Shown here: piece by piece, positions 1 to 64,000 of the stretch | Layout of the letters: every line of letters begins with the position of its first letter | Position numbering within the stretch: the first letter of the stretch is position 1 | Assembly (NCBI GenBank): GCA_000091205.1 | Contig: AP006500.2 | Strand: one strand, 5' to 3' | DNA length: 64,000 nt | From: Cyanidioschyzon merolae | Lineage: Eukaryota | Position numbers and translations under genes: made by a program | The notes under the pieces: generated by a model | What the model saw: only the letters and a program-made list of their open reading frames with translations | Databases searched by the model: none | What the model was told of the DNA's origin: nothing

Positions 1-624
1 TGGCTCGTCAACCGAACCGTGCCAGGTCTGGAACAACGAGTGACTGCCCTAATTCTCGAGCAATGCACCGAGAAAATGCAACCATTGCGTGGCCTGCTTG
101 CAGCGTATCGAATGATGTCGAACAAGCCCATGCCCAGCAGAGCGACTCCGTTCATTCACGCTGTTCTTCTGCCCTTGGATTCGTTTTTGAAGGAGCTCAC
201 GAATCCGTGGCAACAACAACAACAACAACAACGGAACGAGGTAATGCCCTTCACGGCAGCGGCGCTGCAACAGTGGCGCCGGCGCTGGGCCACGCACATT
301 GCGGTGGCGGTCATCCATCGCTACCTGGATACAGGCTTCGAGGTCGTTCGAAGCATCGAACAAGCTGAAGCCGCGCTGCGTCGCTTGCATCTGCACGATG
401 TGGAGCGTGCTGCTGATCCCGACGCAGACCGTACGGAAACGGAACGCACCAAAATCCTCCAGCAGATGCGTCTGGACGTACGCTGGCTCATGGACCAGCT
501 CAAGGACCAGCAGCGCTACGGTGGCGTGGATATCTTACTGGAACCTGCGACGCCAGCTCCGGAGACGCCGCCAGAGCTTGTGCGCTGCCAGTGCCGAATT
601 CAGGAGCTTCTTGGTACAAAGTGA
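1..624 (+). CDS. 3' end of a gene entering from upstream of the window (frame open from base 1); hypothetical protein with short poly-Q
   Basis: Frame 1 is open from nt 1 to the stop at 622-624. (CAA)7 at 211-231 encodes QQQQQQQ. No recognisable domain. Confidence 0.35.
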   Translation, partial: WLVNRTVPGLEQRVTALILEQCTEKMQPLRGLLAAYRMMSNKPMPSRATPFIHAVLLPLDSFLKELTNPWQQQQQQQRNEVMPFTAAALQQWRRRWATHIAVAVIHRYLDTGFEVVRSIEQAEAALRRLHLHDVERAADPDADRTETERTKILQQMRLDVRWLMDQLKDQQRYGGVDILLEPATPAPETPPELVRCQCRIQELLGTK

Positions 625-930
625 AGCCGCGCTGCGCAACGCAACCCAAGAGCCGGTGTGTCTGCGGACCCCACGCAGTGTACGCGTGTTTGCCTCTGGA
701 AACTCGGTTTCGTTTCCCGTGCATATGCACACTGATGCACAGATGCATAGGTGTGAGCACGGGCGTATGCACCGATGCTCTCATCGATGCATGGGCATGG
801 AGGCTGGCGACTACCTCCCTGCCCGACACGCTTCCAGGTAAACCGTTCGCGGACACAGACAAACACACATACACACACAAGCACGCACGAGCATATGCGC
901 TGGTGCGCTTCGTGCGGCCGTAGCATCGCC

Positions 931-3900
931 CTAGTGCAGACGAGCCAAATCATCCACGAGGAGTTTGATATGCTCGATGGATGCACCGACCTGGGCGGCC
1001 ACGAATTCCATTTCAGTGGGTTCAAGTTCCCGAAACCGCTCCACCAGATCTCCGTCCACGAATCCTCGTCGCGGTAAGTCGAAACAGGTCATGCTATGCA
1101 AGCTATTGAGGGCGCGCTCAGAAAGCGGTGTGCGCCAGTCGGCGTGCGCAAAACCCTCGACACCAAGCCGGATACTGGTGAGCGGTGAACGACGCACCCG
1201 CTCGTGGCCGTTGTCCGCAGCACCCGCTTCAGCAGGATGATCCGTCAGCGAGCGCAACGCTTTCTCCACCCGCGACAGCATACGATGTTGTGCTGGGTCC
1301 AGCGGCACGATGATGCCGATCGCTCCAGCGGTCGTTGCGAACAGCAGCGTCTGACGGCTGACGTTGTCGGCAGTCGTGGTGCCTGTCGATGCTCGCGCGA
1401 CATCCCTGGTGCTCTCGGTATCGATGGTGCTGTGACCGTTTCCAGTGCCGGCCTCTTCATTTCCAGAGGCCTCTGTGACCAGTTTTCCCCGCCGAAAGAC
1501 GTTCACCAGATCACCGAGATGGAAAGCACCCGCACGATTGAGTGCGTGGCGGAATTCCGATCGCGTTTCGTGCGGATTCCGCTGCAACGACAGCAAATTG
1601 TACGAGTTATCGGCCGCAAGGTACGTGTCCTCGTTCAGGAACGCACAAGCCGTTATCCACGCGGTCTCGTAGTCCCATGCCACCGCTTTGAGACACGGCG
1701 AGGCGCCATCGGAAGTTTCGCCTTCGGGCAGCACCAGCTGTAGCACACAGAGCGATTTCATGAGGTCTCCAACGAGAAGCTGGTCGCCGCGTGCTTCGAG
1801 GCGCAGCACGAGTACGTGCCCCAGATGGCGAGCAACTTCACGCAGTTCGTAGTCGTCGCCGTGACCCGACTGACCCCAATCGTAGAGGATCACGACGTTG
1901 TTCACGCCGGCGGCAAGGAACCGGGCAGCACTCGCCGGAAACCGACACGTGCGATCACTGGGATCCGCCAGGGCGCTCATGGTGTAGACGGCACCTGGCG
2001 TGTACAGCTCGTTCAGTAAGAGCAATTCCTCTCGACTGAATACGAGTATTCTTCCGCGGGATGGTTCCATTTCTGAAGGCAGCACATACGCAGTACCGAC
2101 GACAAAGACATCGCGTTCGGGAATCGCCACCAGACTCAGGCCGTGCTCGTTCATCGCCAAATCGTGACTGGTGATCGTCTCGAGCGTTTCGTCGTTCAGC
2201 AGACGTACATGGTGTCGTTCCTCCCCGAAAACTATCGACACGGTTAGCAGGCAGATATAGCCACGAAGGTGGGCAATGCGACGCGGTTGCTCGCGAAGAT
2301 CGTGGCGACGAATGTGCAGCTGTTGGATGTGCTCAATCCCGCCGAGTGCAAGGCCCTGCTCCGTCGCCACAGCGATCGAGTCCGGAAAACCCTTCGTGTG
2401 AAAGCGAACCGCCCGGGTGACGTCACGAAGGTTCACATTCCCACAGAATAGGGTACCGTGGTGCGCGTGGATCACAGATGCGCGTCCACATGCGGCAAAA
2501 ACGTAGCGCATTCCGTGAAGCTGCAGATTATTCAGTGCTGCAGGACGCGAACCGAGCCGTAGTTGCCGCGGATGTTGGAGTTGCAGTTCGCACTTGCTGA
2601 GATCTTCTGGCTCGGGCCCACTGCGTTTCGCATCTGGCTGTGAAACGTTAAACGCGAAGAGCCGACCATCGCCGACGGCGACGAGCAGGCACAAATGGGC
2701 TCTGCCGCCGTGGTCGGCCATCAGGCCGCCATGATCATCCAAGTAAGTCAGAAGCACCGACCTGGGGACCGACGTTGACGGCAACGCACTTTCTCGTATG
2801 CATTCCAGTTCCCAGCGATTCCCCGTGTCCTCATGGAGCCGGAACAGCCGTATTCGAGACTCTGCCCAGGTACCGAGCGCAACGATTCCGTAAGCGGCGT
2901 GTATGCAAGCGACCTCAGCCGGAAGCGTCTGGCTGCCGACTGGCACAAGGGATGTCTTCCGCTGCTGGAGAACATAGAGCTGCGCATTACTAGTTGACAC
3001 GAGAACAAGCTTATGCAACTCATCAAAAACTGCATTGGTAATTTGCTCTGATGAGGGAGGGGTCCACGCCACGGCAGGTCGCTCCAGGAGCGTCAAATCA
3101 ACGAGCCCGACATACGATGCGGTCACCCAGAGTGCAAGCTGTTCAGCTGGCAAGCGCATCGCTAGGATTGTAGCCTCATCCACAGCCAGCGATTCCACTT
3201 CAACGAGCTCATCGTGTGCTGCGAGACGAAGGACTCGTGTTTCTGCTGTGAAGGACACAACCAGAAATTCATCCCACTCGGGTGAGGTTAGTGAAGGCAG
3301 CGTGAACAGCGCCTTGATGCCATCGAGCTCCACGGCGGCATGCTCAACAAAGCCGATCCCATTTCGGATGATTCGCAATGAGCCCATTCGAGAAACTCCC
3401 GAGCATGTGATGATGTGCCCGTCGCTAAAGGAATCATCACCGGTGACGAGTAGATCTTGGATAGGACCGATGTTTGTGTAGCACTGCACCACTTGTCCGA
3501 ACCAGAGCTGACACTCGGCTCTCTCGGCTCGGGATTCCCTGCGCTCATGGCTTGATGCCGATGCAGTGGCGAATAGCGTCGTTTGCACGAGCTCAGGTGA
3601 CTCAGTCTGCGACGGCAGCAGTCGAACAAGTTGGGAGTCACCTAATGCCGAGCCGACGAAGACCAAATCACTCCCCAGGTAAGCAATCGCGCTTGCCACG
3701 CTGCTCTCGCAAACACACTCGAGGCGCATGCCCACTTCAGCACCAACTGAGAGAACATACAGAAATCCATCCCGATCGCCCAGCAAGTAGTGGGCGTGGT
3801 AGCCGGCAGCCGCAAGCATCTCAAGCCCTGTTTCGAAGTGGTCTTGTCTGTTTGCCTCTACCGATGCAGACTTGCTGCTGCCGCCAATGCCGCTTATAGG

Positions 3901-5049
3901 ACAAAAACAACGCATCGGTGCGAACTGACCGCCGTGGAAATGGATTACTTGCTTTGCGACGCCGCTGCGGCCGGGGTGGAGTGCCAGGGACGTGTCACAG
4001 GCAACCACGAATCCCCCGCAGGCGCCGTCGTTTGCTGAATCGTTCGGTGCTGGCGGCACTGGAATAATCAGCTCGGCCGAGGCATCCAAATATTGCTGTG
4101 CAATGGGTCCCTCTCTGACATCCTGCCGACCAAGAAGAATTTCATATGAGACCAGATGGCGATTATGAAGATAATCCGTGTGGATTATGGCGAGCGTTGG
4201 ATGCTCCGTCCCGATAAGGAACTCCATGCTCTGGACCTGCACAACGTCGAGCCGAACCTCAAAGGCCTCACCCATGAGGCTGCCCGGTACTACTTTCAAA
4301 AGGCCGTCATAGGCATAGACGGCTAGGCATCGCGCGCTGGGATCAAGCGCCACAAACTCACCAAGCGGGCATCGCCGGCCGAGTTTAGACGCGAGCGACC
4401 CCGCAACGAGTGTCGCCACTCCCTGCAATCTCGTGTCATACTTGATCACGGCAAAGTCCAAACGTTCCGTCAATATGAAGACAGCGTCCGTGCTCTGGTC
4501 TCCAGCATCGGACGGTAGCACCTGTACAGTGCGTGCTGTTTCCGGTACGGGTTTTAAGGGTGCTTCCACTTTGTGCCGTGAGCTTGTTCGAGCACGCTTC
4601 GAACCACTTCGCGGGGTACCCCCGTGCAGATTCAAACTGCTGAGACGCTCGGAGGGTTGCAACGCACCCACCGGGCTCGCGACCCTTGTTCCCCGAGCAG
4701 TCGCACGCTCGCACAGTCCGACACCGGGCAGTACCTCGAGTGCCGCTATTCTGCCAAAGACCGGTAAGTTCGCGTACGCGACTAACGCGCTCTCATGCGA
4801 CTTTGTGCTATCGGTAGAGACTTCATACACTTCGATTCTGTTTAAACGCACCAGAAGCACACTGGGCTGGTCGGGGGAGATGAAGCGCGCAACGCGCGCG
4901 TGCGTCACGATCGACGGTTGCGCAGCAGTAACCACGTAGAGTCCACATCCAATCGACTCTTCAAGCGGGAGTTGAGCGCTTTCCTCGATTGCTGGAGCAC
5001 CTGCTACGGACTCGCTCACACTAACAGGCTCCAGGCTGTCCGTGGACAT
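931..5049 (-). CDS. DDB1: DNA damage-binding protein 1 (DDB1 / CPSF_A family three-propeller scaffold), 1372 aa
   Basis: Single uninterrupted ORF. Motifs match DDB1: YLGSDLVFVGSALGDSQLVRL, YTNIGPIQDL...ITCSGVSRMGSLRIIRNGIGFVEHAAVELDGIKALF, and C-terminal GFVDGDLVERF...IKLLVDDLARLH (compare human ...GFIDGDLIESF...IKVVEELTRIH). Confidence 0.8.
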   Translation of the reverse strand: MSTDSLEPVSVSESVAGAPAIEESAQLPLEESIGCGLYVVTAAQPSIVTHARVARFISPDQPSVLLVRLNRIEVYEVSTDSTKSHESALVAYANLPVFGRIAALEVLPGVGLCERATARGTRVASPVGALQPSERLSSLNLHGGTPRSGSKRARTSSRHKVEAPLKPVPETARTVQVLPSDAGDQSTDAVFILTERLDFAVIKYDTRLQGVATLVAGSLASKLGRRCPLGEFVALDPSARCLAVYAYDGLLKVVPGSLMGEAFEVRLDVVQVQSMEFLIGTEHPTLAIIHTDYLHNRHLVSYEILLGRQDVREGPIAQQYLDASAELIIPVPPAPNDSANDGACGGFVVACDTSLALHPGRSGVAKQVIHFHGGQFAPMRCFCPISGIGGSSKSASVEANRQDHFETGLEMLAAAGYHAHYLLGDRDGFLYVLSVGAEVGMRLECVCESSVASAIAYLGSDLVFVGSALGDSQLVRLLPSQTESPELVQTTLFATASASSHERRESRAERAECQLWFGQVVQCYTNIGPIQDLLVTGDDSFSDGHIITCSGVSRMGSLRIIRNGIGFVEHAAVELDGIKALFTLPSLTSPEWDEFLVVSFTAETRVLRLAAHDELVEVESLAVDEATILAMRLPAEQLALWVTASYVGLVDLTLLERPAVAWTPPSSEQITNAVFDELHKLVLVSTSNAQLYVLQQRKTSLVPVGSQTLPAEVACIHAAYGIVALGTWAESRIRLFRLHEDTGNRWELECIRESALPSTSVPRSVLLTYLDDHGGLMADHGGRAHLCLLVAVGDGRLFAFNVSQPDAKRSGPEPEDLSKCELQLQHPRQLRLGSRPAALNNLQLHGMRYVFAACGRASVIHAHHGTLFCGNVNLRDVTRAVRFHTKGFPDSIAVATEQGLALGGIEHIQQLHIRRHDLREQPRRIAHLRGYICLLTVSIVFGEERHHVRLLNDETLETITSHDLAMNEHGLSLVAIPERDVFVVGTAYVLPSEMEPSRGRILVFSREELLLLNELYTPGAVYTMSALADPSDRTCRFPASAARFLAAGVNNVVILYDWGQSGHGDDYELREVARHLGHVLVLRLEARGDQLLVGDLMKSLCVLQLVLPEGETSDGASPCLKAVAWDYETAWITACAFLNEDTYLAADNSYNLLSLQRNPHETRSEFRHALNRAGAFHLGDLVNVFRRGKLVTEASGNEEAGTGNGHSTIDTESTRDVARASTGTTTADNVSRQTLLFATTAGAIGIIVPLDPAQHRMLSRVEKALRSLTDHPAEAGAADNGHERVRRSPLTSIRLGVEGFAHADWRTPLSERALNSLHSMTCFDLPRRGFVDGDLVERFRELEPTEMEFVAAQVGASIEHIKLLVDDLARLH

Positions 5050-5149
5050 GCTTCAGCTACGCTTTTTCAGCAGCGCCTAGGCACGGGTAGCGTACAACGT
5101 GGCGCCAACGACGTTGATGCGTGCGTGTTTTGCGCGCACGCACGCATCC

Positions 5150-6950
5150 GGCGGTGCGTGCGCGCGGCAATTCTGTATAAGGATGCGCTGAGGACGGAGC
5201 GTGCCTCATTGAATGAGGCCTGGACGGACCACTGGACAGAGCTGCATGAAAACGTAACTGGGCACTGCCAAGACCGAATCTATTGGCAACAGTATGCTGC
5301 AGAACTACCGCGCCTCGAACCGGTACCGGAATGGAACGACCCAATCTTCTGGCCTGAATCTGTTCGGACCCTGCTATGCGCAAGCAACCGCAAAACACCT
5401 GGCATCGGCGGTATCCCTGCGGAGAGGATGAAACTGGCGACCCCAAAAGACGGGACAACAGGGACACCATCGATACCAGATGAACCTGACACAACGTTAG
5501 GTAAACGCCTTGTGGAGCTCATCCAACGCATGTTCGAAGAGGCGTACATCCCGGATGTATGGAGGACTGTCGAGGTCGTACCGATCCTCAAAAAGGACTC
5601 TGACATACACACACACACAGACATGAACAGACATGAATATCTACCGGACTATGCGCCTCATCCCGTAAATCATGAAGCTACTTTGCGCCATTCCCAAGAA
5701 ACGGACTCAGATAGGCCTCGTGGAACGCAAGTTCTTCGCCCCAGAACAGGCTGGATTCCGGAGCCACGAGGAGTGCATGAGCCATGCCCTGACCCTAGCT
5801 GAAGTGGTGCAACGTCGCTCCATTAGCGGCCAACAACCAATTTACGTATGCTTCATCGATTTCCAAAAGGTTTTTGACACGGCCCCGCATGAGGCTCTCT
5901 TTTTGAATATGGAACGAGCCGGAGTCTCCGGAAAGTGCCTAGCGTTCTTCCGTGCGCTCTATGTAGACTCATGGATGCACATCCGACTGGGCGACGGCTC
6001 AAGAATCCTTTCGATAAGGATCTGCCATGGACTGCGACAGAGCGACCCCACATCCCCGCTCCTTTTCAATATCTTCATCAACGATCTGCTGAACAACTGC
6101 AGGCAATACGGGCTTGAGGTGCCGTGGATAGACTGTGGAGAGCCCGGTGAAGAGCGCCCACATGGGAACCGCCTCGCAGGCCGTCTATTTGCGGACGATG
6201 TCGTGCTGTTGGCACCCGCCCCGGAAACGCTTGCTGCTAGCATGCAACAAGTCAGCGCCTGGGCCGATCGCTGGGAGATGAGCATAGGAGCATCGAAGTG
6301 CGGCGTCATGGTCATCCATGGAGACTCGCAGCGCATTCGCAGTCGCTCGTGGCGGTTGCAGAATCAGGAAATTCCGATCGTGGAAAAATATCGCTACCTG
6401 GGGGTCTGTCTCACGCCGACGCTCGACGAAAAGGCACACGTTGACGAGATGATCGCCAAGATGCATAGAGGTACAGCGATCGCACGCCCATTCCCATCCG
6501 ACCCCTCTATCTGCATAGCAATCCGTACGAGGGCACTAAGGATGTGTATCATCCAGCCTGCGACCTGGGGTACTGAATGGTGCGGCATGAAGCACCCAAA
6601 TGTCTCGCGTCTGCAGACAGCCGCCAACAGGGCAATGCGACTCGTTGGTGTTGGATGCTCAATGTAGAGCAGAGCAACCACCGCGCTGGCACTCGGACTT
6701 GAACTCCAAATACCCTCGACAGAAGCGATAGCAGCAGGCTGCCGGGCATGTATACGGGCCAAAGGGCCCACCATGTACACCTGGTTCAGTCGGAGTTTCA
6801 TGAAGACCCCAACCCACCGCAAGAACACTTGGATGAAATCGACGCAGATTTGGGTGAAGCGCCTCTTGGGCGAAAACACGCTCCCCAATCGTTCCCCAGA
6901 AATATAGAAGGCTCCCGCCGCCTCAAACGCACGGTTCATGAAACAGTATG
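5150..6950 (+). mobile_element. Degenerate non-LTR (LINE-like) retrotransposon fragment: reverse-transcriptase domain, 5'-truncated and frameshifted
   Basis: RT N-terminal motifs in frame 1 (TPGIGGIPAERMK..., IPDVWRTVEVVPILKK). Core RT in frame 2 (ORF 5672-6667): FIDFQKVFDTAPHEAL, SDPTSPLLFNIFINDL, FADDVVLLAP. The frame switch coincides with a (CA)n run at about 5597-5612. No endonuclease or complete ORF. Confidence 0.75.
5672..6667 (+). pseudogene. Reverse transcriptase (RVT_1-like) ORF fragment of the LINE remnant
   Basis: Contains RT motifs A (F-DF-KVFD), B (SPLLFNIF) and C (FADDVVL). Lacks the N-terminus in frame and has no downstream thumb or zinc-finger region. Confidence 0.7.
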
Positions 6951-8066
6951 GTAACGCTGAAGTCGAAATATTCGCATCGGAGACGTTGATCGGACGTAGC
7001 ATACGCATTAGAATCTAGAGTATACATACATGTACTGGTGGGCGGCACTGGAATCCCCGGAGCTTGCTCGACGAGCTCATAGGATCGCAACAATGCGCGT
7101 TGGTGTACTCTGACTGACCTCGGCTCTATGCTGCATCGGAACACGGGACGCATCCTGGGAATCACACTTTCACTCTTTTGGGATTGTGAATCATGAAACT
7201 CTGACACACTTGTTCATAAGATGTGCGCGTTGACAACAGGAATGCAGATACCTTTTTTAAAGACAGCGGCTTCTCTGTATTTCTATGGAGGAAGACCAGA
7301 GGTGGCTCGCAATTGCTGTAGCCCTCGCGATGAATTGGCCTCTAATCGAGCCACGGCGCTCACTGGCGGGTACCAAATGTACATGCCACCCTCTAAGCGG
7401 AAGGTCCTGCGAACGGGACCACAGCTCGGGTCCAGCGCTTGTGCAACTCCCCAGAGCAAGTTGCGGATCAAAGGCTTGCGTCGCGAAACGGCAACGCATT
7501 CTAGACACGAATACGAAGCGGAGACTCGGCCGCCAACATTCATCTCCACTGTCAACTTTCTCCGACGCGTTGTGCCGCGAAGACAGTCCTGTGTCAGCAG
7601 CCAGTTCCAGCACACATCCATGACGACACCCGACCCCGTACCAGGTGAACGATACCTCCAGCGTACATCCGCCACGGGATAGCAAAACAGTACAGTCTCC
7701 GAGCTGCACCCGCATCCACGCTACGAGCGCTATTGCGTACGCTGAACGGAGCCTCGACGCCGGGTGAAACGTTCAAAAACGCCCATCATCTCCGCTGCCA
7801 GGCATGCGACATGGAATTCGAAGACTGGTTAAACGATGGACGATTTCCAAATCCCTGATATCCAATGCACCTTTCGGTTTCATGGGTCCGTATGCATACA
7901 CACGCAAACAGAGCCTGAGGGATTGGGGGCAATCGTCGGGATTCGGCCGCCTCGCACCGGTCGGGTGTGCTGCGCAGCGGCGGCGACGCCACCCGGGGGA
8001 TACCTGCCACACTGGACACAGCACCAGACGAGTGTGCGGCGTTTCAGAGAGCCCGTGTTGCTGCTC

Positions 8067-9872
8067 ATGAGACACCGCCGACGAAAGTTGCCGGGTAGCG
8101 GACACCAAGCTGAACGCCGTGCACCTGGTCGGCTGCCGCGCTTCGTTGTCGACGCGGTAGCTGATGACGAGTCCATCGCATCATCTGAAGCAGAAGACGA
8201 AAACGCGGTGCTCGGGGAATCGGTTGCTCTCGACGGCCTAGAGAGCAAGAAGCTGCGCAGTTTAAGTGGTTTACGTGGAAGCTCTACAGCAGATCTCGAT
8301 CCGAGTCTCGAACAGGCAGCCGATGCCGAAAGCGCTTCCAGTTCTGAAGCGGAGGTAAGCGAGCAATCAAGACGTCTACACCTTGCAAAGGCGTACCTGG
8401 AGCGCATCGGAGCAGCAAGGTTTACTGAAGACGATCTGCACCAGAGAGCAGACGAAGACAGCCTCGAGGCACGAGATGCAACCGCTCTTGGTGACGCAAG
8501 CGACGATGACACTGACAGTGCGAGCGACGCGTGGAACGAGGTTCTCTATAGAGAGGCGCAGCAACTTCGCGGACAGTACTATGCTTCTGAAATGGCCTTC
8601 GATGATGTGGAATCCATGCTTCCTGCTGAACCTACGCTCACGGCTTTCGGTCACAAAAGGCCCCCGACCTGTATCACCTTTTTGCCCGACGGTGAGGTGC
8701 TCGGGCCTCCCCGATACGCCATCACTGGTGGAAAGGATGGAGCACTGCTTCTATGGGATATCGAGCGTGGTGCCAAAAGCATTGTCTCCGCAAGTGCGAC
8801 CTCTTCCGCCGGGTCCGCCGCAAAGCCCGAGATTCTCTGCGTCGCAGCGTCGCGTGACGGGCGGTTGGTCGCTTCCGGCAGCCGCGATGCATCCATTCGT
8901 ATCTATGATTTGCGACAGCGGAACATATCTGATGACTCTCCCTCGATACCTATCCTTTCGCTTGTACATGTCGCGCGGGGTCATCGGGGTGCCGTCAGCG
9001 GACTGGCCTTCTTTCGGGACGTTTTCCGGAAACATGCCGGACCGGGTGTTTCAATCGGCGTCGATCGCAACTCCACAGAAGAGAGTCTCTTCAGCGCCTC
9101 CTTCGATCGAACGCTTCGTTTCTGGAGCATAGAGCGTTCCAAAGCTGCACCGCAATCCATTCTGGATTCAGGCCCAGATGCCGAGGCCGGTCTGTACGAC
9201 GGCCGCAACATGTCCCCGTGGAGCGTGCACTACGTCGACAGCTACTACGGCCACGAAGAAGAGGCGACGAGTCTCTGCTGTGCGGCGTGGGGCAGGCTAT
9301 TATCTGGCGGCCGAGATCGCACCGTGCGTTCTTGGAAAGTCTACGATGATACCCAGCTTGTGTACAGAGCACCTCGAACTGCTGGTGCACAGATCGGTAC
9401 CAGCATAGACTGTGTTGCGTGGGTGAGCCCGACCACCTTCGTATCGGGTGCTGATGATGGATCGCTTTCACTCTGGTCTACAGCGAAGAAGAAACCGGTC
9501 CATAAGATTCTTGACGCCCATAAGAATCCCGTATGCCCGTGGATATGTTCGGTGGTGAGCCCTGAGGCCGCCAATCTGGTTTGCAGCGGCTCTGCGGACG
9601 GTTGCGTACGCCTCTGGCGTGTTCGTATGCAAGCATCTGTGAAAGCCAGCGCCAAGAGCGCGAAACGGCACGGGTCCTTACCAGAATCCCTTGAGGCGCT
9701 TGGGACGTTGCCATTCGCCGCCAGCGGGTTCTGTAATGGCATTGATTGTGTTCTTCAGAAGCGTACTCTTTACATTACAGCGGCTGTGGGTCAGGAACAT
9801 CGATTCGGTAAGTGGTACGTCGACCGAAGCCTTCGGAATGGACTCGCGTTCTGGCGGATACCGCTCGCATGA
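8067..9872 (+). CDS. RRP9: U3 snoRNP WD40 protein RRP9 / U3-55K
   Basis: Acidic N-terminal region followed by WD repeats (GGKDGALLLWDIERG, SGSRDASIRIYDL, SGSADGCVRLWRV). The C-terminal tail ...AAVGQEHRFGKWYV...WRIPLA matches human RRP9 ...AGVGQEHRLGRWWRI...IPLR. The ORF is open from 7836, but the conserved part starts near Met at 8067. Confidence 0.8.
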   Translation: MRHRRRKLPGSGHQAERRAPGRLPRFVVDAVADDESIASSEAEDENAVLGESVALDGLESKKLRSLSGLRGSSTADLDPSLEQAADAESASSSEAEVSEQSRRLHLAKAYLERIGAARFTEDDLHQRADEDSLEARDATALGDASDDDTDSASDAWNEVLYREAQQLRGQYYASEMAFDDVESMLPAEPTLTAFGHKRPPTCITFLPDGEVLGPPRYAITGGKDGALLLWDIERGAKSIVSASATSSAGSAAKPEILCVAASRDGRLVASGSRDASIRIYDLRQRNISDDSPSIPILSLVHVARGHRGAVSGLAFFRDVFRKHAGPGVSIGVDRNSTEESLFSASFDRTLRFWSIERSKAAPQSILDSGPDAEAGLYDGRNMSPWSVHYVDSYYGHEEEATSLCCAAWGRLLSGGRDRTVRSWKVYDDTQLVYRAPRTAGAQIGTSIDCVAWVSPTTFVSGADDGSLSLWSTAKKKPVHKILDAHKNPVCPWICSVVSPEAANLVCSGSADGCVRLWRVRMQASVKASAKSAKRHGSLPESLEALGTLPFAASGFCNGIDCVLQKRTLYITAAVGQEHRFGKWYVDRSLRNGLAFWRIPLA

Positions 9873-10800
9873 AAGGCCCCTAAGCTAGCCCATCGCACCG
9901 ATAAGCGTCTTTTTTTAAGAATCTCACTTCACGCACAACGGACTCGGGATATGCTCTGTGGCGATACGCTGCACCGCGCAGAGCTTAGTACGCCCACTTC
10001 AGCGATCCGGATAGGGGCTCAGGATTATTTGTTCCAGTGTTTTCTCACTCGTGAATGGAGAGAACGAAAGCCATCTGACATCAAGATTTCCAGTGATATT
10101 CGAACCTGCGGCAAGAGTCCCGCACGTGGCGATGTCCAGGGCACCTGCCCGGCACTGACTTCGCAGTGCAACTCGTGGAAATCGTCTTCGCCACCATAGA
10201 CGCTGTATATGCCCTCCTACGCTTCAGTGGCATTTTCATTCAAGTTCTGAAACGCATACGCCGCGCAACAAAAGCGGAACTGGCGACCGCACACCCGACT
10301 TGAGATTGCAACCGATGATCCGCACACTGTCTGCTTGCTTTTGTGGAGCGCTCGCTATTTTCCTCCAGAAGCACAGCAGGGGCATCAAAACTGAACCACA
10401 GAGATCGTGCAGCTTGCCATAGCGTTGATACACGCTGGCTCCATCACAGAGCGACGGCATGCACCTATGCAGTAAAAACCTTTAAACAAGCGAATGCCAT
10501 GGAATGCACCAACATAGGTGCTGAGCGACTCTGAGCGAGCCCGCGTCACGAGCCTCCCGGCTCGAAGCCTCTGCATCTGCACAATGTTCAAGCACACACG
10601 GACGCATGCGGAAGGTTTGCGTCATCGATTCGCTGGATACCGAGCCCGCGACCCACGCGAGCCGGTGCGCAACGCGGGGACGCGTCAGCGGGACCCCGAG
10701 CTCCCGTCGTAGACCTGAACCCGTAGGTTATACGATATTGCACTATTATAGATGAAAGGGACTGAAAGCTGCTCGAATCTGCACTGCACCATCAGCGTCC

Positions 10801-11928
10801 ATGAGCCATTCTCTCGAACGTTATCCGAAGCAAACTGCACGGTTCATGTTTCTTTCGGCGGTGAACTGTCAGCGTTTAGAGAAAACAGCGAATGATTACC
10901 TGGGTAGCTCGCGAACACTGCATCGTCGCGCCGTTGACAGGCGAGCGGGAGCGAACGCTCCCACTAGGTGGCACACATGTCCGCACCGCTTTCACCTTGC
11001 TGCGGTGACAGAGCGGAGACGGGCGCGCCATCTGAATGAGGCCATTGCCGGGGACGAGCTGGTAACGTGTTTGAGTAAAGACCGGAACGTCGTTGTCAAA
11101 GCTATTCGAGCTTCCGGACTTGTGCGTACGGCGTCCGAACTGCATGAAGCGACGCCGGTCGCTGCTGCCGCTCTAGGGCGTTCCTTGCTCGCTGCGCTCT
11201 TGCTCGCGAGCGGCAAGAAGGATCTTGAAACTGTTCAGATGGAGTTCCGCGGAGACGGTCCTCTTCGGGCTGTTGTTGCCATAGCCGATGGAAGAGGTCA
11301 CGTCCGCGGTTACGTCGGAGACCCCCAGGTTCAGCTGCCCCCGACTGCTGCTGGGAAGCTCGATGTGGGCAGAGCGGTCGGCCGAGGCTTTCTCGCAGTT
11401 GTTCGTAACCACTCGACCTGGTCGGAACCGTACCGAGGTATAACCGAAATTCAAACTGGTGAAATAGGAGACGACGTGTTGCACTATCTGGTGCGTTCAG
11501 AGCAGATTCCATCCGCGCTGGCGCTCGGTGTATTCGTACAAGGAGGACACGTGCAGGCAGCTGGCGGGTACCTGGTACAGTTGCTACCAGAGAGCACACC
11601 AGAAACGCTTGATCGAGTCGAAGAAAACGTCCTTCAACTGAACAAGCGTGGCACCCCGACACAGTTGATCCGCGACGGCATGGATGCCGTGGACATCGTA
11701 CAACAGCTGATGGTGGACATCGACGAGACGTCGTTGCGTCGCGTCCAACCGCAGTACAGTTGTAGCTGTGACGCCAGCCGAGTCCGCCGGATGGTTGCCT
11801 TGTTACCGCGTGACGAGATAGAGTCGATTTTGCGTGAACAGAACCGGCTAGAGGCGAAGTGCGAATTTTGTGGATCATACTATGAGTTGAGCTCCGACGA
11901 AACGCGAGCGCTGCTGCGTGACGCGTGA
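10801..11928 (+). CDS. hslO: Hsp33 (HslO) redox-regulated chaperone with ~80-aa N-terminal extension (probable organelle transit peptide)
   Basis: Hsp33 core (DELVTCLSKDRNVVVKAIRASGLV..., GGYLVQLLPE). C-terminal zinc centre CSCDA...(x29)...CEFCG is the CxC...CxxC Hsp33 redox switch. Confidence 0.85.
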   Translation: MSHSLERYPKQTARFMFLSAVNCQRLEKTANDYLGSSRTLHRRAVDRRAGANAPTRWHTCPHRFHLAAVTERRRARHLNEAIAGDELVTCLSKDRNVVVKAIRASGLVRTASELHEATPVAAAALGRSLLAALLLASGKKDLETVQMEFRGDGPLRAVVAIADGRGHVRGYVGDPQVQLPPTAAGKLDVGRAVGRGFLAVVRNHSTWSEPYRGITEIQTGEIGDDVLHYLVRSEQIPSALALGVFVQGGHVQAAGGYLVQLLPESTPETLDRVEENVLQLNKRGTPTQLIRDGMDAVDIVQQLMVDIDETSLRRVQPQYSCSCDASRVRRMVALLPRDEIESILREQNRLEAKCEFCGSYYELSSDETRALLRDA

Positions 11929-13329
11929 TGCGCGGTATCCCGACAAGCAGTCACCGGCGCCTTTGACGTAAATTTGTCAATATCATCGACGATGCATCAT
12001 CTGGTAGACACGAGAAAAATGGACAAGGCCATGAAACGCATAGAGCTTGATCTGATTTAGGCGGTATTTGGGGGCAACTCGAAGGCCTTGTCTGCTGGAG
12101 TACGAGTATGCGGGTTGCGAAGTACGCGTGTTCAGCATGCGGGATTAGGTGGATCTGTCAGCTCCGCGCTGCGATGGAACGCCAGAACTTGTTGTATTGT
12201 TTATGCCGCCGAACGACAAAGACCGTTTTTTATTTCCTGTCGTTCCGAGATTCCAATGGATTGCAGGGTTCCGGAAACCTCGAAACCGCGCGATATAGCT
12301 TCTTTGGGCTGCTTTCATGAGGAAACACGAATGCGTAGAGGGCTCGAACGATCCCGCCAAGCAGACATCAAAGCAGACTGGCAGACTAGCTAGCTGCCAG
12401 AAACTTGCACACAAACCAAGCGCAGAGCCTCTTTGTACGTACAATTCGCGGACGTTTCGCTGGGCGAGAACCTCTCGCCGAGCACGAGTATTTCACAGGC
12501 GACACAGCATCTGTCACGTAGGCGACTCGAACGACGCTGAAAAAGCGATCTTCCAGATCATTTCTACTGGTCTAGTCCGTACGAATGTCGACTTGGTTAC
12601 TATCAGAGGTTATCTCACAATCCGCCAGGTCGAAGCATACACAAATGCGGGATGCTTCGAGCCTGCGGAAAAGCTTCTCTGGAGGGTGCCTCGCGAGTGC
12701 GCGCGCGCATTCCCCTGAACAAAAGCAAATCGAACTAGGAAACACACAGGCCTAGAGTCTGCGTTGACGAGGCACCGTATTCACGATGAGCTTGTTTCTT
12801 GGCTGTTATCAGCATACGTATGAGGAATAGACAACGAGAGCGCAACGCAGGTGGTGCGATCGACCTTAGGGAATGACATACGACTGCAGATTCACTGCTA
12901 GAGTTGCTCAGTGTCGCCTCTCTGTCGGGTTTCACAAAAAACATATCTTGTAAGGGCTGTATATCGACGGGAATCAGACTCCGAGCACAAGAACGATTTA
13001 GGATGGGCTTACTCGCGATACAGACTCCAGAGGCAAATACGCAACCAGCTGTTCGGCTTTCCTGTAGCCAGATGACCCAAAAATCATGGTTTATCCGCTT
13101 TTCCGTGCAGCTCAATTGAGAGCCCAAGTTTGCGACCCGTACTCGCCTTCTGGGTCTTCGCTAGACCTCAGCCGGCGATGCCGAGCCTGGGCGAAACAGA
13201 ATCGTTCTCTCCCGAGGCACGACGCTAAGCATCTTGAACCTGTTCGTGACTCAAAACATCCGCCTCGACTTGCTTCCGAGCGAGATTCCGTTGCCGGCTA
13301 ACTTGCAACGCGACCAGCATACCATGCGG

Positions 13330-14457
13330 TCATTCGACGGAAATCTGCTTTTGCCTTTGTTCCAGTTGCTGCAGCTGCTCTGCGAGACCGATTCCAGCGC
13401 CTGCTTGGTCTCGTACCCGCAAAATACCGAGCTCCGTCACGATACCTCCGGTGATCAACTCGGGTGGTGTGATATCGAACGCTGGATTGTATACTGGGGT
13501 ATCGACCGGTGCGAGCCACTGGTCGCTGGATTTTCCGGACGGATTCAGCACCTCGGTGGCACTGCGCTCTTCGATGATCATTGCCGCACCCGTCGGCGTC
13601 TTCAGGTCGATTGTACTGCATGGTGCACACACGTAAAAGGGAATGCCATAATGCTGGGCAGCGATGGCGATCATCAGGGTGCCTATTTTGTTTGCGACAG
13701 CACCGTCGGCGGCAATGCGGTCGGCGCCCACAGTCACAAACTGGATGCGGCCCTGGGCCATCAAGAAAGGCGCAGCCGCGTCCACGGAGAGCTCATAGGG
13801 GATGCCCCATTGGCGAAGCTCCCAGCAGGTCAGCCGTGCACCCTGAAGACGAGGCCTAGTCTCATTGACGTGCACGTGTACCTTCCCGTGAAGCGCAGCG
13901 AGTTTTCGAATGACACCAAGCGCGGTACCACCGCCGGCCGTTGCTAAGCTGCCGGTATTGCAGTGGTGCAACACTCGAAGCGTCTCGTCTTTGCATCCTT
14001 CGTGATGCCTTTGCTTCCAGCGCTTTAAAATTTCCTCCGCACCATATGCTGCGATCTTGTTATTCATTAGACGCTCGGAGGCTACTAGTTCGTTGGCTTT
14101 CCACAGCAGTCGTCGCCAGTTCGTCGTCTGTAGCTGTCGCAAGGCGTCGAGCGACCACTGCAGGTTCACCGCCGTGGGTCGGCTAGCGTAGAGCGTGTGG
14201 TAAACCTGGTCTTCCGGTTCGCCGCTTTTAATGCCAAGAACATACCCGTACGCAGCAACAGCACCGATGGCGGGTGCACCCCTCACCACCATATCCCGAA
14301 TGGCTTCTGCAACTTCACGGTAGTCGACCAGACGCACGTATGATACCTGGTGAGGGATTTCGCGTTGATCCAGTACCAGGAGGTAACCGTCCTCATCCTG
14401 TCCGTGTTCATGGACTGGAACCCAGCGAAACGTGTCGTAAGGTTCCGTGTTTGCCAT
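13330..14457 (-). CDS. mtnA: Methylthioribose-1-phosphate isomerase (MtnA; eIF2B-alpha/beta/delta superfamily), methionine salvage
   Basis: Full-length 375-aa ORF. Motifs: RGAPAIGAVAAYG, HCNTGSLATAGGGTALGVIR, VGADRIAADGAVANKIGT. Confidence 0.85.
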   Translation of the reverse strand: MANTEPYDTFRWVPVHEHGQDEDGYLLVLDQREIPHQVSYVRLVDYREVAEAIRDMVVRGAPAIGAVAAYGYVLGIKSGEPEDQVYHTLYASRPTAVNLQWSLDALRQLQTTNWRRLLWKANELVASERLMNNKIAAYGAEEILKRWKQRHHEGCKDETLRVLHHCNTGSLATAGGGTALGVIRKLAALHGKVHVHVNETRPRLQGARLTCWELRQWGIPYELSVDAAAPFLMAQGRIQFVTVGADRIAADGAVANKIGTLMIAIAAQHYGIPFYVCAPCSTIDLKTPTGAAMIIEERSATEVLNPSGKSSDQWLAPVDTPVYNPAFDITPPELITGGIVTELGILRVRDQAGAGIGLAEQLQQLEQRQKQISVE

Positions 14458-14699
14458 TCGGGCTTGGAGAACGGCTCACGCTGCTCCAAAGACGTGAAGC
14501 AACGAGCCGCAGCGGCAGTCGCAAGTCGCTGGGGGTATGGGCGCCCCGCTGCCGCCGTTGCCGCAACCCGTGCCAGACGACGCAGACTGCAGGCGGTATC
14601 AGAAGCGTTATCATTTATCAGTCTACACCAGAAGCACTTGAAGAGGATTCTTGGACGACAGAGGCTGCAGTCTAGACGCTCCGCGCTACGTTTGGACTC

Positions 14700-16256
14700 A
14701 TGTTTGCGTCTCCGCAAACAGTCCCAGCGATCGTACTTGACGTGGGAAGCCGCACGACCAAGGCGGGGTTTGCCGGAGCGGACCTGCCGCAGAGCCTGTT
14801 TCCGTCCATCGTGGGGTCCTACATCAGTGAAGGGGGGTCACTGGAGGGCACACCCGCAAAACCGCTAGCCAATACGGTCTTTGCTGGCTACGAGAACCTG
14901 CTGGGAACTGCAGAGCGTGTTAGGTTCCTGGAACTGCGCACTGCGTTCGACGACGACGGTATCATTCAAGACTGGGCAGCTTATGAGGGACTCTTGGACT
15001 ATACTTTTCACCAGTTAAGAGCTTCACCAGAGGAATACGCCCTTCTTCTTGTTGAAGCATCCCATAACCCGAAACGCCCGCGAGAAGAACTCTGTCAAGT
15101 ACTGTTTGAAAAGTACGGTGTACCTGCCGTGTACTTTGGGCGAAGTGCCGCCCTCGCCTGTGTCGCTGCTGGACGACACACCGGCGTTGTTCTCGACTGT
15201 GGTGCGAGTGGTGTAACCGCAACGCCAGTTGTTGAGGGAAATGTCATGAAACAGGCTATCTTGCGGAGCCGAGTCGCGGGTGGCAATGCCCTCACGCGGG
15301 CTGCTGCTGAGCTTCTCGGCGGTTTCGATGCAGTTCGGCCTGCGTACGCTTTCCGCCGGCGGGCTCTCGGCCGTGGCACCAACAAACGTGACGCAGCTGA
15401 TCCAGAGGCAGCCACCGAGGAACTTGCGGCTGCAGCGAGCACTGACGGGAGCAGCAGCTCCGAAGAAGCCGACGATCGCGTTGACTTGATCGGTGGAAGG
15501 ACCCCGGATACGGAAAGCGCTGCGTCTGTTGCCGAGGGACGCATGGAATTCCGAATAGAGCCGCTTGACGTGCATGGCGTTACTCGTAGCTACGATGAAT
15601 ATGCCCGCATCGAAGTTGTCGAAGACTTTAAGCACCACGTATGCTGTGTGAATCGTGAGCCGAGTTCAGTCGAAGACGTTGCCGAGGACGGTACCGCTTC
15701 GAATGCCGTTTCTTGGGAAACGAGGAAAGCAGACGACGAGGGTTTGGCGGGCCAGCCTGCCGATCCTGACATACCGCCCATCAGGTATGAACTTCCCGAC
15801 GGAACGTTGGTATCCATTGGAGCTGAGCGTTACCGCCCTGCCGAGATACTTTTCAAAACGCTGCCCCATGCGCGAACCATCAAAGAGGATCGTCCATTCC
15901 TTGCCTACATCCGCGAGCGGGAGCGGGGACCTTCCTCCAGCAAAGGGCTCGCTGGGATGGTCGCGGACACCATTCAGCGGTGTGAGGGCGCCCAGCACCG
16001 CGAAATGTATGCTGGGGTTATTTTGACCGGGGGATCCTCGGTGTTACCCGGCCTCTCGGATAGGTTACAGACGGAACTCTACTTTTATCATAGTCGATCC
16101 AAGATGCACGCAGCCGCGAACCCCATGGAACGCAAGTATATGGCGTGGACCGGTGGATCGATTCTTGCGACGTTTATGGATTTCCAACAGAATTGGTTTT
16201 CCCGTGCGGAATACCTCGAGAGCGGCGTCTCGCTCGTGCAGAAGCGATGTCCCTGA
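14700..16256 (+). CDS. Actin-related protein (Arp4-like) with a long acidic/Ala-rich insertion
   Basis: Actin-fold N-terminus AIVLDVGSRTTKAGFAGADLPQSLFPSIVG. C-terminus MAWTGGSILATFMDFQQNWFSRAEYLESG...KRC resembles the actin/Arp4 tail FQQMWISKQEYEE-G...RKC. About 150-aa insertion in the middle (residues ~215-370). Confidence 0.7.
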   Translation: MFASPQTVPAIVLDVGSRTTKAGFAGADLPQSLFPSIVGSYISEGGSLEGTPAKPLANTVFAGYENLLGTAERVRFLELRTAFDDDGIIQDWAAYEGLLDYTFHQLRASPEEYALLLVEASHNPKRPREELCQVLFEKYGVPAVYFGRSAALACVAAGRHTGVVLDCGASGVTATPVVEGNVMKQAILRSRVAGGNALTRAAAELLGGFDAVRPAYAFRRRALGRGTNKRDAADPEAATEELAAAASTDGSSSSEEADDRVDLIGGRTPDTESAASVAEGRMEFRIEPLDVHGVTRSYDEYARIEVVEDFKHHVCCVNREPSSVEDVAEDGTASNAVSWETRKADDEGLAGQPADPDIPPIRYELPDGTLVSIGAERYRPAEILFKTLPHARTIKEDRPFLAYIRERERGPSSSKGLAGMVADTIQRCEGAQHREMYAGVILTGGSSVLPGLSDRLQTELYFYHSRSKMHAAANPMERKYMAWTGGSILATFMDFQQNWFSRAEYLESGVSLVQKRCP

Positions 16257-18443
16257 GCGCAGATGCTATCAGCGTGTGACGCTCTGCACAGGATGGCAAT
16301 GCACCGGCAACCAACTAGCTCGATGTCGATCGAAACCCATACTAGGATGAAGTGGAGCAGGCCCTGGAACATGGGCGCATATACTACAGTTTGGTGCTTT
16401 TTTCCATGGTATTCACCACCAGCCTTTGTGGAATGCAGCTGCGACTGCTCCCTGTTCCTCTATCTGTCCTCTAGCTTGCCATGCGTCGATCTCTTCCTCC
16501 CCTTCAGCTCTGCATTCAGCAGACAAAGTATGTTGATGGCAGTGTTCACGTCTTGATCACGCCGCTTGCGGTTGTTGTTGACGCATTCCACGTGGAGGAG
16601 GAAGCTGCGATCTGCGCTTCGCTGACCTTTCTCGCCTTCGTTGTATGGAGCCTCGGTGCGCTTTCTGCAGCAGTGGCACTGGACTGTGGTCGGATGTTTC
16701 CGTATGTCGACGAGACCTCCTCTCCCGCAGGTCGCTCGGTGGCGCGTGAGCGCTTGGATCAACACTCGCTGCATGCCCTTGACAAGTACAGACGGCTTTT
16801 GTTGGTGTCAACCTCCGATTCCGCCCTTACTGCTGTATCGTATGATCAGGGGCTTGTTGTGCCGTACCCCAGTACCGATTGCTCTGTCCGCTGCATACGC
16901 AAACGCACGTTGTTCCATTCGATAGATGATTTCTGGAACACGATGTTGTCCATGATGAAAAAAGTACACGAAGCGAAACCCAGGCTGAAGAAAAAGTCGA
17001 GAAATTTCGATCCATCTACGCTCTCTTCTTGAAAAGCGATGTCGCACTGCCCACTGCAAGCGATCCCCGTGATGACAAAAGTCCAACACGGGGACCATTT
17101 TCCGTGCGACCAGAACAGATGAGATGCTCTATAAGCGTATCCTGTGAAGGCTAACATGCTTCAGCCGCGTCCTGTCTTGTCGATGGCTACAAATAGCGTA
17201 GGGTTTGTCGTTCGAGTGGAATCGATTGCTTGTCGTCATAGGTTCAGGGAACGAGCGACATGAGCCTGTCTCGATGTCGTCGAGTGCCAAGTCGCGTGCT
17301 AATCTTCGTATAATCCGGCGGTGCGAGTTGCGCTACCCACGAGTTCCCTTGAAAGAGAAGCATCGGAACCTTGAAGAATGTGTGATTCGAGCATCGACAC
17401 ATAAAGAAATGAGACGAACCGTGATTTCGACGTCTGAATTCGATCATGATATTGTTTATTCTACGAATCCTTATTCTAGGGCGTTTCCAATCATCTTGAT
17501 TCCAATGAAGTAACGAATTCCAGCGGCACCGCGTCGGAAGCGCCACCCGGAGCAGAAATGCAAGAATCCTGAATCTACGTATGAATTCTGAGAAACTTCT
17601 TGGCGCAAGTTTCATCTCGAAGATGTACATGCGAAACAATCTTCGGGAGAGAATCGACAGGAAAGAATAGAGCTTGCACTTCATCATTCTATTTCACGCT
17701 GACATCCATCCACTCAGTAAGATAATCGGGCTGTTCATCAGCATGATTTTGATTCAAGTGCACATGTTGTTGACGTTGTTCGTGATCGCGATACGTTCAT
17801 TTGAAGCGCATCGTGTGCTCGTTCAGATAGGGACACACTCATGGGGCTAGAAGCGCGAACGTAGCGAGTAATTCGGAATCACATGACGTCGTAGGAGTAG
17901 GAGGCAAACGCTGCCTGCAGGTCGATATGGCGTAGGAAAAAGTCGTCTGCGGAGCATCTTTATTTGGCTGTGCAAGGGACGCGTGCCTATTGGCCACACG
18001 TTCGATTCGTCCTCTAGGCAGTTCAAGGCGCCGTTATCGAGAGCGCAAGACAGCGTTCACGGACGCTTGTGCAGCAGTGGATACCGCGTCGTCTCTGGGC
18101 GACGAACGCACCAGACGAATATCTCGATACTACTATTATCCCTGTTACTGTTAAAGTTGTGGTCACTCTCCATTCAAAATCATTGCAATATCTGCAGCGC
18201 ATGGAGTGTCCGACGGTACCCATGCAAGGAAAGCGTCACTTGGGGCGATCGACTGACGATTCAGGGCTGTGGGATGAAATGAGATGCTCGCGGTATCTTG
18301 GGGTCGCTTGGAGGCGCTCAATGCTCGCCCATGTGCAAGATAAAGCACGTACGTGACACCGCCTTGCTTTGAGCGCAGGGGGCTGCCCCCGCTAGCGGCC
18401 CAAGAGCAGCACTGCTTGAAGTAATCAACCATGAGGATGAGCG

Positions 18444-20036
18444 TCACGCTCGCTCGTCCTCCTCCTCCTCCTCCTCCATATGCCGCTTGAGCCGTTCCAG
18501 CGATCGAGCAGCGTTCACGACCTGTCGTAAATCCCGTTGGATCTCAGCACCATCGAGAGCAACTCGGATCCGCGGTTGCTCATCTGCTGTGGAATCTGGT
18601 ACCTCTGGTAACAGCGCGCTGCCCGCAACAAGCTTCAGCAGTGAGCTCTTTCGCAGCCATCCAGCCGGTGTACGGACAGGAGGCATGGCCAAAGCGCGTA
18701 CGCTCTCTGACAGCATCATTCCTGGTGTTGTAATGGGCACCCATATGTCCGCATCAGCAGCGGAGATGATGGCGGGCGCTTCCGCTGGCGCAGCGCCTTG
18801 GCCGTTCCCTGCTGCTGCTGCTGCTGCAGTTGCTGTGTTGGTCTTGGTGCTCGCGGCGGGAGCGCTGGGGTCACCATGTACGCTTTCAAGGTCGCTCGTG
18901 CCGAGGTAGCCGATGTTAGGGCCACTATTTCGGCCACGTCTCGTTCGCATGGCTGGTCCTTGTCCTCCACGAAGCAATCGTGACAGTTGCAACGAGGGCA
19001 CCTGGAATTTCGTTTCGTTCCCTGCCTGACCTTCAGCGTTCCCGGAAATAGCGGTGGTGGTGGTGATCGTCGTAGCGTCGGCTGCGGCGGCTGCTGAACC
19101 GTTGTTCAGGATGCGGGCGTCGGTGAGGCCACTTTTGGACGCGGCGGCTCGGTTCGAGCTCGCCAGCGCCACAAGTCGAGACTCAATCTCTGCTTGCTTT
19201 GCTGCATTCATTGTCAGAGCGATTCTTACCAGATGCTGGCGGGCGGCTGCATAGTCTTGCTCAAGAAGCGTCATCTCGTGATCGAGGGCAACGCGCAGTT
19301 GCTGATATCTTAAATTGACCTCGCGACGAGCGTCTGATAGTTGCATCAGCTTACGCCAAGCCAGGAGACGCGTGAAAAACTCGTAGTCTTCCGTGTTTTC
19401 CGGAGCCCGCAAATGCAGGGACATGCCCGCCATACCACTGCTACCCATATCATCCGCTGCATTTTCAGCCACTATACAACAGCGCTTGGAATTCATCGAG
19501 GCAGGTCGAGCTCGCAAAGCCCGCGCCCAACGTCGGCGCTCTGCCTGGGCCGCTGCCGGAGCGACACGGCGGTCAATCAGGGCAATGAGCGCGTCCTCTT
19601 GCAGTTTCCGATACTCGCAAAACTCCAGCGTGCCAAACGGTGGCGTCTGGTTTATCAATCGGTGCTGGAGCTCGCGTAGTCGTTTCTTATCTAGCAGGCC
19701 ATGGGCGTCCTGGCCCCAGAAACCCTCGCGATCACGACGCTGCATGAGACGCGAGTGCTTCTGGAGCGACAGCGCTTGACGCTGAGCGCCAGTGCGACGC
19801 CGCCGTTCTCGTTCCTTCTCGAGTTCCGCTTCCCGAAGTTGCCGAGCTCGCTCCTCTCGCTGTTGTTTGACTCTTACAGCATGACGACGCTGACGGACTG
19901 CCTGCGCTAGTCCCGTTTCCCCCGCAGCAACGCTTGAGCCGTTAGCATCGCTGGAAACTGCCGAAGCCATGCGTGTGTCTGGGAGAGCGTTTACAGTGCT
20001 TTGGCGACTTGTTTGTTGAACACGCACCACCACCAA
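18444..20036 (-). CDS. Hypothetical coiled-coil / low-complexity protein (530 aa), poly-E C-terminus
   Basis: Long ORF with an Arg/Glu-rich heptad-like N-terminal region, Ala/Thr-rich low-complexity centre and EEEEEEED tail encoded by (CCT)n at about 18456-18477. No recognisable domain. Confidence 0.4.
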   Translation of the reverse strand: MVVVRVQQTSRQSTVNALPDTRMASAVSSDANGSSVAAGETGLAQAVRQRRHAVRVKQQREERARQLREAELEKERERRRRTGAQRQALSLQKHSRLMQRRDREGFWGQDAHGLLDKKRLRELQHRLINQTPPFGTLEFCEYRKLQEDALIALIDRRVAPAAAQAERRRWARALRARPASMNSKRCCIVAENAADDMGSSGMAGMSLHLRAPENTEDYEFFTRLLAWRKLMQLSDARREVNLRYQQLRVALDHEMTLLEQDYAAARQHLVRIALTMNAAKQAEIESRLVALASSNRAAASKSGLTDARILNNGSAAAAADATTITTTTAISGNAEGQAGNETKFQVPSLQLSRLLRGGQGPAMRTRRGRNSGPNIGYLGTSDLESVHGDPSAPAASTKTNTATAAAAAAGNGQGAAPAEAPAIISAADADIWVPITTPGMMLSESVRALAMPPVRTPAGWLRKSSLLKLVAGSALLPEVPDSTADEQPRIRVALDGAEIQRDLRQVVNAARSLERLKRHMEEEEEEDERA

Positions 20037-21137
20037 ACGCCAGATTGGTCTCCAATCTACTCGTAATGAAGCTTTTAGGCGTCAAAAGTTGCGCACCTGG
20101 CAGGAAGCAGTTTCGAGAACAGCCTATAGGCGCTCATCTGCAACAGCATAGGTTGCAGCACCGGCGGGATGCCCATCGCCATCGCCATCGCGGTACCGAT
20201 CTCCTAAAATTGCTGTCGATGTCTACGACGCTGTCGATTCCGCCATGGACGTCGATCGACTGCGTTGCCCGAATCCGTGCATTTTCGAGTGTCTCTACAT
20301 TATCTATCAGTGTATAGGATGGGTTTCCGCTGCTCGTCGGGACGCACGCTCCTGAAACCAGGTTTCACAGAACGCTGAAAAAAAAGCGAACAACCAGGGA
20401 TCCCTGATCGATATAAAAGTTCGATCAACGATAAAAACCTGCAGCCAGACCTCCAGAATACGTATGTGCAAGCACTTGAATTACCCGTTTTCCATTTGCG
20501 TATGCACAGATCCCGTGCGGATGCTCAAGCCATCAAATCTGTGCACAAGTGCCTGCGCCCTTCCGTGAAACCGGCAGTGACCCTGACCTCTTCCCCAACT
20601 GAACCGGTCCATGCATTCCTGCGCGCTCCAAACAGACGCCGATGCGTGTGGTGACCCCTGATCGGACGACTCGTACACGCACGCCGTCCTGATGCATCAT
20701 TACAGGGGCATAGGGACTGAGGCCGTTTCCGCTGGGAGGCGTGCAAATGCGCCACGCTATATGAATTAACGGCGTCCGCGCTATCCCCTTCTGCAGCATA
20801 CCGCAGGCAGTACTACGATGACTCCGTGCCAAACAGTAGGGAGCGGGTCACGAACAGTGCCGTGTGGCCTTTGCGAGTTCTGGCGTCCGGGGGCCACGGT
20901 CCCTGCCGAGCGCGCTCGTAACGATCCCCTTCTCAAGCGGTTGCGAGCTCGAAATCGCTTGCCTGGACGCTGCATGAAGTTTCCGCTTCGTTCCAGTGGA
21001 CTCGCACCAACAGTTTACTGTGTCCGCATAGCAGTACAGAAATAAGTTCAGCGATCGATGCACACTGGTGGTATCTGGTAGAAAATGCTTGCCACTAGGC
21101 GCATAACCCGTGCCATCCAGCGCTCGACTGCGATGGG

Positions 21138-22019
21138 ATGATACGGGCGAGGCGCCGCCGCGCATCCAGCGCACCGGAGCGTCACAGCGACGCCGCTGCA
21201 GCGCTCCTAGCTGAGCATCTATCTACTGAAGCAGTACATATATTCATAAATCGACTTGAAAACATGCGTGGTCTAAGTGGATTCGTGGGTTCTTTTCAAG
21301 GGGTGAGGGCTTCTAACCAGCAACAGCGCTGCCTTAAGTTCGAGTGGTCCTCGAACAGGTCTGTACTTGGTTTTTCGCAGCGTGGTATAGCACGGCGCGT
21401 CGCTGATGCTGGTCTCGGACGCCGACAGCAGCAACAGCAGCAACAGCAGCAGCAGCAGCAGCAGAGGCAGCCTCAGCGCCTGCTTAGACTATTCAGTGCT
21501 GCCGCTCCTGCGGATACAAGCATTACGCATAGGGTCTTTTTTGACTTCTCCATTGGCGGTGAGCCTGCTGGACGCGTCGTATTTGGACTGTACGGAAAAC
21601 AGGTGCCCAAAACTGTCGAGAACTTCCGCGCGCTTGCAACTGGCGAAAAGGGTTTTGGATACCAGGGAAGCCTTGCGCACCGAGTCATCCCTGGCTTTGT
21701 GATCCAGTTCGGCGACTTTACCCGAGGAGATGGAACCGGCGGTAAGAGCATCTACGGCGAACGTTTCGAAGACGAGAACTTTGCAATCCCCCACGAGACC
21801 GGAGCACTCTCCATGGCAAACGCTGGCCCAAATACGAATGGCTCACAGGTTTTCATTGTACTCGACGGACGAACAACGCAGCATCTAAACGGCCGGCACG
21901 TTGTGTTTGGCAAAGTTGTCGAGGGCATGGACGTGGTGCGCAAGATCGAGGAAAACCCTACCGGCAGGGGTGATCGTCCTCAACGCGCTGTCAAGATCGA
22001 GGCCTGCGGGACGCTGTAG
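21138..22019 (+). CDS. Cyclophilin-type peptidyl-prolyl cis-trans isomerase with N-terminal extension containing poly-Q
   Basis: C-terminal 165 aa is a canonical cyclophilin domain ([76 protein letters not shown]). The N-terminal ~120 aa is basic and carries Q18, so the true start is uncertain (possibly Met at about 21264). Confidence 0.85.
21424..21462 (+). repeat. (CAG/CAA)n microsatellite encoding poly-Q inside the cyclophilin N-terminal extension
   Basis: Visible run cagcagcaacagcagcaacagcagcagcag... Confidence 0.9.
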
Positions 22020-22274
22020 ACTGGTAAGCAACTCCATCACAACCAAATGATCGTCCAGTGCTTGGGAAGCGGCGCCCGAATCCGGCGCTCAGGAACGGCG
22101 TACTAACTCGAGTCTAGTGAACGGAACGAAGCTGGATAGAGCCTAGCGGGTCTCGCTTTTCCACGCACCAGCTGGACCAATGCGTTTGCTGAGGCCTGGA
22201 AATCAGAAGCATAGGCGGGGTCTAGGGAATGTAAGCGTTGCGCGCTTCGTGAAGGTGTTCGGCCTGGCATGTGA

Positions 22275-22300
22275 TTATCATCATCATCATCATCATCATC
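22275..22300. repeat. (ATC)n microsatellite in convergent intergenic spacer
   Basis: atcatcatcatcatcatcatcatc run. Confidence 0.9.
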
Positions 22301-23195
22301 GGCAGCGAGTCGATGTCGTTTCCAACGTGCATCGAACGGCATGCAATACCGGATGAATGCGGGATGGAGATTGGACCTGCGTTCTGAACTAGAGTCATCG
22401 AAGCCAACAAATTCGCGCAATTATCCTAAACGTGTGCAGGCCTCGTGAGCGAGCGTGCAAGCGAAAGCAACCATCCCAGTCGGGGCAAGCGCCACAGCCT
22501 CTGTTCCGAGTCTGGATCCCGTGTTCCCGGGGATGCGCGACCCATCATGCCAGTCATGTCCAGGATTTCTGTATCGGAGCCAAGTGCCTCTCTAATCTGA
22601 TCAAATGTATACAATATAATAGAGGAGCGTATCCGTGCAGCGCGTCGATGCGTGCGCCGCCGCCCAGCCGCCGCGATCAACACGCATGCACGTCACAGGG
22701 GCGACGCTGCCCAAATGGTCGTTTTTTCGTCGATCATCGATGCATCCGCTGAGCCTTGCGCTAGATGCGCCACTGCCACCGGTAAGCGGGACAGAGGCTT
22801 CAGTTCTTCAGCAGATGCAGCAGTTTTCCATCTGATGCAGTTTTTGCGGTGTTAGCCCCAGTGCCGTGCCGTGCCGTGTGCGGTAAGCGTCCGGTGAACA
22901 CAGGCGCTTCTGGTGTCCTCTGATTGCTCCTGTCGTTGTCGCTGCTGCTCCTGCTGCTGCTGCTGCTGGTGCACGTGAATTCGTGTTTTTCTCTTGTCAT
23001 CGTTGGAATTTTCGGAGGCGATACATACACGGAGCTCGCGTAGAGTGCGTCGCACTGATCAGTGTCTATGTCGAGGAGAGCGGCAGGCCGCGTTCACGCC
23101 ACACATCGTGGCAAGTGCGCTACGAGGTGCATCACCAGAGCGCGCCACCAGAAATGCACCAGCTCTTTTTCCAACAGGTTTCCAGTCTGCCGCTC

Positions 23196-25484
23196 CTAGG
23201 GCGCATGACTTCCAGATACGTTCGTGGCTGCTGCAGCGGCAGCGGTCAGGTCGTCGAGAAACGCCTCGGGCGAGAGCATCTCGGTTGTTCCGTAGATAAT
23301 CTGGCGATCGTCGTGGATGCGAGTGGTGAGATTCTCCCACTCAATAAAATTGCCACCTCCGACCATAAAAACGATCGCTTCGGTAAACGATCCACGCGGC
23401 AGGGATGAGGCTTTGTTTGTGCAGTGCCCGTCTCGAGCAGCAAGTGGATCCAGCAGTAATGAGGCTGCACGTTCTGCAGCTGCACCTGGGTGCTCGTGTT
23501 CCGCGCCCCGCGAGGCCGAATCCAAGTCATCGTCGGGCGAGGCGTTCCGCATCCACGAGTCGACAATACTGGCAACGATTCCGCTCCGCGTCGTGGGAAT
23601 CAGGCCCTTCACGGTGCTCGCCAGCTGCGTCAGGCCTTTGTGGCCGTGCTCATAGATTCGAGTGACCAGCGACTCGAAGATTTCCCTGCCTCCACCTGTC
23701 GCTGTCGTGAGGCGATCGATCATGCGGCTGCTGCTTTTGCGTGCCGGCGACGGACTGTTGCCGTCCCTGTGCGTTGCAGCGGGGTCGAGCTGGCGCGGTG
23801 TCGCTGCGCGCTGGCGCATCACGTAGCTAAGAGCGCTCGTCTGACAGCCACAGATATCGAGTACATGACAGTATTCTGCGAGCTTGGTCTGCGGAATACC
23901 TGACGGCGAGAGGATCTGGTACATAAGCAGCAGCCGCAGGCAGTCGCGGGCTCGCTGACTCAACGACGAGGCGTCCGCGGAGGCCGTACTGGAAGGCGGT
24001 TTCGCTAGAAGATCGGCTTCCCCAATGATTCGGTCTAGCGAGTTCGATTGCACACTCGAAGGCCTTTCCAGCAGTGAATCCTCGAGCTGAAACAACAGGT
24101 CCAACTTCCGTGCCTTGATCTGCTCCAACAGTGCGGATGCGATGTTCGTATGCATATCGAGCTGCCGCTTCCATCGAGTTAGTCGCGGAAGCTCGGCGAC
24201 GGCGTCAGCAATCTCCCGAGTGCTTGTGCCGGTTGCCTGCATATAGGCCTCGAGCTGCGTCTCGTCTGCCGTCTCCGCGAGCAGCTTCTGGACATTGCTG
24301 CCTCCGCCAGACCGTGCATTGATCTCCTGAACCTGCGCACGGTACGCTGTCAACGCTGTTTCGATATGCTCCGCCACTTGCGGGAACGGCAACGAAGCAT
24401 TTTCGGCCCAGAACGGATCGGCCTCGTCATCGAGGTCGTACTGCGTCCGCTCTGTGCCGGGCTTGGTTGCCGGCATGCTGACTCGGCTGAGCTCGAATGG
24501 CAAGAGCTCGTGGATTAGCGCCTCATAGGTCCATCCGTGGTGCAGCATGATGGCCAGGTCGACGTCACGGTCGAGCAGCGCCAGCAGCGGCCTTCGCAGT
24601 GGCGGCAGGCCGGCTTCACTGTGTTCGCGGAACAACGCCGCCCCGCCTGGCGTATGCATATACTCCCAGATTTTGGCGCACAGTTGCAGTGCGACTCGCT
24701 CCGATGCGCCGCGTCGCAGGCAACGTATATACGGCACACATCTTAGGGTCACGCAAACAGCAAATAAACTATCCACAATAGTCGCGATCGTTTCCTGAAT
24801 CGCCTGCTCATCGGCCTGTGCACTGAACAGACGCCGGAAAGAGCGCCGCGCTATGCTTGGCGGCATGCTGAAGAGGTTGCGCTTCAGACAAACAAAGCCG
24901 CAGTACAGGTCCACGACGCGAGTAACGGACTCGATGCGCCGAGCTCGAGCCAGGGCCTCGGCCAGACGCTCAAGCTCGTCGCGGCTGATAGCCGAAAGAA
25001 AATATATACTGCAGTGTGCGTATCGATCCGCAGCACAGTCTCGGACAATCGTCTGAATATTCTCGTGATTCGGCTGGATCAGGTAGACAGCTGGGACCTC
25101 GGGTATGACTTGGCGCGAGCTCTCTAAGTTCAGGTGTAACGTAACGCCGCACGTTCGTAGTGTTGGCACCTTCAGCACAGGAGCAAGCACCTCGCGCGCC
25201 GTTTGGTCGATGACGAGCACCTTCCAAAAGTCTCTGTACACGTCTTCCGCGTCCAAGTCGTCCACGGTCGCCGCGGCAGCATCGTAACCGGGGTTCAGTT
25301 GTCCATGCAGTGCACCGTTGGCAGCGCTGTGTCCGGTAGCGGCCTCAGCGCCGCGGAGCGGGTTACCGAGCGCCTCGCACAGAACAGCTTTCTGCCGATC
25401 CCGCAGCGAGAACCACGTTTTCGCCAATGATTTGAGCTGCGTGGCGAGGTCCGAGTGACGACTCGGCTCTGCTCGCGTTAGCAT
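23196..25484 (-). CDS. SLY1: Sec1/Munc18-family protein Sly1 (ER-Golgi SNARE regulator)
   Basis: Sec1-family N-terminus WKVLVIDQTAREVLAPVLKVPTLRTCGVTLHLNL, C-terminus FMVGGGNFIEWENL. The ORF is open to 25808, but homology begins near Met at 25484. Confidence 0.8.
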   Translation of the reverse strand: MLTRAEPSRHSDLATQLKSLAKTWFSLRDRQKAVLCEALGNPLRGAEAATGHSAANGALHGQLNPGYDAAAATVDDLDAEDVYRDFWKVLVIDQTAREVLAPVLKVPTLRTCGVTLHLNLESSRQVIPEVPAVYLIQPNHENIQTIVRDCAADRYAHCSIYFLSAISRDELERLAEALARARRIESVTRVVDLYCGFVCLKRNLFSMPPSIARRSFRRLFSAQADEQAIQETIATIVDSLFAVCVTLRCVPYIRCLRRGASERVALQLCAKIWEYMHTPGGAALFREHSEAGLPPLRRPLLALLDRDVDLAIMLHHGWTYEALIHELLPFELSRVSMPATKPGTERTQYDLDDEADPFWAENASLPFPQVAEHIETALTAYRAQVQEINARSGGGSNVQKLLAETADETQLEAYMQATGTSTREIADAVAELPRLTRWKRQLDMHTNIASALLEQIKARKLDLLFQLEDSLLERPSSVQSNSLDRIIGEADLLAKPPSSTASADASSLSQRARDCLRLLLMYQILSPSGIPQTKLAEYCHVLDICGCQTSALSYVMRQRAATPRQLDPAATHRDGNSPSPARKSSSRMIDRLTTATGGGREIFESLVTRIYEHGHKGLTQLASTVKGLIPTTRSGIVASIVDSWMRNASPDDDLDSASRGAEHEHPGAAAERAASLLLDPLAARDGHCTNKASSLPRGSFTEAIVFMVGGGNFIEWENLTTRIHDDRQIIYGTTEMLSPEAFLDDLTAAAAAATNVSGSHAP

Positions 25485-26071
25485 CGTGGCCTCTTGAGGT
25501 TGACTACCAGCAGGTAGCAGGCAAGGAGGCAGCCGCCTGCCGTCAACGCCTCCATGAGTCTGTGCGTACGCTGGGATTGCTGCGGCGGCGATCCCGCCAC
25601 AGTCGAGAGCACCTGCTGCTCTCGGGAGCGACTCGACGTTCACGAGCAACAGGAAAGAAGCAGTCATCAGCGATATGATATATAGGACCTTGACAGCAGA
25701 GGAGCAATAAATATGAGCAGGCTTCTCGGTCTGTCTGGTCCCTGTCATCCATATATGGTGCTCCCGTAATGAATGAAGAGCGAGCAATCTGAACAGACTT
25801 TTCAGCATGTTCAGTCTCTTTCAATCATATAATGTGCTCCTATGGCGGATAGAGACCGTCCAATCTCATTAAACTTCTTTCGACGATCCGCTCCTGTCTG
25901 CAATGCAACGTGCTTGCCAAGGATCCGTTCTCGGGTGGTGCTTGTCGATCATTTGCACCGTATGGCGTACGAGACTCCATGCATCGAGGCCTGGACTTGC
26001 AGCACAGCTACATGAGCACATAGATACACGTCCATTGTGGAGGCGCAACTGCGGTTCGGTTCCGTCTCTGA

Positions 26072-27580
26072 GTGCGAAGTGCGTCGCCCGCACCGCAGCA
26101 TCCGCCATGCTGCATCCATGACACGCATGTGCGCTCGGATGCGTGCTGCACGGGACACGTGTCGCTCTTGACACACGTCTCTGGGATTCAGCACGGCAAA
26201 TATACTCTTCTGGGCTGGAATACGCTCAAGTCGAGGTATATGCGAACTGGACCGCAGATTAGCGCGGCAGCAGTCACGAAGTGGACCTGCTGGCAACGCC
26301 AGCGCCAGCTGGAGCGCATGGCGGTGTGGATTGTAGCGAGTCTTGCCGCACCTGGAGCGAAACAGGTACGTGAGGCTCGGTATGAGCACCGGCCGCGCTT
26401 CTCGACCGAAGCGGTGCCGCTTTGGAAACTCACCATGTTGTTGGTGCGCCTTTATCACAGCAGCTGGCACGCGGGATCGCGTGAAAGCACTTACTTGCGA
26501 GAGCTCTTCTATCGGCTCGTTCCTGTTTTCGATAGCCAGCAGGAATTGACGCAATACCTGGATCGTTTACTTGCCGCTGCACGAATCTCTCGTTTCTCAT
26601 TGGGTATCATTGCCGAGTCACGCGGATGGGTGTTTTTCGGTAGCGGGATCCAGCTGCAAAAACGGTCTATCGAAAACGAGCGACCTCGATATGTTCAATC
26701 AGAAGCCGCCAATGCAAGGCTGTGCACGCCCCATCGCGGTCTCATGCCGATTCCAGATGACATCGTGCTGGACCCTGGGGCGTATCAGCTGGTAGTGGAG
26801 CCCCGCCAAGATCTAGTTGTCGTCATCCTCATCGTGGAAAAGTTCGGCGTATTCCGCTGTCTCGTGGATGAAGGATTTGCCTCGATCCTGCCGGTACTCA
26901 CAATCCTTGTCACTGGCGGGGGCCAGCCGTCGCTGGCAACGCGTGCACTGGTGGCCCAGATAGCGCGATGCTTGGAAGCGCACCATGCTGCTTTTAGGAG
27001 CACGAACGCCCCGCATACGTATCCCCGGTTCGACATCTACGTCATCACAGACTACGATCCATACGGCCTCTGCATTGCTCGCCAGTATCGCCGATCTCTG
27101 GCTGCAGCGCTGCCGCAGTTCACTGCTGATTCGAAGTTCACCCGTCTGCCACGCTGGATAGGCCCACGCGCCTGCCACCTATTCCGAGCCCGATCAAGTC
27201 GTGCGAACTGCGAGTTACTCCGCGCCAAGTCCGAGGCAGACCAATCTCCACTCATGCGCGGTCCGATGCCATCCCAGCGGGCACTGGTACTCGCACGAAA
27301 CATCTTTGCCGAGGCAGTCCTTCAGGGCGATTCGCTCGTTGCCGAGGAGCTGCACCACATGATTGGCTCGCAGCTGTATACCGATCCATCGATGCTGAAA
27401 CTGGCCAGGAACCTGCCCTGGATTGACGGTTGCCCCGGTGCCGCTGGGGATGGTATCGGTACCCATGACTTGCATACCCTGGTGCTGCTCCTGGGACCAG
27501 GGGGTTTCGCGCGTGATTTTTTGCCGCGCTTGATCCTGGAAACGAGGCAGGAAGAGCTTAGAAAATCACTTGGGCTATGA
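26072..27580 (+). CDS. SPO11: Spo11 / topoisomerase VI subunit A homologue
   Basis: Catalytic Tyr region TYLRELFYR...FDSQQE (5Y-CAP) and LGIIAESRGWVF. Toprim motifs LVVVILIVEKFGVFRCL, ILVTGGGQPSLATRALV and DIYVITDYDPYGLCIA (DxD). Start codon uncertain (several upstream Met). Confidence 0.8.
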   Translation: MRSASPAPQHPPCCIHDTHVRSDACCTGHVSLLTHVSGIQHGKYTLLGWNTLKSRYMRTGPQISAAAVTKWTCWQRQRQLERMAVWIVASLAAPGAKQVREARYEHRPRFSTEAVPLWKLTMLLVRLYHSSWHAGSRESTYLRELFYRLVPVFDSQQELTQYLDRLLAAARISRFSLGIIAESRGWVFFGSGIQLQKRSIENERPRYVQSEAANARLCTPHRGLMPIPDDIVLDPGAYQLVVEPRQDLVVVILIVEKFGVFRCLVDEGFASILPVLTILVTGGGQPSLATRALVAQIARCLEAHHAAFRSTNAPHTYPRFDIYVITDYDPYGLCIARQYRRSLAAALPQFTADSKFTRLPRWIGPRACHLFRARSSRANCELLRAKSEADQSPLMRGPMPSQRALVLARNIFAEAVLQGDSLVAEELHHMIGSQLYTDPSMLKLARNLPWIDGCPGAAGDGIGTHDLHTLVLLLGPGGFARDFLPRLILETRQEELRKSLGL

Positions 27581-27630
27581 TGTGTGCGCTGCGCGTACCG
27601 CTGCGACTACTCCTTTCAGTACGAGCGCCT

Positions 27631-27945
27631 CTATTTCGAAGCCAAGAGGTCCGAGGCTTCCGCTGGTGTCCTCGTTTCCAGTTGTAGTGCGTGCACCGAT
27701 TCAGCAAGCTCCTGTTCCAAAATCTGGTAGACACGTCGGTGACGCTCGCGCAGAGAGAGGCCCACAAACTGTGCGGAAACAATAGCAACGCGAAAGTGCG
27801 TCTCCCCGTGCGCCGGCTTGCTGGCGTGGCCCTCGTGCAGGTCCGACTCGTCGACCACCCGAAGTACCTGGGGCTGCAGGGCGCTCCGCAGCTTCGATTC
27901 AATTCGTTCACGAACAGGTGCCAGTGTTCGCATGGCGGCCCGCAT
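27631..27945 (-). CDS. bolA: BolA-like protein
   Basis: 104-aa ORF matching the BolA consensus: L..L.VVDES..HEGH...ETHFRVAIVS..F.G...RHR.VY..L..E....HAL.L.T.TP.E. Confidence 0.8.
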   Translation of the reverse strand: MRAAMRTLAPVRERIESKLRSALQPQVLRVVDESDLHEGHASKPAHGETHFRVAIVSAQFVGLSLRERHRRVYQILEQELAESVHALQLETRTPAEASDLLASK

Positions 27946-28721
27946 TCGCTAACGCTGTGCGTCTCGAAGGGTGAGTGCTCTGCTTACGCACCCACCTGCC
28001 CAGTTGGACGCTGCCGCACCGGTTTTTTTTGCATTCCCCAGGCGCCTACAAGAACGTGCCCGACGGGACCCAGCAATGCGTCAGGTACGATCACAATCGG
28101 ATAGCGTCAGGACTAGCCGAGGCCGTCAATACATGATCAACGCGAACACTGAGCGCTAGGCGCTGCCCTGCCGAGCCTTCGGTCGGGTTGTGCAGAGACT
28201 GACCGGATTTCTACAGATATCAGCGGCTCTTGATCATTGCATGTCGATGGACATTGCAGGGCGCGACGTCGACAAGACGCCTACGGCAAGACCTTTCAGG
28301 TTCAGGTACGCACGATGCAGCGGCATACGAGCACATATGAAGAGCTGTTGAACTGGATTCGCCGCTATTAGTACGGAAGTCTGCGCACTTACGAGTAGTC
28401 ATGCACATGCATCAGCTTAGAATGCACAGACAAGCGACGTGCGGAACGAGACGCGCATGCGTTCCTGGGAACCTATCCCTTGACACTCGTACGCCATACG
28501 AACATCCAAGCGTATTCACTACATTGCATACGTACAGCCACATGCATAGATATCTATATATGCAAGATTACACACAGACTTATATCCAGAAAGATGAATG
28601 CCTCGATAGCTCCACATACGGAAGCAACGCTTTGCTCGATCCTAATCTAAAATTCGAGTGCAATCAGAAAAACTCAGGAGCTTTTCGTGCGGTCAAGGAA
28701 CCAGTGGCGCTGCGGTATTTC

Positions 28722-29039
28722 ATGGACACGAAAGCGCAGCAACTCGATTCGGATCAGGAACCTGAACTCACAAAGCTTGCTGAACTTCAAGTACACGAGC
28801 AAGTCCGAAAGGCAGCGTTTGCCAAGTGTGACGATCAAGTCCGGGCATACGTTGCCTGCAGCCGTGAACGCACGGTTTCCGTTGTTTGGGCGTGCCGAAC
28901 ACTGCTGAAGTCGTTGAACGAGTGCGTCCAACAATACACGGGTGCAGAACAATATCGATTGCAAAGAATCGAGTACGCCAAAGCACACCCGAACGCGGTC
29001 AAATCGTGGAATCGTTCGAGTAAAGTCGAGACACCCTAG
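28722..29039 (+). CDS. Twin Cx9C protein, Cmc1/COX-assembly-factor-like (mitochondrial IMS)
   Basis: Two exact Cx9C pairs (CDDQVRAYVAC and CRTLLKSLNEC) about 10 residues apart. Size (~105 aa from Met 28722) fits the Cmc1 family. The ORF track shows a longer 212-aa frame from 28401 whose N-terminal half looks non-coding. Confidence 0.6.
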   Translation: MDTKAQQLDSDQEPELTKLAELQVHEQVRKAAFAKCDDQVRAYVACSRERTVSVVWACRTLLKSLNECVQQYTGAEQYRLQRIEYAKAHPNAVKSWNRSSKVETP

Positions 29040-29292
29040 ACAAGCACGCGGATACTGGGCACAACGAGTAGGACGCTGTGACATGACGGGCCTAGAAGAC
29101 GTTCGCGTAGCGACCGGAGCGTCGCTTCGGTAGCGTTCACTGGTGACGTGGTCGTTTTATGCGTCTCTATCGTCTGGTGGCGGGGGAGGTCTGCGCTGCT
29201 CCGCATGAGCAGCACGGAGCGCATGGTATCAGTCCAGGCAAGTGCCGCTCAGGAGCCGCTTACACACGTTTGGAGGCATTCGTGGGCGATGT

Positions 29293-30552
29293 TCAGTAGA
29301 CAATGAGCCAGCGACCGTGGTAGCGACGACGCCTACCGAAACGTCGCCTCCAACGAAGGCGCCACGGAGCATACGCGCTAGCACGGAACTGGTGGTGTAG
29401 CACCAACGTGATCGAAGTTCCAGGAGACTTGCCACATGCGAAAGCGCTCTCTTGGCGGAGGCCGTTCATTTTCGGCACACGCTTCGATCGAGAACGCTGT
29501 GTACTGTCCGCGATGCCGGACTTGAGTGGCGATACAGACGGCGGGCAGACACGCGTAAACTCGCTAACGTTTGGAGAATTACAGGCACCACCGTTAACGG
29601 AAATCCGCCCCGCGCTTATTTTGGTCTTATTCTGTTGTGGTGATCCCTGGCGCTGGTGGCGAGCATCGGGCTCTCTTGCCTCAGATCTTGAGGGTTCGTT
29701 TTCCTGAGCAGGCCTCGCAAGAGCCGCATCATCTTCGAAGGCGTCGTGCGAAGATACGCTGCGAGCCGGCTGCACTGAATGCGTCTCCTCGGTCGCCTCG
29801 CGACTTTCTTGCGCATTCATCGCAACTACCACGCTCGATGCACCGATTCGAGGCTTTTCCAGCTTCTCGATATCGTCATATGGGCACCCTGCATACCGAG
29901 TACACAGCGGAGAGCGTTGTTCGTCGTTCCGTTTCGCTGCTTGCCAAAGTGTCCTTTCCAGTTCCGTGATTCTCTCTGATGCAGCCCCAGTACACGCTGC
30001 ACTTGTACCTGCGTTCTCCGAACTTCGCTCTGCGCAAAGCGAGCGAGCGCTGTCAGGTGTGTCCAAGGTAACAGCCGGCATCGCGGTGGCTATCGGCTTC
30101 TGGAGTGAAGCCGGTGTCAGCTCCGAGTCCATGTGGCACGCCTTCGTTGCACGAACATGTGGCGTGCCTTTTGATGTTCGAGACGGAAGCGGGCTCGGCA
30201 CATCAAATCCTAGTCGACGGAGCTCGCGTGCCGCCCGCGCCGTCAAGGGCACCGACTCAACGCCGCCGGCACAGGTCGGACCCGAATGAACACCCAGTCC
30301 GAACTCTGCAGACGGGAGTCCAGGCGATTCTAGCCCAAGAACTTTTATTGTTTGCTGCGGAGTGACACAAGCGGACGACGTTCCTGTAGGGTCGCCCCGG
30401 CTGTGTGCTCCACGCCGTTCGCGCTGGCCTCTCCCGGGTGTTTGTATTTCCACGGTTAGTCTGTCAGCTGACCCCAACTCCAGGGTATCCTGGCTCGATA
30501 CTGGACACCCGTCCTCGCTCTGGTATCTTTTGCTCCTGGAGCGTGTGATCAT
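29293..30552 (-). CDS. Hypothetical Ser/Pro/Arg-rich protein (419 aa), possibly non-coding ORF
   Basis: Long ORF in an otherwise gene-free 2.5-kb gap. Low complexity, no domain. Coding status not established. Confidence 0.25.
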   Translation of the reverse strand: MITRSRSKRYQSEDGCPVSSQDTLELGSADRLTVEIQTPGRGQRERRGAHSRGDPTGTSSACVTPQQTIKVLGLESPGLPSAEFGLGVHSGPTCAGGVESVPLTARAARELRRLGFDVPSPLPSRTSKGTPHVRATKACHMDSELTPASLQKPIATAMPAVTLDTPDSARSLCAERSSENAGTSAACTGAASERITELERTLWQAAKRNDEQRSPLCTRYAGCPYDDIEKLEKPRIGASSVVVAMNAQESREATEETHSVQPARSVSSHDAFEDDAALARPAQENEPSRSEAREPDARHQRQGSPQQNKTKISAGRISVNGGACNSPNVSEFTRVCPPSVSPLKSGIADSTQRSRSKRVPKMNGLRQESAFACGKSPGTSITLVLHHQFRASAYAPWRLRWRRRFGRRRRYHGRWLIVY

Positions 30553-31607
30553 CTTCTACACTGAAGGGAAACGAAGCACTGCTGGCCCCTGCTACACTCG
30601 CGAGGCACCCAAGGCATCCCGGTTCTGCAGGTAGCCGGCGGCTCGGATGCCTCTGTTGGCCGCGCTGGATCGCTAACCGCCAGAGCGGAAATGTAACGGC
30701 GCGAGGTTCGATTTGTCTCTGGGCGCTTTGAAAGCGCCTTTCGCACAGCGGTGCTCCCTCCGCAGGTCACAACACGCCAGACCTAAGCGGTGACTTAGTC
30801 TATGGAACATTGTGCGATTTGGCCTGCAGGTATGCTTCCGACTGAAGACTCGGAGGAAGCGAAGTGTACAGATCCGTCAGCGGAGGAATAAGGTATTTCA
30901 AGGTGCAGCTTCGAAGCATCTGGAATGCCGTGCTCGTATCTATGGGCATTGGGAGGCACGTGGCGGATAGATTTTGTACCGGCAGATGGCAGCAAGGCCA
31001 CATATTTTTATACGGGGACAAGATATTCCGGGATCGGCACGAACATGCTCATGTATTAGCGCTGGCGCATGCTTTGCACCAATGGAAAGTCCAAGGATAG
31101 TGCTTTCGCCTTGATCCGCTCTTCCGATATTCGAGGCCCTGATACGGGTACCACAGAGCGAGAATCCCTACCCGTAGAAAATTATGTTTCCAATGCTGTG
31201 AAGATAAACTATTGAAAGGAGAACCTTGCCGCGCCGACGGTTACCAGAAGTTCCTCTGGTCTGGCGCACTTGGCGTCGAGATTGGATTCTCTCTATCGTC
31301 GGTTGTCGCAAGCGCACAGTCGGGATACTTTCATGAGATTCACCGCTCGTACACCATGAGAAAATGCAACCTGAACAGTTAGTATGCACGCCGGGATCTC
31401 CCACTATACTCGACTGATGCGTGCAACGCTTGCTCTTCGTTGGTCTAGGGCGTGCACGCTGCGCACTAGCATACGAACCGCTACAATTTCCGATTCAGGA
31501 CTTGTCTCTTGATACGAGCCTTCGGCTATGCCATACCGAACTTAGCAGCCTCGCGTAAGCTTTCCACAAAACCGTCCTTGTCTTATTCCTGAGTAAATTT
31601 CGTTACA

Positions 31608-32546
31608 TTGACACAGCGGAAACGTGGCGCACCTACCCAAACCTCGCCTGCATATCTGCGAAAACGCCTCGTAGCCGTTCGTGCGCCATTGTCCTCGAAC
31701 TTATTCGCCAACCTGGTACTTGCCGGCTTGCGATGCCGTTTGCGTGTTATGCGCACCAAATGCATCCTACGAACACTACAGGCGGCGACAGTGCAGGCAG
31801 TACCAAAGTATGAGCCGCGGGAGTGCTGGTTCTATGACTTTGGCGATCGACTCCTTCCGTACGAGCCGGTGCACCGGTGGCAACAGCAGCTGCGTGCGAT
31901 CCGACTGGGGCGGAGCGGCGAAGCACCGGCAACGACGTTGCGATTTCCGGACGCTTTCATGTTGCTCACGCACACGCCAGTGTACACGCTAGGGACGGCT
32001 GCAAGCCCGGGTGACCTCGGTTCTGCGCTGCAGGAAGCGAGCTGCGCAGTTGTTCGTACGGAGCGCGGCGGCAAAGTTACTTACCACGGACCGGGTCAGG
32101 TCACTGGTTACGCTGTTATGAACCTGAGACGATATCGCTGTGACCTGCGGTGGTACGTTTCCTTGCTCGAGGAGGTTGTGATTCGGTGCCTGCGCGACTT
32201 TGGAATACCCGGCGAGCGACGCAGTGATCATCATGGGGTCTGGGTTGCCGGGGGAACCCGCAAAATTGCCTTTATTGGCGTGAGCGTTAGCCGTTGGGTC
32301 ACCTGCCATGGGTTTGCCCTGAATGTCAACCGGGAGGTGCTCCCACCGTTCCGACGTATCGTTGCATGCGGTCTCGATGGCAACACCGTGACTTGCATGC
32401 AGGATCTGCTGCCGCATCCGAACACCTGTTCCGCAGAGCAGGTGCGCAACTCACTTGCCACGCACTTTAGTGAACTGTTCGATGTTGCACTGAAACCTTA
32501 CGCATCTTCGGCGGCGTCGGGAACAGATTCGCGATCAGGTACTTGA
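31608..32546 (+). CDS. lipB: Octanoyl-[ACP]:protein N-octanoyltransferase LipB
   Basis: RGGKVTYHGPGQVTGY (active-site region), KIAFIGVSVSRWVTCHGFALNV and PCG-equivalent ACGLDG. N-terminal ~50 aa is basic (targeting peptide). True start may be Met at about 31746. Confidence 0.85.
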   Translation: MTQRKRGAPTQTSPAYLRKRLVAVRAPLSSNLFANLVLAGLRCRLRVMRTKCILRTLQAATVQAVPKYEPRECWFYDFGDRLLPYEPVHRWQQQLRAIRLGRSGEAPATTLRFPDAFMLLTHTPVYTLGTAASPGDLGSALQEASCAVVRTERGGKVTYHGPGQVTGYAVMNLRRYRCDLRWYVSLLEEVVIRCLRDFGIPGERRSDHHGVWVAGGTRKIAFIGVSVSRWVTCHGFALNVNREVLPPFRRIVACGLDGNTVTCMQDLLPHPNTCSAEQVRNSLATHFSELFDVALKPYASSAASGTDSRSGT

Positions 32547-33412
32547 TAACAGCGATGAACGCTATCCTGTTTCGAACGCTGCCGCCATCTTAGGAACTCG
32601 ACTGTCGATAGCGATGCCCAGTTGCTTGTTCTGTAGATGCAAAAACACGACACGATTTGGGTTCATGCCAGGTGCAATTGCGGCAGAGAAGACGATGACG
32701 CGAGTACACCTGCGCCAGCGTTGGGAAGCTAATCAGGCACTTGTCTGGCAATCTCGTTGTCGCTGGAGCGTGGCACCCCGAAGAATCGTGTTTTATGTGC
32801 TGCAAAAAAAAGCCCGGCTTTGCAACGCTGCTGATTTGTTGGCGCTTATGGCCGCAGTAAGCGCCAGGCCTCTGGGTAGACTTGGCAGATCAAGTCGTAG
32901 GGTCGGATCGATGCATCCAGAACCATTTGTGACATGCATCCGGCTTTGGCGCTACAGCGTTGACAGCGACGTCGGATCACATCTACAGCGCTAGCCACCG
33001 AAAGCATTCACAGAATTCCGAGCTTTTCTGAACCAACATACGCATGGGCGCCTGCGCAGCTGAAACATGTTGGCATCGATGGAGGTACGCCAGCCGGTGA
33101 TCCGCCGGGCGTACGCGAGTGATCTGCAGCTGTGATCCTTCATATGTACATGAAAGAGACTAAATGTTCAACTATGTACTGTTGGCTCTCTAGCGTAAGA
33201 ACTAGAGCGCGAGGCCTTCTTTGCAACAAAACCGTTTACCTGGGAATCCGCCTAACGAAACACCAAGGTATTTCGAGCTGTGTTCTGGGCACTCTTTTGC
33301 TGGACAGGTCCCCGCCCGCTGGTACAAGCACCAATATCAACAACTTCGTCGTTCCCAATAGGTCAGTGAGTGGCGTAACCACGGCGGACTCGGCACAACT
33401 TGTTCTGCCAGG

Positions 33413-33988
33413 ATGAAACGAACTGCGTTCGCACCTGGTTTGCCGCTGAACCGAAGAAGACTTGTGAGGACAGCGCCGCGTGCAACGGGAGCTGGTACGG
33501 CGCGTAAACCTGCACAGCGACCACTCGTGGCAGGCACTACTGCGTCCAACGGCGCGGCACCCGTCAGGGGTATCGCAACGCGCAAGAGACGTGGAGGTGC
33601 GCTGCCCGGTGACCCCGCTGCACCCAAACACAACGTCACGATTCTAAACTACCGCGATGATGAGTCTCTGACGCTCGCTGTTCCCGAGGACCGCTACATA
33701 TGGTGGTATTTCCGGGAAAATGGTTATGAGCTGCCGTCATCGTGCCTGAACGGGTGCTGCACCACGTGCGCCGCCAAGATCGTTCGCGGCAGTCTAGAGC
33801 AGCCCGAGGCGCTCGGACTCACACGAGAGTTCCGTGACAAGGGCTATTGTCTACTGTGTGTAAGCTATCCGCGTTCCGCACTCGTGCTGGTCCTTCAGAG
33901 CGAGGACGAGGTCTACGAGCAGCAGTGGGCAACAACTTTCGAGAGCGGCGGCAAACGCTGGGGCGGCCTCATCCCAGAGGAAGACTAG
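33413..33988 (+). CDS. Plant-type [2Fe-2S] ferredoxin precursor with ~70-aa basic transit peptide
   Basis: Mature part carries the plant-type ligand pattern SSCLNGCCTTCAAK (C-x4-C-x2-C) plus LLCVSYP (4th Cys). The N-terminus is R/A/T-rich with no acidic residues. Confidence 0.85.
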   Translation: MKRTAFAPGLPLNRRRLVRTAPRATGAGTARKPAQRPLVAGTTASNGAAPVRGIATRKRRGGALPGDPAAPKHNVTILNYRDDESLTLAVPEDRYIWWYFRENGYELPSSCLNGCCTTCAAKIVRGSLEQPEALGLTREFRDKGYCLLCVSYPRSALVLVLQSEDEVYEQQWATTFESGGKRWGGLIPEED

Positions 33989-35040
33989 GCGCTGCGAAAA
34001 TCGCTGGTGAATGCGGCAAGGGTTCCACGGGAGCTCGCTTTGTTCTCTGACGCACCACGTGTGTGAAATAGATACCGAGGAAACACGAGAAGCCGCATTT
34101 GTTTCGGACGTATCACCGAAAATACGCCACGGTCTGCGGAGCGCCAGCGCCGCGTTCCAAGGAACCGGCCTCCTTCTTCTTCACCAAAAGGTTGCAGGAG
34201 GTTATGTAGCCTACCGCGAACGGCTGCCATTCAGACCGTGCGAAAAAGCAGTACGACTGGACAATGATCTGACAGTCGCCGCACCTCTTCGCGCTTTACT
34301 TGCGTTTGCTGAAACGCTGCGCCGTAGATCTCTATATCAAAGCGAATATAGCTGTCGACGATGTGTGCGGCAGCACTGGCGCTACAACAGAAGTAGTCTA
34401 AGCGCCATCCTCGATTCTGGAAGTAGTTCTGGACATGCCGATACCCGATGTAGGAGTAGGCGCGGACAGATGGATGCAGCCAGCGGAACGTGTCCAGGAG
34501 TGCGCATTCCTACAGGGTTTGCGAAAAACTCGCCCGCTCCTCATCAGTAAAGCCCGCATTACAACAAATCCCATCGGGATCGAGGTATCGATTTCCTGGT
34601 GGGCGCAGGTCCAGTCACTGCACCAGGTCCTCTCTGTCTTCGGAGGCTTGGTTCGGAATGTATGCCGAATATCTCAGAACTATCCCAAAAAGCTCCACAG
34701 GACGCACCGACCAAAGCACATACTGCCGAGCTGGGATCGAATACCCCCGAATGCGAACGGGATTATCGCATTGGAACCGTCCTCGTCTGATCACTGACAA
34801 GCGCCCTAGGATCTGTTCCGAGCGCTCCACAGTGCCGGTTCGCACTGGAGTCAACGATTCAGATCTCCCATGACTGCTGCAGATCCTCGTCGAACAAGGA
34901 GCGATCAGATCTCTGCGAGGATTCTCTTCACTGAGCTGGGCTTGCAAATTATAGTGCACACGGAATATCACGTTTCCCATTGGCGTACGTTCGCTCCGTC
35001 AATGCCATCCGCATCGAGGGCGTCCGATGCGTCATCGAAA

Positions 35041-36228
35041 TCACTGTACATTGGAAACTGGCTGCTCGGCAGGGTGCTGCCCGTTGGTCTGCTCATCGGC
35101 AACAACCTCGAGGGTCGGGAATTCAATGAGGCACTCGGCAGCGCGAACGACATCGGCGATCCTGACATCCTCCATTTTCGGGATCGGGACCCGAGGCTGG
35201 TTCGCTCGGTCGGATTTCAGATATACCGAAAAGTGCTCAGTGTCTGCAACGAATCGTCGTATCTGGAGGCGCTCGAGGGCCTCGGCCATTGTGACATGCT
35301 CTGGGCAGCGGTCCAGTGCGAGGACACTATCGTTCGGCGCTTGCGCTGCAACCGAAACGAAGCACTCAATTCGCCATTCGATGCAATCCGCTGCTGAACG
35401 ATACATCGATGTATTCCGGCGGTGCTTGGAAAATACTTCAGGTAAAAGTTGAAGTCGGATGCCGCGCTTCGTTGCAGCACGTTGGACGGCTGCCAAGCGC
35501 CTCCGCCGTGCGTGGTCCTCCGCTGCGGTGGGCCCGCGTAACCGCGGCACCGAACCGCCGCCAGACAGTATTTGCTGGACGTATCGCTTATGACTCTGTT
35601 GACGTAGTTCAAGATCTTCCAAAAACGCATAGTCACGAAGAAGTTGCTTCAGGTCGTAGTCAGTGCGCGGAATAAAAGCGTATCGGGTTGTCTCGAGCCG
35701 GCCGGAACAACCAGCTTCCCTATGTCCACGATAGCAGTCCAGAGAGCACAACCGTCGCTGACATACCGGGCACTTGTAGACAGCCTCGTGCTGGTTTTCG
35801 CACTGAGAGCACCGCTTTCGGGCTTCGGTGCCTGCAGGGGTTAGGGCTTTCGCGTGGCTGTCGCTGGCGGTGTCGACGTCAGGTTGTGCATCGAGCTCCG
35901 TCGTGGTGGAGACGGAGCGTTGCCCAGGCCGCCACGAGACGTCTGCAACGTCGTCCGTCACAACACCGTCCCGACAAAAGGTATCTCGATCCATGCAACG
36001 ACGAGACAAGGTACTTGGGAGACGGTGCGGAGCGCATGCCGCTGCGAGTGCCAGGAACGCCATACCATAGATGTATACGTCTAGACAAAATGGTCTATCC
36101 TTGCGCACCGCGCTGTAGCGCTCTTCCGGCGGTGCGTCAACCACGCATGAACCACGAGCAGCGAGCATGTGTTTCCCGCGTGAACAAGCAAGTAGCTCTG
36201 TTGGAGCTGAAAATCCAAACGATTGCAA
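35041..36228 (-). CDS. zf-HIT protein, BCD1 (box C/D snoRNP assembly factor)-like
   Basis: HIT zinc finger CSQCENQHEAVYKCPVCQRRLCSLDCYRGHRE followed by BCD1-like segment YDLKQLLRDYAFLEDLEL. N-terminal ~120 aa may not be coding. Confidence 0.55.
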   Translation of the reverse strand: MQSFGFSAPTELLACSRGKHMLAARGSCVVDAPPEERYSAVRKDRPFCLDVYIYGMAFLALAAACAPHRLPSTLSRRCMDRDTFCRDGVVTDDVADVSWRPGQRSVSTTTELDAQPDVDTASDSHAKALTPAGTEARKRCSQCENQHEAVYKCPVCQRRLCSLDCYRGHREAGCSGRLETTRYAFIPRTDYDLKQLLRDYAFLEDLELRQQSHKRYVQQILSGGGSVPRLRGPTAAEDHARRRRLAAVQRAATKRGIRLQLLPEVFSKHRRNTSMYRSAADCIEWRIECFVSVAAQAPNDSVLALDRCPEHVTMAEALERLQIRRFVADTEHFSVYLKSDRANQPRVPIPKMEDVRIADVVRAAECLIEFPTLEVVADEQTNGQHPAEQPVSNVQ

Positions 36229-36320
36229 TTGTAGAAGGAACCGGGAACCTCGCGTACGAGACAGCTGTTTGCAGGAAGCACGAGGCGGCTCCCATGGACG
36301 GAGCAGCTAGATGTTTTTTT

Positions 36321-37848
36321 GGATGCGCATGGAACACTGAACTGCTGCTCGTTCTATGGGCGCTTTTCGGTTCCCCGGAGCTTGATTCGATGTGTGGTCT
36401 CGAATATTGGCGTGCGGACACAGGGGGTTACGGTTCTACACAGCCCAGTCTGGCATTCTCGTTCTCGTTTACAGAGACGCTGCTTCGACGCTTTTGCCGC
36501 TGGAATGCTTGACGTTCCCGGACTCGTCTTGATTCCGATAACGTCTGTGAACAAGCGCTCGCAAGTCAAAAGATATCTCTCGGCAATGTACGCGCACAAA
36601 CATCCATGCTTCCCCTTTTGCTCGCCTGAAGCATGCGCAAATCACGCATGCTTCCAATGAAGACCTGCCTCTGATGCACACAAACTCGACGTCGTCCACT
36701 GTAGCGTTCGCCACAAGCAGATGTCACGCGCGCTCTCACCGAACGCTGCCCAAACGAACGGCTCTGTCCAAAATCCATATCCTCGTCCCTTTCTGGTCAT
36801 CGATGGAACGGCTCGCGACACCAGCGTGATACCCCGCGCGGGATGCGCGCCCAGAGGCTCCCGTCTCTCATGTGTGCATCGAAAGGCGCCCTGGACTCGG
36901 AAGTCAGATATCCAAGCGATCGTCCCGAAGCACAGACCGCGTCACCGCTGTGCACGAAGCGAGCCTCGACAAACCGTAATTTCTCGACTTGATCTCCAGC
37001 GCGGCATCGCGTTGCGGTGCCCGCCCCATCGTGGCCAACACGAAACGACCAGCGTATCCGAGAGCAAGTATGGGTAATGGAACTTGAGGGTAGGCGCTTC
37101 ACCATGGACGCTTTCCCGAAAGCCATTACCCACTCCGAATTCCGGGATCCATGGTCAATCTGAACGTTTTGTCGTCTGAATCGTGCCCGACATCGCGTTC
37201 CGCACGTCCTCTGTCGAAGGCGCTGCGTGCGCTTGCGCGTGCACCTGCCAGCCTTCAGGGCTAACCGATTGCCGAGCTCGAGCCCGTGCTCATAGCGTGC
37301 GACACTGGGCTTGGAGGCAGAGGCGGGCATCACGTACGGCCTCCTGCGCTCGTCAACGGCACGTACCGAGCGAGGAGGAAAGCGTGCAGGTGCCAGAGGG
37401 CGACGCTCGGGGGAGCAGGAGCTGGAGCTGGCGCCGGAGCTGGCGTCCGAGTTGTGGGCGCACCGGCATACCCGGTTGCAGTCCGGTGGCGTCCCTTGCA
37501 GCGGCGCCACCGAGACCGTCTACGAAGCAGACGGGCATGAAATGCGGAGCGTAGATCGCAGCGATCGTCGGTGTATCCACTGCGTCAACAATCGCGTGAA
37601 GCTGCGGTATCGCGAAGCGAACTCGGGCATCAACACCTATTGAGTGCTGACAACGAAGGTGGATGCAAGTGAGCGTGCGGCACATGCACTGCCGTATACA
37701 AGAGACAGAAGCAGGAAGCAGGTGCAGCAAAAGCCTGCAGCGGCAGGTGCTGACGATTGTGACGAACTACCCAAACTTTGGAGCCTACGCTCGAGTTAGC
37801 GTACTCGACCAGCTCCATTTCATTTTGACCTGGAGGCAGAGGTATTCA
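36321..37848. repeat. Direct repeat copy A (1528 bp), close to identical to copy B (~10 single-base differences by eye)
   Basis: Base-by-base identity with 42113-43640 at constant offset 5792, with about 10 single-base differences by eye. Identical ORF-track peptides appear in both copies (e.g. 36797-37510 vs 42589-43302). Sharp boundaries: both copies begin GGATGCGCATGGAACACTG and end GGAGGCAGAGGTATTCA. Confidence 0.95.
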
Positions 37849-38347
37849 CGGGAGGCATGCGGTGATCGGTAGACAATCCCAGTTCCCGATCGAGACCGCA
37901 TCATGATTCCAACGCCCTGGAACAAGCACATTTGGAACCGCAAAGTGGTTCAGCTTCCACGTGGAGAAGCAGTACCCAGCTTTTCCGCTTTATACACGCT
38001 CAAGCGGTAACCGTCAGCACGCCTCGCATCCGTTCGTCGGTTTCAAATGCGACCGTTGCCCTGGACACTCGTCCACGCTGCACCCGAATATCGCCCAGAT
38101 TCCGAGTCGCCCGAACAAACTGAGCAACAAAGCCACCTGGTGCAGCATGGACTACAGTGCAGCGGACACCGCGGATGCATGAACGCGCGGCCTGATACCA
38201 AACAGCTTAGCTACCAACCATATTTATCGGATGAGCGCGTGCCTATCTTCGAACTAGCGCATACCTCTCTCTCTCAAACCAAAATTCCCCATCATGATCC
38301 CGTTCCTTTGAGAGCCGCCAAGGGCCGCCTCGTGCGCGCTACGCTAT

Positions 38348-41300
38348 TCAAGAGCTCGCGACTGCCGTTCGGACACGTCCCTCATCGGTGCCGGACCTTG
38401 CAGCAGAACCGGTCGTTGACGGGTGCATCATTTCGGGTACCGGTGGACACGAGCACACCAGATTCCGATCACCGTACACGTCATCGATGCGAGAGGTTCG
38501 CGGCCAGAACTTGCCGCGCGCGTAGAGCCAGCTTGCCGGGAAGGCGCCAATCTCGCGCGGATACGGCCGATCCCAGGTATCCGCACTGACCACCTCTGCC
38601 GTGTGTGGTGCATACTTGAGCGGATTGTGCTGCGGATCCCAGCGACCCTGCTCAATCTGGCGAATCTCTTCGCGAATCATCAGCATCGCATCGCAAAACC
38701 GATCGAGCTCATCGATACTCTCGCTCTCCGTCGGTTCAATCATAAGCGTTCCAGCCACCGGCCATGACATGGTAGGAGAATGGAATCCATAGTCCTGAAG
38801 GCGTTTCGCCACGTCCGATTCCGTAACACCTGCACTAAGCTTGAACGGACGTAGATCCAGGATAAACTCATGTGCGCATCGTCCGTGCTTCCCGCGATAC
38901 AGAATCGGATACGCCGGCGACAAGCGCGCCGCCATGTAATTCGCATTCAGGATCGCCTGTTCGCTGGCCTCGCGCAAGCCGTCGCTACCCATCATTTTCA
39001 CAAACATCCACACAATCGGCAGGATGGATGCAGAGCCGTACGGCGCCGCCGCAATCGGCCCAATCGCGGTATCGGGGTGTGCGCTCGCCACCGGGCGCAC
39101 CGGATGCGACGGCAGGAAAGGCGCCAGCGCCTCTGTCACGGCGATCGCGCCGACGCCGGGCCCGCCGCCGCCGTGCGGGATCGTCAGCGTCTTGTGCAGG
39201 TTCAGGTGACACGCATCGCCGCCGATCTCCGCGGGCGACGTGAGGCCCATCTGCGCGTTCAGGTTTGCCCCATCGATATACACCAGACCTCCGTTTGTGT
39301 GAATGATGTCGCAGATTTCCTTGATGCCCTCCTCGAACACTCCGTGCGTGGAGGGATACGTGATCATGGCTGCGGCGAGCTGATCTCGATGTTGCTCCGC
39401 GCGAGCACGCAGTTCGGCGATATCGATGTTGCCCTGGGCGTCGGTACCGACCGGGATGATACGCATACCTGCCATTTTGGCGCTCGCTGGGTTTGTTCCA
39501 TGCGCCGATGTCGGTACAATGCATACCTTGCGTTGGTGCTGGCCGCGGGCCTTGTGGTACGCCAAAAAGGTCATCAGGCCGGCGTATTCGCCCTGGGCGC
39601 CGCTGTTCGGCTGCAGAGACACGGCTGCGAATCCTGTGATATCCGCGAGATCACGTTCGAGATCTGCAAACAATCGTTGGTAGCCGCGCAATTGTTCGGG
39701 TGGTGTAAAGGGATGCGGCAGGGAGAACTCTGGCCACGATACAGGGATCATCTCGCTGGTGGCGTTCAGCTTCATCGTGCAGCTGCCCAGAGGAATCATG
39801 GAGTGCACCAGCGACAAATCCTTGGCTGCTAGTTGATGGATGTATCGGAGCATCTTGTGCTCCGTGCGATACTCGTGAAATACCGGGTGCGTCATGTATG
39901 CGGTTGTTCGTTCGAAGGCCTGGGCAAGGTTCGGCTCGAGGCCGCCAAAACCGCTCGGTGGCAGCGATGCAGCGATTTGCTCCAGCTCCTCGCCAGAGCA
40001 TGGACGTTGCGGACCGCGAAAAGCTGAGACAAGCTCCTGGAGGTCGTCGCGAGTATGCGTTTCGTCGAACGATACAGAAATTGAGCGGGGCCCCAGAGAT
40101 CGTACATTCAGTTTTGCCGCATCGCAGCGCGCTAGCACCGCTTGCGCCGCCTCTGTGGTCGGGTAATCGATGCGCACGGTATCAAAAATTGCAGCCTTTT
40201 CGCTGACACCCACGCCGACTGCAGCGGCGAAGGTGCGGGCGAAGCGTTGTACGCGATTGGCGATAGCACGGAGGCCATCCGGTCCATGATACAGCCCATA
40301 CATTGCGGAAATGTTCGCAAGCAACGCTTGAGCGGTGCAGACGTTGCTTGTTGCCTTATCGCGACGAATATGCTGTTCGCGGGTCTGCAGCGCCATGCGC
40401 AGTGCCGGTTTGCCCTGAGCGTCGCGACTAATGCCGATAATTCTCCCTGGCATGAGACGCTTGAGATCGTCACGGCAGGCGAAAAACGCAGCCGATGGAC
40501 CACCATACCCCATGGGAACACCGAAGCGCTGTGCACTGCCCACGGCGATATCAGCTCCCCATTCTCCAGGCGGTCGCAGCATCGTCAGAGCCAGGAGATC
40601 TGATGCAACAACGACGCGTGTGCCATGCGCGTGCGCATTCTCCACAAACGACGTATAGTCATGGATCGTGCCGTCCGTTGCGGGATACTGCACCAGCGCA
40701 CCACACAAGTCGGCTCCATCCCACTGCACCTGCTGCCAGTTGTCCACGACAAGCTCGATGTCCATGGGCTCTGCACGCACCTTCATGACTGCAATCGTTT
40801 GCGGATGCACATCCTTGTCGACGAAAAATCGAAGCTTCTTGCGCTTCGAGACAGCAGCACACATACTCATCGCTTCGGCTGCCGCAGTTCCCTCGTCAAG
40901 CAGTGAGGCATTCGCTATAGGCAGGCCCGTGAGGTCCCCCACCATTGTCTGGAAGTTCAGCAGGGATTCCAAGCGTCCCTGCGCAACTTCAGCTTGATAT
41001 GGAGTGTACTGCGTATACCAGGCAGGGTTTTCCAGGATGTTTCGCTGAATGACTGGAGGCATGATGGTACCATAGTACCCGCAGCCGATAAAGTTACGTC
41101 GCAGTTCGTTCTGTTTCGCGATCTGCCGCAGCTCAGCGAGCACCTCAGACTCGGCGCGCTTTGGCCCAACGCTCAGCTTCCGCGTCGTGCGAATCGACTT
41201 GGGAATCGTCTGATCCATCAGTTCTTCGATACTTTTCACACCAAGAACCTGAAGCATTTTTTCGTTCGCTTCCGGGTTCCCAGAGCCGGTATGTCGTTTG

Positions 41301-41554
41301 TAGAACAGGTCCAGCGGCGCAAACGCCGAACTCGATGCCCCTCGCCGGAACTCTGCCTGTAAACGCCAACTCAACGCCGACCTCAGTGAATGGTAAGCAC
41401 CCGCGACGCCTACACCACGTACAGGAGCTCCTACCACTGAATTACCGGTGTGGTAGCGAGAGCGTGCTGAATTAAGCCAGCGCTGCGTGTCCGCACCGAG
41501 CGCACGTCGACGAGTTACCGACCCGCTGACGCGAGTGAGCAAGAGGCGAAACAT
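38348..41554 (-). CDS. GLDC: Glycine dehydrogenase (decarboxylating), glycine-cleavage P-protein, mitochondrial precursor (1068 aa)
   Basis: Full-length single ORF with mitochondrial-type presequence MFRLLLTRVSGSVTRRRALG and conserved two-domain GcvP sequence throughout (e.g. DxFYKRHTG, TEAAQAVLARCDAA, PLP-region HLNLHKTLTIPHGGGGPG). Confidence 0.95.
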   Translation of the reverse strand: MFRLLLTRVSGSVTRRRALGADTQRWLNSARSRYHTGNSVVGAPVRGVGVAGAYHSLRSALSWRLQAEFRRGASSSAFAPLDLFYKRHTGSGNPEANEKMLQVLGVKSIEELMDQTIPKSIRTTRKLSVGPKRAESEVLAELRQIAKQNELRRNFIGCGYYGTIMPPVIQRNILENPAWYTQYTPYQAEVAQGRLESLLNFQTMVGDLTGLPIANASLLDEGTAAAEAMSMCAAVSKRKKLRFFVDKDVHPQTIAVMKVRAEPMDIELVVDNWQQVQWDGADLCGALVQYPATDGTIHDYTSFVENAHAHGTRVVVASDLLALTMLRPPGEWGADIAVGSAQRFGVPMGYGGPSAAFFACRDDLKRLMPGRIIGISRDAQGKPALRMALQTREQHIRRDKATSNVCTAQALLANISAMYGLYHGPDGLRAIANRVQRFARTFAAAVGVGVSEKAAIFDTVRIDYPTTEAAQAVLARCDAAKLNVRSLGPRSISVSFDETHTRDDLQELVSAFRGPQRPCSGEELEQIAASLPPSGFGGLEPNLAQAFERTTAYMTHPVFHEYRTEHKMLRYIHQLAAKDLSLVHSMIPLGSCTMKLNATSEMIPVSWPEFSLPHPFTPPEQLRGYQRLFADLERDLADITGFAAVSLQPNSGAQGEYAGLMTFLAYHKARGQHQRKVCIVPTSAHGTNPASAKMAGMRIIPVGTDAQGNIDIAELRARAEQHRDQLAAAMITYPSTHGVFEEGIKEICDIIHTNGGLVYIDGANLNAQMGLTSPAEIGGDACHLNLHKTLTIPHGGGGPGVGAIAVTEALAPFLPSHPVRPVASAHPDTAIGPIAAAPYGSASILPIVWMFVKMMGSDGLREASEQAILNANYMAARLSPAYPILYRGKHGRCAHEFILDLRPFKLSAGVTESDVAKRLQDYGFHSPTMSWPVAGTLMIEPTESESIDELDRFCDAMLMIREEIRQIEQGRWDPQHNPLKYAPHTAEVVSADTWDRPYPREIGAFPASWLYARGKFWPRTSRIDDVYGDRNLVCSCPPVPEMMHPSTTGSAARSGTDEGRVRTAVASS

Positions 41555-41790
41555 TCAGCAAGGCAGCACGAGACTCTATGTAAACTTCCTCGACTTGACT
41601 GTCACAGCACTATGGGACTCGGCTCAGCACCAACCGTGAACGACAGCGCAAACAAACAAGCGTTTACAGACGTTGACGCCTTGTGAACCAGACCTAAAGT
41701 CTAGCTCAGGCAGATGGTACCAGCGCGATGATAGCGTCGGCGGCACCCGCAGCAGCCAGCGATGCGTACTGCCTGGTGATGAATCGGATG

Positions 41791-41950
41791 GCAGCGACGG
41801 GAAGCGCGCACGCACACACACCTGCCGCAGCCGCACGATCGACACTCAGATCAGCGCCAGCGACAGGAAGCGCGCGCGCACACACACCTGCCACAGTGGC
41901 AGGATCGACACTCAGATCAGCGCCAGCGACAGGAAGCGCGCGCGCACGCC
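41791..41950. repeat. ~66-bp tandem repeat (about 2.4 copies) in the GcvP upstream region
   Basis: Unit gcgccagcgacaggaagcgcgcgcgcacacacacctgcc(g/a)cag...gatcgacactcagatca repeated head-to-tail. Visible as repeated peptide SASDRKRARTHTC in ORF 41673-42026. Confidence 0.8.
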
Positions 41951-42112
41951 CATCGCAGGCGAGGCGCTGCCTGGAGTCATCACGCCGCGGCGTCAGAGCG
42001 GCAGCCGCTGGGCGCGCCACGTATGACGTGATCTCGCAGGCACACAGCCACGGAAGCAGTGCGCGCGCGTGCTGATGCCGTCCGGCAGGCGTCGACTGCT
42101 TTAAGGATCGTA

Positions 42113-43640
42113 GGATGCGCATGGAACACTGAACTGCTGCTCGTTCTATGGGCGCTTTTCGGTTCCCCGGAGCTTGATTCGATGCGTGGTCTCGAATATT
42201 GGCGTGCGGACACAGGGGGTTACGGTTCTACACAGCCCAGTCTGGCATTCTCGTTCTCGTTTACAGAGACGCTGCTTCGACGCTTTTGCCGCTGGAATGC
42301 TTGACGTTCCCGGACTCGTCTTGATTCCGATAACGTCTGTGAACAAGCGCTCGCAAGTCAAAAGATATCCCTCGGCAATGTACGCGCACAAACATCCATG
42401 CTTCCCCTTTTGCTCGCCTGAAGCATGCGCAAATCACGCATGCTCCCAATGAAGACCTGCCTCTGATGCACACAAACTCGACGTCGTCCACTGTAGCGTT
42501 CGCCACAGGCAGATGTCACGCGCGCTCTCACCGAACGCTGCCCAAACGAACGGCTCTGTCCAAAATCCATATCCTCGTCCCTTTCTGGTCATCGATGGAG
42601 CGGCTCGCGACACCAGCGTGATACCCCGCGCGGGATGCGCGCCCAGAGGCTCCCGTCTCTCATGTGTGCATCGAAAGGCGCCCTGGACTCGGAAGTCAGA
42701 TATCCAAGCGATCGTCCCGAAGCACAGACCGCGTCACCGTTGTGCACGAAGCGAGCCTCGACAAACCGTAATTTCTCGACTTGATCTCCAGCGCGGCATC
42801 GCGTTGCGGTGCCCGCCCCATCGTGGCCAACACGAAACGACCAGCGTATCCGAGAGCAAGTATGGGTGATGGAACTTGAGGGTAGGCGCTTCACCATGGA
42901 CGCTTTCCCGAAAGCCATTACCCACTCCGAATTCCGGGATCCATGGTCAATCTGAACGTTTTGTCGTCGGAATCGTGCCCGACATCGCGTTCCGCACGTC
43001 CTCTGTCGAAGGCGCTGCGTGCGCTTGCGCGTGCACCTGCCAGCCTTCAGGGCTAACCGATTGCCGAGCTCGAGCCCGTGCTCATAGCGTGCGACACTGG
43101 GCTTGGAGGCAGAGGCGGGCATCACGTACGGCCTCCTGCGCTCGTCAACGGCACGTACCGAGCGAGGAGGAAAGCATGCAGGTGCCAGAGGGCGACGCTC
43201 GGGGGAGCAGGAGCTGGAGCTGGCGCCGGAGCTGGCGTCCGAGTTGTGGGCGCACCGGCATACCCGGTTGCAGTCCGGTGGCGTCCCTTGCAGCGGCGCC
43301 ACCGAGACCGTCTACGAAGCAGACGGGCATGAAATGCGGAGCGTAGATCGCAGCGATCGTCGGTGTATCCACTGCGTCAACAATCGCGTGAAGCTGCGGT
43401 ATCGCGAAGCGAACTCGGGCATCAACACCTATTGAGTGCTGACAACGAAGGTGGATGCAAGTGAGCGTGCGGCACATGCACTGCCGTATACAAGAGACAG
43501 AAGCAGGAAGCAGATGCAGCAAAAGCCTGCAGCGGCAGGTGCTGACGATTGTGACGAACTACCCAAACTTTGGAGCCTACGCTCGAGTTAGCGTACTCGA
43601 CCAGCTCCATTTCATTCTGACCTGGAGGCAGAGGTATTCA
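42113..43640. repeat. Direct repeat copy B (1528 bp), same orientation as copy A
   Basis: See copy A. Starts 559 bp upstream of the GcvP ATG; copy A starts 93 bp upstream of the BCD1-like ATG. Confidence 0.95.
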
Positions 43641-44624
43641 AGCGCATCTGATTTGTCGCACAGACCCAATACCTTTAACGGAAAGGTTCCAAACTGAATG
43701 GCAACGTGTAGCTCCAGGTCATCTGCTCTCCATGCGATGAGCGTGGTGGAGCACTCAGCCAGGGCGCGAAACTGCCCTCGATGGGCTCGGTACGCCCATT
43801 CGGGCAGCGGGGAACGTACCGCGAACAGCAGCTGACATGTTGCATTGATCCCATTGACCAACTGGAAAATCCTACTGCAGCCGTCTCTACTGACGTCCAT
43901 GCAATCATCCGTCGTGAACGGTCGCTCCGCGGGTCATGTCGAGCGTGCGCACACAAGCGATGCAGCCTGCGAAATCTCAGCAGTCTTCCACCCTGGTATT
44001 TGCCCATGTGACAGTATTACCTGGACTGGAAATCATTGGTGTGCGCTTTCCAAGGCGTCGTTCCCGCATGCACGACCGGAAGCTTTAGACACCTACGCGA
44101 ACAGCTCTTCGAAACGGGAATGCGAACGAAGCGCTTTCCTCGTAGCACATCGTTTAAACTGCAGACCCGATGATTCAAAACGGATCTCCGCGGGATGTGC
44201 GAATGCTACGCGTGACCCGGGTGGAAACCGCGGCTCTGCGTGCACCACCTACCTCCAACTTGTAGTTATTCGTCGGCACCGCGTGCCAGCAGTGATGCCT
44301 CAGAGGTGAACCGACCGAACCGACCGGTTGCTCCTTGGGCAGGACCCTTCATCATGGGCAGTGGTGAAAGCGCCCGTCCACCAACCCAGTTCTGCGAAAC
44401 ATATTATCGCACTTTGGATCGTAGAGGCCGTAGCACTGCGGCGGTCGCCAATGCTCATCGCTGGACCACTCAGTACAATGGATTGCTCAGCTGCAACCGG
44501 TTGATCGCAGCGCTTCGCGGGTGACACACTCCAGCGCCACATCGCACATGAGCGCACATGCTTGTACAAGGAGCCTATTGCGAGCATCTATTGGCCGCAA
44601 TTCCGCGGTAACCAGAACTGCGCT

Positions 44625-47132
44625 CTAGTCCGAAGCGCTGTCCCGGAAAAGGTACCGCGCGAATAGTTCTAAACCGCCGTCGCTCCGACCGGCCTCACCA
44701 CGAACCTCCCGGTCGAAATACGGCACAACGATGAGAGGACTAACACCGCTTCGACGCGTTTGCGAGGGTAGTGCCTGCTGTAAACGTTCAGTCTGCTGAC
44801 CGTGTTCCCGAACAAGCCGATGCACAAAGCGCTCCAAGTCTCGTAGCGTTGGTGGTACAACCTGATTGATCACGAGACGATGCGACGCAATACGCTGTCT
44901 TGCAAGTGCTTGTGCCAAGCGCTCTGTTTCCACAACGTTCAGATAGGTAGGCCGCGTAACTAGAACGACTTCGCTTCGTTCCGGATCGTGAAGAAGATCC
45001 CTCAGCTCCATAAGCTGTTCCCGAAATCGACTCAAGCGTTGGGCCGGGGTCAGCTCAGGTTCAGTACGATCGCTGCGTCCACCGAGACCCGAAAAGAACT
45101 GCGTGATACCATCTAGCTTCGATTTGAGGCGGAGGATCCTCCCGAGCAGACCATCCAGAAAGTCCGGAAACGCAAGCAGGCGCAGTGTGTGCCCAGTCGG
45201 CGCAGTATCGATCACAATATGGTCATACTCGGATGATATCAGGTTCACGACGCGAGAGAGCGCCACGAGCTCATCGATGCCTGGAGGCAGCGCGTCAAAC
45301 AGGTTCCCCAGATCACCAATGTCCAGATCCAGACCCAAAATCTTCGCGGAACGGAGCGATTCTAGCGTTTCCCGAAATTCGATCAGCGCTCGTTCCGCAT
45401 CGACTTCCAGGATGGAAAGATTTTCAGCGATCAGTGTCACATCATTCAGGTAGGAGCCGGACGGTGCTTTCACGTCGAATAAGTCGCCCAGAGAATGGGC
45501 CGGATCCGTTGAGACCACGATAGTGCGTTGCCCGGTATCGGCAAGGTGCACGCCGATGGCTCCCGCTGTCGTGGTCTTTCCACAGCCGCCTTTAGCAGCG
45601 GTGAGGACCACTTTGCGCAGGCGCGGCTTCTCATCAGACCACAATGGCGACAGACAGGCAGCGAAGGCGCGAGCACCATACACTGTGCGAATCTCCGTAT
45701 CGAAAATAGGGACCTGAACGATATCGTATCCATGCGTAGCACCGAGTCGTTGGTGCAAGCGTTCAAGAAACTCCTGCTGCGCGCTTTGCATCGAGTGTAT
45801 GTACGCGCCCTTCGCGGATGGTTGCAGCACCATGTTCACGATGACAGCAGAGACCGATAAGCTCCTCTTGTGAGTTAATTCATCGATCAATCGAAGCGAC
45901 TCTCGGACGGCTAGCTCTGTCGCAATGGTCACCACAACGATTTCCGTGGATTTCTCGTCACGGAGCAGGGATCCGAGTTGCTGCATTCGCTGCTGAAATG
46001 TACCAATTTTGGAGGCGGCCTCCTCCCATTGCTTTCTATTCACCGAACCAGAGACTGTATTCAAGATCACACCCAGCTTACCCCTGAGTTGCAAGAGCTT
46101 GCCCAGAAAGGAATCCAGAAAATCGGGAAACGATAGCAATCGGAGCGTGTGCCCGCTGGGTGCCGTATCGATAACCACCCGATCATAGCGTTCCAGTAGG
46201 TCCAAAATAAGCGAGAGCGCAACAAACTCATCAGCCCCGGGAGGTACGGTATCCAAAAGCTCTTGCACATCTGCCAACCCCAACTTGTTTAAATCGATCA
46301 GACGCTGCGTCGAAATGAGGGCCTTGAACTCCTCCGCAGCAGCAGTAATATCGATTTCCAGTGCGTCCAGGTTTGGTGCTACGCGTTGCACTTGGCCACG
46401 CACGCTTGAGCGCCCCTGTGAAGCTGGCTCGATCAGCACCAGTTCATCGAGCGACGCCGCCTCCGTGCCAAGGTCAACACCGAGCGCATCACCGAGCGAG
46501 TGTGCCGGGTCCGTAGACACAACCAGCGTGCGTAGACCGGCTGATGCGAGTCGATGCGCTACGGCAGCGGAAGTGGTCGTTTTCCCGGTCCCGCCTTTGC
46601 CAGTGAAGAGACATATGCGCGTGGTGGTGTCTGTTCGCAACAGGTGTGCGAGCGGAGACTCGGACACGTCGAGCGCGTTTGCAAGCGAGCTGCACGAAAC
46701 TTGTTCACGTCCTGCATGGGCGACTCGCTCGCGCCCCGATCTCGACTCGTTATTCTGTTTCCTGGTGAGCGTTTTTCGGGTGAGAGCCGCACCCGGGAAC
46801 CCACGTGTCCGTAGCCAAGTCCGCGCCTCACCGCTCGGCAGCGCTTCTGTTACAACGAGTGCATTCGTCCGGAGCGCCCAACCCCGTGAAAGCGTCCAGT
46901 GTCCCGCGTCGACTCGAGCAACGCACAGCACAGCCTGTTGCGTACCCGCCAGCCGAGTTGAGCGTAATAGAACCTGGTCGTTCAGGGCTGCAACCGGAAT
47001 CGAGAGGCCAACAAAGCCCGGCAATCGCTGGTGTTCCATAGTCGCGCCCACGTTGACAGGAACACGAGAGAGAAGCGGATCACTGGCGAATGACCGCTGA
47101 GTCCAGACCGAATGCGGTTGAAGAGCTAGCAC
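44625..47132 (-). CDS. ArsA/GET3-family ATPase with two tandem ATPase domains and ~170-aa N-terminal extension
   Basis: Two P-loops (LFTGKGGTGKTTTSAA and LTAAKGGCGKTTTAGA), each followed by VVSTDPAHSLGD and DTAPTGHTLRLL motifs, as in bacterial ArsA and plastid ArsA/GET3B-like proteins. Confidence 0.85.
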   Translation of the reverse strand: MLALQPHSVWTQRSFASDPLLSRVPVNVGATMEHQRLPGFVGLSIPVAALNDQVLLRSTRLAGTQQAVLCVARVDAGHWTLSRGWALRTNALVVTEALPSGEARTWLRTRGFPGAALTRKTLTRKQNNESRSGRERVAHAGREQVSCSSLANALDVSESPLAHLLRTDTTTRICLFTGKGGTGKTTTSAAVAHRLASAGLRTLVVSTDPAHSLGDALGVDLGTEAASLDELVLIEPASQGRSSVRGQVQRVAPNLDALEIDITAAAEEFKALISTQRLIDLNKLGLADVQELLDTVPPGADEFVALSLILDLLERYDRVVIDTAPSGHTLRLLSFPDFLDSFLGKLLQLRGKLGVILNTVSGSVNRKQWEEAASKIGTFQQRMQQLGSLLRDEKSTEIVVVTIATELAVRESLRLIDELTHKRSLSVSAVIVNMVLQPSAKGAYIHSMQSAQQEFLERLHQRLGATHGYDIVQVPIFDTEIRTVYGARAFAACLSPLWSDEKPRLRKVVLTAAKGGCGKTTTAGAIGVHLADTGQRTIVVSTDPAHSLGDLFDVKAPSGSYLNDVTLIAENLSILEVDAERALIEFRETLESLRSAKILGLDLDIGDLGNLFDALPPGIDELVALSRVVNLISSEYDHIVIDTAPTGHTLRLLAFPDFLDGLLGRILRLKSKLDGITQFFSGLGGRSDRTEPELTPAQRLSRFREQLMELRDLLHDPERSEVVLVTRPTYLNVVETERLAQALARQRIASHRLVINQVVPPTLRDLERFVHRLVREHGQQTERLQQALPSQTRRSGVSPLIVVPYFDREVRGEAGRSDGGLELFARYLFRDSASD

Positions 47133-48457
47133 AGGTAGTGATAACTGGGAAACGCGTTATGACATGGACCGCTACCCTTCGACAACCGCGTTTCACACCA
47201 CCAGCACAAGCACCAGGAAGAGGAATGATGAACGTGGCGTCTGAATGTGTTGCCCCGCTGATCCCACACGCCCCAGAGCAACTCCATTGCTCGGGAATGC
47301 AAGCGACGCCTGCAAAAAGGTAGGGCGGAATCACCCTTTCAAGACGGAAGCAGGATTCATAGTAACCGTTGTGTGTGAGATACGTAAAGCCTTATCTGAA
47401 GCTTCACGTGGCAAAAGCGACCTTGCAAGCCGGTACGCAGGCAGGAAACAGAACTCGAAGCGGCAGGTGCCGGATGGTCCCAACTATGAGGCGGCGTGCG
47501 CCACCGGAGACTTTAGCAGACCAGGAAGCGTCCGCAGTGGGCCTCAAAGCTCGCTGGATTGTCGGGTCGTTCAAGCATCTGTTCACTGGGAGAGGCCTAG
47601 ACTGGTAAGGGTGCTGGGCGGAGGCGCCGAAGCAGGAGCTGAGGTCTTTGCCCTGGTCACCAGCAATATTCTCGCAACCAAGGTGTCGGGGCTGCTATCC
47701 CACGACTCTAGACTGTACACAAATCAACTGTTCAGTATCGGTGAGGGTTGTCACCGCCAGCGCCAAGCACATGGTGACTGGCGCTCGGCCCTCTCTTCCG
47801 TGACGAGCGTGCTATCGACGTTATGGGTTGCCCGCAGGGTATGTAGGCGCGCTCGCTGGCATGATGCACGTTTCCCTGGTTGCATTTCCTCGATTAGACG
47901 GTGTCAAGGTCTGTATCGCCGCATGCTATCCACGTCGAGTCGTCATGGAACGCGCAGAACTGAGCCAGTCTACCTTTGCGACGATATGGAAATTTGCGCT
48001 GCATGAAAAGCATGAGATCGGGTGCAGGCTGGTAGTGGTTACCAGACTCTGGGATTACTTTCCTAGCGACAGAAACGAAACCTCAAGCGCCATTGCAGCA
48101 CGCCCGACAGGAGTCTTTACACGGCACAACCCGGAAACCAAGTATCTACGGAATGCGCAAGATCGCAAGCCAACCTAGAACGCATCGAGACACTTATTGA
48201 CACGGGGACAATCCAAGAGCCATGCGAACAAGGCAAATGCGAGTTTGCAGTTGTACTTGAGCACGTTCCCGAAGGCATCTGCTAATGCACTGCAGGGTTG
48301 TTCTGGTCGTTCGTAAACACGGACACGTCCCGTATGGAATGCTTCGTTCCCGGGGGCACCGCATATGCGAATCGATAACCCGGAAAGCACAGCATGTACA
48401 TGACTCCGTGGTGCCTCAGCGGTCCAGTGCACTCAAACCAGACGAGCTGCAGTGGCG

Positions 48458-48970
48458 TCATCGTTCCGTCTTGAGCTTGAACCCTGTTGAGCAGAGCGCC
48501 TCGTAGAAAGCACGAATCTTCCCGTGAAACCGCCCCGGTTGCGACCATTGCGCCTGACGGATACCAGCTGCGCACGCCCGCTTACCCAGCACAAGGCCTA
48601 CGCGGCGGGCAGCCTCCGTGGACGCGGACTGATAGCCCACGAGCTCCGCCTGCGCACACTCGCCCGATACCGTTTCTGAAGAGGTTTCCGATGCCAGCTC
48701 GGGCGCATTCCCGAGACGAATAGGCTCTTGCAAGCTCGAAGCCTCTGCGTCAACCGTTCCTTTCCGCCAGTTTACGACCTGAGCCTTGACGTGTCTCGAC
48801 GTCAGCGTAAGGATAACTCGGTGCGGCAGGGCCTCCCAGTGGCGCACGCGTTTCGCAAACCCCCGCGCCTGGTACCAGAGTTTCCCCGATCGCTGTGTGC
48901 TCATAACATTGCCAAATCTATATATACTGTGGAAAGTCCAATAAGTTGTACCAAAACCGGTCGATTCCAA
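48458..48970 (-). CDS. rplR: Organellar ribosomal protein bL18 (L18p/L5e family)
   Basis: C-terminal AARRVGLVLGKRACAAGIRQAQWSQPGRFHGKIRAFYEALCSTGFKL fits the bL18 signature (AAkxVGkxlAerAxxxGIxxVvFDRgGyxYHGRVkALAdaaReaGLxF). Upstream LTLTSRHVKAQVVN resembles the bL18 N-terminal strand. Confidence 0.55.
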   Translation of the reverse strand: MESTGFGTTYWTFHSIYRFGNVMSTQRSGKLWYQARGFAKRVRHWEALPHRVILTLTSRHVKAQVVNWRKGTVDAEASSLQEPIRLGNAPELASETSSETVSGECAQAELVGYQSASTEAARRVGLVLGKRACAAGIRQAQWSQPGRFHGKIRAFYEALCSTGFKLKTER

Positions 48971-49034
48971 CGTAAACCAAAGACTGCAAAGTTATGGCGC
49001 CTGCACCGGCATGAGAGCAAATAGTTGTACTCTA

Positions 49035-49036
49035 CG

Positions 49037-49079
<43 letters not shown>
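49035..49079. repeat. (GTGC)n microsatellite, ~11 units
   Basis: gtgcgtgcgtgcgtgcgtgc... run immediately downstream of the bL18 gene 5' region. Confidence 0.9.
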
Positions 49080-49649
49080 TTTCCGACACGCATGTTTGCG
49101 TGCGCGGTCGTCGTGTCCACCACAGCAGATTCCATACCAAAGCTGAGAGCGGCGTTTGGAGCGAGCGTTCCCGTATCTGCATCATTTTCGCGGTTGCTCA
49201 GTTTTGAGATCGATTATCCTGTTTTTACGGAAACCTGGATGCATGATTTGTTTGGCACTCCACGGGATTTCGCAAGAGCGAAACCATGTTGGTGCTTACA
49301 GGTGCAGGCGCGTTCCGCAAGCATCGTATACGCTTCATGGAGCTGGCACGCAGCTCTGCAAGCCGGCATCGATCCGTTGAGTTCCAATATTGTCGCATGG
49401 ACTGCAACTCATACACAAACAGCTGGGCGAAATGCATTCCGTGAAAAATGGGCACCTCGGGCATCTCGCCGCATGCGCAGCGCTCGTGTCACTCGACTCG
49501 CACGCATCACGCTGCAGCGTCGCCGAGGCATAGTCGCGGATGCCGGCAGCTGCTCTTGTAACGCAGATGTATCGATTGTTTGGGGCTTGAGATTTCCTGG
49601 GAAAAAATGCACCGCTGATTCCATGGGAACCACGCATGCCCATAGCGTC

Positions 49650-50516
49650 CTATCGAAGCGCTTCAGCGTCGGGATTCTGCAGCGATCCAAAGAGCAAGAG
49701 ATCATCGTCGGGAGCGCGGATCAGATCACAGTGCAGACAGATGATGCGACGTGCTCCCGCAACTCGATCAGCGCACACGGCCTCTGGCTTCGGAAGCGCG
49801 CGGTCATCCGGAACATCGAGCGCTCTGTCCCAGACAAGAACTGTGCCCTTCCTGTGCACCTGCGGTAAATTGTTGTAGTTGACACCTCGTTGCCACATAA
49901 TTTCATTCTTCATTCCTGTATCCGTGCCGCGAAGCGTCTTGTGTGCGTCGTCGAGGGAGAGCTTGTCCTTCTGCACCAACAGCCAAAACGCAGTATTATA
50001 TTGGCAGTTCACATGGCAGTCTACCTGACGCCAGGCCAGGTAATCACGCACGTGTCGGAAGCTGGGCAGAACGACAAGCCTCGCGTCGAAACTCGGTGTG
50101 TCGCGCAGCGGTGTCGACCCGCCCAGGTGGCCAGCCCAGCCGCACACGAACGCGCTGGTAAACAGTGAGACAGTCACCGAGAGCAACTTGCTCGTGCGCC
50201 GTCCGAAAATTGTTGCGTCTCGGCGGAATATGAAGCTGTACTCATCACTGTGACCGTATGCAATTCCGACCTGTCCGGAGAAGGCCTGCATAACGTGGCC
50301 GGCTGTCTCGTTCAAAAGCGTGACGAGGCGCTCATCAACCGGTTTCTCTAGGCCGTGGCGTTCGGCGAACTTGCGGAATACGCGACCGTCCACGCGAACT
50401 GCAAAGAAGACGTCCGGAATGATTTCGTCGCGGGACTCGAATGCTTTTATGTACTCGTACTTCGAGTTCGCCATCGGGCCGTTCGCGGCGGCTTCGGCGT
50501 CGGGCAAGGTGCCCAA
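49650..50516 (-). CDS. THG1: tRNA-His guanylyltransferase Thg1
   Basis: N-terminal MANSKYEYIKAFESRDEIIPDVFFAVRVDGRVFRKFAERHGLEKPVDER and GIAYGHSDEYSFIF match the Thg1 catalytic core. The likely start is the second Met (about 50474). Confidence 0.85.
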   Translation of the reverse strand: MGTLPDAEAAANGPMANSKYEYIKAFESRDEIIPDVFFAVRVDGRVFRKFAERHGLEKPVDERLVTLLNETAGHVMQAFSGQVGIAYGHSDEYSFIFRRDATIFGRRTSKLLSVTVSLFTSAFVCGWAGHLGGSTPLRDTPSFDARLVVLPSFRHVRDYLAWRQVDCHVNCQYNTAFWLLVQKDKLSLDDAHKTLRGTDTGMKNEIMWQRGVNYNNLPQVHRKGTVLVWDRALDVPDDRALPKPEAVCADRVAGARRIICLHCDLIRAPDDDLLLFGSLQNPDAEALR

Positions 50517-52154
50517 ACGCCTGCACCTTGTACCCGCCCCAAGTCGAGGAGTCGCAGTCGGGCACTACGCCCGTGTCAGACGAAATTGGAACTTTGGGCG
50601 GCTCGTCCCGATTGTGGCGACGATTTTTCCGAACTTGTGTTCGATGTACTGCCTTCATCATTCGGGGTGCAGCGATGCAGACGTGCCGATGTACACGACG
50701 TTTTCGGATATTGGGTCGTTGTTTCGGAGTGGCTCCGTTGACAATTTGCTGGTGGAATTCGTTGCGTTACTGGAATCAGAATGATGTGCTACGCCCTCGA
50801 GCAAGTATTCGTGAAATCACCGAGATCATCTTCGCAATTCATGTGGAGAAGCCTCCACTCTTCTCCTTTTTACGTGTATCATGTTTAAATCATGAATTCT
50901 CCAATTTTTCGATCTTTTTGGATCAAGGCAAATCGCGGACGCAGCAATTCGCGCTGCCAGATCGGCGGGGCCAAAAATCGACGCCGGCCCGTGACGACTT
51001 GTTCATGAGCGCATACCAGAAGTTCACGAAGAATCAAGTCAAATAATCGAATTGGTTCGAAAGATAAGTCCTTCCCTGATTGTGGTCATCGACGAAACAG
51101 CATTCCACAGCAGCGCGATACCTCTGAGGGCATATTCTCCCAGAGGCTCCCGTCTCTGCCGCATGCATCGAAAAGGGTCCGGTGCACGGGCTGCAGTCAT
51201 CGCAGCGATACGCTTCCAGATGAGAGCGCACCACCGCTCTGCGCAGAGAGAGCGTCGAAGAATCGACATTGCTCGAATTGCGCTCCAGCGTGGATATTCT
51301 TTCCGGTGCCTGTTTCATCATGTACATGACAGCGTCCCACAAAACCCGTATGGAATGGAACAGCGTGCGCGTGAGCGTGCATCGGACAGCGTACTCGCCA
51401 CGGGGATTCTCCAGAGAATACCCGTGATCATCAGGAACAGCAGCATGCGGGGAAACGGTGGAGGGCATCGAGGTGAGCTTTTCTGCACCCGCCAAGGGCA
51501 AGCACTGAGCGATGAAGCACGTCTCGCGCGCCACAGCGCGGCGCTCGGAAGCGACATGGTTGGTATATTGGAAAACGTAACCACAGCCATACGTTTCAAG
51601 TTTGAAGTGCGCACCGAGACTCTACACACCGTAAGCGAAATGGCAATCGAAGCGTCAATTGCTGATTCTGCCTGTACCGGAAATACATCCACTACAACCG
51701 GAAGCAGCGAAATCTGGACTCAAACGCTGTCATCAACGTAATGCTTCTGCTGCTGACTACGGTGCTGGAGGGAAAGGAGAGACCGGCACATTCAAAGTCG
51801 GAGATGAGAGACAGGAAATGGAAGCAGTCGTAGAAAAACGCGCAAAAACTTTTGCTGATGGCAAAGGGCAGAAACGAGAGCTTGAAGGCGTATGCGCGTC
51901 TTCATAAGCATGTCCAATTTTATGGTAACATGGGTGTATCGGAGGCTCGAGTCGGCAGTGGACGCATGGCTGTCCCAGAAATCACTTTTGTCCATATTGT
52001 ATCTATTATATCGAATTTTATCCAAAATGGATCGCACACGGCGAGCGGCGTCGCCATCGTCCAGCTCCGGCTGCAACACTTGGATGTTCTTACTACCCCT
52101 CTAGGCTTCAAAGGTTTGCTGCAAGGGCTGCTTTCTGGGAGACGCTGACGCATC

Positions 52155-52925
52155 ATGGGTCGCGTCATTCGTGGACAGCGTCGCGGTGCGGGCGGCATAT
52201 TCAAAGCTCACACATCGAAGAGAAAAGGGCCAGTAAAGCTTCGCCCCGTGGACTTTGCTGAGCGCAACGGTTACATTCGGGGGCTCGTTACCGCCATCGA
52301 ACACGACCCGGGACGCGGCGCGCCCGTCGCGATCGTTGAGTTCCAAGACCCGTACCGCTACAAGAAAAGGAAGGAACGCATCTTGGCTGTCGAGGGCATG
52401 TACACGGGCATGTCCGTGTACTTTGGTAAAAAAGCGGTCCTCGCTGTAGGAAACACGCTTCCACTCTCCTCTATGCCGGAAGGTACCATTGTGTGCAACC
52501 TCGAGACAAAGGAAGGCGACCGAGGCACGCTTGCCAGAGCCTCCGGCATGTACGCTGTTGTGGTGAACCATCTAGAAAACGGAAAGACTCGTGTACGTCT
52601 ACCGAGCGGCGCTCGCCGACTAGTATCGAGCTCGTGCAGGGCGACAGTTGGAGTTGTTGCAGGTGGCGGCCGAACAGCGAAACCCATCCTCAAAGCTGGC
52701 CGCGCATACTACAAATACAAAGCGAAGCGCAACGAATGGCCGCGAGTACGTGGCGTAGCTATGAACCCTGTGGACCACCCGCACGGTGGTGGTAATCATC
52801 AACATGTGGGCCATCCAACGACTGTTGCCAGGGGAAGTGTTCCCGGTCAGAAAGTTGGTCTCATTGCAGCCCGTCGTACTGGCCGCATCAGCGGTACACG
52901 TGAAACGCGCGTCAAGGAAGAGTAA
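52155..52925 (+). CDS. RPL8: 60S ribosomal protein uL2 (L8)
   Basis: [30 protein letters not shown]..., [32 protein letters not shown]. Full length (256 aa), no intron. Confidence 0.9.
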
Positions 52926-53355
52926 ACTTATCGCGTCCATTTTCCTAAAACAGACGACAAAGACGCTGAGAATTGTCCACGGGGGTCGAGCGATCACTTC
53001 CGCCGACCTTCGTTCGCGCGGCTGAACGATTCAGGCTGCCACATACGCACCAACTCGAAATCTGGGGTTCCGGTCTGAGACTCTGGCAGACCTTGCTCGA
53101 GTCGATGGGCTTTCGAGCTTTGTGCAAGCGAGGATCACTGGTCAGTTGGTATTGGTGTTGGTCATGGTCATGGTAATAGAGACGCGAGTGGCGCTTATGC
53201 GGATGCCCCGATATCAGAAAACACCATAGTACCATTCGGTACTTGAGCGTGCTTGAACCACGCTTCCCATCAGCAAACGGTGAGACTATTAGCGCGCTGC
53301 CCTTGTCGTTATGGGGAAACATTGCGGATGCTGCTCCCGGAACGTCATGGGATGC

Positions 53356-54507
53356 TCATCCTCCGATGGCGGTCATGGGACGATCGTTTTCGGTTCGCCT
53401 TGGAAGATCCCGCAGCGGATCACGTGCACCGCCATGTGCAAAGGCCTTGCGAGCGACAGCAGCATCGATCACTGCGTCGAGTTCCTGCCAGTCACCCCGC
53501 TGAATCAGATGCCGCAAACCGTATTCTGTTCGTCCAAAGAGACATGTTCGAAGATGCCCCGTTGCTGTCACGCGCAAACGATTGCAACCCGCGCAAAAGT
53601 GATTGCTCATTGAGGTAATGAAGCCCACTCGGAGCGCGGAGTCGCCGTCACCTCGATAAGCCCAGTATTTCGTCGTATCATGGGGATCGAGCGAGCGCTG
53701 CACCTGTTCCCGGGATTCGGGCTCGAATCGACCGCGGAGACGTTGGAGCATTTCGGCGTAGGGGACGAAGCGGTTTGATTCCCAGCCGTTGCCGCTAAAG
53801 GGCATGAACTCAATAAAGCGCACCGCCTGTAGCCGTCCGGGACGCAAAACGGTTTCCATACTCGCAAAGTATTCGCAGAAATCCAGTAACTCGTCATCAT
53901 TGATACCTCGCATGACAACGCAGTTCACCTTGACGTCTAGTCCCGCCTGAACGGCTCGGCGGATAGCTCGTAGGACTCGTGGGAGAAAAATTTCTCCAGA
54001 CCGACGAGTTAAAATTGTGAACCGCTCTGGCCGCAGTGTATCGAGCGATATGTTTACTGAGCGCATGCCACAACGCTGCAGAGTCGGCAGGTGTCGCTCC
54101 AGCAGCACCGCATTCGTCGTCATAGAGAGCGCTACCACAGGACTGCCGCCCGAACCAGTTCCCACGGCAGCATTCGTCGAAGATGCTGCACTCAGCGGTG
54201 CGAGTGCGTCCAACACCTGCTCTACGTCCTTGCGGACGAGCGGCTCGCCACCGGTCAGCCGCAGCTTGCGTATCCCTCGTTGCCGGACCAGGTGCTCCGC
54301 AAGAGCTGCTATCTCTGAAGCGGTAAGACACTCCGCCGAAGGTGCCAGGTTCGGCACACCCGTTGCTGGCATACAGTACTGACAGCGAAGATTGCATCTC
54401 TCTGTCAGTGATAATCGCAGGTAGTTGTGAACGCGGCCGAATGAGTCCGTTATAGGTCGCATGACAAGTGACATTACTTGGAGCAAGGCCAACGCGCTCT
54501 CGAGCAC
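53356..54507 (-). CDS. MOCS1: GTP 3',8-cyclase MoaA / MOCS1A (molybdenum cofactor biosynthesis), radical SAM
   Basis: LRLSLTERCNLRCQYCMP radical-SAM CxxxCxxC, MoaA C-terminal cluster region CAGCNRLRVTATG, and C-terminal double-glycine ...TAIGG characteristic of MOCS1A. Confidence 0.9.
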   Translation of the reverse strand: MLESALALLQVMSLVMRPITDSFGRVHNYLRLSLTERCNLRCQYCMPATGVPNLAPSAECLTASEIAALAEHLVRQRGIRKLRLTGGEPLVRKDVEQVLDALAPLSAASSTNAAVGTGSGGSPVVALSMTTNAVLLERHLPTLQRCGMRSVNISLDTLRPERFTILTRRSGEIFLPRVLRAIRRAVQAGLDVKVNCVVMRGINDDELLDFCEYFASMETVLRPGRLQAVRFIEFMPFSGNGWESNRFVPYAEMLQRLRGRFEPESREQVQRSLDPHDTTKYWAYRGDGDSALRVGFITSMSNHFCAGCNRLRVTATGHLRTCLFGRTEYGLRHLIQRGDWQELDAVIDAAVARKAFAHGGARDPLRDLPRRTENDRPMTAIGG

Positions 54508-56008
54508 ACGATCAGGGGTGTCGATTCGCCCTACCTTTCGTGAGAGCAGCGTTCCGTATAAGCCCTGTGCAGAGACAGCGCTCCGGGTCGTTGCGGAGCC
54601 ACCGCGCCACGTTCGAAGCGGGGTGTCTGCTCGCTGCTCAGAAGGCGCAAGTCACTCGACTCCACGGGTACGCACTCCAGGTCTGCCCAGTGGTCGGACA
54701 ATTTGAGGTGCTCGACCCGAGCACCCCTATGAACTGCACGAAAGACGTGCAACTCCCTGCTATACTTGTTCTGAGCACCTTTTCTGTTGCAGAGCTTCGC
54801 ACGACTGGCGTCGGGGCTTTCGGAGCCAGCCGCAACGCTACCGGTGCCCGAGCCAGCGGCAATAGCGACGACGCTCTAGCGCAGGTTGCGCTCGTGCGCT
54901 TCCGAACAACTCCTGCATTTGCATTGGGTCACTGCTGAGGCGGTTCGGACGAGTGATATATCTGGGGACGGAAAGCTGCAACCATTCTTGTGACAGCCAG
55001 CACAGCGATAGTTTCGTCATGGGTATTGCGAGAGAGAGAACACGGGCGATTGACCTGGTGTGATGAAGAGTCTGCCGGTTTAGAGCCGTTTCTGTCTCCT
55101 GGTACCAGCGGACTGATCAACTCGAGAACACGCCGCATAGCAAGCAACGATAATTTCTGGTAGATCCCTCCATAGCGAGCGCATCGCTACCCGAACCTGC
55201 ACATTGGCTCGATGAGCACGCTGCACCGCGAGCGCTTGTATTGCCCAGCGGGTCGCACAAAGCACGCGAACATGTGCGGACAGCAACATGGAGACGCGCA
55301 CCTGCATGATTCTTGCGTGCCGCTGGTTACTCTGGCGACCTTGGATAATAGCAGCGAACCTCGGATGCGTATCCAGAGGGCATTTTTGGAACGCAAGGCT
55401 CGCAATGCGCATCACGCTTGTACGAGCATCTGCATTTATTTTGGGCAAGGCGCTCATCCTTCGGAATGCATCCTCAGCGTGCATCAGTGGGATCGCATGA
55501 GTACTTTTCACGGGTCTCTGGATGGCGTTTGAAAAGCCTGCTCCGTGGAACACGTTGTGGTCGACCCGCCGCTCTTGCGACGCCTACTGCGATGCGGCTC
55601 CAGCTGCAAGAGTGCAGCGCCGTGTGCATGTAGCGCATACCTGCAGGCTTTTCCGCGCACGAAGCCCACAGCGCTCGGCTCGCAGAGGCATGCTCACAAA
55701 TGCGATACAGCTAGCAGATATATCACATCTTCCGCTGAACGGAAACGCGTCAGCTAATGCCACGTGCCGAGTCAGGAAAACGCAGCGTGCGCTCAGACCC
55801 GTCTGTCTTTCAGGGCAGACTCGACACCTGGTAGAACCCACGACCTGATCGTTTGCTCTATGGCGACCTAGTCCTGGTCGCGGATAGACCCTGGAAGTAT
55901 GTTGCGGAATGATGGATGCTCTAACAGGTGCACCGAACAACCACCTGATGGGGGATGGCTCATTCGGGCGAAAAACCCATCGATCATAGAAGAAATTGCA
56001 GGCTAGAT

Positions 56009-56468
56009 GCCATTCTTTGCGGATGTTCGCAGCAGACTCGGCACACGATGCAACGCGCGAAACGACCAGAACATCGGAGAGGCAGCATGGGTCATGAGAC
56101 CTGAACATAAACCACAGAATAATGCCATTCTTTGCGGATGTTCGCAGCAGACTCGGCACACGATGCAACGCGCGAAACGACCAGAACATCGGAGAGGCAG
56201 CATGGGTCATGAGACCTGAACATAAACCACAGAATAATGCCATTCTTTGCGGATGTTCGCAGCAGACTCGGCACACGATGCAACGCGCGAAACGACCAGA
56301 ACATCGGAGAGGCAGCATGGGTCATGAGACCTGAACATAAACCACAGAATAATGCCATTCTTTGCGGATGTTCGCAGCAGACTCGGCACACGATGCAACG
56401 CGCGAAACGACCAGAACATCGGAGAGGCAGCATGGGTCATGAGACCTGAACATAAACTACAGAATAAT
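56009..56468. repeat. Tandem array of 4 x 115-bp units (minisatellite), copies 1-3 identical, copy 4 with a single-base variant
   Basis: Unit gccattctttgcggatgttcgcagcagactcggcacacgatgcaacgcgcgaaacgaccagaacatcggagaggcagcatgggtcatgagacctgaacataaaccacagaataat recurs at 56009, 56124, 56239 and 56354. Produces the identical repeated peptides in ORF-track entries 56003-56203, 56092-56433 and 56207-56617. Confidence 0.95.
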
Positions 56469-56714
56469 GGATGCTTTCCAGAACACCAAAATGCATCGCC
56501 TAATCTGGTATCCTTCGTCCTTGTAAATGTTCCGTTGAACAATTGAGCACACGTCATCCGTTCGTTGCCCGCGGAGGCGCCTCTCTCAAGGGCGGTGTGC
56601 GATCGCGAGGGCGTCACGCACGGCGCGGCTGCATGCGTGCGTTGCGTGCGCGCGCTCAGCCGAGTCTCTTGGGCAAGCGCTTGCCTAGCTGCCTGTTTGC
56701 GTCAAAGTAGGCTG

Positions 56715-57621
56715 ATGTACAGTCTAACGAAGCTCAGTCGGCAACTCTGGAAGTTGGAGAGAACTAGTGTGCGTTCCTTTTTCGTGGAACGGGCGTTTAC
56801 CCTGGGAACCCGAAGTACACGGGGTCGGTTGAGCACCAGTGCGTCGGTCTCGAGCAGTGCGCAACCAGCCACAGCAGCCGCAACGGCTCCGGAACCTCCC
56901 AAGCCACCGCCGAAACCAGACCACGTGCGTCTGAAGATTGATGGAAGAGAGGTGGAGGTTCCTCGGGCGAGCACAGTGATTCAAGCGTGTCAAGCTGCTG
57001 GCGTGAACATCCCTCACTTTTGCTACCACGAGCGGCTGTCTGTGGCTGGCAACTGCCGCATGTGCTTGGTTGAGGTTGAAAAGATGCCCAAGCTTGCAAT
57101 CAGTTGTGCGCTGCCCGTCATGGATGGCATGAGCATCATAACAGACTCGCCGCGGGTGAAGAAAAGCCGTGAGGCTGTGCTTGAGTTTTTGCTCAAGTCG
57201 CACCCGCTGGACTGTCCAATATGCGGTAAGTTTTCAGCACCGTCGAACTTTCAACTCAAGAAAAGAGCAAAATACTAACCGTTTCGACTTTATAGACCAA
57301 GGTGGCGAATGTCAACTACAAGAGCTAAGTATGGTGTTTGGTTCCGATCGAGGACGCTACTACGAGTACAAGCGCACCGTCGACGACAAGTACTGGGGCC
57401 CGCTCATCAAAACCGTCATGACGAGATGCATCCACTGTACGCGCTGCGTTCGTTTTGCCGAGGAGGTCGCAGGTGTTGCGGATATCGGCACCGCCGGACG
57501 TGGCGAATCGACCGAGATCACCATGTATTTGCCGGAAAAGTTCTTCCAATCGGAGCTCAGTGGCAACGTGATCGATTTATGTCCAGTTGGAGCACTTACT
57601 CGAAAGCGTTATGAGCATTGA
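56715..57621 (+). CDS. NADH:ubiquinone oxidoreductase 75-kDa subunit (NDUFS1/NuoG/Nad11) N-terminal Fe-S domain only, mitochondrial precursor; two exons join(56715..57225,57296..57621), 278 aa
   Basis: Exon 1 ends ...HPLDCPIC(G). Exon 2 begins (D)QGGECQLQE, restoring the universal NuoG motif CPICDQGGECDLQ only when the 70-nt GTAAGT...TAG intron is removed. Also [35 protein letters not shown] (2Fe-2S N1b), [10 protein letters not shown]...CPVGALT (4Fe-4S N4). The frame stops right after [13 protein letters not shown]. Presequence [28 protein letters not shown]. Confidence 0.75.
57226..57295 (+). other. Spliceosomal intron (70 nt, phase 1) with strict consensus signals
   Basis: 5' splice site GTAAGT at 57226, branch point TACTAAC at 57274-57280, 3' splice site TATAG ending at 57295. 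Removal fuses the two NuoG reading frames exactly at the conserved DQGGEC motif. Confidence 0.85.
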
Positions 57622-58333
57622 AAACGAATTTGGGCAAGACTTTTCAAAAATTGATGACGAACTCTATGCACTGATGAATGGAATATTCCGTTATCCCTGT
57701 CCGAGAGTGAAGATGAAACTCATTGCGGATACCTGATGGACTACCTGAGCACGGAGTTTGTATCTATACAGTATTTCATGACGTCCTATGATGAAGCGGA
57801 CCCAGACAAGTCCACTGAGATGCTTGGCTCTGCATGGAAGTCGCTGGTGAAAGCTCGATACGTGCCGCGATTCTCAAGTGCCGGCCGAAGATCAAGTCCA
57901 TGGTTTCATGCGCGCGTACGTGAATTCTCGGGTGTGTATGGAAGAATGCGGGTATGCATCGGCTACCGAATGCTCTGTGGCGCTTGCATTCGCGGCACTG
58001 TATCGTACACATCGTGATGTTGGTTAACAGCAACAACAACTCGCCCGAGAAATGACACTCCCTGAGACCCGGCTACCTGCGACTGCACATGGCGATGCGG
58101 TAACCAGTCAGCAGTGGAAATGGCAACCTCGAACATAAGAAAATTCGCAGTTTTCTTCCTATACTCCTGTCGAAGAACAAGCAGTGCGTGACTTCACAAG
58201 CTCGCAGCGCGCTGTGGTCAAGTCGCATACAGAACCCGACGCCGTGACACGCGGGCGGGCGATGGTCTCTGGTCGACCTCCAAAACATACCATCGCTCGA
58301 TAAAATTTTTTGGTTACTGCAAGAGACTCAGTG

Positions 58334-59179
58334 TCAGCTGGTCAACGTGGAGATTGGCCGATGTTTCGGACCATCCATCAGACCCAGCGGCTGCGAGACC
58401 GTCGATCCGTTTGGATTGACACTAGTCGCCCAAGTCGGGTGCAGTGCAAGCGGCCCGTCGGTGCCCGGAGCGCCCCGCGGTTCGCCCACCAGCGCAGGAC
58501 CTGGAGGCACCCACTTGCCGTTCTCCATTGCGGTCCACAGGGCAGATGCGTCACAAGGATACGCCAGTTGCGGGCTCGGTGTCACCGCCCTGGATCTCGG
58601 TGAAAGCGCACCAGTGGTTACTGTATCGCGAACAGTATCGACGTCATACTGAATCGCGACAAGAATGCGCCCAGCGAAGCGCCCGGCCCGTGCTCGACCT
58701 TTCTTCAGCGGATAGTGGAATGAATACCAAAGTTCACTCCGCCCGGAAGTGTCAAACTTTATCCGCGATAGCGGAATACGTACGCGACTAACGACTTCGG
58801 ACGTTTCCGTACAGCAGAATCCATGGCGCATTTCGCAAATATCGCAGACGATAACAAAATCAGGAAGCGTAAACGCGTTACATTGGCCGCTTTCGAGACA
58901 AAAGCGCTGCGGTCCACGACTCTTACGCCTGAACGTAACAACGTTTGTGGCGAACTCCGTTTCTTCGTTCATACGAAGCTGGAAGCTTGTATCTAGCCAC
59001 ACACGGACAAAGAGCCGACGGGGAAACATCCCGACTTCAACGTCACGAATCTCACGCACCGTGACGGACACGCTCGAACGCATACCATTTGGCGTGTAAA
59101 TCGTCTGTGCGAGCGACGGCGTCTCTCTGGAAAACTGCATCAGTTTTTCAAAACAATAGAATTGTCGTGACCTGTACAC
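58334..59179 (-). CDS. Hypothetical protein, possible C2-like beta-sandwich domain
   Basis: 281-aa ORF. N-terminal half has alternating hydrophobic beta-strand pattern (VSVTVREIRDVEV...LFVRVWLD...FTLPDFVIVCDI...RIPLSRI) reminiscent of C2 domains. Weak. Confidence 0.3.
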   Translation of the reverse strand: MYRSRQFYCFEKLMQFSRETPSLAQTIYTPNGMRSSVSVTVREIRDVEVGMFPRRLFVRVWLDTSFQLRMNEETEFATNVVTFRRKSRGPQRFCLESGQCNAFTLPDFVIVCDICEMRHGFCCTETSEVVSRVRIPLSRIKFDTSGRSELWYSFHYPLKKGRARAGRFAGRILVAIQYDVDTVRDTVTTGALSPRSRAVTPSPQLAYPCDASALWTAMENGKWVPPGPALVGEPRGAPGTDGPLALHPTWATSVNPNGSTVSQPLGLMDGPKHRPISTLTS

Positions 59180-61238
59180 TACAAAAGTGCGTCCCTAGAA
59201 GTTATCTATTGCAGTTCAGCGCTGTTCTTCACCTGGTGTAGCGCAGAACCTCGGCACTGGAGAAGCCGGGAACAGCGTCGATAGGTTGCATGTGCGCGCG
59301 TCATTTCCAGGGCTGCTGTCGGGTGGCCCGCGCACGTGCGGCGATGCCAAATGGACACGACTGCGCGAGATTGAAACGGCAGGCGATGAGACGCCCTGGG
59401 GCTCGTCGCTTCCAGCACCTGGAACAGGATCCAGCGATTGCGCGACTCGAAAGGCCTTTCTGGTACCGAATGCGATTCCGTATGTGTTGACGGGTGGCAA
59501 GGATGCTGGATCCAGCTAGTGTATGCTGGAAAATGTCTAGTGGGTTTCAGTGGAATCGCTGAACACCTAGCTTACTGCGCAGTGGTACACTCGCGCACTG
59601 ATACGAGGCAGTGTGCGGAATCCGCCGGGGATGAAGGACTGCTATGAAAGAGGAATACGGTTCGCTCCGACGCTGATTCGAGGCAGTGCACAGAGTCCAC
59701 TGAATATTCGGAACAGCGGTGCTGGAGGAGCGTTGTTTAGCTGGCTGCTGATGCGAGGCAGCATGTGGAATGCGCGGCGGATCTGGGGCATGTGACGGAA
59801 TCGTGTACTGCATACTGCGTCGACCGGGACTGGGAAAATATCAGAGAAACCCATCCATGGTAAGTTCTGCGATCAACAGGAATGCGTCGTGCACCATATT
59901 CAGCTTCCCAACAAAGGCAGCAGGGAAGTCGATAAAGCTGGGATCCACTGCCAGTGCTTGGAGGCACGTAGCGGCGCATTGCCGCCGATGCACCAGTGCA
60001 AAGCGTTCCTGTCAAACACGATTTGTCCGTGGCAAGACACAACTCAAAGAGCGTCGAGCTTGAGTTTCGGATCGATCGGTCGTTGTTCAAACGATGAGGA
60101 ATCGAGCGCTTTGAACCCGGGGGACAGGGACCCACGAAAGCATCGCACAGGGCCGGCGGTCGACGACAATCGCCTCGAGCGTGAGATTCCGCTTTGGATG
60201 CGAGCGCCCTCGGGTCGAGGTCAACTATATTTGCATTTTCGAGGATCGTCGAATCTTGGCAGCGATCCCGAAGAGCGCATTGGTTATCGGCACCAGAGGA
60301 GGTGCCCATCATTTCGGAACGCACACCCAAGCTCCGCAGTCCACCATCCAGACCTTCCTTGGTGAATCACGGTTCGAGTAGACGATCCCCAGTATGGACG
60401 CCGTAACGAGGCGGGACTGCTTTGCTACGACCTTGAAGGTGTCAGCTCGAGACTTTTTGAAGGGAATTCCATTCAGAAAGCACACATGTCCATAGTTAGA
60501 CAGGGTTCAAGGCCATGTCCGATCCGCAGACCCCTCAACTTGGCCAGTTCTATACAGTATCGTGCGCTGCGGTATGCATGGAGTGGCGCTCTCCGTACCC
60601 AGCTGCGTTGATACAGGATATCATACCACCACCACCACCACCACAAACAAAGACAAGTACGGACGAGACTTGCCTGCCGCTGAGATCGCAAAAGGCCCGG
60701 CACTGCGTATATCGCGCCACAATACCCGTTGCCAAATGCCGATCCCACAGCAATCTCAGTTGGGCCAAGACGTTGCAAAAGCAGAGGGCAGCACACGATT
60801 GATCGACTCGGAAAGCCTGCATTGTTGTTCGGAGCCCAGGTGATGCCCCCGCAGAAGCGGTGCGTGCTCCTGCAAACCCAGCTTGCAGATGCTGCTTCAA
60901 GCCTTGATACCGCCGTTCGTATGCGTTGCGCTTGCATCAAGCTCGAGACCCTTGTCCACGACGCGGATTCGGATTCAAGAGAGGACTCGATAAAATGCGT
61001 GCGCCTGGCATTGCCAACGACGAAAGCATTCCGGGGAACGACGCAAGCTAGAAACGCAGCGTTCGAGTCTATGCGAGCAGCTTGCATCACTGATGTCGCG
61101 ATACCATTGCGTTCACATCAGACTATACCGAGGCCATTGATTCAATAGGCGCTAGCTCCCCGAGCCCAGAAATGATGTCGCTTGGCACTGATTGCCGTTC
61201 GGAGCATCGACTCAGTCGCACTTCTGCAACGCCACCGT

Positions 61239-63302
61239 TCAGATGCTTTTCTGGAGTCGCGGCTTGTTATAGAGCAGGAACACAAAGGCAATTGCACGAT
61301 ACGCTACATCAAGCATGATTAGAAAACCGATGTTTCCGCCGATACCAAATGAATTGATGTTGTACGTGACCAGTGGATTATTGGTATTCGAACGCGGAAT
61401 GTACCCGAATTCATTGTCCATGACAGCCGCGAATCCATAGTAGATAAACGACACAAAGCGAAGCCATCGCAACCACACGGGAATCACATCAGGGCCGATA
61501 AAGAAGCCGCCGAAAAGCAGCGACAGCACGATCAGTACCGGAGCGATTGCCGCTGCTGTTTGCGGGCTACTCGCTGAGGCGCTAGCCATAAGGGTCAGTG
61601 ATTCCGCGGTATGGGCCGTCAACAGCACAAGCACCACGAAGATGAAAAAAGAGGACGGATGCGGTTGCAAGCCTACCATCCAGTACGTGATGCAAGCGAA
61701 GAGAATAGCGAGCACCACCAATCGGGGAAGCTCGGCGACGCTCTTGGCGAGGAAGTAAGCACTTACGCGATAGAAACGCGATAAGCGCTCTCGCAAGACA
61801 ATACCCCGCTCAAGCGGGAACAAGAAAACAACGCCGAAAGACGCACCGAAAGCCTGATTGATAAGCAGGAAGAAAAGAACGCCGGGTACAGCGTTCAAGT
61901 CAGAGGAATTGCGTCCAGTGTTCAACCAGATCAAACCCAAAACGACTGAAAAGATGATCGTCTGAAAGAAGCGCGCAAAGTTCGTGCCCTTTTCGCGCAC
62001 CATGAGTTTGAAGGAGCGCTTCACCAGGAGCCCAAACTGTACCGGCCACGGTTCAGCGTAGTTCGGTTCGCCTTGGGACGAGAAGAGCGACACGCCCTTA
62101 CGCGTTACTTTGGTATGCAGGTCACCGATGGCGCCCAACGGATCATCCAGCGGCAGCGAGGCCTCCGACTTGTGTTCGAGAAAGCGATTGGCTAGGTAAC
62201 TGATTCGTGCCCGTGTCTGCTTCTCCAGTGTCTTGGAGCGCGCATTCAGAGAGATCAAATCCAGTGCAAAATCCGCTGGGTTAAAGTAGGCCGGACATGG
62301 ATACTTGAGCGCCGCGAAATACGGCACCATATCTTTCGCCGGACCAAAGTAGATTTGATGACCCTCGCTTAGCAGCAACAGGTAATCAAACATCTGGAAA
62401 ATCTGCGAACGTGGTTGATGAATGGTTGCAATGATCGTACGCCCGCGTCTCGCTAGCCGCAACATCGTGAGCATCACCGCCTGTGCCTGGAACGAGTCCA
62501 GGCCGGTGGTCGGCTCATCCAGGAGCAGTAGTGGCGGGTTCGTCACCAATTCTATACCGATGTTCACGCGCTTGCGTTCACCGCCACTGACACCTCGCTG
62601 TACAGCGTTCCCGATTAAAGTATTGGTGGCGTTTGCAAGGCCCAGCTCCGTGATCACCTGCTCCACGCGCCGCATCTTCTTCTCGATGGGCATCGAGGCG
62701 GGCAAACGACACTGCGCACTAAACTCGATCTGTTCACGTACGGTGAGGTCAGCAAACACGCGAGCGTCCTGCTCGACAAATCCCGTGTACCGGCGGAACA
62801 TGTTGACGTCGCGTTCGTGCCCGTTGATACGTAGCTCACCGCTAATTTCGTACTCACCAACAGGAATTCGACCTCCAAGCATCGACAAGAGGGCAGTCTT
62901 ACCCGCGCCACTACCCCCCATAATGGCGAGCACTTGACCCGGCCGCGCGTAACCAGTTATGCCTTTGAGAATGGGCTTTACCACAGTCTCCTTCGAGCGT
63001 TTAAACGGGCCACCTGTTTTGAGTCGTACCGACAAGCACAAGTCGTGCCAGTTCATCGAGAAGGTATGCTGCTGAATAAGCGAAACCTCGACGCTTTTTG
63101 ATTCCATTCTTTGTCCTTCAAAGAAGGAGCCTTGGCCTGCATCCGTGCTAAACTCGGCGAACTCATCGTCTACATGGGACTTGAGCGGGTCAAAGGGTAC
63201 GTAGCTATCTCTGTTGCCGGTAGCGTTTATCTCCTCATTCCGGTGCGCGGCAGTTGCGCCTGCTTCCTCGTCTCCAGTACCGTTTTCGTACACATCACCC
63301 AT
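61239..63302 (-). CDS. ABCG-family (White-type) half transporter, NBD-TMD order
   Basis: Walker A GGSGAGKTALLSMLGGR, ABC signature VSGGERKRVNIGIELV, Walker B LLLLDEPTTGLDS, followed by a hydrophobic six-helix region. 687 aa. Confidence 0.9.
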   Translation of the reverse strand: MGDVYENGTGDEEAGATAAHRNEEINATGNRDSYVPFDPLKSHVDDEFAEFSTDAGQGSFFEGQRMESKSVEVSLIQQHTFSMNWHDLCLSVRLKTGGPFKRSKETVVKPILKGITGYARPGQVLAIMGGSGAGKTALLSMLGGRIPVGEYEISGELRINGHERDVNMFRRYTGFVEQDARVFADLTVREQIEFSAQCRLPASMPIEKKMRRVEQVITELGLANATNTLIGNAVQRGVSGGERKRVNIGIELVTNPPLLLLDEPTTGLDSFQAQAVMLTMLRLARRGRTIIATIHQPRSQIFQMFDYLLLLSEGHQIYFGPAKDMVPYFAALKYPCPAYFNPADFALDLISLNARSKTLEKQTRARISYLANRFLEHKSEASLPLDDPLGAIGDLHTKVTRKGVSLFSSQGEPNYAEPWPVQFGLLVKRSFKLMVREKGTNFARFFQTIIFSVVLGLIWLNTGRNSSDLNAVPGVLFFLLINQAFGASFGVVFLFPLERGIVLRERLSRFYRVSAYFLAKSVAELPRLVVLAILFACITYWMVGLQPHPSSFFIFVVLVLLTAHTAESLTLMASASASSPQTAAAIAPVLIVLSLLFGGFFIGPDVIPVWLRWLRFVSFIYYGFAAVMDNEFGYIPRSNTNNPLVTYNINSFGIGGNIGFLIMLDVAYRAIAFVFLLYNKPRLQKSI

Positions 63303-64000
63303 TGTTTCATTCTTTTAGGCTGACAGCACAGTTACCGTTCAAGAGCAGTGTCTTGTAGTAACTGGGGCACAGAGCATGTGTACGGCTCAAAGGCACCCCG
63401 CGTGGCCGTGTAGAAGGAATGAATCTCACGAAGATGGACGCGTGACGTCCGGCGCGCCAATCGCAGATACGCATGCGAGGCACTCTTTGTCCAGTTTACT
63501 GGCTTCGAGAAGCGGTGCGCATCACGGGGGCACCTGCCAGATTCCCATCCGTCTTTGAACTCAATTGTGTTTCACTATTAGGAGCGTGTCACCAAATGCT
63601 ATTCGCTGGTCAATAGCAAACACGTTCGAAGTGCGTTCATTTGAAGAAATAAAAAAAATTCAAGGGAAAGGTACGAACATGGACGTCCGGAATCCTGAAG
63701 GGCTGTCATCGTCGGGTACCGGAAAACACGAAAGAATATCCACTTGGCTCGGACCAACATGCGAAGAAGAGCGAGTAACGAAGAAGTAGGAGAGGGGATA
63801 TGGACGAGAAAAAGTGTTTGCTCGACGGGACGATGATGAGCCTGTAGTGGCACAGGGGGCGCGAATTTCAGGAACCCCTGCACTGATGAGTTCAAGCAGA
63901 GGCAATAAACACATGGAGGTCGGGAACCGAAACTTCAGCGCCGCCATTAATATCAGACGACATGCGGTGCCGAAGACGAGACTCGCAGAGCAGTCTCTCA

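Follow-up and report, generated by a model that had tools for sequence, protein, structure and literature searches.

A decayed, 5'-truncated non-LTR retroelement copy between the divergent DDB1 and RRP9 genes of Cyanidioschyzon merolae

On chromosome 18 of Cyanidioschyzon merolae 10D the genes DDB1 and RRP9 are divergent, with start codons 3017 bp apart, and a reverse transcriptase (RT) sequence lies between them. The locus raises the question of what this element is, how much of it is left and whether either gene draws its promoter from it; we analysed it in a 64-kb stretch of DNA, here called the window, in which eight large ORFs match 10D chromosome-18 proteins exactly. A preliminary description had recognised a decayed LINE-type remnant lodged in the promoter region of the two genes and had suggested that it might contribute promoter sequence to DDB1. 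We consider it highly probable that the plus-strand sequence from 5168 to ~7750 is a dead, 5'-truncated and 3'-eroded non-LTR copy that was inserted in a shared promoter of ~130-180 bp and has been carried passively since. The element as such is already known: the reference genome carries its ORF under the label 'retroelement', and the family to which it belongs was reported in 2007, at genome completion (PMC1955436). The earlier suggestions that the copy identifies a lineage or is out of the ordinary are therefore nothing new.

Extent and class of the element

The window copy was compared with more than 50 other copies of the family and with their majority consensus, which was mended at two consensus frameshifts to give a 1165-aa ORF. 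The following features were found in the copy:

5168..6937, plus strand: retroelement part A, the RT region, 5'-truncated (blastn against 50+ copies; ~94% identical to the family consensus)
5672..6667, plus strand: 331-aa RT ORF, BAM82485.1/XP_005538521.1, annotated 'retroelement' (exact match; Pfam RVT_1, E=7e-20)
5843-5890, plus strand: RT motif A, YVCFIDFQKVFD
6029-6091, plus strand: RT motif B, RQSDPTSPLLFNIF
6182-6217, plus strand: RT motif C (LFADDVVLL, FADD)
6938..7750, plus strand: retroelement part B, the C-terminal domain in decayed form and the first stretch of the 3' region (tblastn, sliding identity, blastn)
7156-7233, plus strand: remnant of a CCHC motif ('...ETLTHLFIRC'), within the C-terminal region 6938-7545
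7257..7715, minus strand: 'hypothetical protein CYME_CMR266C', BAM82486.1, 152 aa (exact match), wholly antisense in part B

The sliding identity of part A to the consensus was 92-98%, and in tblastn it matched residues 376-946 of the consensus protein at 84-88%. Homology to the other copies begins at 5168, and more than 50 of them continue upstream of the equivalent position; the window copy therefore lacks ~1.5 kb of the 4.28 kb unit at its 5' end, in agreement with the truncation noted earlier. Truncation at the 5' end is typical for LINE copies, and incomplete reverse transcription is its standard origin; the window copy would likewise have arisen by reverse transcription that stopped short.

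The 3' end had been placed at 6950 and the C-terminal domains had been taken to be lacking, and both points had to be revised. DNA homology to the family reaches ~7740-7750 (blastn extension 7633-7740), ~800 bp further, and part B is colinear with the family, with nucleotides ~56-66% identical, amino acids 45% identical and seven in-frame stops. The landmarks YWW.ALE.P.LAR, WESH and ETLTHLFIRC were recognisable in the last coding segment, so the C-terminal domain is present, though ruined. The 3' boundary itself is uncertain and may lie anywhere from ~7750 to ~7950: local alignment of 7741-8066 with the last 190 bp of the family was no better than with shuffled sequences. Homology is lost ~190 bp before the family end, and the window copy has no poly(A) tail. 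No target-site duplication was seen between the 5' and 3' flanks, where the longest shared word was 7 nt, and a repeat finder run on the flanks returned only pairs at chance level, with no long direct repeats flanking the element. Since neither a tail nor a target-site duplication was found, the mechanism of insertion is deduced from family membership, not from the junctions. The 64-kb window holds no second copy of the element.

The annotated gene CMR266C is probably a spurious call inside the dead element. No Pfam family was found in it, and among three orthologous metagenome copies it showed five distinct non-synonymous differences and no synonymous one.

The RT with motifs A-C that had been described is confirmed by the Pfam match, and its ORF is bounded by the in-frame stops TAA at 5666-5668 and TAG at 6665-6667. 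When the repaired family RT was compared with PDB sequences, human LINE-1 ORF2p (8sxt/8c8j) aligned over the fingers and palm of the RT and the conserved region upstream of it with E=1.8e-19, R2 followed at ~1e-18, a group II intron RT reached only 2.6e-4, and there was no match to telomerase. Because L1 ORF2p and R2 (~1e-19 in round terms) match far better than group II RTs and telomerase is absent, the RT is of the non-LTR type, and the relation to group II introns or telomerase that would have refuted the earlier LINE-type reading is not borne out. An RT of some other class, be it a group II intron, a telomerase/Penelope-like element or an LTR element, could be argued from the absence of the LINE markers endonuclease, poly(A) tail and target-site duplication. 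Such an origin is hardly credible, given the ranking of the PDB matches and the absence of long direct repeats around the element; moreover, the closest proteins from outside Cyanidioschyzon match the query along 95% of its length, up to a terminal CCHC motif typical of LINE ORF2, and the genome paper assigned all 26 elements to the non-LTR class (PMC1955436). As for the clade within the non-LTR elements, the family RT gives the structures of L1 and R2 equal, or nearly equal, scores. In the family consensus the RT is followed, as in L1-like ORF2, by a CCHC motif of the type C-x2-C-x9-H-x4-C, which is decayed in the window copy. We found no named clade for the C. merolae LINE in the literature.

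The retroelement family

The 26 class I elements of the genome were all found to be most similar to non-LTR retrotransposons (Nozaki 2007, PMC1955436). Our protein search returned relatives 80-87% identical to the window ORF, among them two 10D entries named 'retroelement, alive' (P0002, P0003; 83-85% identical at the amino-acid level), and, at ~33% identity, RT ORFs from a brown alga and gymnosperms. Together with the ~94% nucleotide identity of its RT region to the consensus, this places the window copy in the same class I family, of which its ORF is an annotated member. Matsuzaki 2004 is reportedly credited alongside Nozaki 2007 for the class I 'retroelement' family of C. merolae 10D.

In a scan of metagenomes we found 53 related loci. 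Pairwise blastn defined a family unit of ~4.28 kb (for example, L008 ~1855-6135), with the 5' ends of ~9 copies falling within 30 bp of each other. The shared 3' end of the family reads ...GTCAATGAAAAAAA and carries only a short A-run, and subfamily variation was seen in the 3' UTR.

The preliminary description had also pointed to a missing endonuclease, and Pfam indeed detected neither Exo_endo_phos nor any other nuclease family in the window ORFs. This is expected of a copy truncated at its 5' end. The family is another matter: on the repaired 1165-aa consensus Pfam found RVT_1 only, with no APE, REL or other nuclease; over its first ~240 aa the consensus is rich in lysine and shares nothing with those relatives that have an APE. 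Judged by these sequences, the absence of an endonuclease is a real gap in the family, unlike in the window copy, and a family unit that itself appears to be without endonuclease is new here.

The closest relatives outside Cyanidioschyzon are RT ORFs from Pylaiella littoralis, a brown alga (P0011), from gymnosperms and ferns (Taxus, Ginkgo, Adiantum) and from uncultured eukaryotes (such as P0013 and P0018). They are 29-34% identical to the family over ~650-750 aa, from the region before the RT through the RT to the CCHC motif. These relatives begin, however, with what are by eye C-terminal APE motifs (GDFN..., SDH), where the Cyanidioschyzon unit is lysine-rich instead. In its RT and CCHC regions the C. 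merolae family appears to work like an APE-type, L1-like LINE. It differs from APE-type non-LTR elements in that an APE was found neither in the window copy nor in the 4.28 kb consensus, and in that the A-run at the family 3' end is short and is missing from the window copy.

No intact copy was present among 56 related loci, and the longest stop-free RT stretch in them was 444 aa. In 15 of the 23 family copies compared, an additional T is inserted between RT motifs B and C (GGAGA[T]GCCC), at a site equivalent to 6140-6145 of the window. The 'retroelement, alive' proteins, 348 aa in length, end at this +1 T (...WIDCGDAR) and do not reach the catalytic FADD motif. Unlike the 15 copies, the 'alive' entries included, the window copy lacks the additional T, and it is in frame at this site.

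Two other repeat families were noticed during this work. A second, divergent non-LTR RT family was found on a Cyanidiales-like metagenome contig (L061, 8001-10480); its protein (P0008) is 51% identical at the amino-acid level, and its DNA ~67% identical, to the main family consensus. Another repeat family adjoins a retroelement copy in L019 (1000-3700, with an ORF at 2634-3578 on the plus strand), occurs again at 8078-8428 of the same locus on the minus strand, and is present in 7-12 of the fetched loci. Its 314-aa ORF, with the C-terminus ...NRDFHAAINIRR, looked TnpB/Fanzor-like by eye, but had no match in Pfam or PDB sequence searches. Bao & Jurka 2013 reportedly found ~150 copies of a Fanzor1 element, CMe-1A, in C. 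merolae.

Lesions and mosaic structure of the copy

The window copy covers residues 376-1165 of the consensus protein in three frame segments (tblastn), which are listed here with the sites of the frame changes:

5170-5634, frame 1: 84.5% amino-acid identity, no in-frame stops
5604..5637, plus strand: CA-rich tract containing (CA)6 (5608-5619), and then a 10-bp tandem duplication (TRF; family alignment)
5627-6898, frame 2: 87.5% amino-acid identity, two stops (TAA 5666, TAG 6665)
6865-7545, frame 1: 45% amino-acid identity, seven stops
6880..6907, plus strand: second frame change (2 to 1), in a run of C whose length differs between family copies

The reading frame switches from 1 to 2 between ~5601 and 5633, beside the (CA)6 run. 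The change of frame had been located exactly at the (CA)n microsatellite. It does adjoin that tract, but its cause is a perfect 10-bp tandem duplication of ACAGACATGA (x2.1, at 5617-5637), which accounts for the +1 shift. Compared with copies that are in frame here, the window copy is longer by 22 bases between 'KKDS' and 'DMNxYR'; 12 of these lie in the CA-rich tract and keep the frame, and 10 are the duplication. An orthologous copy from an environmental population ~99% identical to 10D (L057) has the duplication without the 12-bp expansion of the CA tract (5604-5621). The duplication is thus the older, frame-breaking lesion, and the length of the microsatellite is polymorphic. Across the family generally, the CA-rich tract is a hotspot of frameshifts.

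The lesion at the CA tract is not the only one, as had been thought. The second frame change falls at ~6880-6900, frame 2 is closed by a TAG stop at 6905-6907, and two frame changes and nine in-frame stops together disable the copy. Mending the frameshift did not give an intact element, and the copy has no uninterrupted ORF through the RT and the C-terminal domain, as an active, autonomous element would have. Its description as a decayed remnant is therefore upheld.

The two parts of the copy differ sharply from each other. From 5168 to ~6935 the copy is 92-98% identical to the consensus; within ~10 bp (~6936-6940) the identity drops to 45-78%, and it then stays near 60% to 7767, whereas other copies are 90-95% identical to the consensus over the same stretch; the last 0.8 kb of the window copy is ~60% identical to every other copy. 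Substitutions rise from 5.7% in part A to 38.5% in part B, and the ts/tv ratio is 1.57 in the former and 1.05 in the latter, a drop that saturation leads one to expect. The divergence between 10D and its orthologues is ~0.9% in both parts, which argues that the 3' part is old and not fast-mutating. The same equality speaks against hypermutation as the source of the divergence of part B, and the substitution spectrum was unbiased, with no editing-like pattern. Descent of part B from the second Cyanidiales RT family (P0008/L061) was also rejected, as the main consensus resembles that family more closely than part B does.

The copy is a mosaic, which is new here, and at ~6937 an old, long-dead 3' segment would be joined to a younger 5' segment. 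We loosely favour an in-register chimera of the two, produced by gene conversion or template switching. The conceptually translated part B had no match in the protein database, and nothing like it was present among the 56 sampled loci, so that the chimera has no second example. The mosaic might instead be the single insertion of a rare subfamily with a very different C-terminal and 3' module, in which case both halves would be of equal age. The 3' UTR variation within the family speaks for such a subfamily, as does the frequent swapping of 3' modules in LINE families, and we regard it as possible, although not probable: stops number 7 in 680 bp of part B against 2 in 1730 bp of part A, the ts/tv ratio of part B is near saturation, and the same lack of relatives among the loci and in the protein database that leaves the chimera without a parallel also counts against a subfamily. 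A stronger form of the chimera would have a younger cDNA or conversion tract pasted in register onto an older dead copy in the middle of the 130-180 bp promoter, by a lineage that persists partly through recombination and without endonuclease-driven insertion. This we judge to be unlikely, and less probable than the rare subfamily.

The DDB1/RRP9 promoter

The genes and the DNA on the two sides of the element are as follows:

931..5049, minus strand: DDB1, BAM82484.1, a UV-damaged DNA binding protein of 1372 aa (identical to that of C. merolae 10D; Pfam)
5050..5167, no strand: native DDB1 upstream DNA, 118 bp from the DDB1 ATG to the truncated 5' end of the element (onset of family homology at 5168)
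7751..8066, no strand: 316 bp 5' of RRP9, consisting of native promoter DNA, of the last ~190 bp of the element in unrecognisable form, or of both
8067..9872, plus strand: RRP9/U3-55K, BAM82487.1, 601 aa (exact protein match; closest PDB entry, U3 snoRNA-interacting protein 2/Rrp9)

The neighbours had been correctly named as DDB1 and RRP9, and the start of the element close to the DDB1 initiation codon was likewise borne out, at 118 bp from the ATG at 5049. Pfam found three RSE1/DDB1/CPSF1 domains (propellers) and CPSF_A in the DDB1 ORF, and BAM82487.1, a WD40 gene, is annotated 'similar to U3 snoRNP-associated 55-kDa protein RRP9'. An upstream in-frame ATG at 7836 would lengthen the RRP9 ORF to 678 aa and is used by some metagenome gene calls. 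We favour the start at 8067, given by the reference annotation (601 aa) and by orthologues of 606 and 555 aa. Rfam and tRNA scans of 4800-8300 gave no match.

Elsewhere in the window, two genes form 90%-identity clusters with paralogues on other 10D chromosomes: the SLY1 gene (23196-25808, minus strand; BAM82493.1) with BAM80650.1, and an ABCG2-like transporter gene (61239-63302, minus strand; BAM82508.1) with BAM83015.1. Both pairs hint at recent inter-chromosomal gene duplications.

In two related genera DDB1 and RRP9 are also arranged head-to-head and the element is absent from the spacer, which is 179 bp long in Cyanidiococcus yangmingshanensis (L059) and 130 bp in Cyanidium caldarium (L060). 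The flanking synteny is conserved, with COG2 in both relatives and Hsp33, an eIF-2B-alpha-like gene and Arp4 additionally in Cyanidiococcus. When the window flanks were compared with the short spacers of Cyanidiococcus and Cyanidium, no significant conservation emerged. As both genera keep the pair 130-179 bp apart without the element, an ancestral bidirectional promoter appears to have been split by the insertion in the Cyanidioschyzon lineage. This agrees with the earlier placement of the element in a divergent promoter region; the head-to-head pair in the relatives, and with it the apparent division of an ancestral promoter, is new here. Orthologous metagenome contigs that are 98.8-99.4% identical to the window span the DDB1-side junction (L057, L058) and the RRP9-side junction (L038, L046, L056), so the insertion is common to close environmental populations (~99% identical to 10D).

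The element would thus have entered the promoter in the same orientation as RRP9 and would have no function at present, with DDB1 presumably served by the 118 bp of native DNA that remain upstream of it. These 118 bp could contain a complete DDB1 promoter, because in the relatives both promoters and both 5' UTRs fit into 130-179 bp, and promoter donation by the element to DDB1, although possible, would not be required. Co-option would mean that the truncated 5' end supplies regulatory sequence to DDB1, or that the 3' part does so for RRP9. The distances allow it, as the DDB1 ATG is 118 bp from one end of the element and the RRP9 ATG at most 316 bp from the other, and the insertion has been retained in several environmental populations. 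Co-option nevertheless seems very unlikely to us, since all the promoter and 5' UTR space of the relatives is so short that 118 bp could suffice and the differences among the orthologous copies bear no sign of constraint.

A passively carried insertion of this kind means that a very short, conserved bidirectional promoter of DDB1 and RRP9 has been split naturally. Genes can be targeted precisely in C. merolae, which would allow a direct test of the minimal promoter on either side. For the family, the end of the 'alive' entries before the FADD motif, taken together with a unit that appears to have no endonuclease, suggests that the C. merolae genome may be without any autonomous retrotransposon.

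Follow-up and report, generated by a model that had tools for sequence, protein, structure and literature searches.

The literature presents the model alga Cyanidioschyzon merolae as a free-living eukaryote with hardly any transposons (0.7%; eight class II elements). Members of the IS630/Tc1/mariner superfamily are units of about 1.3–2.4 kb with a single transposase gene, and concerted evolution by intrachromosomal conversion is known from duplicated genes, LTR pairs and palindrome arms in other eukaryotes; we know of no documentation of GC-biased conversion in C. merolae. For strain 10D, eight transposase-related class II elements have been described whose best matches are transposases of bacteria (E = 0.071 to 6e-7), together with a novel interspersed repetitive element of 253 copies (average 3.2 kb, with a truncated ORF weakly similar to the WSSV protein WSV486); no other abundant repeat has been reported from the genome (Nozaki et al. 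2007, PMC1955436).

Within a stretch of 64,000 nucleotides of chromosome 18 of C. merolae 10D (the window), a pair of repeats, A and B, brackets the glycine dehydrogenase gene GcvP (Table 1). We find that the pair belongs to a relic family that is unannotated but of a known kind of transposon; it is a case of ordinary genome biology and not a novel regulatory device. The initial annotation had described two near-identical, sharp-edged direct repeats around GcvP with about ten single-base differences, and this description holds: alignment of A with B gives 11 substitutions (10 of them transitions) and 0 indels over exactly 1528 bp (99.28%), with a constant displacement of 5792 bp, a match beyond chance. 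Homology begins abruptly at GGATGCGCATGG on the left and ends at GAGGTATTCA on the right, with unrelated flanks directly beyond, and GcvP (Pfam GDC-P, E = 3e-187) is the sole gene in between. One distance required correction, as copy A had been placed 93 bp upstream of the start of the BCD1-like gene; the codon concerned (36228) is TTG, and the first in-frame ATG (36168) lies 152 bp from the start of the copy. The distance from copy B to the GcvP ATG is 558 bp.

Table 1 Coordinates of features in the window, numbered from its first nucleotide
Feature	Position	Strand	Description
Copy A	36321..37848	+	1528-bp relic, IS630/Tc1-mariner-type; transposase pseudogene reads on the + strand
Copy B	42113..43640	+	99.28% identity to A, same orientation, 5792 bp off
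GcvP	38348..41554	-	glycine dehydrogenase P-protein, 1068 aa; identical to C. merolae 10D XP_005538536.1
BCD1/zf-HIT gene	35041..36168	-	counted from its first ATG
Tandem ArsA/GET3-type ATPase gene	44625..47039	-	end of copy B lies 984 bp downstream of its stop
66-bp tandem repeat, 2.4 units	41792..41947		in the unique spacer from GcvP ATG to copy B, outside the repeat
Copy C	50566..51938	+	old member, ~57% identity to A; fills the divergent Thg1/RPL2 spacer
Copy D	16301..17706	-	old member, inverted, between convergent genes; identity ~54% with A, 60% with C
152-bp segment	37042..37193 in A; 42834-42985 in B	+	absent from C and D; splits the second-D motif

Repeat, GcvP and repeat recur with the same junctions in many assemblies made independently from hot-spring metagenomes and read archives. 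Eight independent metagenome contigs (L004, L005, L017, L025–L029) cross both copies, and ~20 further contigs end 50–530 bp inside the repeat, as contigs from short-read assembly graphs should at a genuine repeat. That one copy was wrongly doubled during assembly is next to impossible, given that independent assemblies of over 15 samples reproduce all four repeat/unique junctions, that the copies differ at 11 sites, and that the 10D sequence is finished telomere-to-telomere (PMC1955436); the concern over mis-assembly raised by the initial annotation is thereby answered. The pair and its presence in wild populations were observed directly: both copies are in every sufficiently long contig, with no empty site among wild strains, and a scan of metagenome DNA with a left-end 28-mer, together with look-ups of ORF products, returned the young unit in no context other than A and B.

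The repeat is part of a dispersed family with at least four copies in the window, namely A, B and the full-length C and D (54–60% identical), and the genome, previously called otherwise non-redundant, is less so than stated as far as this window is concerned. Homology of C and D to the unit spans unit positions of about 9–1517, so that the edges of A and B fall where homology within the family gives out; this homology covers 1.37–1.53 kb and does not run into the flanks. A/B identity appears to overshoot the ends inferred from copy C, by ~1 nt on the left and 9 nt on the right. Copy C measures 1369 bp between its TA flanks (50566-7 and 51937-8), and A and B measure 1528 bp including the 152-bp segment, which is probably a nested secondary insertion, as suggested by its ~70% similarity to the unit of a 115-bp tandem array at 56007-56612. 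The family was not found at the syntenic loci of Cyanidiococcus and Cyanidium. The RPL2-Thg1 spacer is 1680 bp here (copy C contributing 1373 bp of it) versus 350 bp in Cyanidiococcus.

The termini of the copies differ in preservation. Candidate TA dinucleotides with imperfect terminal inverted repeats of 24–26 bp mark the ends of C (50566-50591 and 51913-51938), and a candidate inverted repeat is present at the ends of D; taken over the homologous ends of C and D, the imperfect arms measure 24–33 bp and are individually not significant (shuffle p of 0.11 and 0.17). TA on both sides is clear for C only. As noted earlier from the sequence, A and B hold no terminal inverted repeat (p = 0.3–0.66), target-site duplication (no TA duplication around either copy) or intact conserved ORF, but the accompanying idea of a non-coding module fails, as the unit contains a decayed transposase pseudogene.

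This remnant is legible in a majority consensus of the copies, which shows the motifs VVIDET/GYAPRGSRL/SVIAAI and FIMDNTAFHK/AYSP. With one frameshift corrected, the consensus matches Pfam DDE_3 (E = 6.4e-9, 36.2 bits against a gathering cut-off of 28.6 bits, profile positions 3-100) and the NCBIfam IS630 transposase (E = 1e-6), where the consensus combines three decayed copies and one frameshift junction picked by the analyst. The reading frame is on the + strand of the unit and is broken in 4/4 copies, all of them pseudogenes; none of the four natural copies passes the DDE_3 cut-off, the natural ORF of copy C alone reaches E = 0.006, and the protein signal of A is no better than that of C or D. 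Single copies nevertheless retain recognizable pieces: VVIDETA (51082-51102) and AYSP (51386-51409) in C, FIMDNIVFQK (16930-16959) in D, and in A the first-D remnant LVIDGTA (36793-36813) and second-D remnant IVANT (37028-37042). On these profile scores, we regard the unit as a decayed, autonomous-size IS630/Tc1-mariner transposon. Of the earlier suggestions, a non-autonomous element inserted twice came nearest: the element part stands, and the non-autonomous part gives way to the DDE_3 and IS630 scores of the consensus.

Searches for living relatives and for other classes returned little. A word-indexed protein search with the consensus for an intact autonomous relative matched only copy C's own ORF from a wild strain, protein searches with the consensus and with a 237-aa antisense ORF returned only the element's own ORFs, and both a PDB sequence search and PHROGs were empty. 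The 237-aa ORF, which metagenome annotators have called a gene, has no homologue but itself and no Pfam match and is considered spurious; comparison of the repeat copies showed no codon periodicity, with similarity about equal in all frames. A weak match to a Cas12f/TnpB domain (E = 0.004 among 36 queries) was not significant after multiple testing. Helitrons are marked by 5'-TC...CTRR-3' ends, a 3' hairpin and insertion between A and T, and the ends of the unit are GG...TTCA (+) or TG...ATCC (-), unlike that pattern. Non-LTR retroposons and SINEs are marked by a poly-A or simple-repeat 3' tail, 5' truncation, and similarity to a LINE tail or pol III RNA; the copies share no tail, the repeat contains no tRNA, matches no Rfam family either at the gathering threshold or with E ≤ 1, and shows no similarity to the neighboring non-LTR RT fragment at 5672-6667.

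Set beside described systems, the family resembles IS630/Tc1/mariner elements (ITm; Pfam DDE_3, NCBIfam NF033545) in size range (here ~1.37–1.53 kb), in the collinear order of its consensus motifs (first-D VIDET, GxAPRG, SVIAAI, second-D IMDNxxxHK and YSP), and in the TA flanks and candidate imperfect terminal inverted repeats of copy C; it differs in that all copies here are pseudogenes and that A and B lack recognizable inverted repeats or TA duplications. The eight class II elements of 10D come from the same genome, and their likeness to bacterial transposases fits an IS630-like family, a comparison made by description only. Against eight elements genome-wide, this 64 kb alone holds four relics, and most of these copies probably lay below the detection level of the 2007 survey. 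Likewise compared by description, the 253-copy WSV486-like element is also dispersed, intergenic and unclassified but is 3.2 kb rather than 1.4–1.5 kb long, and the ORF remnant here is IS630-like. That four relics of a single IS630/Tc1-mariner-like family lie in 64 kb suggests an under-annotated load of old transposons, which matters for repeat masking and for the reading of intergenic DNA in C. merolae as a model alga.

How A and B came to be so alike admits several explanations. On balance, we favor the reading that they are dead IS630/Tc1-mariner (DDE_3) copies kept alike by intrachromosomal gene conversion; homogenization by conversion is the most likely interpretation of the alignments because decay has gone as far in A and B as in C and D, and still the pair shows 99.3% identity. 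On this reading, the family's remnants in this 64 kb, four or more, would each have inserted once the lineage had parted from Cyanidiococcus; A and B, whose ends are no longer inverted repeats, would be immobile and would need no function, and the two direct copies, 4.3 kb apart, would exchange sequence by gene conversion (concerted evolution). Conversion would also explain why identity ends at the limits of family homology. The wild strains bear on this at the right end of the unit, where phased sites lie ≤68 bp from unique flank: at sites 1460/1497/1505, A copies carry AAC, AGT, GAC or GAT and B copies AAC or GAC, B-type haplotypes thus occurring on A copies. Strain-specific alleles are found in both copies of each wild haplotype, and 0 sites separate all A from all B copies, where only end-proximal sites are safely phased and interior A/B identity in metagenome contigs may reflect assembly collapse (metaSPAdes merges bubbles and walks simple loops). 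Conversion would not be frequent, as the 11 differences are spread evenly in Sanger-finished 10D. The initial annotation had offered a very recent event or ongoing gene conversion, and the shared phased polymorphisms of wild strains speak for the latter, with recent duplication as the main rival. According to that rival, which we regard as possible though rather doubtful, a single copying event placed one relic in the other spacer not long before the split of the sampled strains (through trans-mobilization by a still-active relative or repair-mediated duplication), with little or no conversion, and the 11 differences are plain post-duplication divergence. It draws support from the star-like similarity of A-B divergence in 10D (0.72%) to divergence between 10D and wild strains (0.56–0.85%), from a young subfamily of only two copies found, from A and B flanks without residual homology, from the local reinsertion common among DNA transposons, and from the chance that many shared interior alleles in wild contigs are products of assembly collapse. 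Against it stand the polymorphism of site 1460 (not a CpG) in both paralogs, the presence of all four 1460/1505 combinations within 45 bp, and the fixation of both copies in all strains sampled. Furthermore, classical transposition is unlikely with a dead transposase and with A/B ends that have no inverted repeats or TA duplications, and repair duplication would require a coincidence, as both ends fall within ~10 bp of the old element's ends. No significant residual homology was detected between the flanks of A and B or between these and the flanks of C and D; such homology would have proved two old insertions.

If conversion has acted, it may have been GC-biased, for which there is a hint: AT-to-GC versus reverse changes number 124/70 in the A lineage, 63/75 in C and 74/102 in D (Fisher p = 1e-5), in a comparison of three taxa that cannot be rooted, and the local spacers are GC-rich as well (0.56–0.63), partly matching the GC excess of A/B. 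The locus resembles known systems of concerted evolution in having direct copies a few kilobases apart that are far more alike than family age predicts, with polymorphisms shared between paralogs at the phased sites and a hint of AT-to-GC bias, and differs in that conversion is deduced here from short-read population contigs. In a lineage whose sexual cycle was recognized only recently, the A/B pair, carried by all wild strains sampled, constitutes a natural reporter whose shared polymorphisms could serve to quantify gene conversion, as well as any bias of it toward GC.

Two functional readings of the locus fare less well. It is very unlikely that, as had been proposed, the unit represents a promoter or regulatory module that was duplicated and is kept similar by selection, driving or insulating BCD1 and GcvP. 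The short distance from copy A to the BCD1 ATG means that the BCD1 promoter probably overlaps the relic, and repetitive elements of C. merolae have been reported to be transcribed (Nozaki 2007, PMC1955436). However, the sequence is a transposase pseudogene; its copies occupy tandem (A, B), divergent (C) and convergent (D) spacers, with no bias toward gene 5' flanks, an outcome that the initial annotation had itself named as refuting; conservation is uniform and without a constrained block (best three-way identity 20/30, with ~0.3 such windows expected by chance); the distances to the downstream ATG are unequal (152 versus 558 bp); and these genes are expressed in Cyanidiococcus and Cyanidium, where the element is lacking. 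We consider it extremely improbable that repeat-GcvP-repeat functions as a cassette for amplification or excision, or that GcvP was imported within a unit resembling a composite transposon. As in bacterial composite transposons (IS-cargo-IS), where two functional IS copies mobilize the intervening gene, two copies, here of IS630 type, bracket a metabolic gene, but these elements are dead and in direct orientation, without an intact transposase or, in A and B, inverted repeats, and what they enclose is a eukaryotic gene that is ancestral and syntenic: ArsA-GcvP synteny is kept in element-free Cyanidiococcus and Cyanidium, so that GcvP was not brought in from elsewhere, and the order ArsA-GcvP-BCD1 is conserved without elements in contigs L002 and L003. 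Loss of GcvP, a single-copy photorespiratory gene (PMC4867895), should moreover be selected against. What recommends the cassette is the length and identity of the direct repeats (1.5 kb, 99.3%) in an organism with efficient homologous recombination, together with contig L011, a circular permutation of the repeat plus the unique segment; this contig is exactly what a collapsed repeat in an assembly graph yields and contains no novel junction.

Nevertheless, work with C. merolae routinely relies on homologous recombination for direct-repeat pop-out (PMC8504449), so that the pair is a plausible substrate for unequal crossover or excision that could delete or amplify GcvP. Accordingly, when GcvP, BCD1 or ArsA loci are engineered by homologous recombination, the 1.5-kb near-identical direct repeats flanking GcvP should be noted. 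There is a slim chance that wild hot-spring C. merolae carry reversible GcvP copy-number variants through recombination between the relics, with the same exchange keeping the pair homogeneous. The forms predicted in that case, with R the repeat and U the unique segment, would be tandem R-U-R-U-R arrays or R+U circles; the topology of L011 fits an R+U circle and is explained equally by collapse of the assembly graph.

The two direct repeats that bracket the glycine dehydrogenase gene GcvP, as described in the initial annotation, were confirmed as exactly 1528-bp copies (A and B) at a constant offset of 5792 bp, with 99.28% identity, zero indels and 11 substitutions (unit positions 73, 258, 333, 396, 488, 628, 756, 857, 1064, 1402 and 1505), of which 10 are transitions. 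Their edges are sharp, and identity is at background level directly beyond GGATGCGCATGG... and ...GAGGTATTCA. GcvP, already read as single, is the sole gene separating A from B, and its protein matches C. merolae 10D XP_005538536.1 in every residue. The distance from A to the ATG of the BCD1-like gene, first put at 93 bp, is in fact 152 bp, since position 36228 holds a TTG codon and the gene's first ATG lies at 36168. Mis-assembly of the pair, which had been flagged for checking, is excluded: the same four junctions are reproduced in independent natural-population contigs (L004, L005, L017, L025–L029), each spanning repeat-GcvP-repeat. About 20 other contigs (L001, L006–L008, L018–L024, L030–L034) end within the repeat, several of them exactly 127 bp into it, the pattern that a genuine repeat leaves in an assembly graph built with k=127. 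The 10D genome sequence itself is finished from telomere to telomere (PMC1955436), and no empty site (a strain without A or B) was found among the natural-population assemblies. The unique spacer immediately upstream of the GcvP start codon holds a 66-bp tandem repeat, a possible promoter-region minisatellite.

Coordinates of the repeat copies and of other features in the window
Feature	Position	Strand	Remarks
Copy A, 1528 bp	36321-37848		co-linear with B
Copy B, 1528 bp	42113-43640		co-linear with A
Copy C	~50566-51938	+	57% identical to A
Copy D	~17706-16301	-	54% identical to A, 60% to C
GcvP	38348-41554	-	Pfam GDC-P, E=3e-187
237-aa ORF	36797-37510 and 42589-43302	-	antisense to transposase remnant
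152-bp insert in copy A	37042-37193		splits second-D motif
66-bp tandem repeat	41792-41947		2.4 units, 93% matches
115-bp tandem array	56007-56469, running on to 56612		four near-identical units, 99% matches
Reverse-transcriptase ORF, 331 aa	5672-6667	+	spacer 5050-7835; Pfam RVT_1, E=7e-20
Spo11/topoisomerase VI-A-domain ORF	26072-27580	+	TOP6A-Spo11 Toprim, E=2e-11; TP6A_N, E=5e-6

The repeat is not unique in the region, which corrects the initial interpretation: an nhmmer search of the window with unit A recovered two further near-full-length, old copies, C and D. Because their homology covers unit positions ~9–1517, the edges of A and B are those of a family rather than of an arbitrary segment. 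A and B both lie in spacers between tandem minus-strand genes, with the 3′ end of one gene on one side and the 5′ end of the next on the other; the divergent spacer between Thg1 and RPL2 is taken up by C, and an actin-related gene and an unknown ORF face each other with their 3′ ends across D. Cyanidiococcus (L002) and Cyanidium caldarium (L003) carry no family member at their syntenic loci, where the spacers are short (RPL2-Thg1, 350 bp in Cyanidiococcus versus 1680 bp in the window, of which C supplies 1373 bp; ArsA-GcvP, 279 bp in Cyanidium); the copies were therefore inserted within the Cyanidioschyzon lineage.

In their present state the copies appear non-coding, in agreement with the initial annotation: neither codon periodicity nor Rfam or tRNA matches were found in them, and conservation across A, C and D is uniform. 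Their longest ORF (237 aa) has no homologue beyond its own copies and, despite its annotation as 'hypothetical protein' in JGI metagenomes (cluster P0138, 15 members), is probably a spurious gene call. What had been missed is a transposase remnant in the family consensus. When every stop-free segment was scanned against Pfam in six frames, copy C gave a weak DDE_3 match, and the majority consensus of A, C and D reads, on the plus strand, ...SLFVVIDETARDSSVIPLTGYAPRGSRL...GARTSVIAAI... in one frame and ...KFLDLL...ACFIMDNTAFHKSSIEW...AYS... in the next, thus carrying the first-D, GxAPxG, second-D (DNxxxH) and YSP motifs of IS630/Tc1-mariner transposases in the correct order. With the two frames joined over one frameshift, this consensus matches Pfam DDE_3 (E=6.4e-9; 36.2 bits, gathering cut-off 28.6; profile positions 3–100 of 146) and the NCBIfam 'IS630 family transposase' (E=1e-6); in copy D both motif blocks naturally share one frame, 77 residues apart with one stop between. 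Catalytic residues are lost in the individual copies (A, IVANT; C, IMYMT; D, AIDKT). Copy C is bounded by TA and candidate imperfect 24–26-bp inverted repeats, and D has candidate inverted arms at homologous positions, neither significant alone; at the ends of A and B, inverted repeats and a TA duplication are absent, as originally observed. Judged by motif order, profile scores and the broken state of its copies, the family is one of dead IS630/Tc1-mariner-like transposons of autonomous size. The earlier alternative of an element inserted twice was right in seeing an element present twice, although this element does have coding ancestry. The few C. merolae 'class II elements' of Nozaki 2007, eight by count and most similar to bacterial transposases (PMC1955436), match this description; four relics within 64 kb imply a total above eight. 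The outcome is an unannotated relic family, one pair of which probably evolves in concert, both of already known kinds.

Since A is preserved no better than C or D, A and B do not represent a young active lineage. We lean towards concerted evolution, in which gene conversion between two old insertions close to each other would keep them alike. Across all searches the young unit was found only in the A and B contexts, A/B identity stops where family homology stops, there is no site at which the A copies as a whole differ from the B copies, and the private alleles of each wild haplotype are present in both copies, although interior A/B identity in metagenome contigs may reflect assembly collapse. 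At unit positions 1460 (not a CpG), 1497 and 1505, near enough to the unique flank for phasing by assembler k-mers, A copies carry AAC, AGT, GAC and GAT and B copies AAC and GAC, so that four gametes occur within 45 bp and B-type haplotypes occur on A copies. The conversion raised in the initial annotation is likely on these grounds, with the caveat that the 11 differences between the 10D copies are evenly spaced. Its main rival, one recent copying event, we regard as less likely; in its favour, the A-B divergence of 0.72% equals that between 10D and wild strains (0.56–0.85%), and the A/B flanks retain no residual homology. AT-to-GC versus reverse changes number 124/70 in the A lineage, 63/75 in C and 74/102 in D (p=1e-5; a three-copy, unrootable comparison), and GC content is 58.6–58.9% in A and B, 51.7% in C and 50.4% in D. 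This excess would fit GC-biased gene conversion, yet it is confounded by the spacers local to A and B, which are also GC-rich. Unit position 201 (36521 / 42313) has three alleles across strains: both 10D copies have G, wild haplotypes have either C or T, and within every haplotype the two copies agree.

Nothing points to a regulatory role, and the duplicated promoter module initially preferred gives way to dispersed transposon relics; the BCD1 promoter may overlap the left end of A. As 1.5-kb direct repeats of 99.3% identity, A and B are a plausible substrate by which the 4264-bp GcvP segment could be deleted or amplified, and homologous recombination in C. merolae removes markers flanked by direct repeats (PMC8504449). 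Deletions should be counter-selected, because the photorespiratory gene GcvP is present in a single copy (PMC4867895). In one contig, L011 (JGI Ga0209012_1007496, 5949 bp), repeat and unique segment are circularly permuted: the contig runs from the GcvP 3′ part through one repeat to the GcvP 5′ part, and its ends overlap by 157 bp. Its topology fits an excised circle or a tandem duplication but proves nothing, because the cycle expected from a collapsed repeat gives the same path without a new junction.

The 152-bp insert carried by both A and B is related to the 115-bp array, which sits in a 3.8-kb stretch (54508–58333) without a convincing gene. The ~70% similarity between this insert and the 115-bp unit with its following 143 bp suggests a second small repeat family. 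GCCAACAC just before the insert (37034–37041) and CCCGACAT at its end (37186–37193) could be the decayed remains of an 8-bp target-site duplication left by the nested insertion. The reverse-transcriptase ORF, which has a CPSF160/DDB1-like gene on one side and a WD40 gene on the other, is unrelated to the transposon family; it presumably belongs to the 26 non-LTR retrotransposon copies that have been reported from C. merolae. The Spo11-type ORF may be of interest given the newly described sexual cycle of Cyanidiophyceae.

What the first reader, a model, noticed from the sequence alone, without database searches (positions are those of the whole stretch)
56715..58050. Stand-alone nuclear gene for only the N-terminal Fe-S module of complex-I 75-kDa subunit, and it carries the only intron in the window
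The encoded 278-aa precursor matches NDUFS1/NuoG/Nad11 through clusters N1b, N5 and N4 and ends immediately after CPVGALT. The ~450-aa molybdopterin-like C-terminal domain is not in frame and not recognisable anywhere in the 2.5 kb downstream. A split Nad11, with the Fe-S module and the C-terminal domain encoded by separate genes or genomes, is known from some protist lineages. Here the Fe-S half appears as a mitochondrially targeted, nuclear, intron-containing gene. It could instead be a truncated paralogue or pseudogene, but an intact presequence, an intact open frame and a perfectly spliceable intron argue for function. The intron uses yeast-like rigid signals (GTAAGT/TACTAAC/TAG), whereas about 25 neighbouring genes are intronless. 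That is consistent with a genome retaining a minimal spliceosome for very few introns.
Basis: partly seen in the sequence, partly recalled or inferred. Interest (0 to 1): 0.68.

Follow-up and report, generated by a model that had tools for sequence, protein, structure and literature searches.

The report
Split complex-I 75-kDa subunit, red alga
This is the already annotated Cyanidioschyzon merolae nuclear gene for the iron-sulfur half of the largest complex I subunit; the other half is made by a separate nuclear gene on another chromosome, an arrangement found in every red algal class sampled and resembling split versions known from other protists.

Summary
ATG 56715 to 57225, a 70-nt intron (57226-57295; GTAAGT, TACTAAC, TAG) and 57296-57621 encode 278 aa. 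This product is 100% identical to the annotated C. merolae 10D protein BAM82506.1 / XP_005538542.1. It contains only the N1b, N5 and N4 cluster modules and stops six codons after CPVGALT.

The "split" interpretation is correct. C. merolae has a second nuclear gene with the same annotated product name (P0334, 565 aa). It consists of a presequence followed by the entire molybdopterin-like C-terminal domain and lies on a different chromosome-sized record. The same two-gene arrangement occurs in all five red algal classes represented among the hits.

Glaucophytes have the N-half in the nucleus and, at least in Gloeochaete, the C-half in mtDNA. The two halves overlap by about 10 residues: N-halves end GA(L/I/V/F)TxKx(Y/F)xF and C-halves begin GALTSKPYAF. 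This suggests duplication followed by complementary truncation.

The gene is under strong purifying selection (dN/dS 0.04-0.07 against Cyanidiococcus), and its intron and stop positions are conserved there.

Split Nad11/NDUFS1 is already known in stramenopiles and Euglenozoa, and C. merolae's few rigid introns are well studied. The finding is therefore a new member of a known kind and of modest interest.

The parts
56715..57225 (+). Exon 1 of the N-half gene (codons 1-170 plus the first base of codon 171). It encodes the presequence, the N1b 2Fe-2S module and the first three N5 ligands (HPLDCPIC).
   Evidence: tBLASTn control. The first in-frame ATG is at 56715 (ORF listing).
56715..56918 (+). 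Probable mitochondrial presequence plus an Ala/Pro-rich linker (aa 1-68). The cleavage site is not determined.
   Evidence: Residues 1-40 contain 9 R+K, 2 D+E and 11 S+T. Only 8 of 46 residues are identical to Cyanidiococcus, whereas the mature part is 92% identical. Homology to solved NDUFS1 chains begins at about aa 69-72. Targeting is inferred and was not tested.
57021..57107 (+). Cluster N1b motif C-x10-C-x2-C-x13-C (aa 103-131).
   Evidence: Fer2_4 match.
57201..57312 (+). Cluster N5 motif H-x3-C-x2-C-x5-C (aa 163-176). The intron splits it inside the Asp171 codon (phase 1).
57226..57295 (+). Spliceosomal intron of 70 nt and 37% GC. The 5' splice site is GTAAGT, the branch site TACTAAC is at 57273-57279, and the 3' splice site is TATAG. 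If the intron is retained, reading runs into TAA at 57276-57278, inside the branch site. That would give a 187-aa product lacking the fourth N5 ligand and the whole N4 site.
   Evidence: (read-through ORF ...[21 protein letters not shown]). The position and phase are the same in Cyanidiococcus (84 nt; GTAAGT, AACTAAC, TATAG), with the signals conserved and the interior diverged.
57296..57621 (+). Exon 2, covering the rest of N5, the N4 module and the short tail ...[13 protein letters not shown], followed by the stop TGA at 57619-57621.
   Evidence: The stop aligns with the Cyanidiococcus stop.
57427..57585 (+). Cluster N4 motif C-x2-C-x2-C-x(n)-C-P (aa 215-267).
   Evidence: Fer4_Nqo3 match.
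57586..57618 (+). The overlap segment [11 protein letters not shown]. It is a degenerate copy of the GALTSKPYAF stretch that is also present, perfectly conserved, at the start of the mature C-half (P0334 residues 32-41).
   Evidence: Junction table.
58334..59179 (-). Convergent downstream neighbour, a conserved ORF of unknown function with no Pfam match. It bounds the locus, leaving about 710 nt between the two gene ends, so there is no room for C-terminal-domain exons.
   Evidence: no Pfam family; 52% identical to the syntenic Cyanidiococcus ORF, E 1e-92.

Best explanation
The window is nuclear DNA of the red alga Cyanidioschyzon merolae 10D. The locus is the functional gene for the N-terminal, cofactor-bearing half of the complex I 75-kDa subunit (NDUFS1 / Nad11 / NuoG).

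Shown by sequence:
- The spliced mRNA encodes a 30.9-kDa precursor.
- About 210 residues (23.5 kDa counted from residue 69) carry all ligands for clusters N1b, N5 and N4.
- The molybdopterin-like C-terminal domain is encoded by a separate, uninterrupted nuclear gene on another chromosome. This is P0334, 62 kDa as a precursor and about 58.5 kDa counted from Gly32, with its own N-terminal extension.

Inferred:
- Both precursors are imported into mitochondria. The two polypeptides then assemble non-covalently at the tip of the peripheral arm, in the positions of the two domains of a normal single-chain NDUFS1.
- The small half conducts electrons from NDUFV1 (FMN and cluster N3) through N1b, N4 and N5 towards NDUFS8. 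The large half acts as a cofactor-less scaffold.
- The split predates the red algal radiation.
- Both halves keep a copy of the boundary segment GALT-x-K-x-Y-x-F, so the split most likely arose from two full or overlapping gene copies that lost complementary parts, not from a single break.

The intron is an ordinary member of C. merolae's tiny, rigid-signal intron set. It is shared with Cyanidiococcus. If retained, it truncates the protein before cluster N4.
For: - Identity and gene model: (100% match to BAM82506.1 / XP_005538542.1).
- Domain content and ligands. The N-half matches residues 26-255 of a solved 733-aa complex I 78-kDa subunit (PDB 9f5x chain C, E 6e-98) and the equivalent region of mammalian, plant and yeast chains.
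- Partner gene in the same organism: one search lists P0334, named as C. merolae 10D, with Fer4_NDSU1, Molybdopterin and NADH_dhqG_C. It is a single uninterrupted 1698-nt ORF in contigs L006-L008. It aligns to residues 228-714 of mammalian NDUFS1 chains (E 1e-113) and is absent from the window.
- Red algal distribution of short N-halves: Cyanidiococcus, Porphyridium, Timspurckia, Rhodosorus, Pyropia, Gracilariopsis, Gracilaria, Agarophyton and Bangiopsis.
- Red algal distribution of stand-alone C-halves: Hildenbrandia, Agarophyton, Galdieria, Rhodosorus, Porphyridium, Timspurckia, Cyanidium, Cyanidiococcus, Erythrolobus and Porphyra.
- The halves are not adjacent in Rhodosorus, Porphyridium, Gracilariopsis, Cyanidiococcus or a Logan assembly contig of unnamed source that shares the neighbouring L2 gene with Cyanidiococcus.
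- Overlap at the junction.
- Purifying selection: dN/dS 0.044 for aa 69-278 and 0.067 for aa 47-278, with dS about 1.0-1.1.
- Conserved intron position, stop codon and flanking synteny (L2, MoaA-like radical SAM, this gene, convergent ORF).
- Precedent that a split NDUFS1 assembles into complex I: the Euglena gracilis structure with NDUFS1A and NDUFS1B (PDB 8iuf; PMC10884005). Gene-level nad11 splits at the same domain boundary occur in stramenopiles (PMC4824035).
Against: - No protein-level or complex-level data for any red alga were found, so import, presequence cleavage and assembly are inferred.
- Splicing of this particular intron in C. merolae was not checked against reads here. It rests on the public annotation and on conservation.
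- Absence of a third, full-length copy in C. merolae rests on its non-appearance in two ranked hit lists, not on a whole-genome search.
- The duplication-then-truncation origin is inferred from a roughly 10-residue overlap. Convergent retention for structural reasons is not excluded, because Phalansterium and Gloeochaete C-halves begin at the same residue.
Confidence: 0.9

Rival explanations
1. The gene is a truncated paralogue or decaying pseudogene, and a normal full-length NDUFS1 does the work elsewhere in the genome.
For: Only the formal point that the whole genome could not be searched here.
Against: - dN/dS is 0.04-0.07 at dS of about 1.
- All 12 cluster ligands are intact.
- The same short form is conserved across red algal classes and glaucophytes.
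- No full-length red algal protein appears above the first non-red full-length hit in either ranked search. The only other C. merolae hit is the C-half alone.
Confidence: 0.02
2. It is one conventional gene whose further downstream exons, missed by the reader, encode the molybdopterin-like domain.
Against: - No similarity to the C-terminal domain exists anywhere in the 64 kb.
- The stop codon is conserved in position in Cyanidiococcus.
- A conserved convergent gene starts about 710 nt downstream.
- The C-half sits on a different record, with its own ATG and N-terminal extension.
Confidence: 0.01
3. The C-terminal domain was lost or replaced by an unrelated protein, as proposed for diplonemids and kinetoplastids and as reported for Euglena. 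On this view the N-half works without an orthologous partner.
For: Euglenozoa have N-half-only NDUFS1 genes of 250-385 aa (PMC12699882).
Against: - A clearly orthologous C-half exists in C. merolae and in the other red algae. It scores E 1e-113 against mammalian NDUFS1 residues 228-714 and is 46% identical to the Chlorokybus full-length protein.
- It is highly conserved among red algae, for example 51% identity between C. merolae and Hildenbrandia over 92% of the query.
Confidence: 0.04
4. The two halves have diverged in function, for example the C-half serving in another complex or the N-half acting as a soluble ferredoxin-like carrier. The locus would then not simply be half of a complex I subunit.
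For: There is no direct evidence. It is allowed only because assembly was not tested, and N-terminal modules of this type also occur in hydrogenases and formate dehydrogenases (lower hits).
Against: The best matches of both halves, by a wide margin, are mitochondrial complex I chains. Both halves are conserved at the level of typical complex I core subunits. In Euglena both parts of a split NDUFS1 sit in complex I.
Confidence: 0.03

Closest known systems
Split nad11 / Nad11 of stramenopiles (eustigmatophytes, brown algae and the wider PX clade, some diatoms, Cafeteria, Thraustochytrium), from Sevcikova et al. 2016, PMC4824035
   Same: The break falls at the same boundary, between the Fe-S N-terminal region and the molybdopterin-like C-terminal region. 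In eustigmatophytes the N-half is a separate nuclear gene. In brown algae the C-half is a nuclear gene with a transit peptide.
   Different: In those lineages at least one half stays in mtDNA, or both do as two ORFs in diatoms. In red algae both halves are nuclear and unlinked. The red algal N-half has an ordinary N-terminal presequence-like extension, whereas eustigmatophyte N-halves were reported without one.
Euglena gracilis complex I with NDUFS1A and NDUFS1B (PDB 8iuf, 8j9h-j; PMC10884005), and the N-half-only NDUFS1 of kinetoplastids and diplonemids (PMC12699882)
   Same: The N-terminal Fe-S half is encoded by its own nuclear gene. In Euglena there is structural proof that a two-polypeptide NDUFS1 functions within complex I.
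   Different: Euglena breaks inside subdomain II of the C-terminal domain: NDUFS1A is 385 aa and matches the C. merolae protein only at E 2e-47. Its partner has little sequence similarity to canonical NDUFS1. The red algal break lies just after the last N4 ligand, and the partner is a plainly orthologous C-terminal domain.
Glaucophyte Nad11, with a nuclear N-half (Cyanophora EP00741_P004578, P0089; Gloeochaete P0052) and a mitochondrial nad11 of 495 aa (Gloeochaete YP_009092459.1, P0161)
   Same: The truncation point of the N-half and the start of the C-half (GALTSKPYAF) are the same as in red algae, including the overlap.
   Different: The C-half is still mitochondrial. By simple identity the Gloeochaete C-half is no closer to red algal C-halves (37-39%) than to full-length Reclinomonas or Chlorokybus proteins (40-42%). 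A shared origin is therefore not shown.
Canonical single-chain NDUFS1 / NuoG (for example PDB 9f5x chain C, ovine 6zk9 chain 3, Arabidopsis 7ar7 chain G)
   Same: The N-half aligns end to end with the first 210-255 or so residues (E 6e-98 to 4e-91), with the same cluster ligands. The C-half aligns with residues from about 228 to 714.
   Different: There are two polypeptides from two unlinked genes in place of one chain of about 700 aa.

Membership tests
Complex I 75-kDa subunit (NDUFS1 / NuoG / Nad11), N-terminal Fe-S module | 2Fe-2S ferredoxin-like domain with four Cys ligands (cluster N1b) | tested here: met
   Fer2_4 at E 1e-20; the C-x10-C-x2-C-x13-C motif at aa 103-131.
Complex I 75-kDa subunit (NDUFS1 / NuoG / Nad11), N-terminal Fe-S module | His-ligated 4Fe-4S site (cluster N5), H-x3-C-x2-C-x5-C | tested here: met
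   NADH-G_4Fe-4S_3 at E 5e-15. The motif at aa 163-176 is present only after the intron is removed.
Complex I 75-kDa subunit (NDUFS1 / NuoG / Nad11), N-terminal Fe-S module | 4Fe-4S site N4, C-x2-C-x2-C...C-P | tested here: met
   Fer4_Nqo3 at E 5e-32, covering positions 1-67 of the 67-position profile; the motif at aa 215-267.
Canonical single-chain NDUFS1 | A molybdopterin-oxidoreductase-like C-terminal domain contiguous with the Fe-S module in the same polypeptide | tested here: not met
   The stop falls six codons after CPVGALT. No C-terminal-domain similarity is found in the window. The domain is encoded by the separate gene P0334.
Split Nad11 / NDUFS1 | A separate gene in the same organism encodes the C-terminal domain | tested here: met
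   P0334 is 565 aa and is named as C. merolae 10D. It carries Fer4_NDSU1, Molybdopterin and NADH_dhqG_C. Its longest record is 866,983 bp, against 1,253,087 bp for the N-half.
Split Nad11 / NDUFS1 | No full-length copy in the genome | tested here: inconclusive
   No full-length red algal protein appears in the top 120 hits of either search. A whole-genome search of C. merolae was not possible with these tools.
Split Nad11 / NDUFS1 | Both halves are expressed as separate products and assembled in complex I | not testable with these tools
   The evidence is indirect. Transcriptome ORFs flagged complete exist for an N-half (P0016, Bangiopsis) and for a C-half (P0311, source organism not named). 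The Euglena structure provides a precedent.
C. merolae-type spliceosomal intron | Rigid GTAAGT 5' splice site, TACTAAC-like branch site and YAG 3' splice site | tested here: met
   This consensus is described as highly conserved and yeast-like in Cyanidiales (bioRxiv 10.64898/2026.05.17.725761).
C. merolae-type spliceosomal intron | The intron is removed in vivo | not tested
   The annotated protein equals the spliced product, and the intron is conserved in Cyanidiococcus. No reads were examined here, and the gene lists of the splicing papers were not available as text.

The most novel reading that the evidence does not exclude
The red algal and glaucophyte arrangements may descend from a single ancient event. 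A nuclear copy of mitochondrial nad11 kept only the Fe-S half, while the mitochondrial copy kept only the C-half. Glaucophytes would preserve that intermediate, and red algae later moved the C-half to the nucleus as well. The roughly 10-residue overlap (GALT-x-K-x-Y-x-F in both halves) would be the surviving trace. The split would then be a rare genomic character bearing on branching order within Archaeplastida, because green plants have a single-chain gene. It would also be a clear example of piecewise transfer of an organelle gene.
Probability: 0.15. Interest if true: 0.55.

Novelty: new member of a known kind. Interest (0 to 1): 0.33.

Why it matters
The finding shows that the largest core subunit of complex I is made from two unlinked nuclear genes throughout red algae. 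It adds a major eukaryotic lineage, and one where both halves are nuclear, to the list of split Nad11/NDUFS1 cases, and it points to glaucophytes as a possible intermediate state.

Practical consequences:
- Both C. merolae genes carry the same product name, and automated orthology or completeness pipelines may score either as a fragment.
- The Cyanidiococcus model (P0003) is mis-spliced by 6 nt, which destroys the N5 motif.
- C. merolae is genetically tractable, so it would be a convenient system for asking why this domain boundary breaks repeatedly and how the N-module assembles from two pieces.

The intron adds nothing new. It belongs to an already catalogued and well-studied set.

Tried and rejected
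- Adjacent C-half. I looked for a C-half gene next to the N-half in other red algae, as expected if a nuclear full-length gene had simply acquired a stop. None was found within 10 kb in Rhodosorus, Porphyridium or Gracilariopsis, or within 6 kb in Cyanidiococcus and a Logan assembly contig of unnamed source.
- C-terminal loss. This was considered, as proposed for diplonemids and kinetoplastids, and rejected once P0334 was found.
- Finding the red algal C-half. A direct ranked search with a generic C-terminal query would have been swamped by bacterial, plant and animal sequences. Instead, the 50%-identity representative library was searched with a C-terminal fragment. Stand-alone candidates were picked by length and match position and named by cluster look-up. 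The Hildenbrandia hit was then used as the query.
- Literature. Searches were nad11 + split + molybdopterin; Cyanidioschyzon + complex I + NDUFS1; nad11 + glaucophyte + red algae; red alga + NDUFS1; and nad11 + Cyanidioschyzon. No paper in the held library describes the red algal or glaucophyte split. This is absence in an open-access subset, not proof that it is unpublished.
- Intron catalogue. The supplement of the 2026 Cyanidiales intron preprint is not held, and the long-read splicing paper does not name this gene in its text. Per-gene splicing efficiency could therefore not be cited.
- Exact look-up of P0001 in the contig index returned nothing. Chromosome identity rests on the cluster table.
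- Shared origin with glaucophytes. Simple pairwise identity gives no support. No proper phylogeny was built.
- Intron position across red algae. The C. merolae intron is not shared with Rhodosorus, whose nearest intron lies 7 codons downstream. Gracilariopsis and the Logan contig are intronless, and Porphyridium shows no interruption across the conserved Fe-S domains.
Full report
**1. What is at the coordinates**

Reading from the ATG at 56715 gives exon 1 up to 57225. A 70-nt interval follows at 57226-57295. It begins GTAAGT, contains TACTAAC at 57273-57279 and ends TATAG. Exon 2 runs from 57296 to the TGA at 57619-57621. The joined frame is 837 nt and encodes 278 aa.

Pfam detects three adjacent modules and nothing else:
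- Fer2_4, aa 70-145
- NADH-G_4Fe-4S_3, aa 152-189
- Fer4_Nqo3, aa 205-272, matching positions 1-67 of the 67-position profile

The ligand patterns for all three clusters are intact:
- N1b, C-x10-C-x2-C-x13-C, aa 103-131
- N5, H-x3-C-x2-C-x5-C, aa 163-176
- N4, C-x2-C-x2-C...C-P, aa 215-267

The N5 pattern exists only after splicing, because the intron sits in phase 1 inside the Asp171 codon of CPIC-D-QGGEC. Without splicing, the frame runs into TAA at 57276-57278, inside the branch-site heptamer, after ...[21 protein letters not shown].

**2. Whose gene it is**

The 278-aa product is 100% identical over its whole length to [quoted passage not shown]. The accessions are BAM82506.1, XP_005538542.1 and UniRef100_M1UWD3, on a record of 1,253,087 bp.

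C. merolae is the textbook intron-poor eukaryote. It has 27 annotated introns in 26 genes, raised to 39 in a 2026 preprint. [quoted passage not shown] About 85% of its introns carry an in-frame stop.

A scan of both strands for GTAAGT...(A/C/T)ACTAAC...YAG finds this intron plus one weak candidate at 4764-5034 (+). That candidate lies antisense to a 1372-aa ORF and is probably chance.

**3. Is the C-terminal domain nearby?**

No. tBLASTn of C-terminal fragments from four full-length-type homologues, plus the chimeric-looking hit P0002, gives nothing better than E = 0.34 anywhere in the 64 kb. The N-half control gives E = 5e-162. The organism's own C-half gives nothing better than E = 0.72.

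About 710 nt downstream, a convergent ORF (58334-59179, minus strand) begins. It has no Pfam match but is 52% identical (E 1e-92) to the ORF in the same position in Cyanidiococcus yangmingshanensis.

The neighbourhood is syntenic between the two species: ribosomal protein L2, a MoaA-type radical-SAM gene, this gene, then the convergent ORF.

**4. Where the other half is**

Ranked searches with a generic C-terminal query would have been swamped, so I took an indirect route:
- I searched the 50%-identity representative library with a C-terminal fragment.
- I picked hits of about 480-620 aa whose match began near their N-terminus.
- I looked up their names.

One of these, P0152 (547 aa), is from the red alga Hildenbrandia rubra. 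It is a stand-alone C-terminal domain preceded by a short N-terminal extension.

Using P0152 as the query returned stand-alone C-halves, each with Fer4_NDSU1, Molybdopterin and NADH_dhqG_C and no Fe-S N-terminal domains, from:
- Agarophyton
- Galdieria sulphuraria, G. phlegrea and G. partita
- Rhodosorus
- Porphyridium
- Timspurckia
- Cyanidium caldarium
- Cyanidiococcus
- Erythrolobus
- Porphyra (named)
- C. merolae 10D itself (P0334)

P0334 is 565 aa and has the same product name as the N-half. Its longest record is 866,983 bp, which is a different chromosome-sized record from the N-half's.

In three environmental contigs encoding the identical protein, the gene is one uninterrupted 1698-nt ORF. 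P0334 aligns with residues 228-714 of mammalian NDUFS1 chains at E about 1e-113.

The first full-length protein in that ranked list is a green alga (Chlorokybus, 444 bits), well below all red algal C-halves. No full-length red algal protein appears in either list.

**5. How general it is**

Short N-halves with the same three domains occur in the following:
- Cyanidiococcus
- a Logan assembly contig of unnamed source that shares the neighbouring L2 gene with Cyanidiococcus
- Porphyridium
- Timspurckia
- Rhodosorus
- Bangiopsis and Purpureofilum
- Pyropia
- Gracilariopsis, Gracilaria and Agarophyton

Together with the C-halves, this covers Cyanidiophyceae, Porphyridiophyceae, Stylonematophyceae, Bangiophyceae and Florideophyceae. 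The class assignments are from general knowledge.

The two genes are not neighbours in Rhodosorus, Porphyridium, Gracilariopsis, Cyanidiococcus or the Logan contig.

Glaucophytes also have a nuclear N-half (Cyanophora P0089, Gloeochaete P0052). The Gloeochaete mitochondrial nad11 (YP_009092459.1, 495 aa) is a C-half only. A stand-alone C-half also turned up in the amoebozoan Phalansterium.

**6. The junction**

Every N-half continues past the last N4 ligand as CPV-GA(L/I/V/F)T-x-K-x-(Y/F)-x-F and then stops or trails off. C. merolae and Cyanidiococcus are the most degenerate, with RKRYEH and RKEFKP.

Every C-half has a variable N-terminal extension followed by a perfectly conserved GALTSKPYAF-x-x-R-x-WEL, often preceded by (P/A)(V/I). 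The two polypeptides therefore overlap by about 10-12 residues of the ancestral sequence PVGALTSKPYAF.

A single break in one gene cannot leave the same segment on both products. The simplest origin is two copies that lost complementary parts, for example a mitochondrial copy and a nuclear copy. This is an inference.

In C. merolae, Cyanidiococcus, Cyanidium, Porphyridium and Hildenbrandia, an Arg lies three residues before the Gly of GALT. That would fit a mitochondrial processing site immediately before GALT. This is a speculation from the sequence and was not tested.

**7. Is it functional?**

I re-derived the Cyanidiococcus coding sequence with the correct acceptor. It is also 278 aa, with an 84-nt intron at the identical position and phase. 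Against this sequence:
- The mature part (aa 69-278) is 194/210 identical, with dN 0.046, dS 1.04 and dN/dS 0.044.
- Residues 47-278 give dN/dS 0.067.
- The first 46 residues are only 8/46 identical, as expected for a presequence.

The DNA alignment shows mostly third-position changes in the exons. [quoted passage not shown]

The N-terminal 40 residues contain 9 R+K, 2 D+E and 11 S+T, consistent with mitochondrial targeting. That remains inferred.

**8. Mechanism**

From established knowledge of complex I, the N-terminal domain of the 75-kDa subunit carries N1b, N4 and N5. These lie between N3 in NDUFV1 and N6a in NDUFS8. In mitochondria the C-terminal domain carries no cofactor and acts as a scaffold.

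The C. merolae N-half aligns over its whole mature length to that region of solved chains, for example PDB 9f5x chain C residues 26-255 at E 6e-98. The most likely picture is a roughly 23.5-kDa electron-carrying polypeptide and a roughly 58.5-kDa scaffold polypeptide. They would occupy the places of the two domains of a normal NDUFS1.

That such an arrangement works is shown structurally only for Euglena gracilis, which has NDUFS1A and NDUFS1B (PDB 8iuf; PMC10884005). There the break lies further into the C-terminal domain, and the partner has little sequence similarity to canonical NDUFS1 according to PMC12699882.

**9. Comparison with what is known, and novelty**

Gene-level splits of nad11 at this same boundary are documented at least four times in stramenopiles, with various combinations of mitochondrial and nuclear halves (PMC4824035). 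Euglenozoa have a nuclear N-half gene (PMC12699882).

Five literature searches in the held open-access library found no description of the red algal or glaucophyte case. However, both C. merolae genes are in the public annotation under the same product name.

I therefore rate this a new member of a known kind. It is real, functional and lineage-wide. The distinctive points are that both halves are nuclear and unlinked and that a boundary overlap is retained. It is not mechanistically surprising.

The intron is a member of an already catalogued set and adds no novelty.

**10. Limits**

The complete C. merolae genome could not be searched, so the absence of a third, full-length copy rests on ranked hit lists. 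No reads, proteomics or structures for red algal complex I were available.

A common origin of the red algal and glaucophyte splits is not supported by simple identity: the Gloeochaete C-half is 37-39% identical to red algal C-halves against 40-42% to full-length proteins. It was not tested phylogenetically.

Noticed in passing
window 56007-56469: A near-perfect tandem repeat of 4.0 copies of a 115-bp unit (99% matches) ends about 245 bp upstream of the N-half start codon. It generates a ladder of spurious overlapping ORFs on both strands. Whether it is promoter-related or a minisatellite is unknown. It was not compared with Cyanidiococcus.
   Followed up: partly
L004 6407-6490 (Cyanidiococcus yangmingshanensis JANCYV010000015.1); protein P0003: The deposited Cyanidiococcus model (241 aa...CPICGGECQ...) uses an acceptor 6 nt downstream of the conserved TATAG. 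This drops Asp-Gln and destroys the N5 spacing. With the C. merolae-type splice and an upstream in-frame ATG, the gene encodes 278 aa with an intact N5 motif.
   Followed up: yes
window about 57650-57700 versus L004 about 6850-6900: Within the otherwise diverged 3' flank, two short blocks are conserved between C. merolae and Cyanidiococcus 30-80 nt after the stop: CTCTnTGCACTGATGAA and GTTATCCCTGT. They may be a 3'-UTR or 3'-end processing element. This was not examined further.
   Followed up: no
window 36321-37848 and 42113-43640: A 1,528-bp direct repeat (99.3% identical) flanks the glycine decarboxylase P-protein gene at 38348-41554 (-). Each copy carries an identical 237-aa ORF with no Pfam match, at 36797-37510 (-) and 42589-43302 (-). 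It could be a recent segmental duplication or a mobile element.
   Followed up: partly
P0052 and P0089 (nuclear), P0161 (Gloeochaete mtDNA nad11, YP_009092459.1): Glaucophytes also have a split Nad11. The Fe-S half is nuclear, and the mitochondrial nad11 gene of Gloeochaete (495 aa) encodes only the C-terminal domain, starting MSSIFVKYIGALTSKPYAF. The glaucophyte mitogenome paper held in the library mentions nad11 only for gene order.
   Followed up: partly
P0175 (Phalansterium solitarium), P0140, P0164, P0206, P0256: Stand-alone C-halves with N-terminal extensions also occur outside red algae, for example in the amoebozoan Phalansterium. P0140 keeps a Cys-less remnant of the N4 region in front of GALTSKPYAF, which looks like a degenerating intermediate.
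   Followed up: no
L001 10400-10502 (Rhodosorus marinus): Rhodosorus has an intron after ...GGECDLQ, 7 codons downstream of the C. merolae / Cyanidiococcus intron position, and a second intron further on. Gracilariopsis and the Logan contig of unnamed source are intronless. The Cyanidiales intron position was not found in the other red algae examined.
   Followed up: partly
window 4764-5034 (+): This is the only other GTAAGT...CACTAAC...YAG candidate in the window. It lies antisense to the 1372-aa ORF at 931-5049 (-) and is probably a chance match.
   Followed up: no
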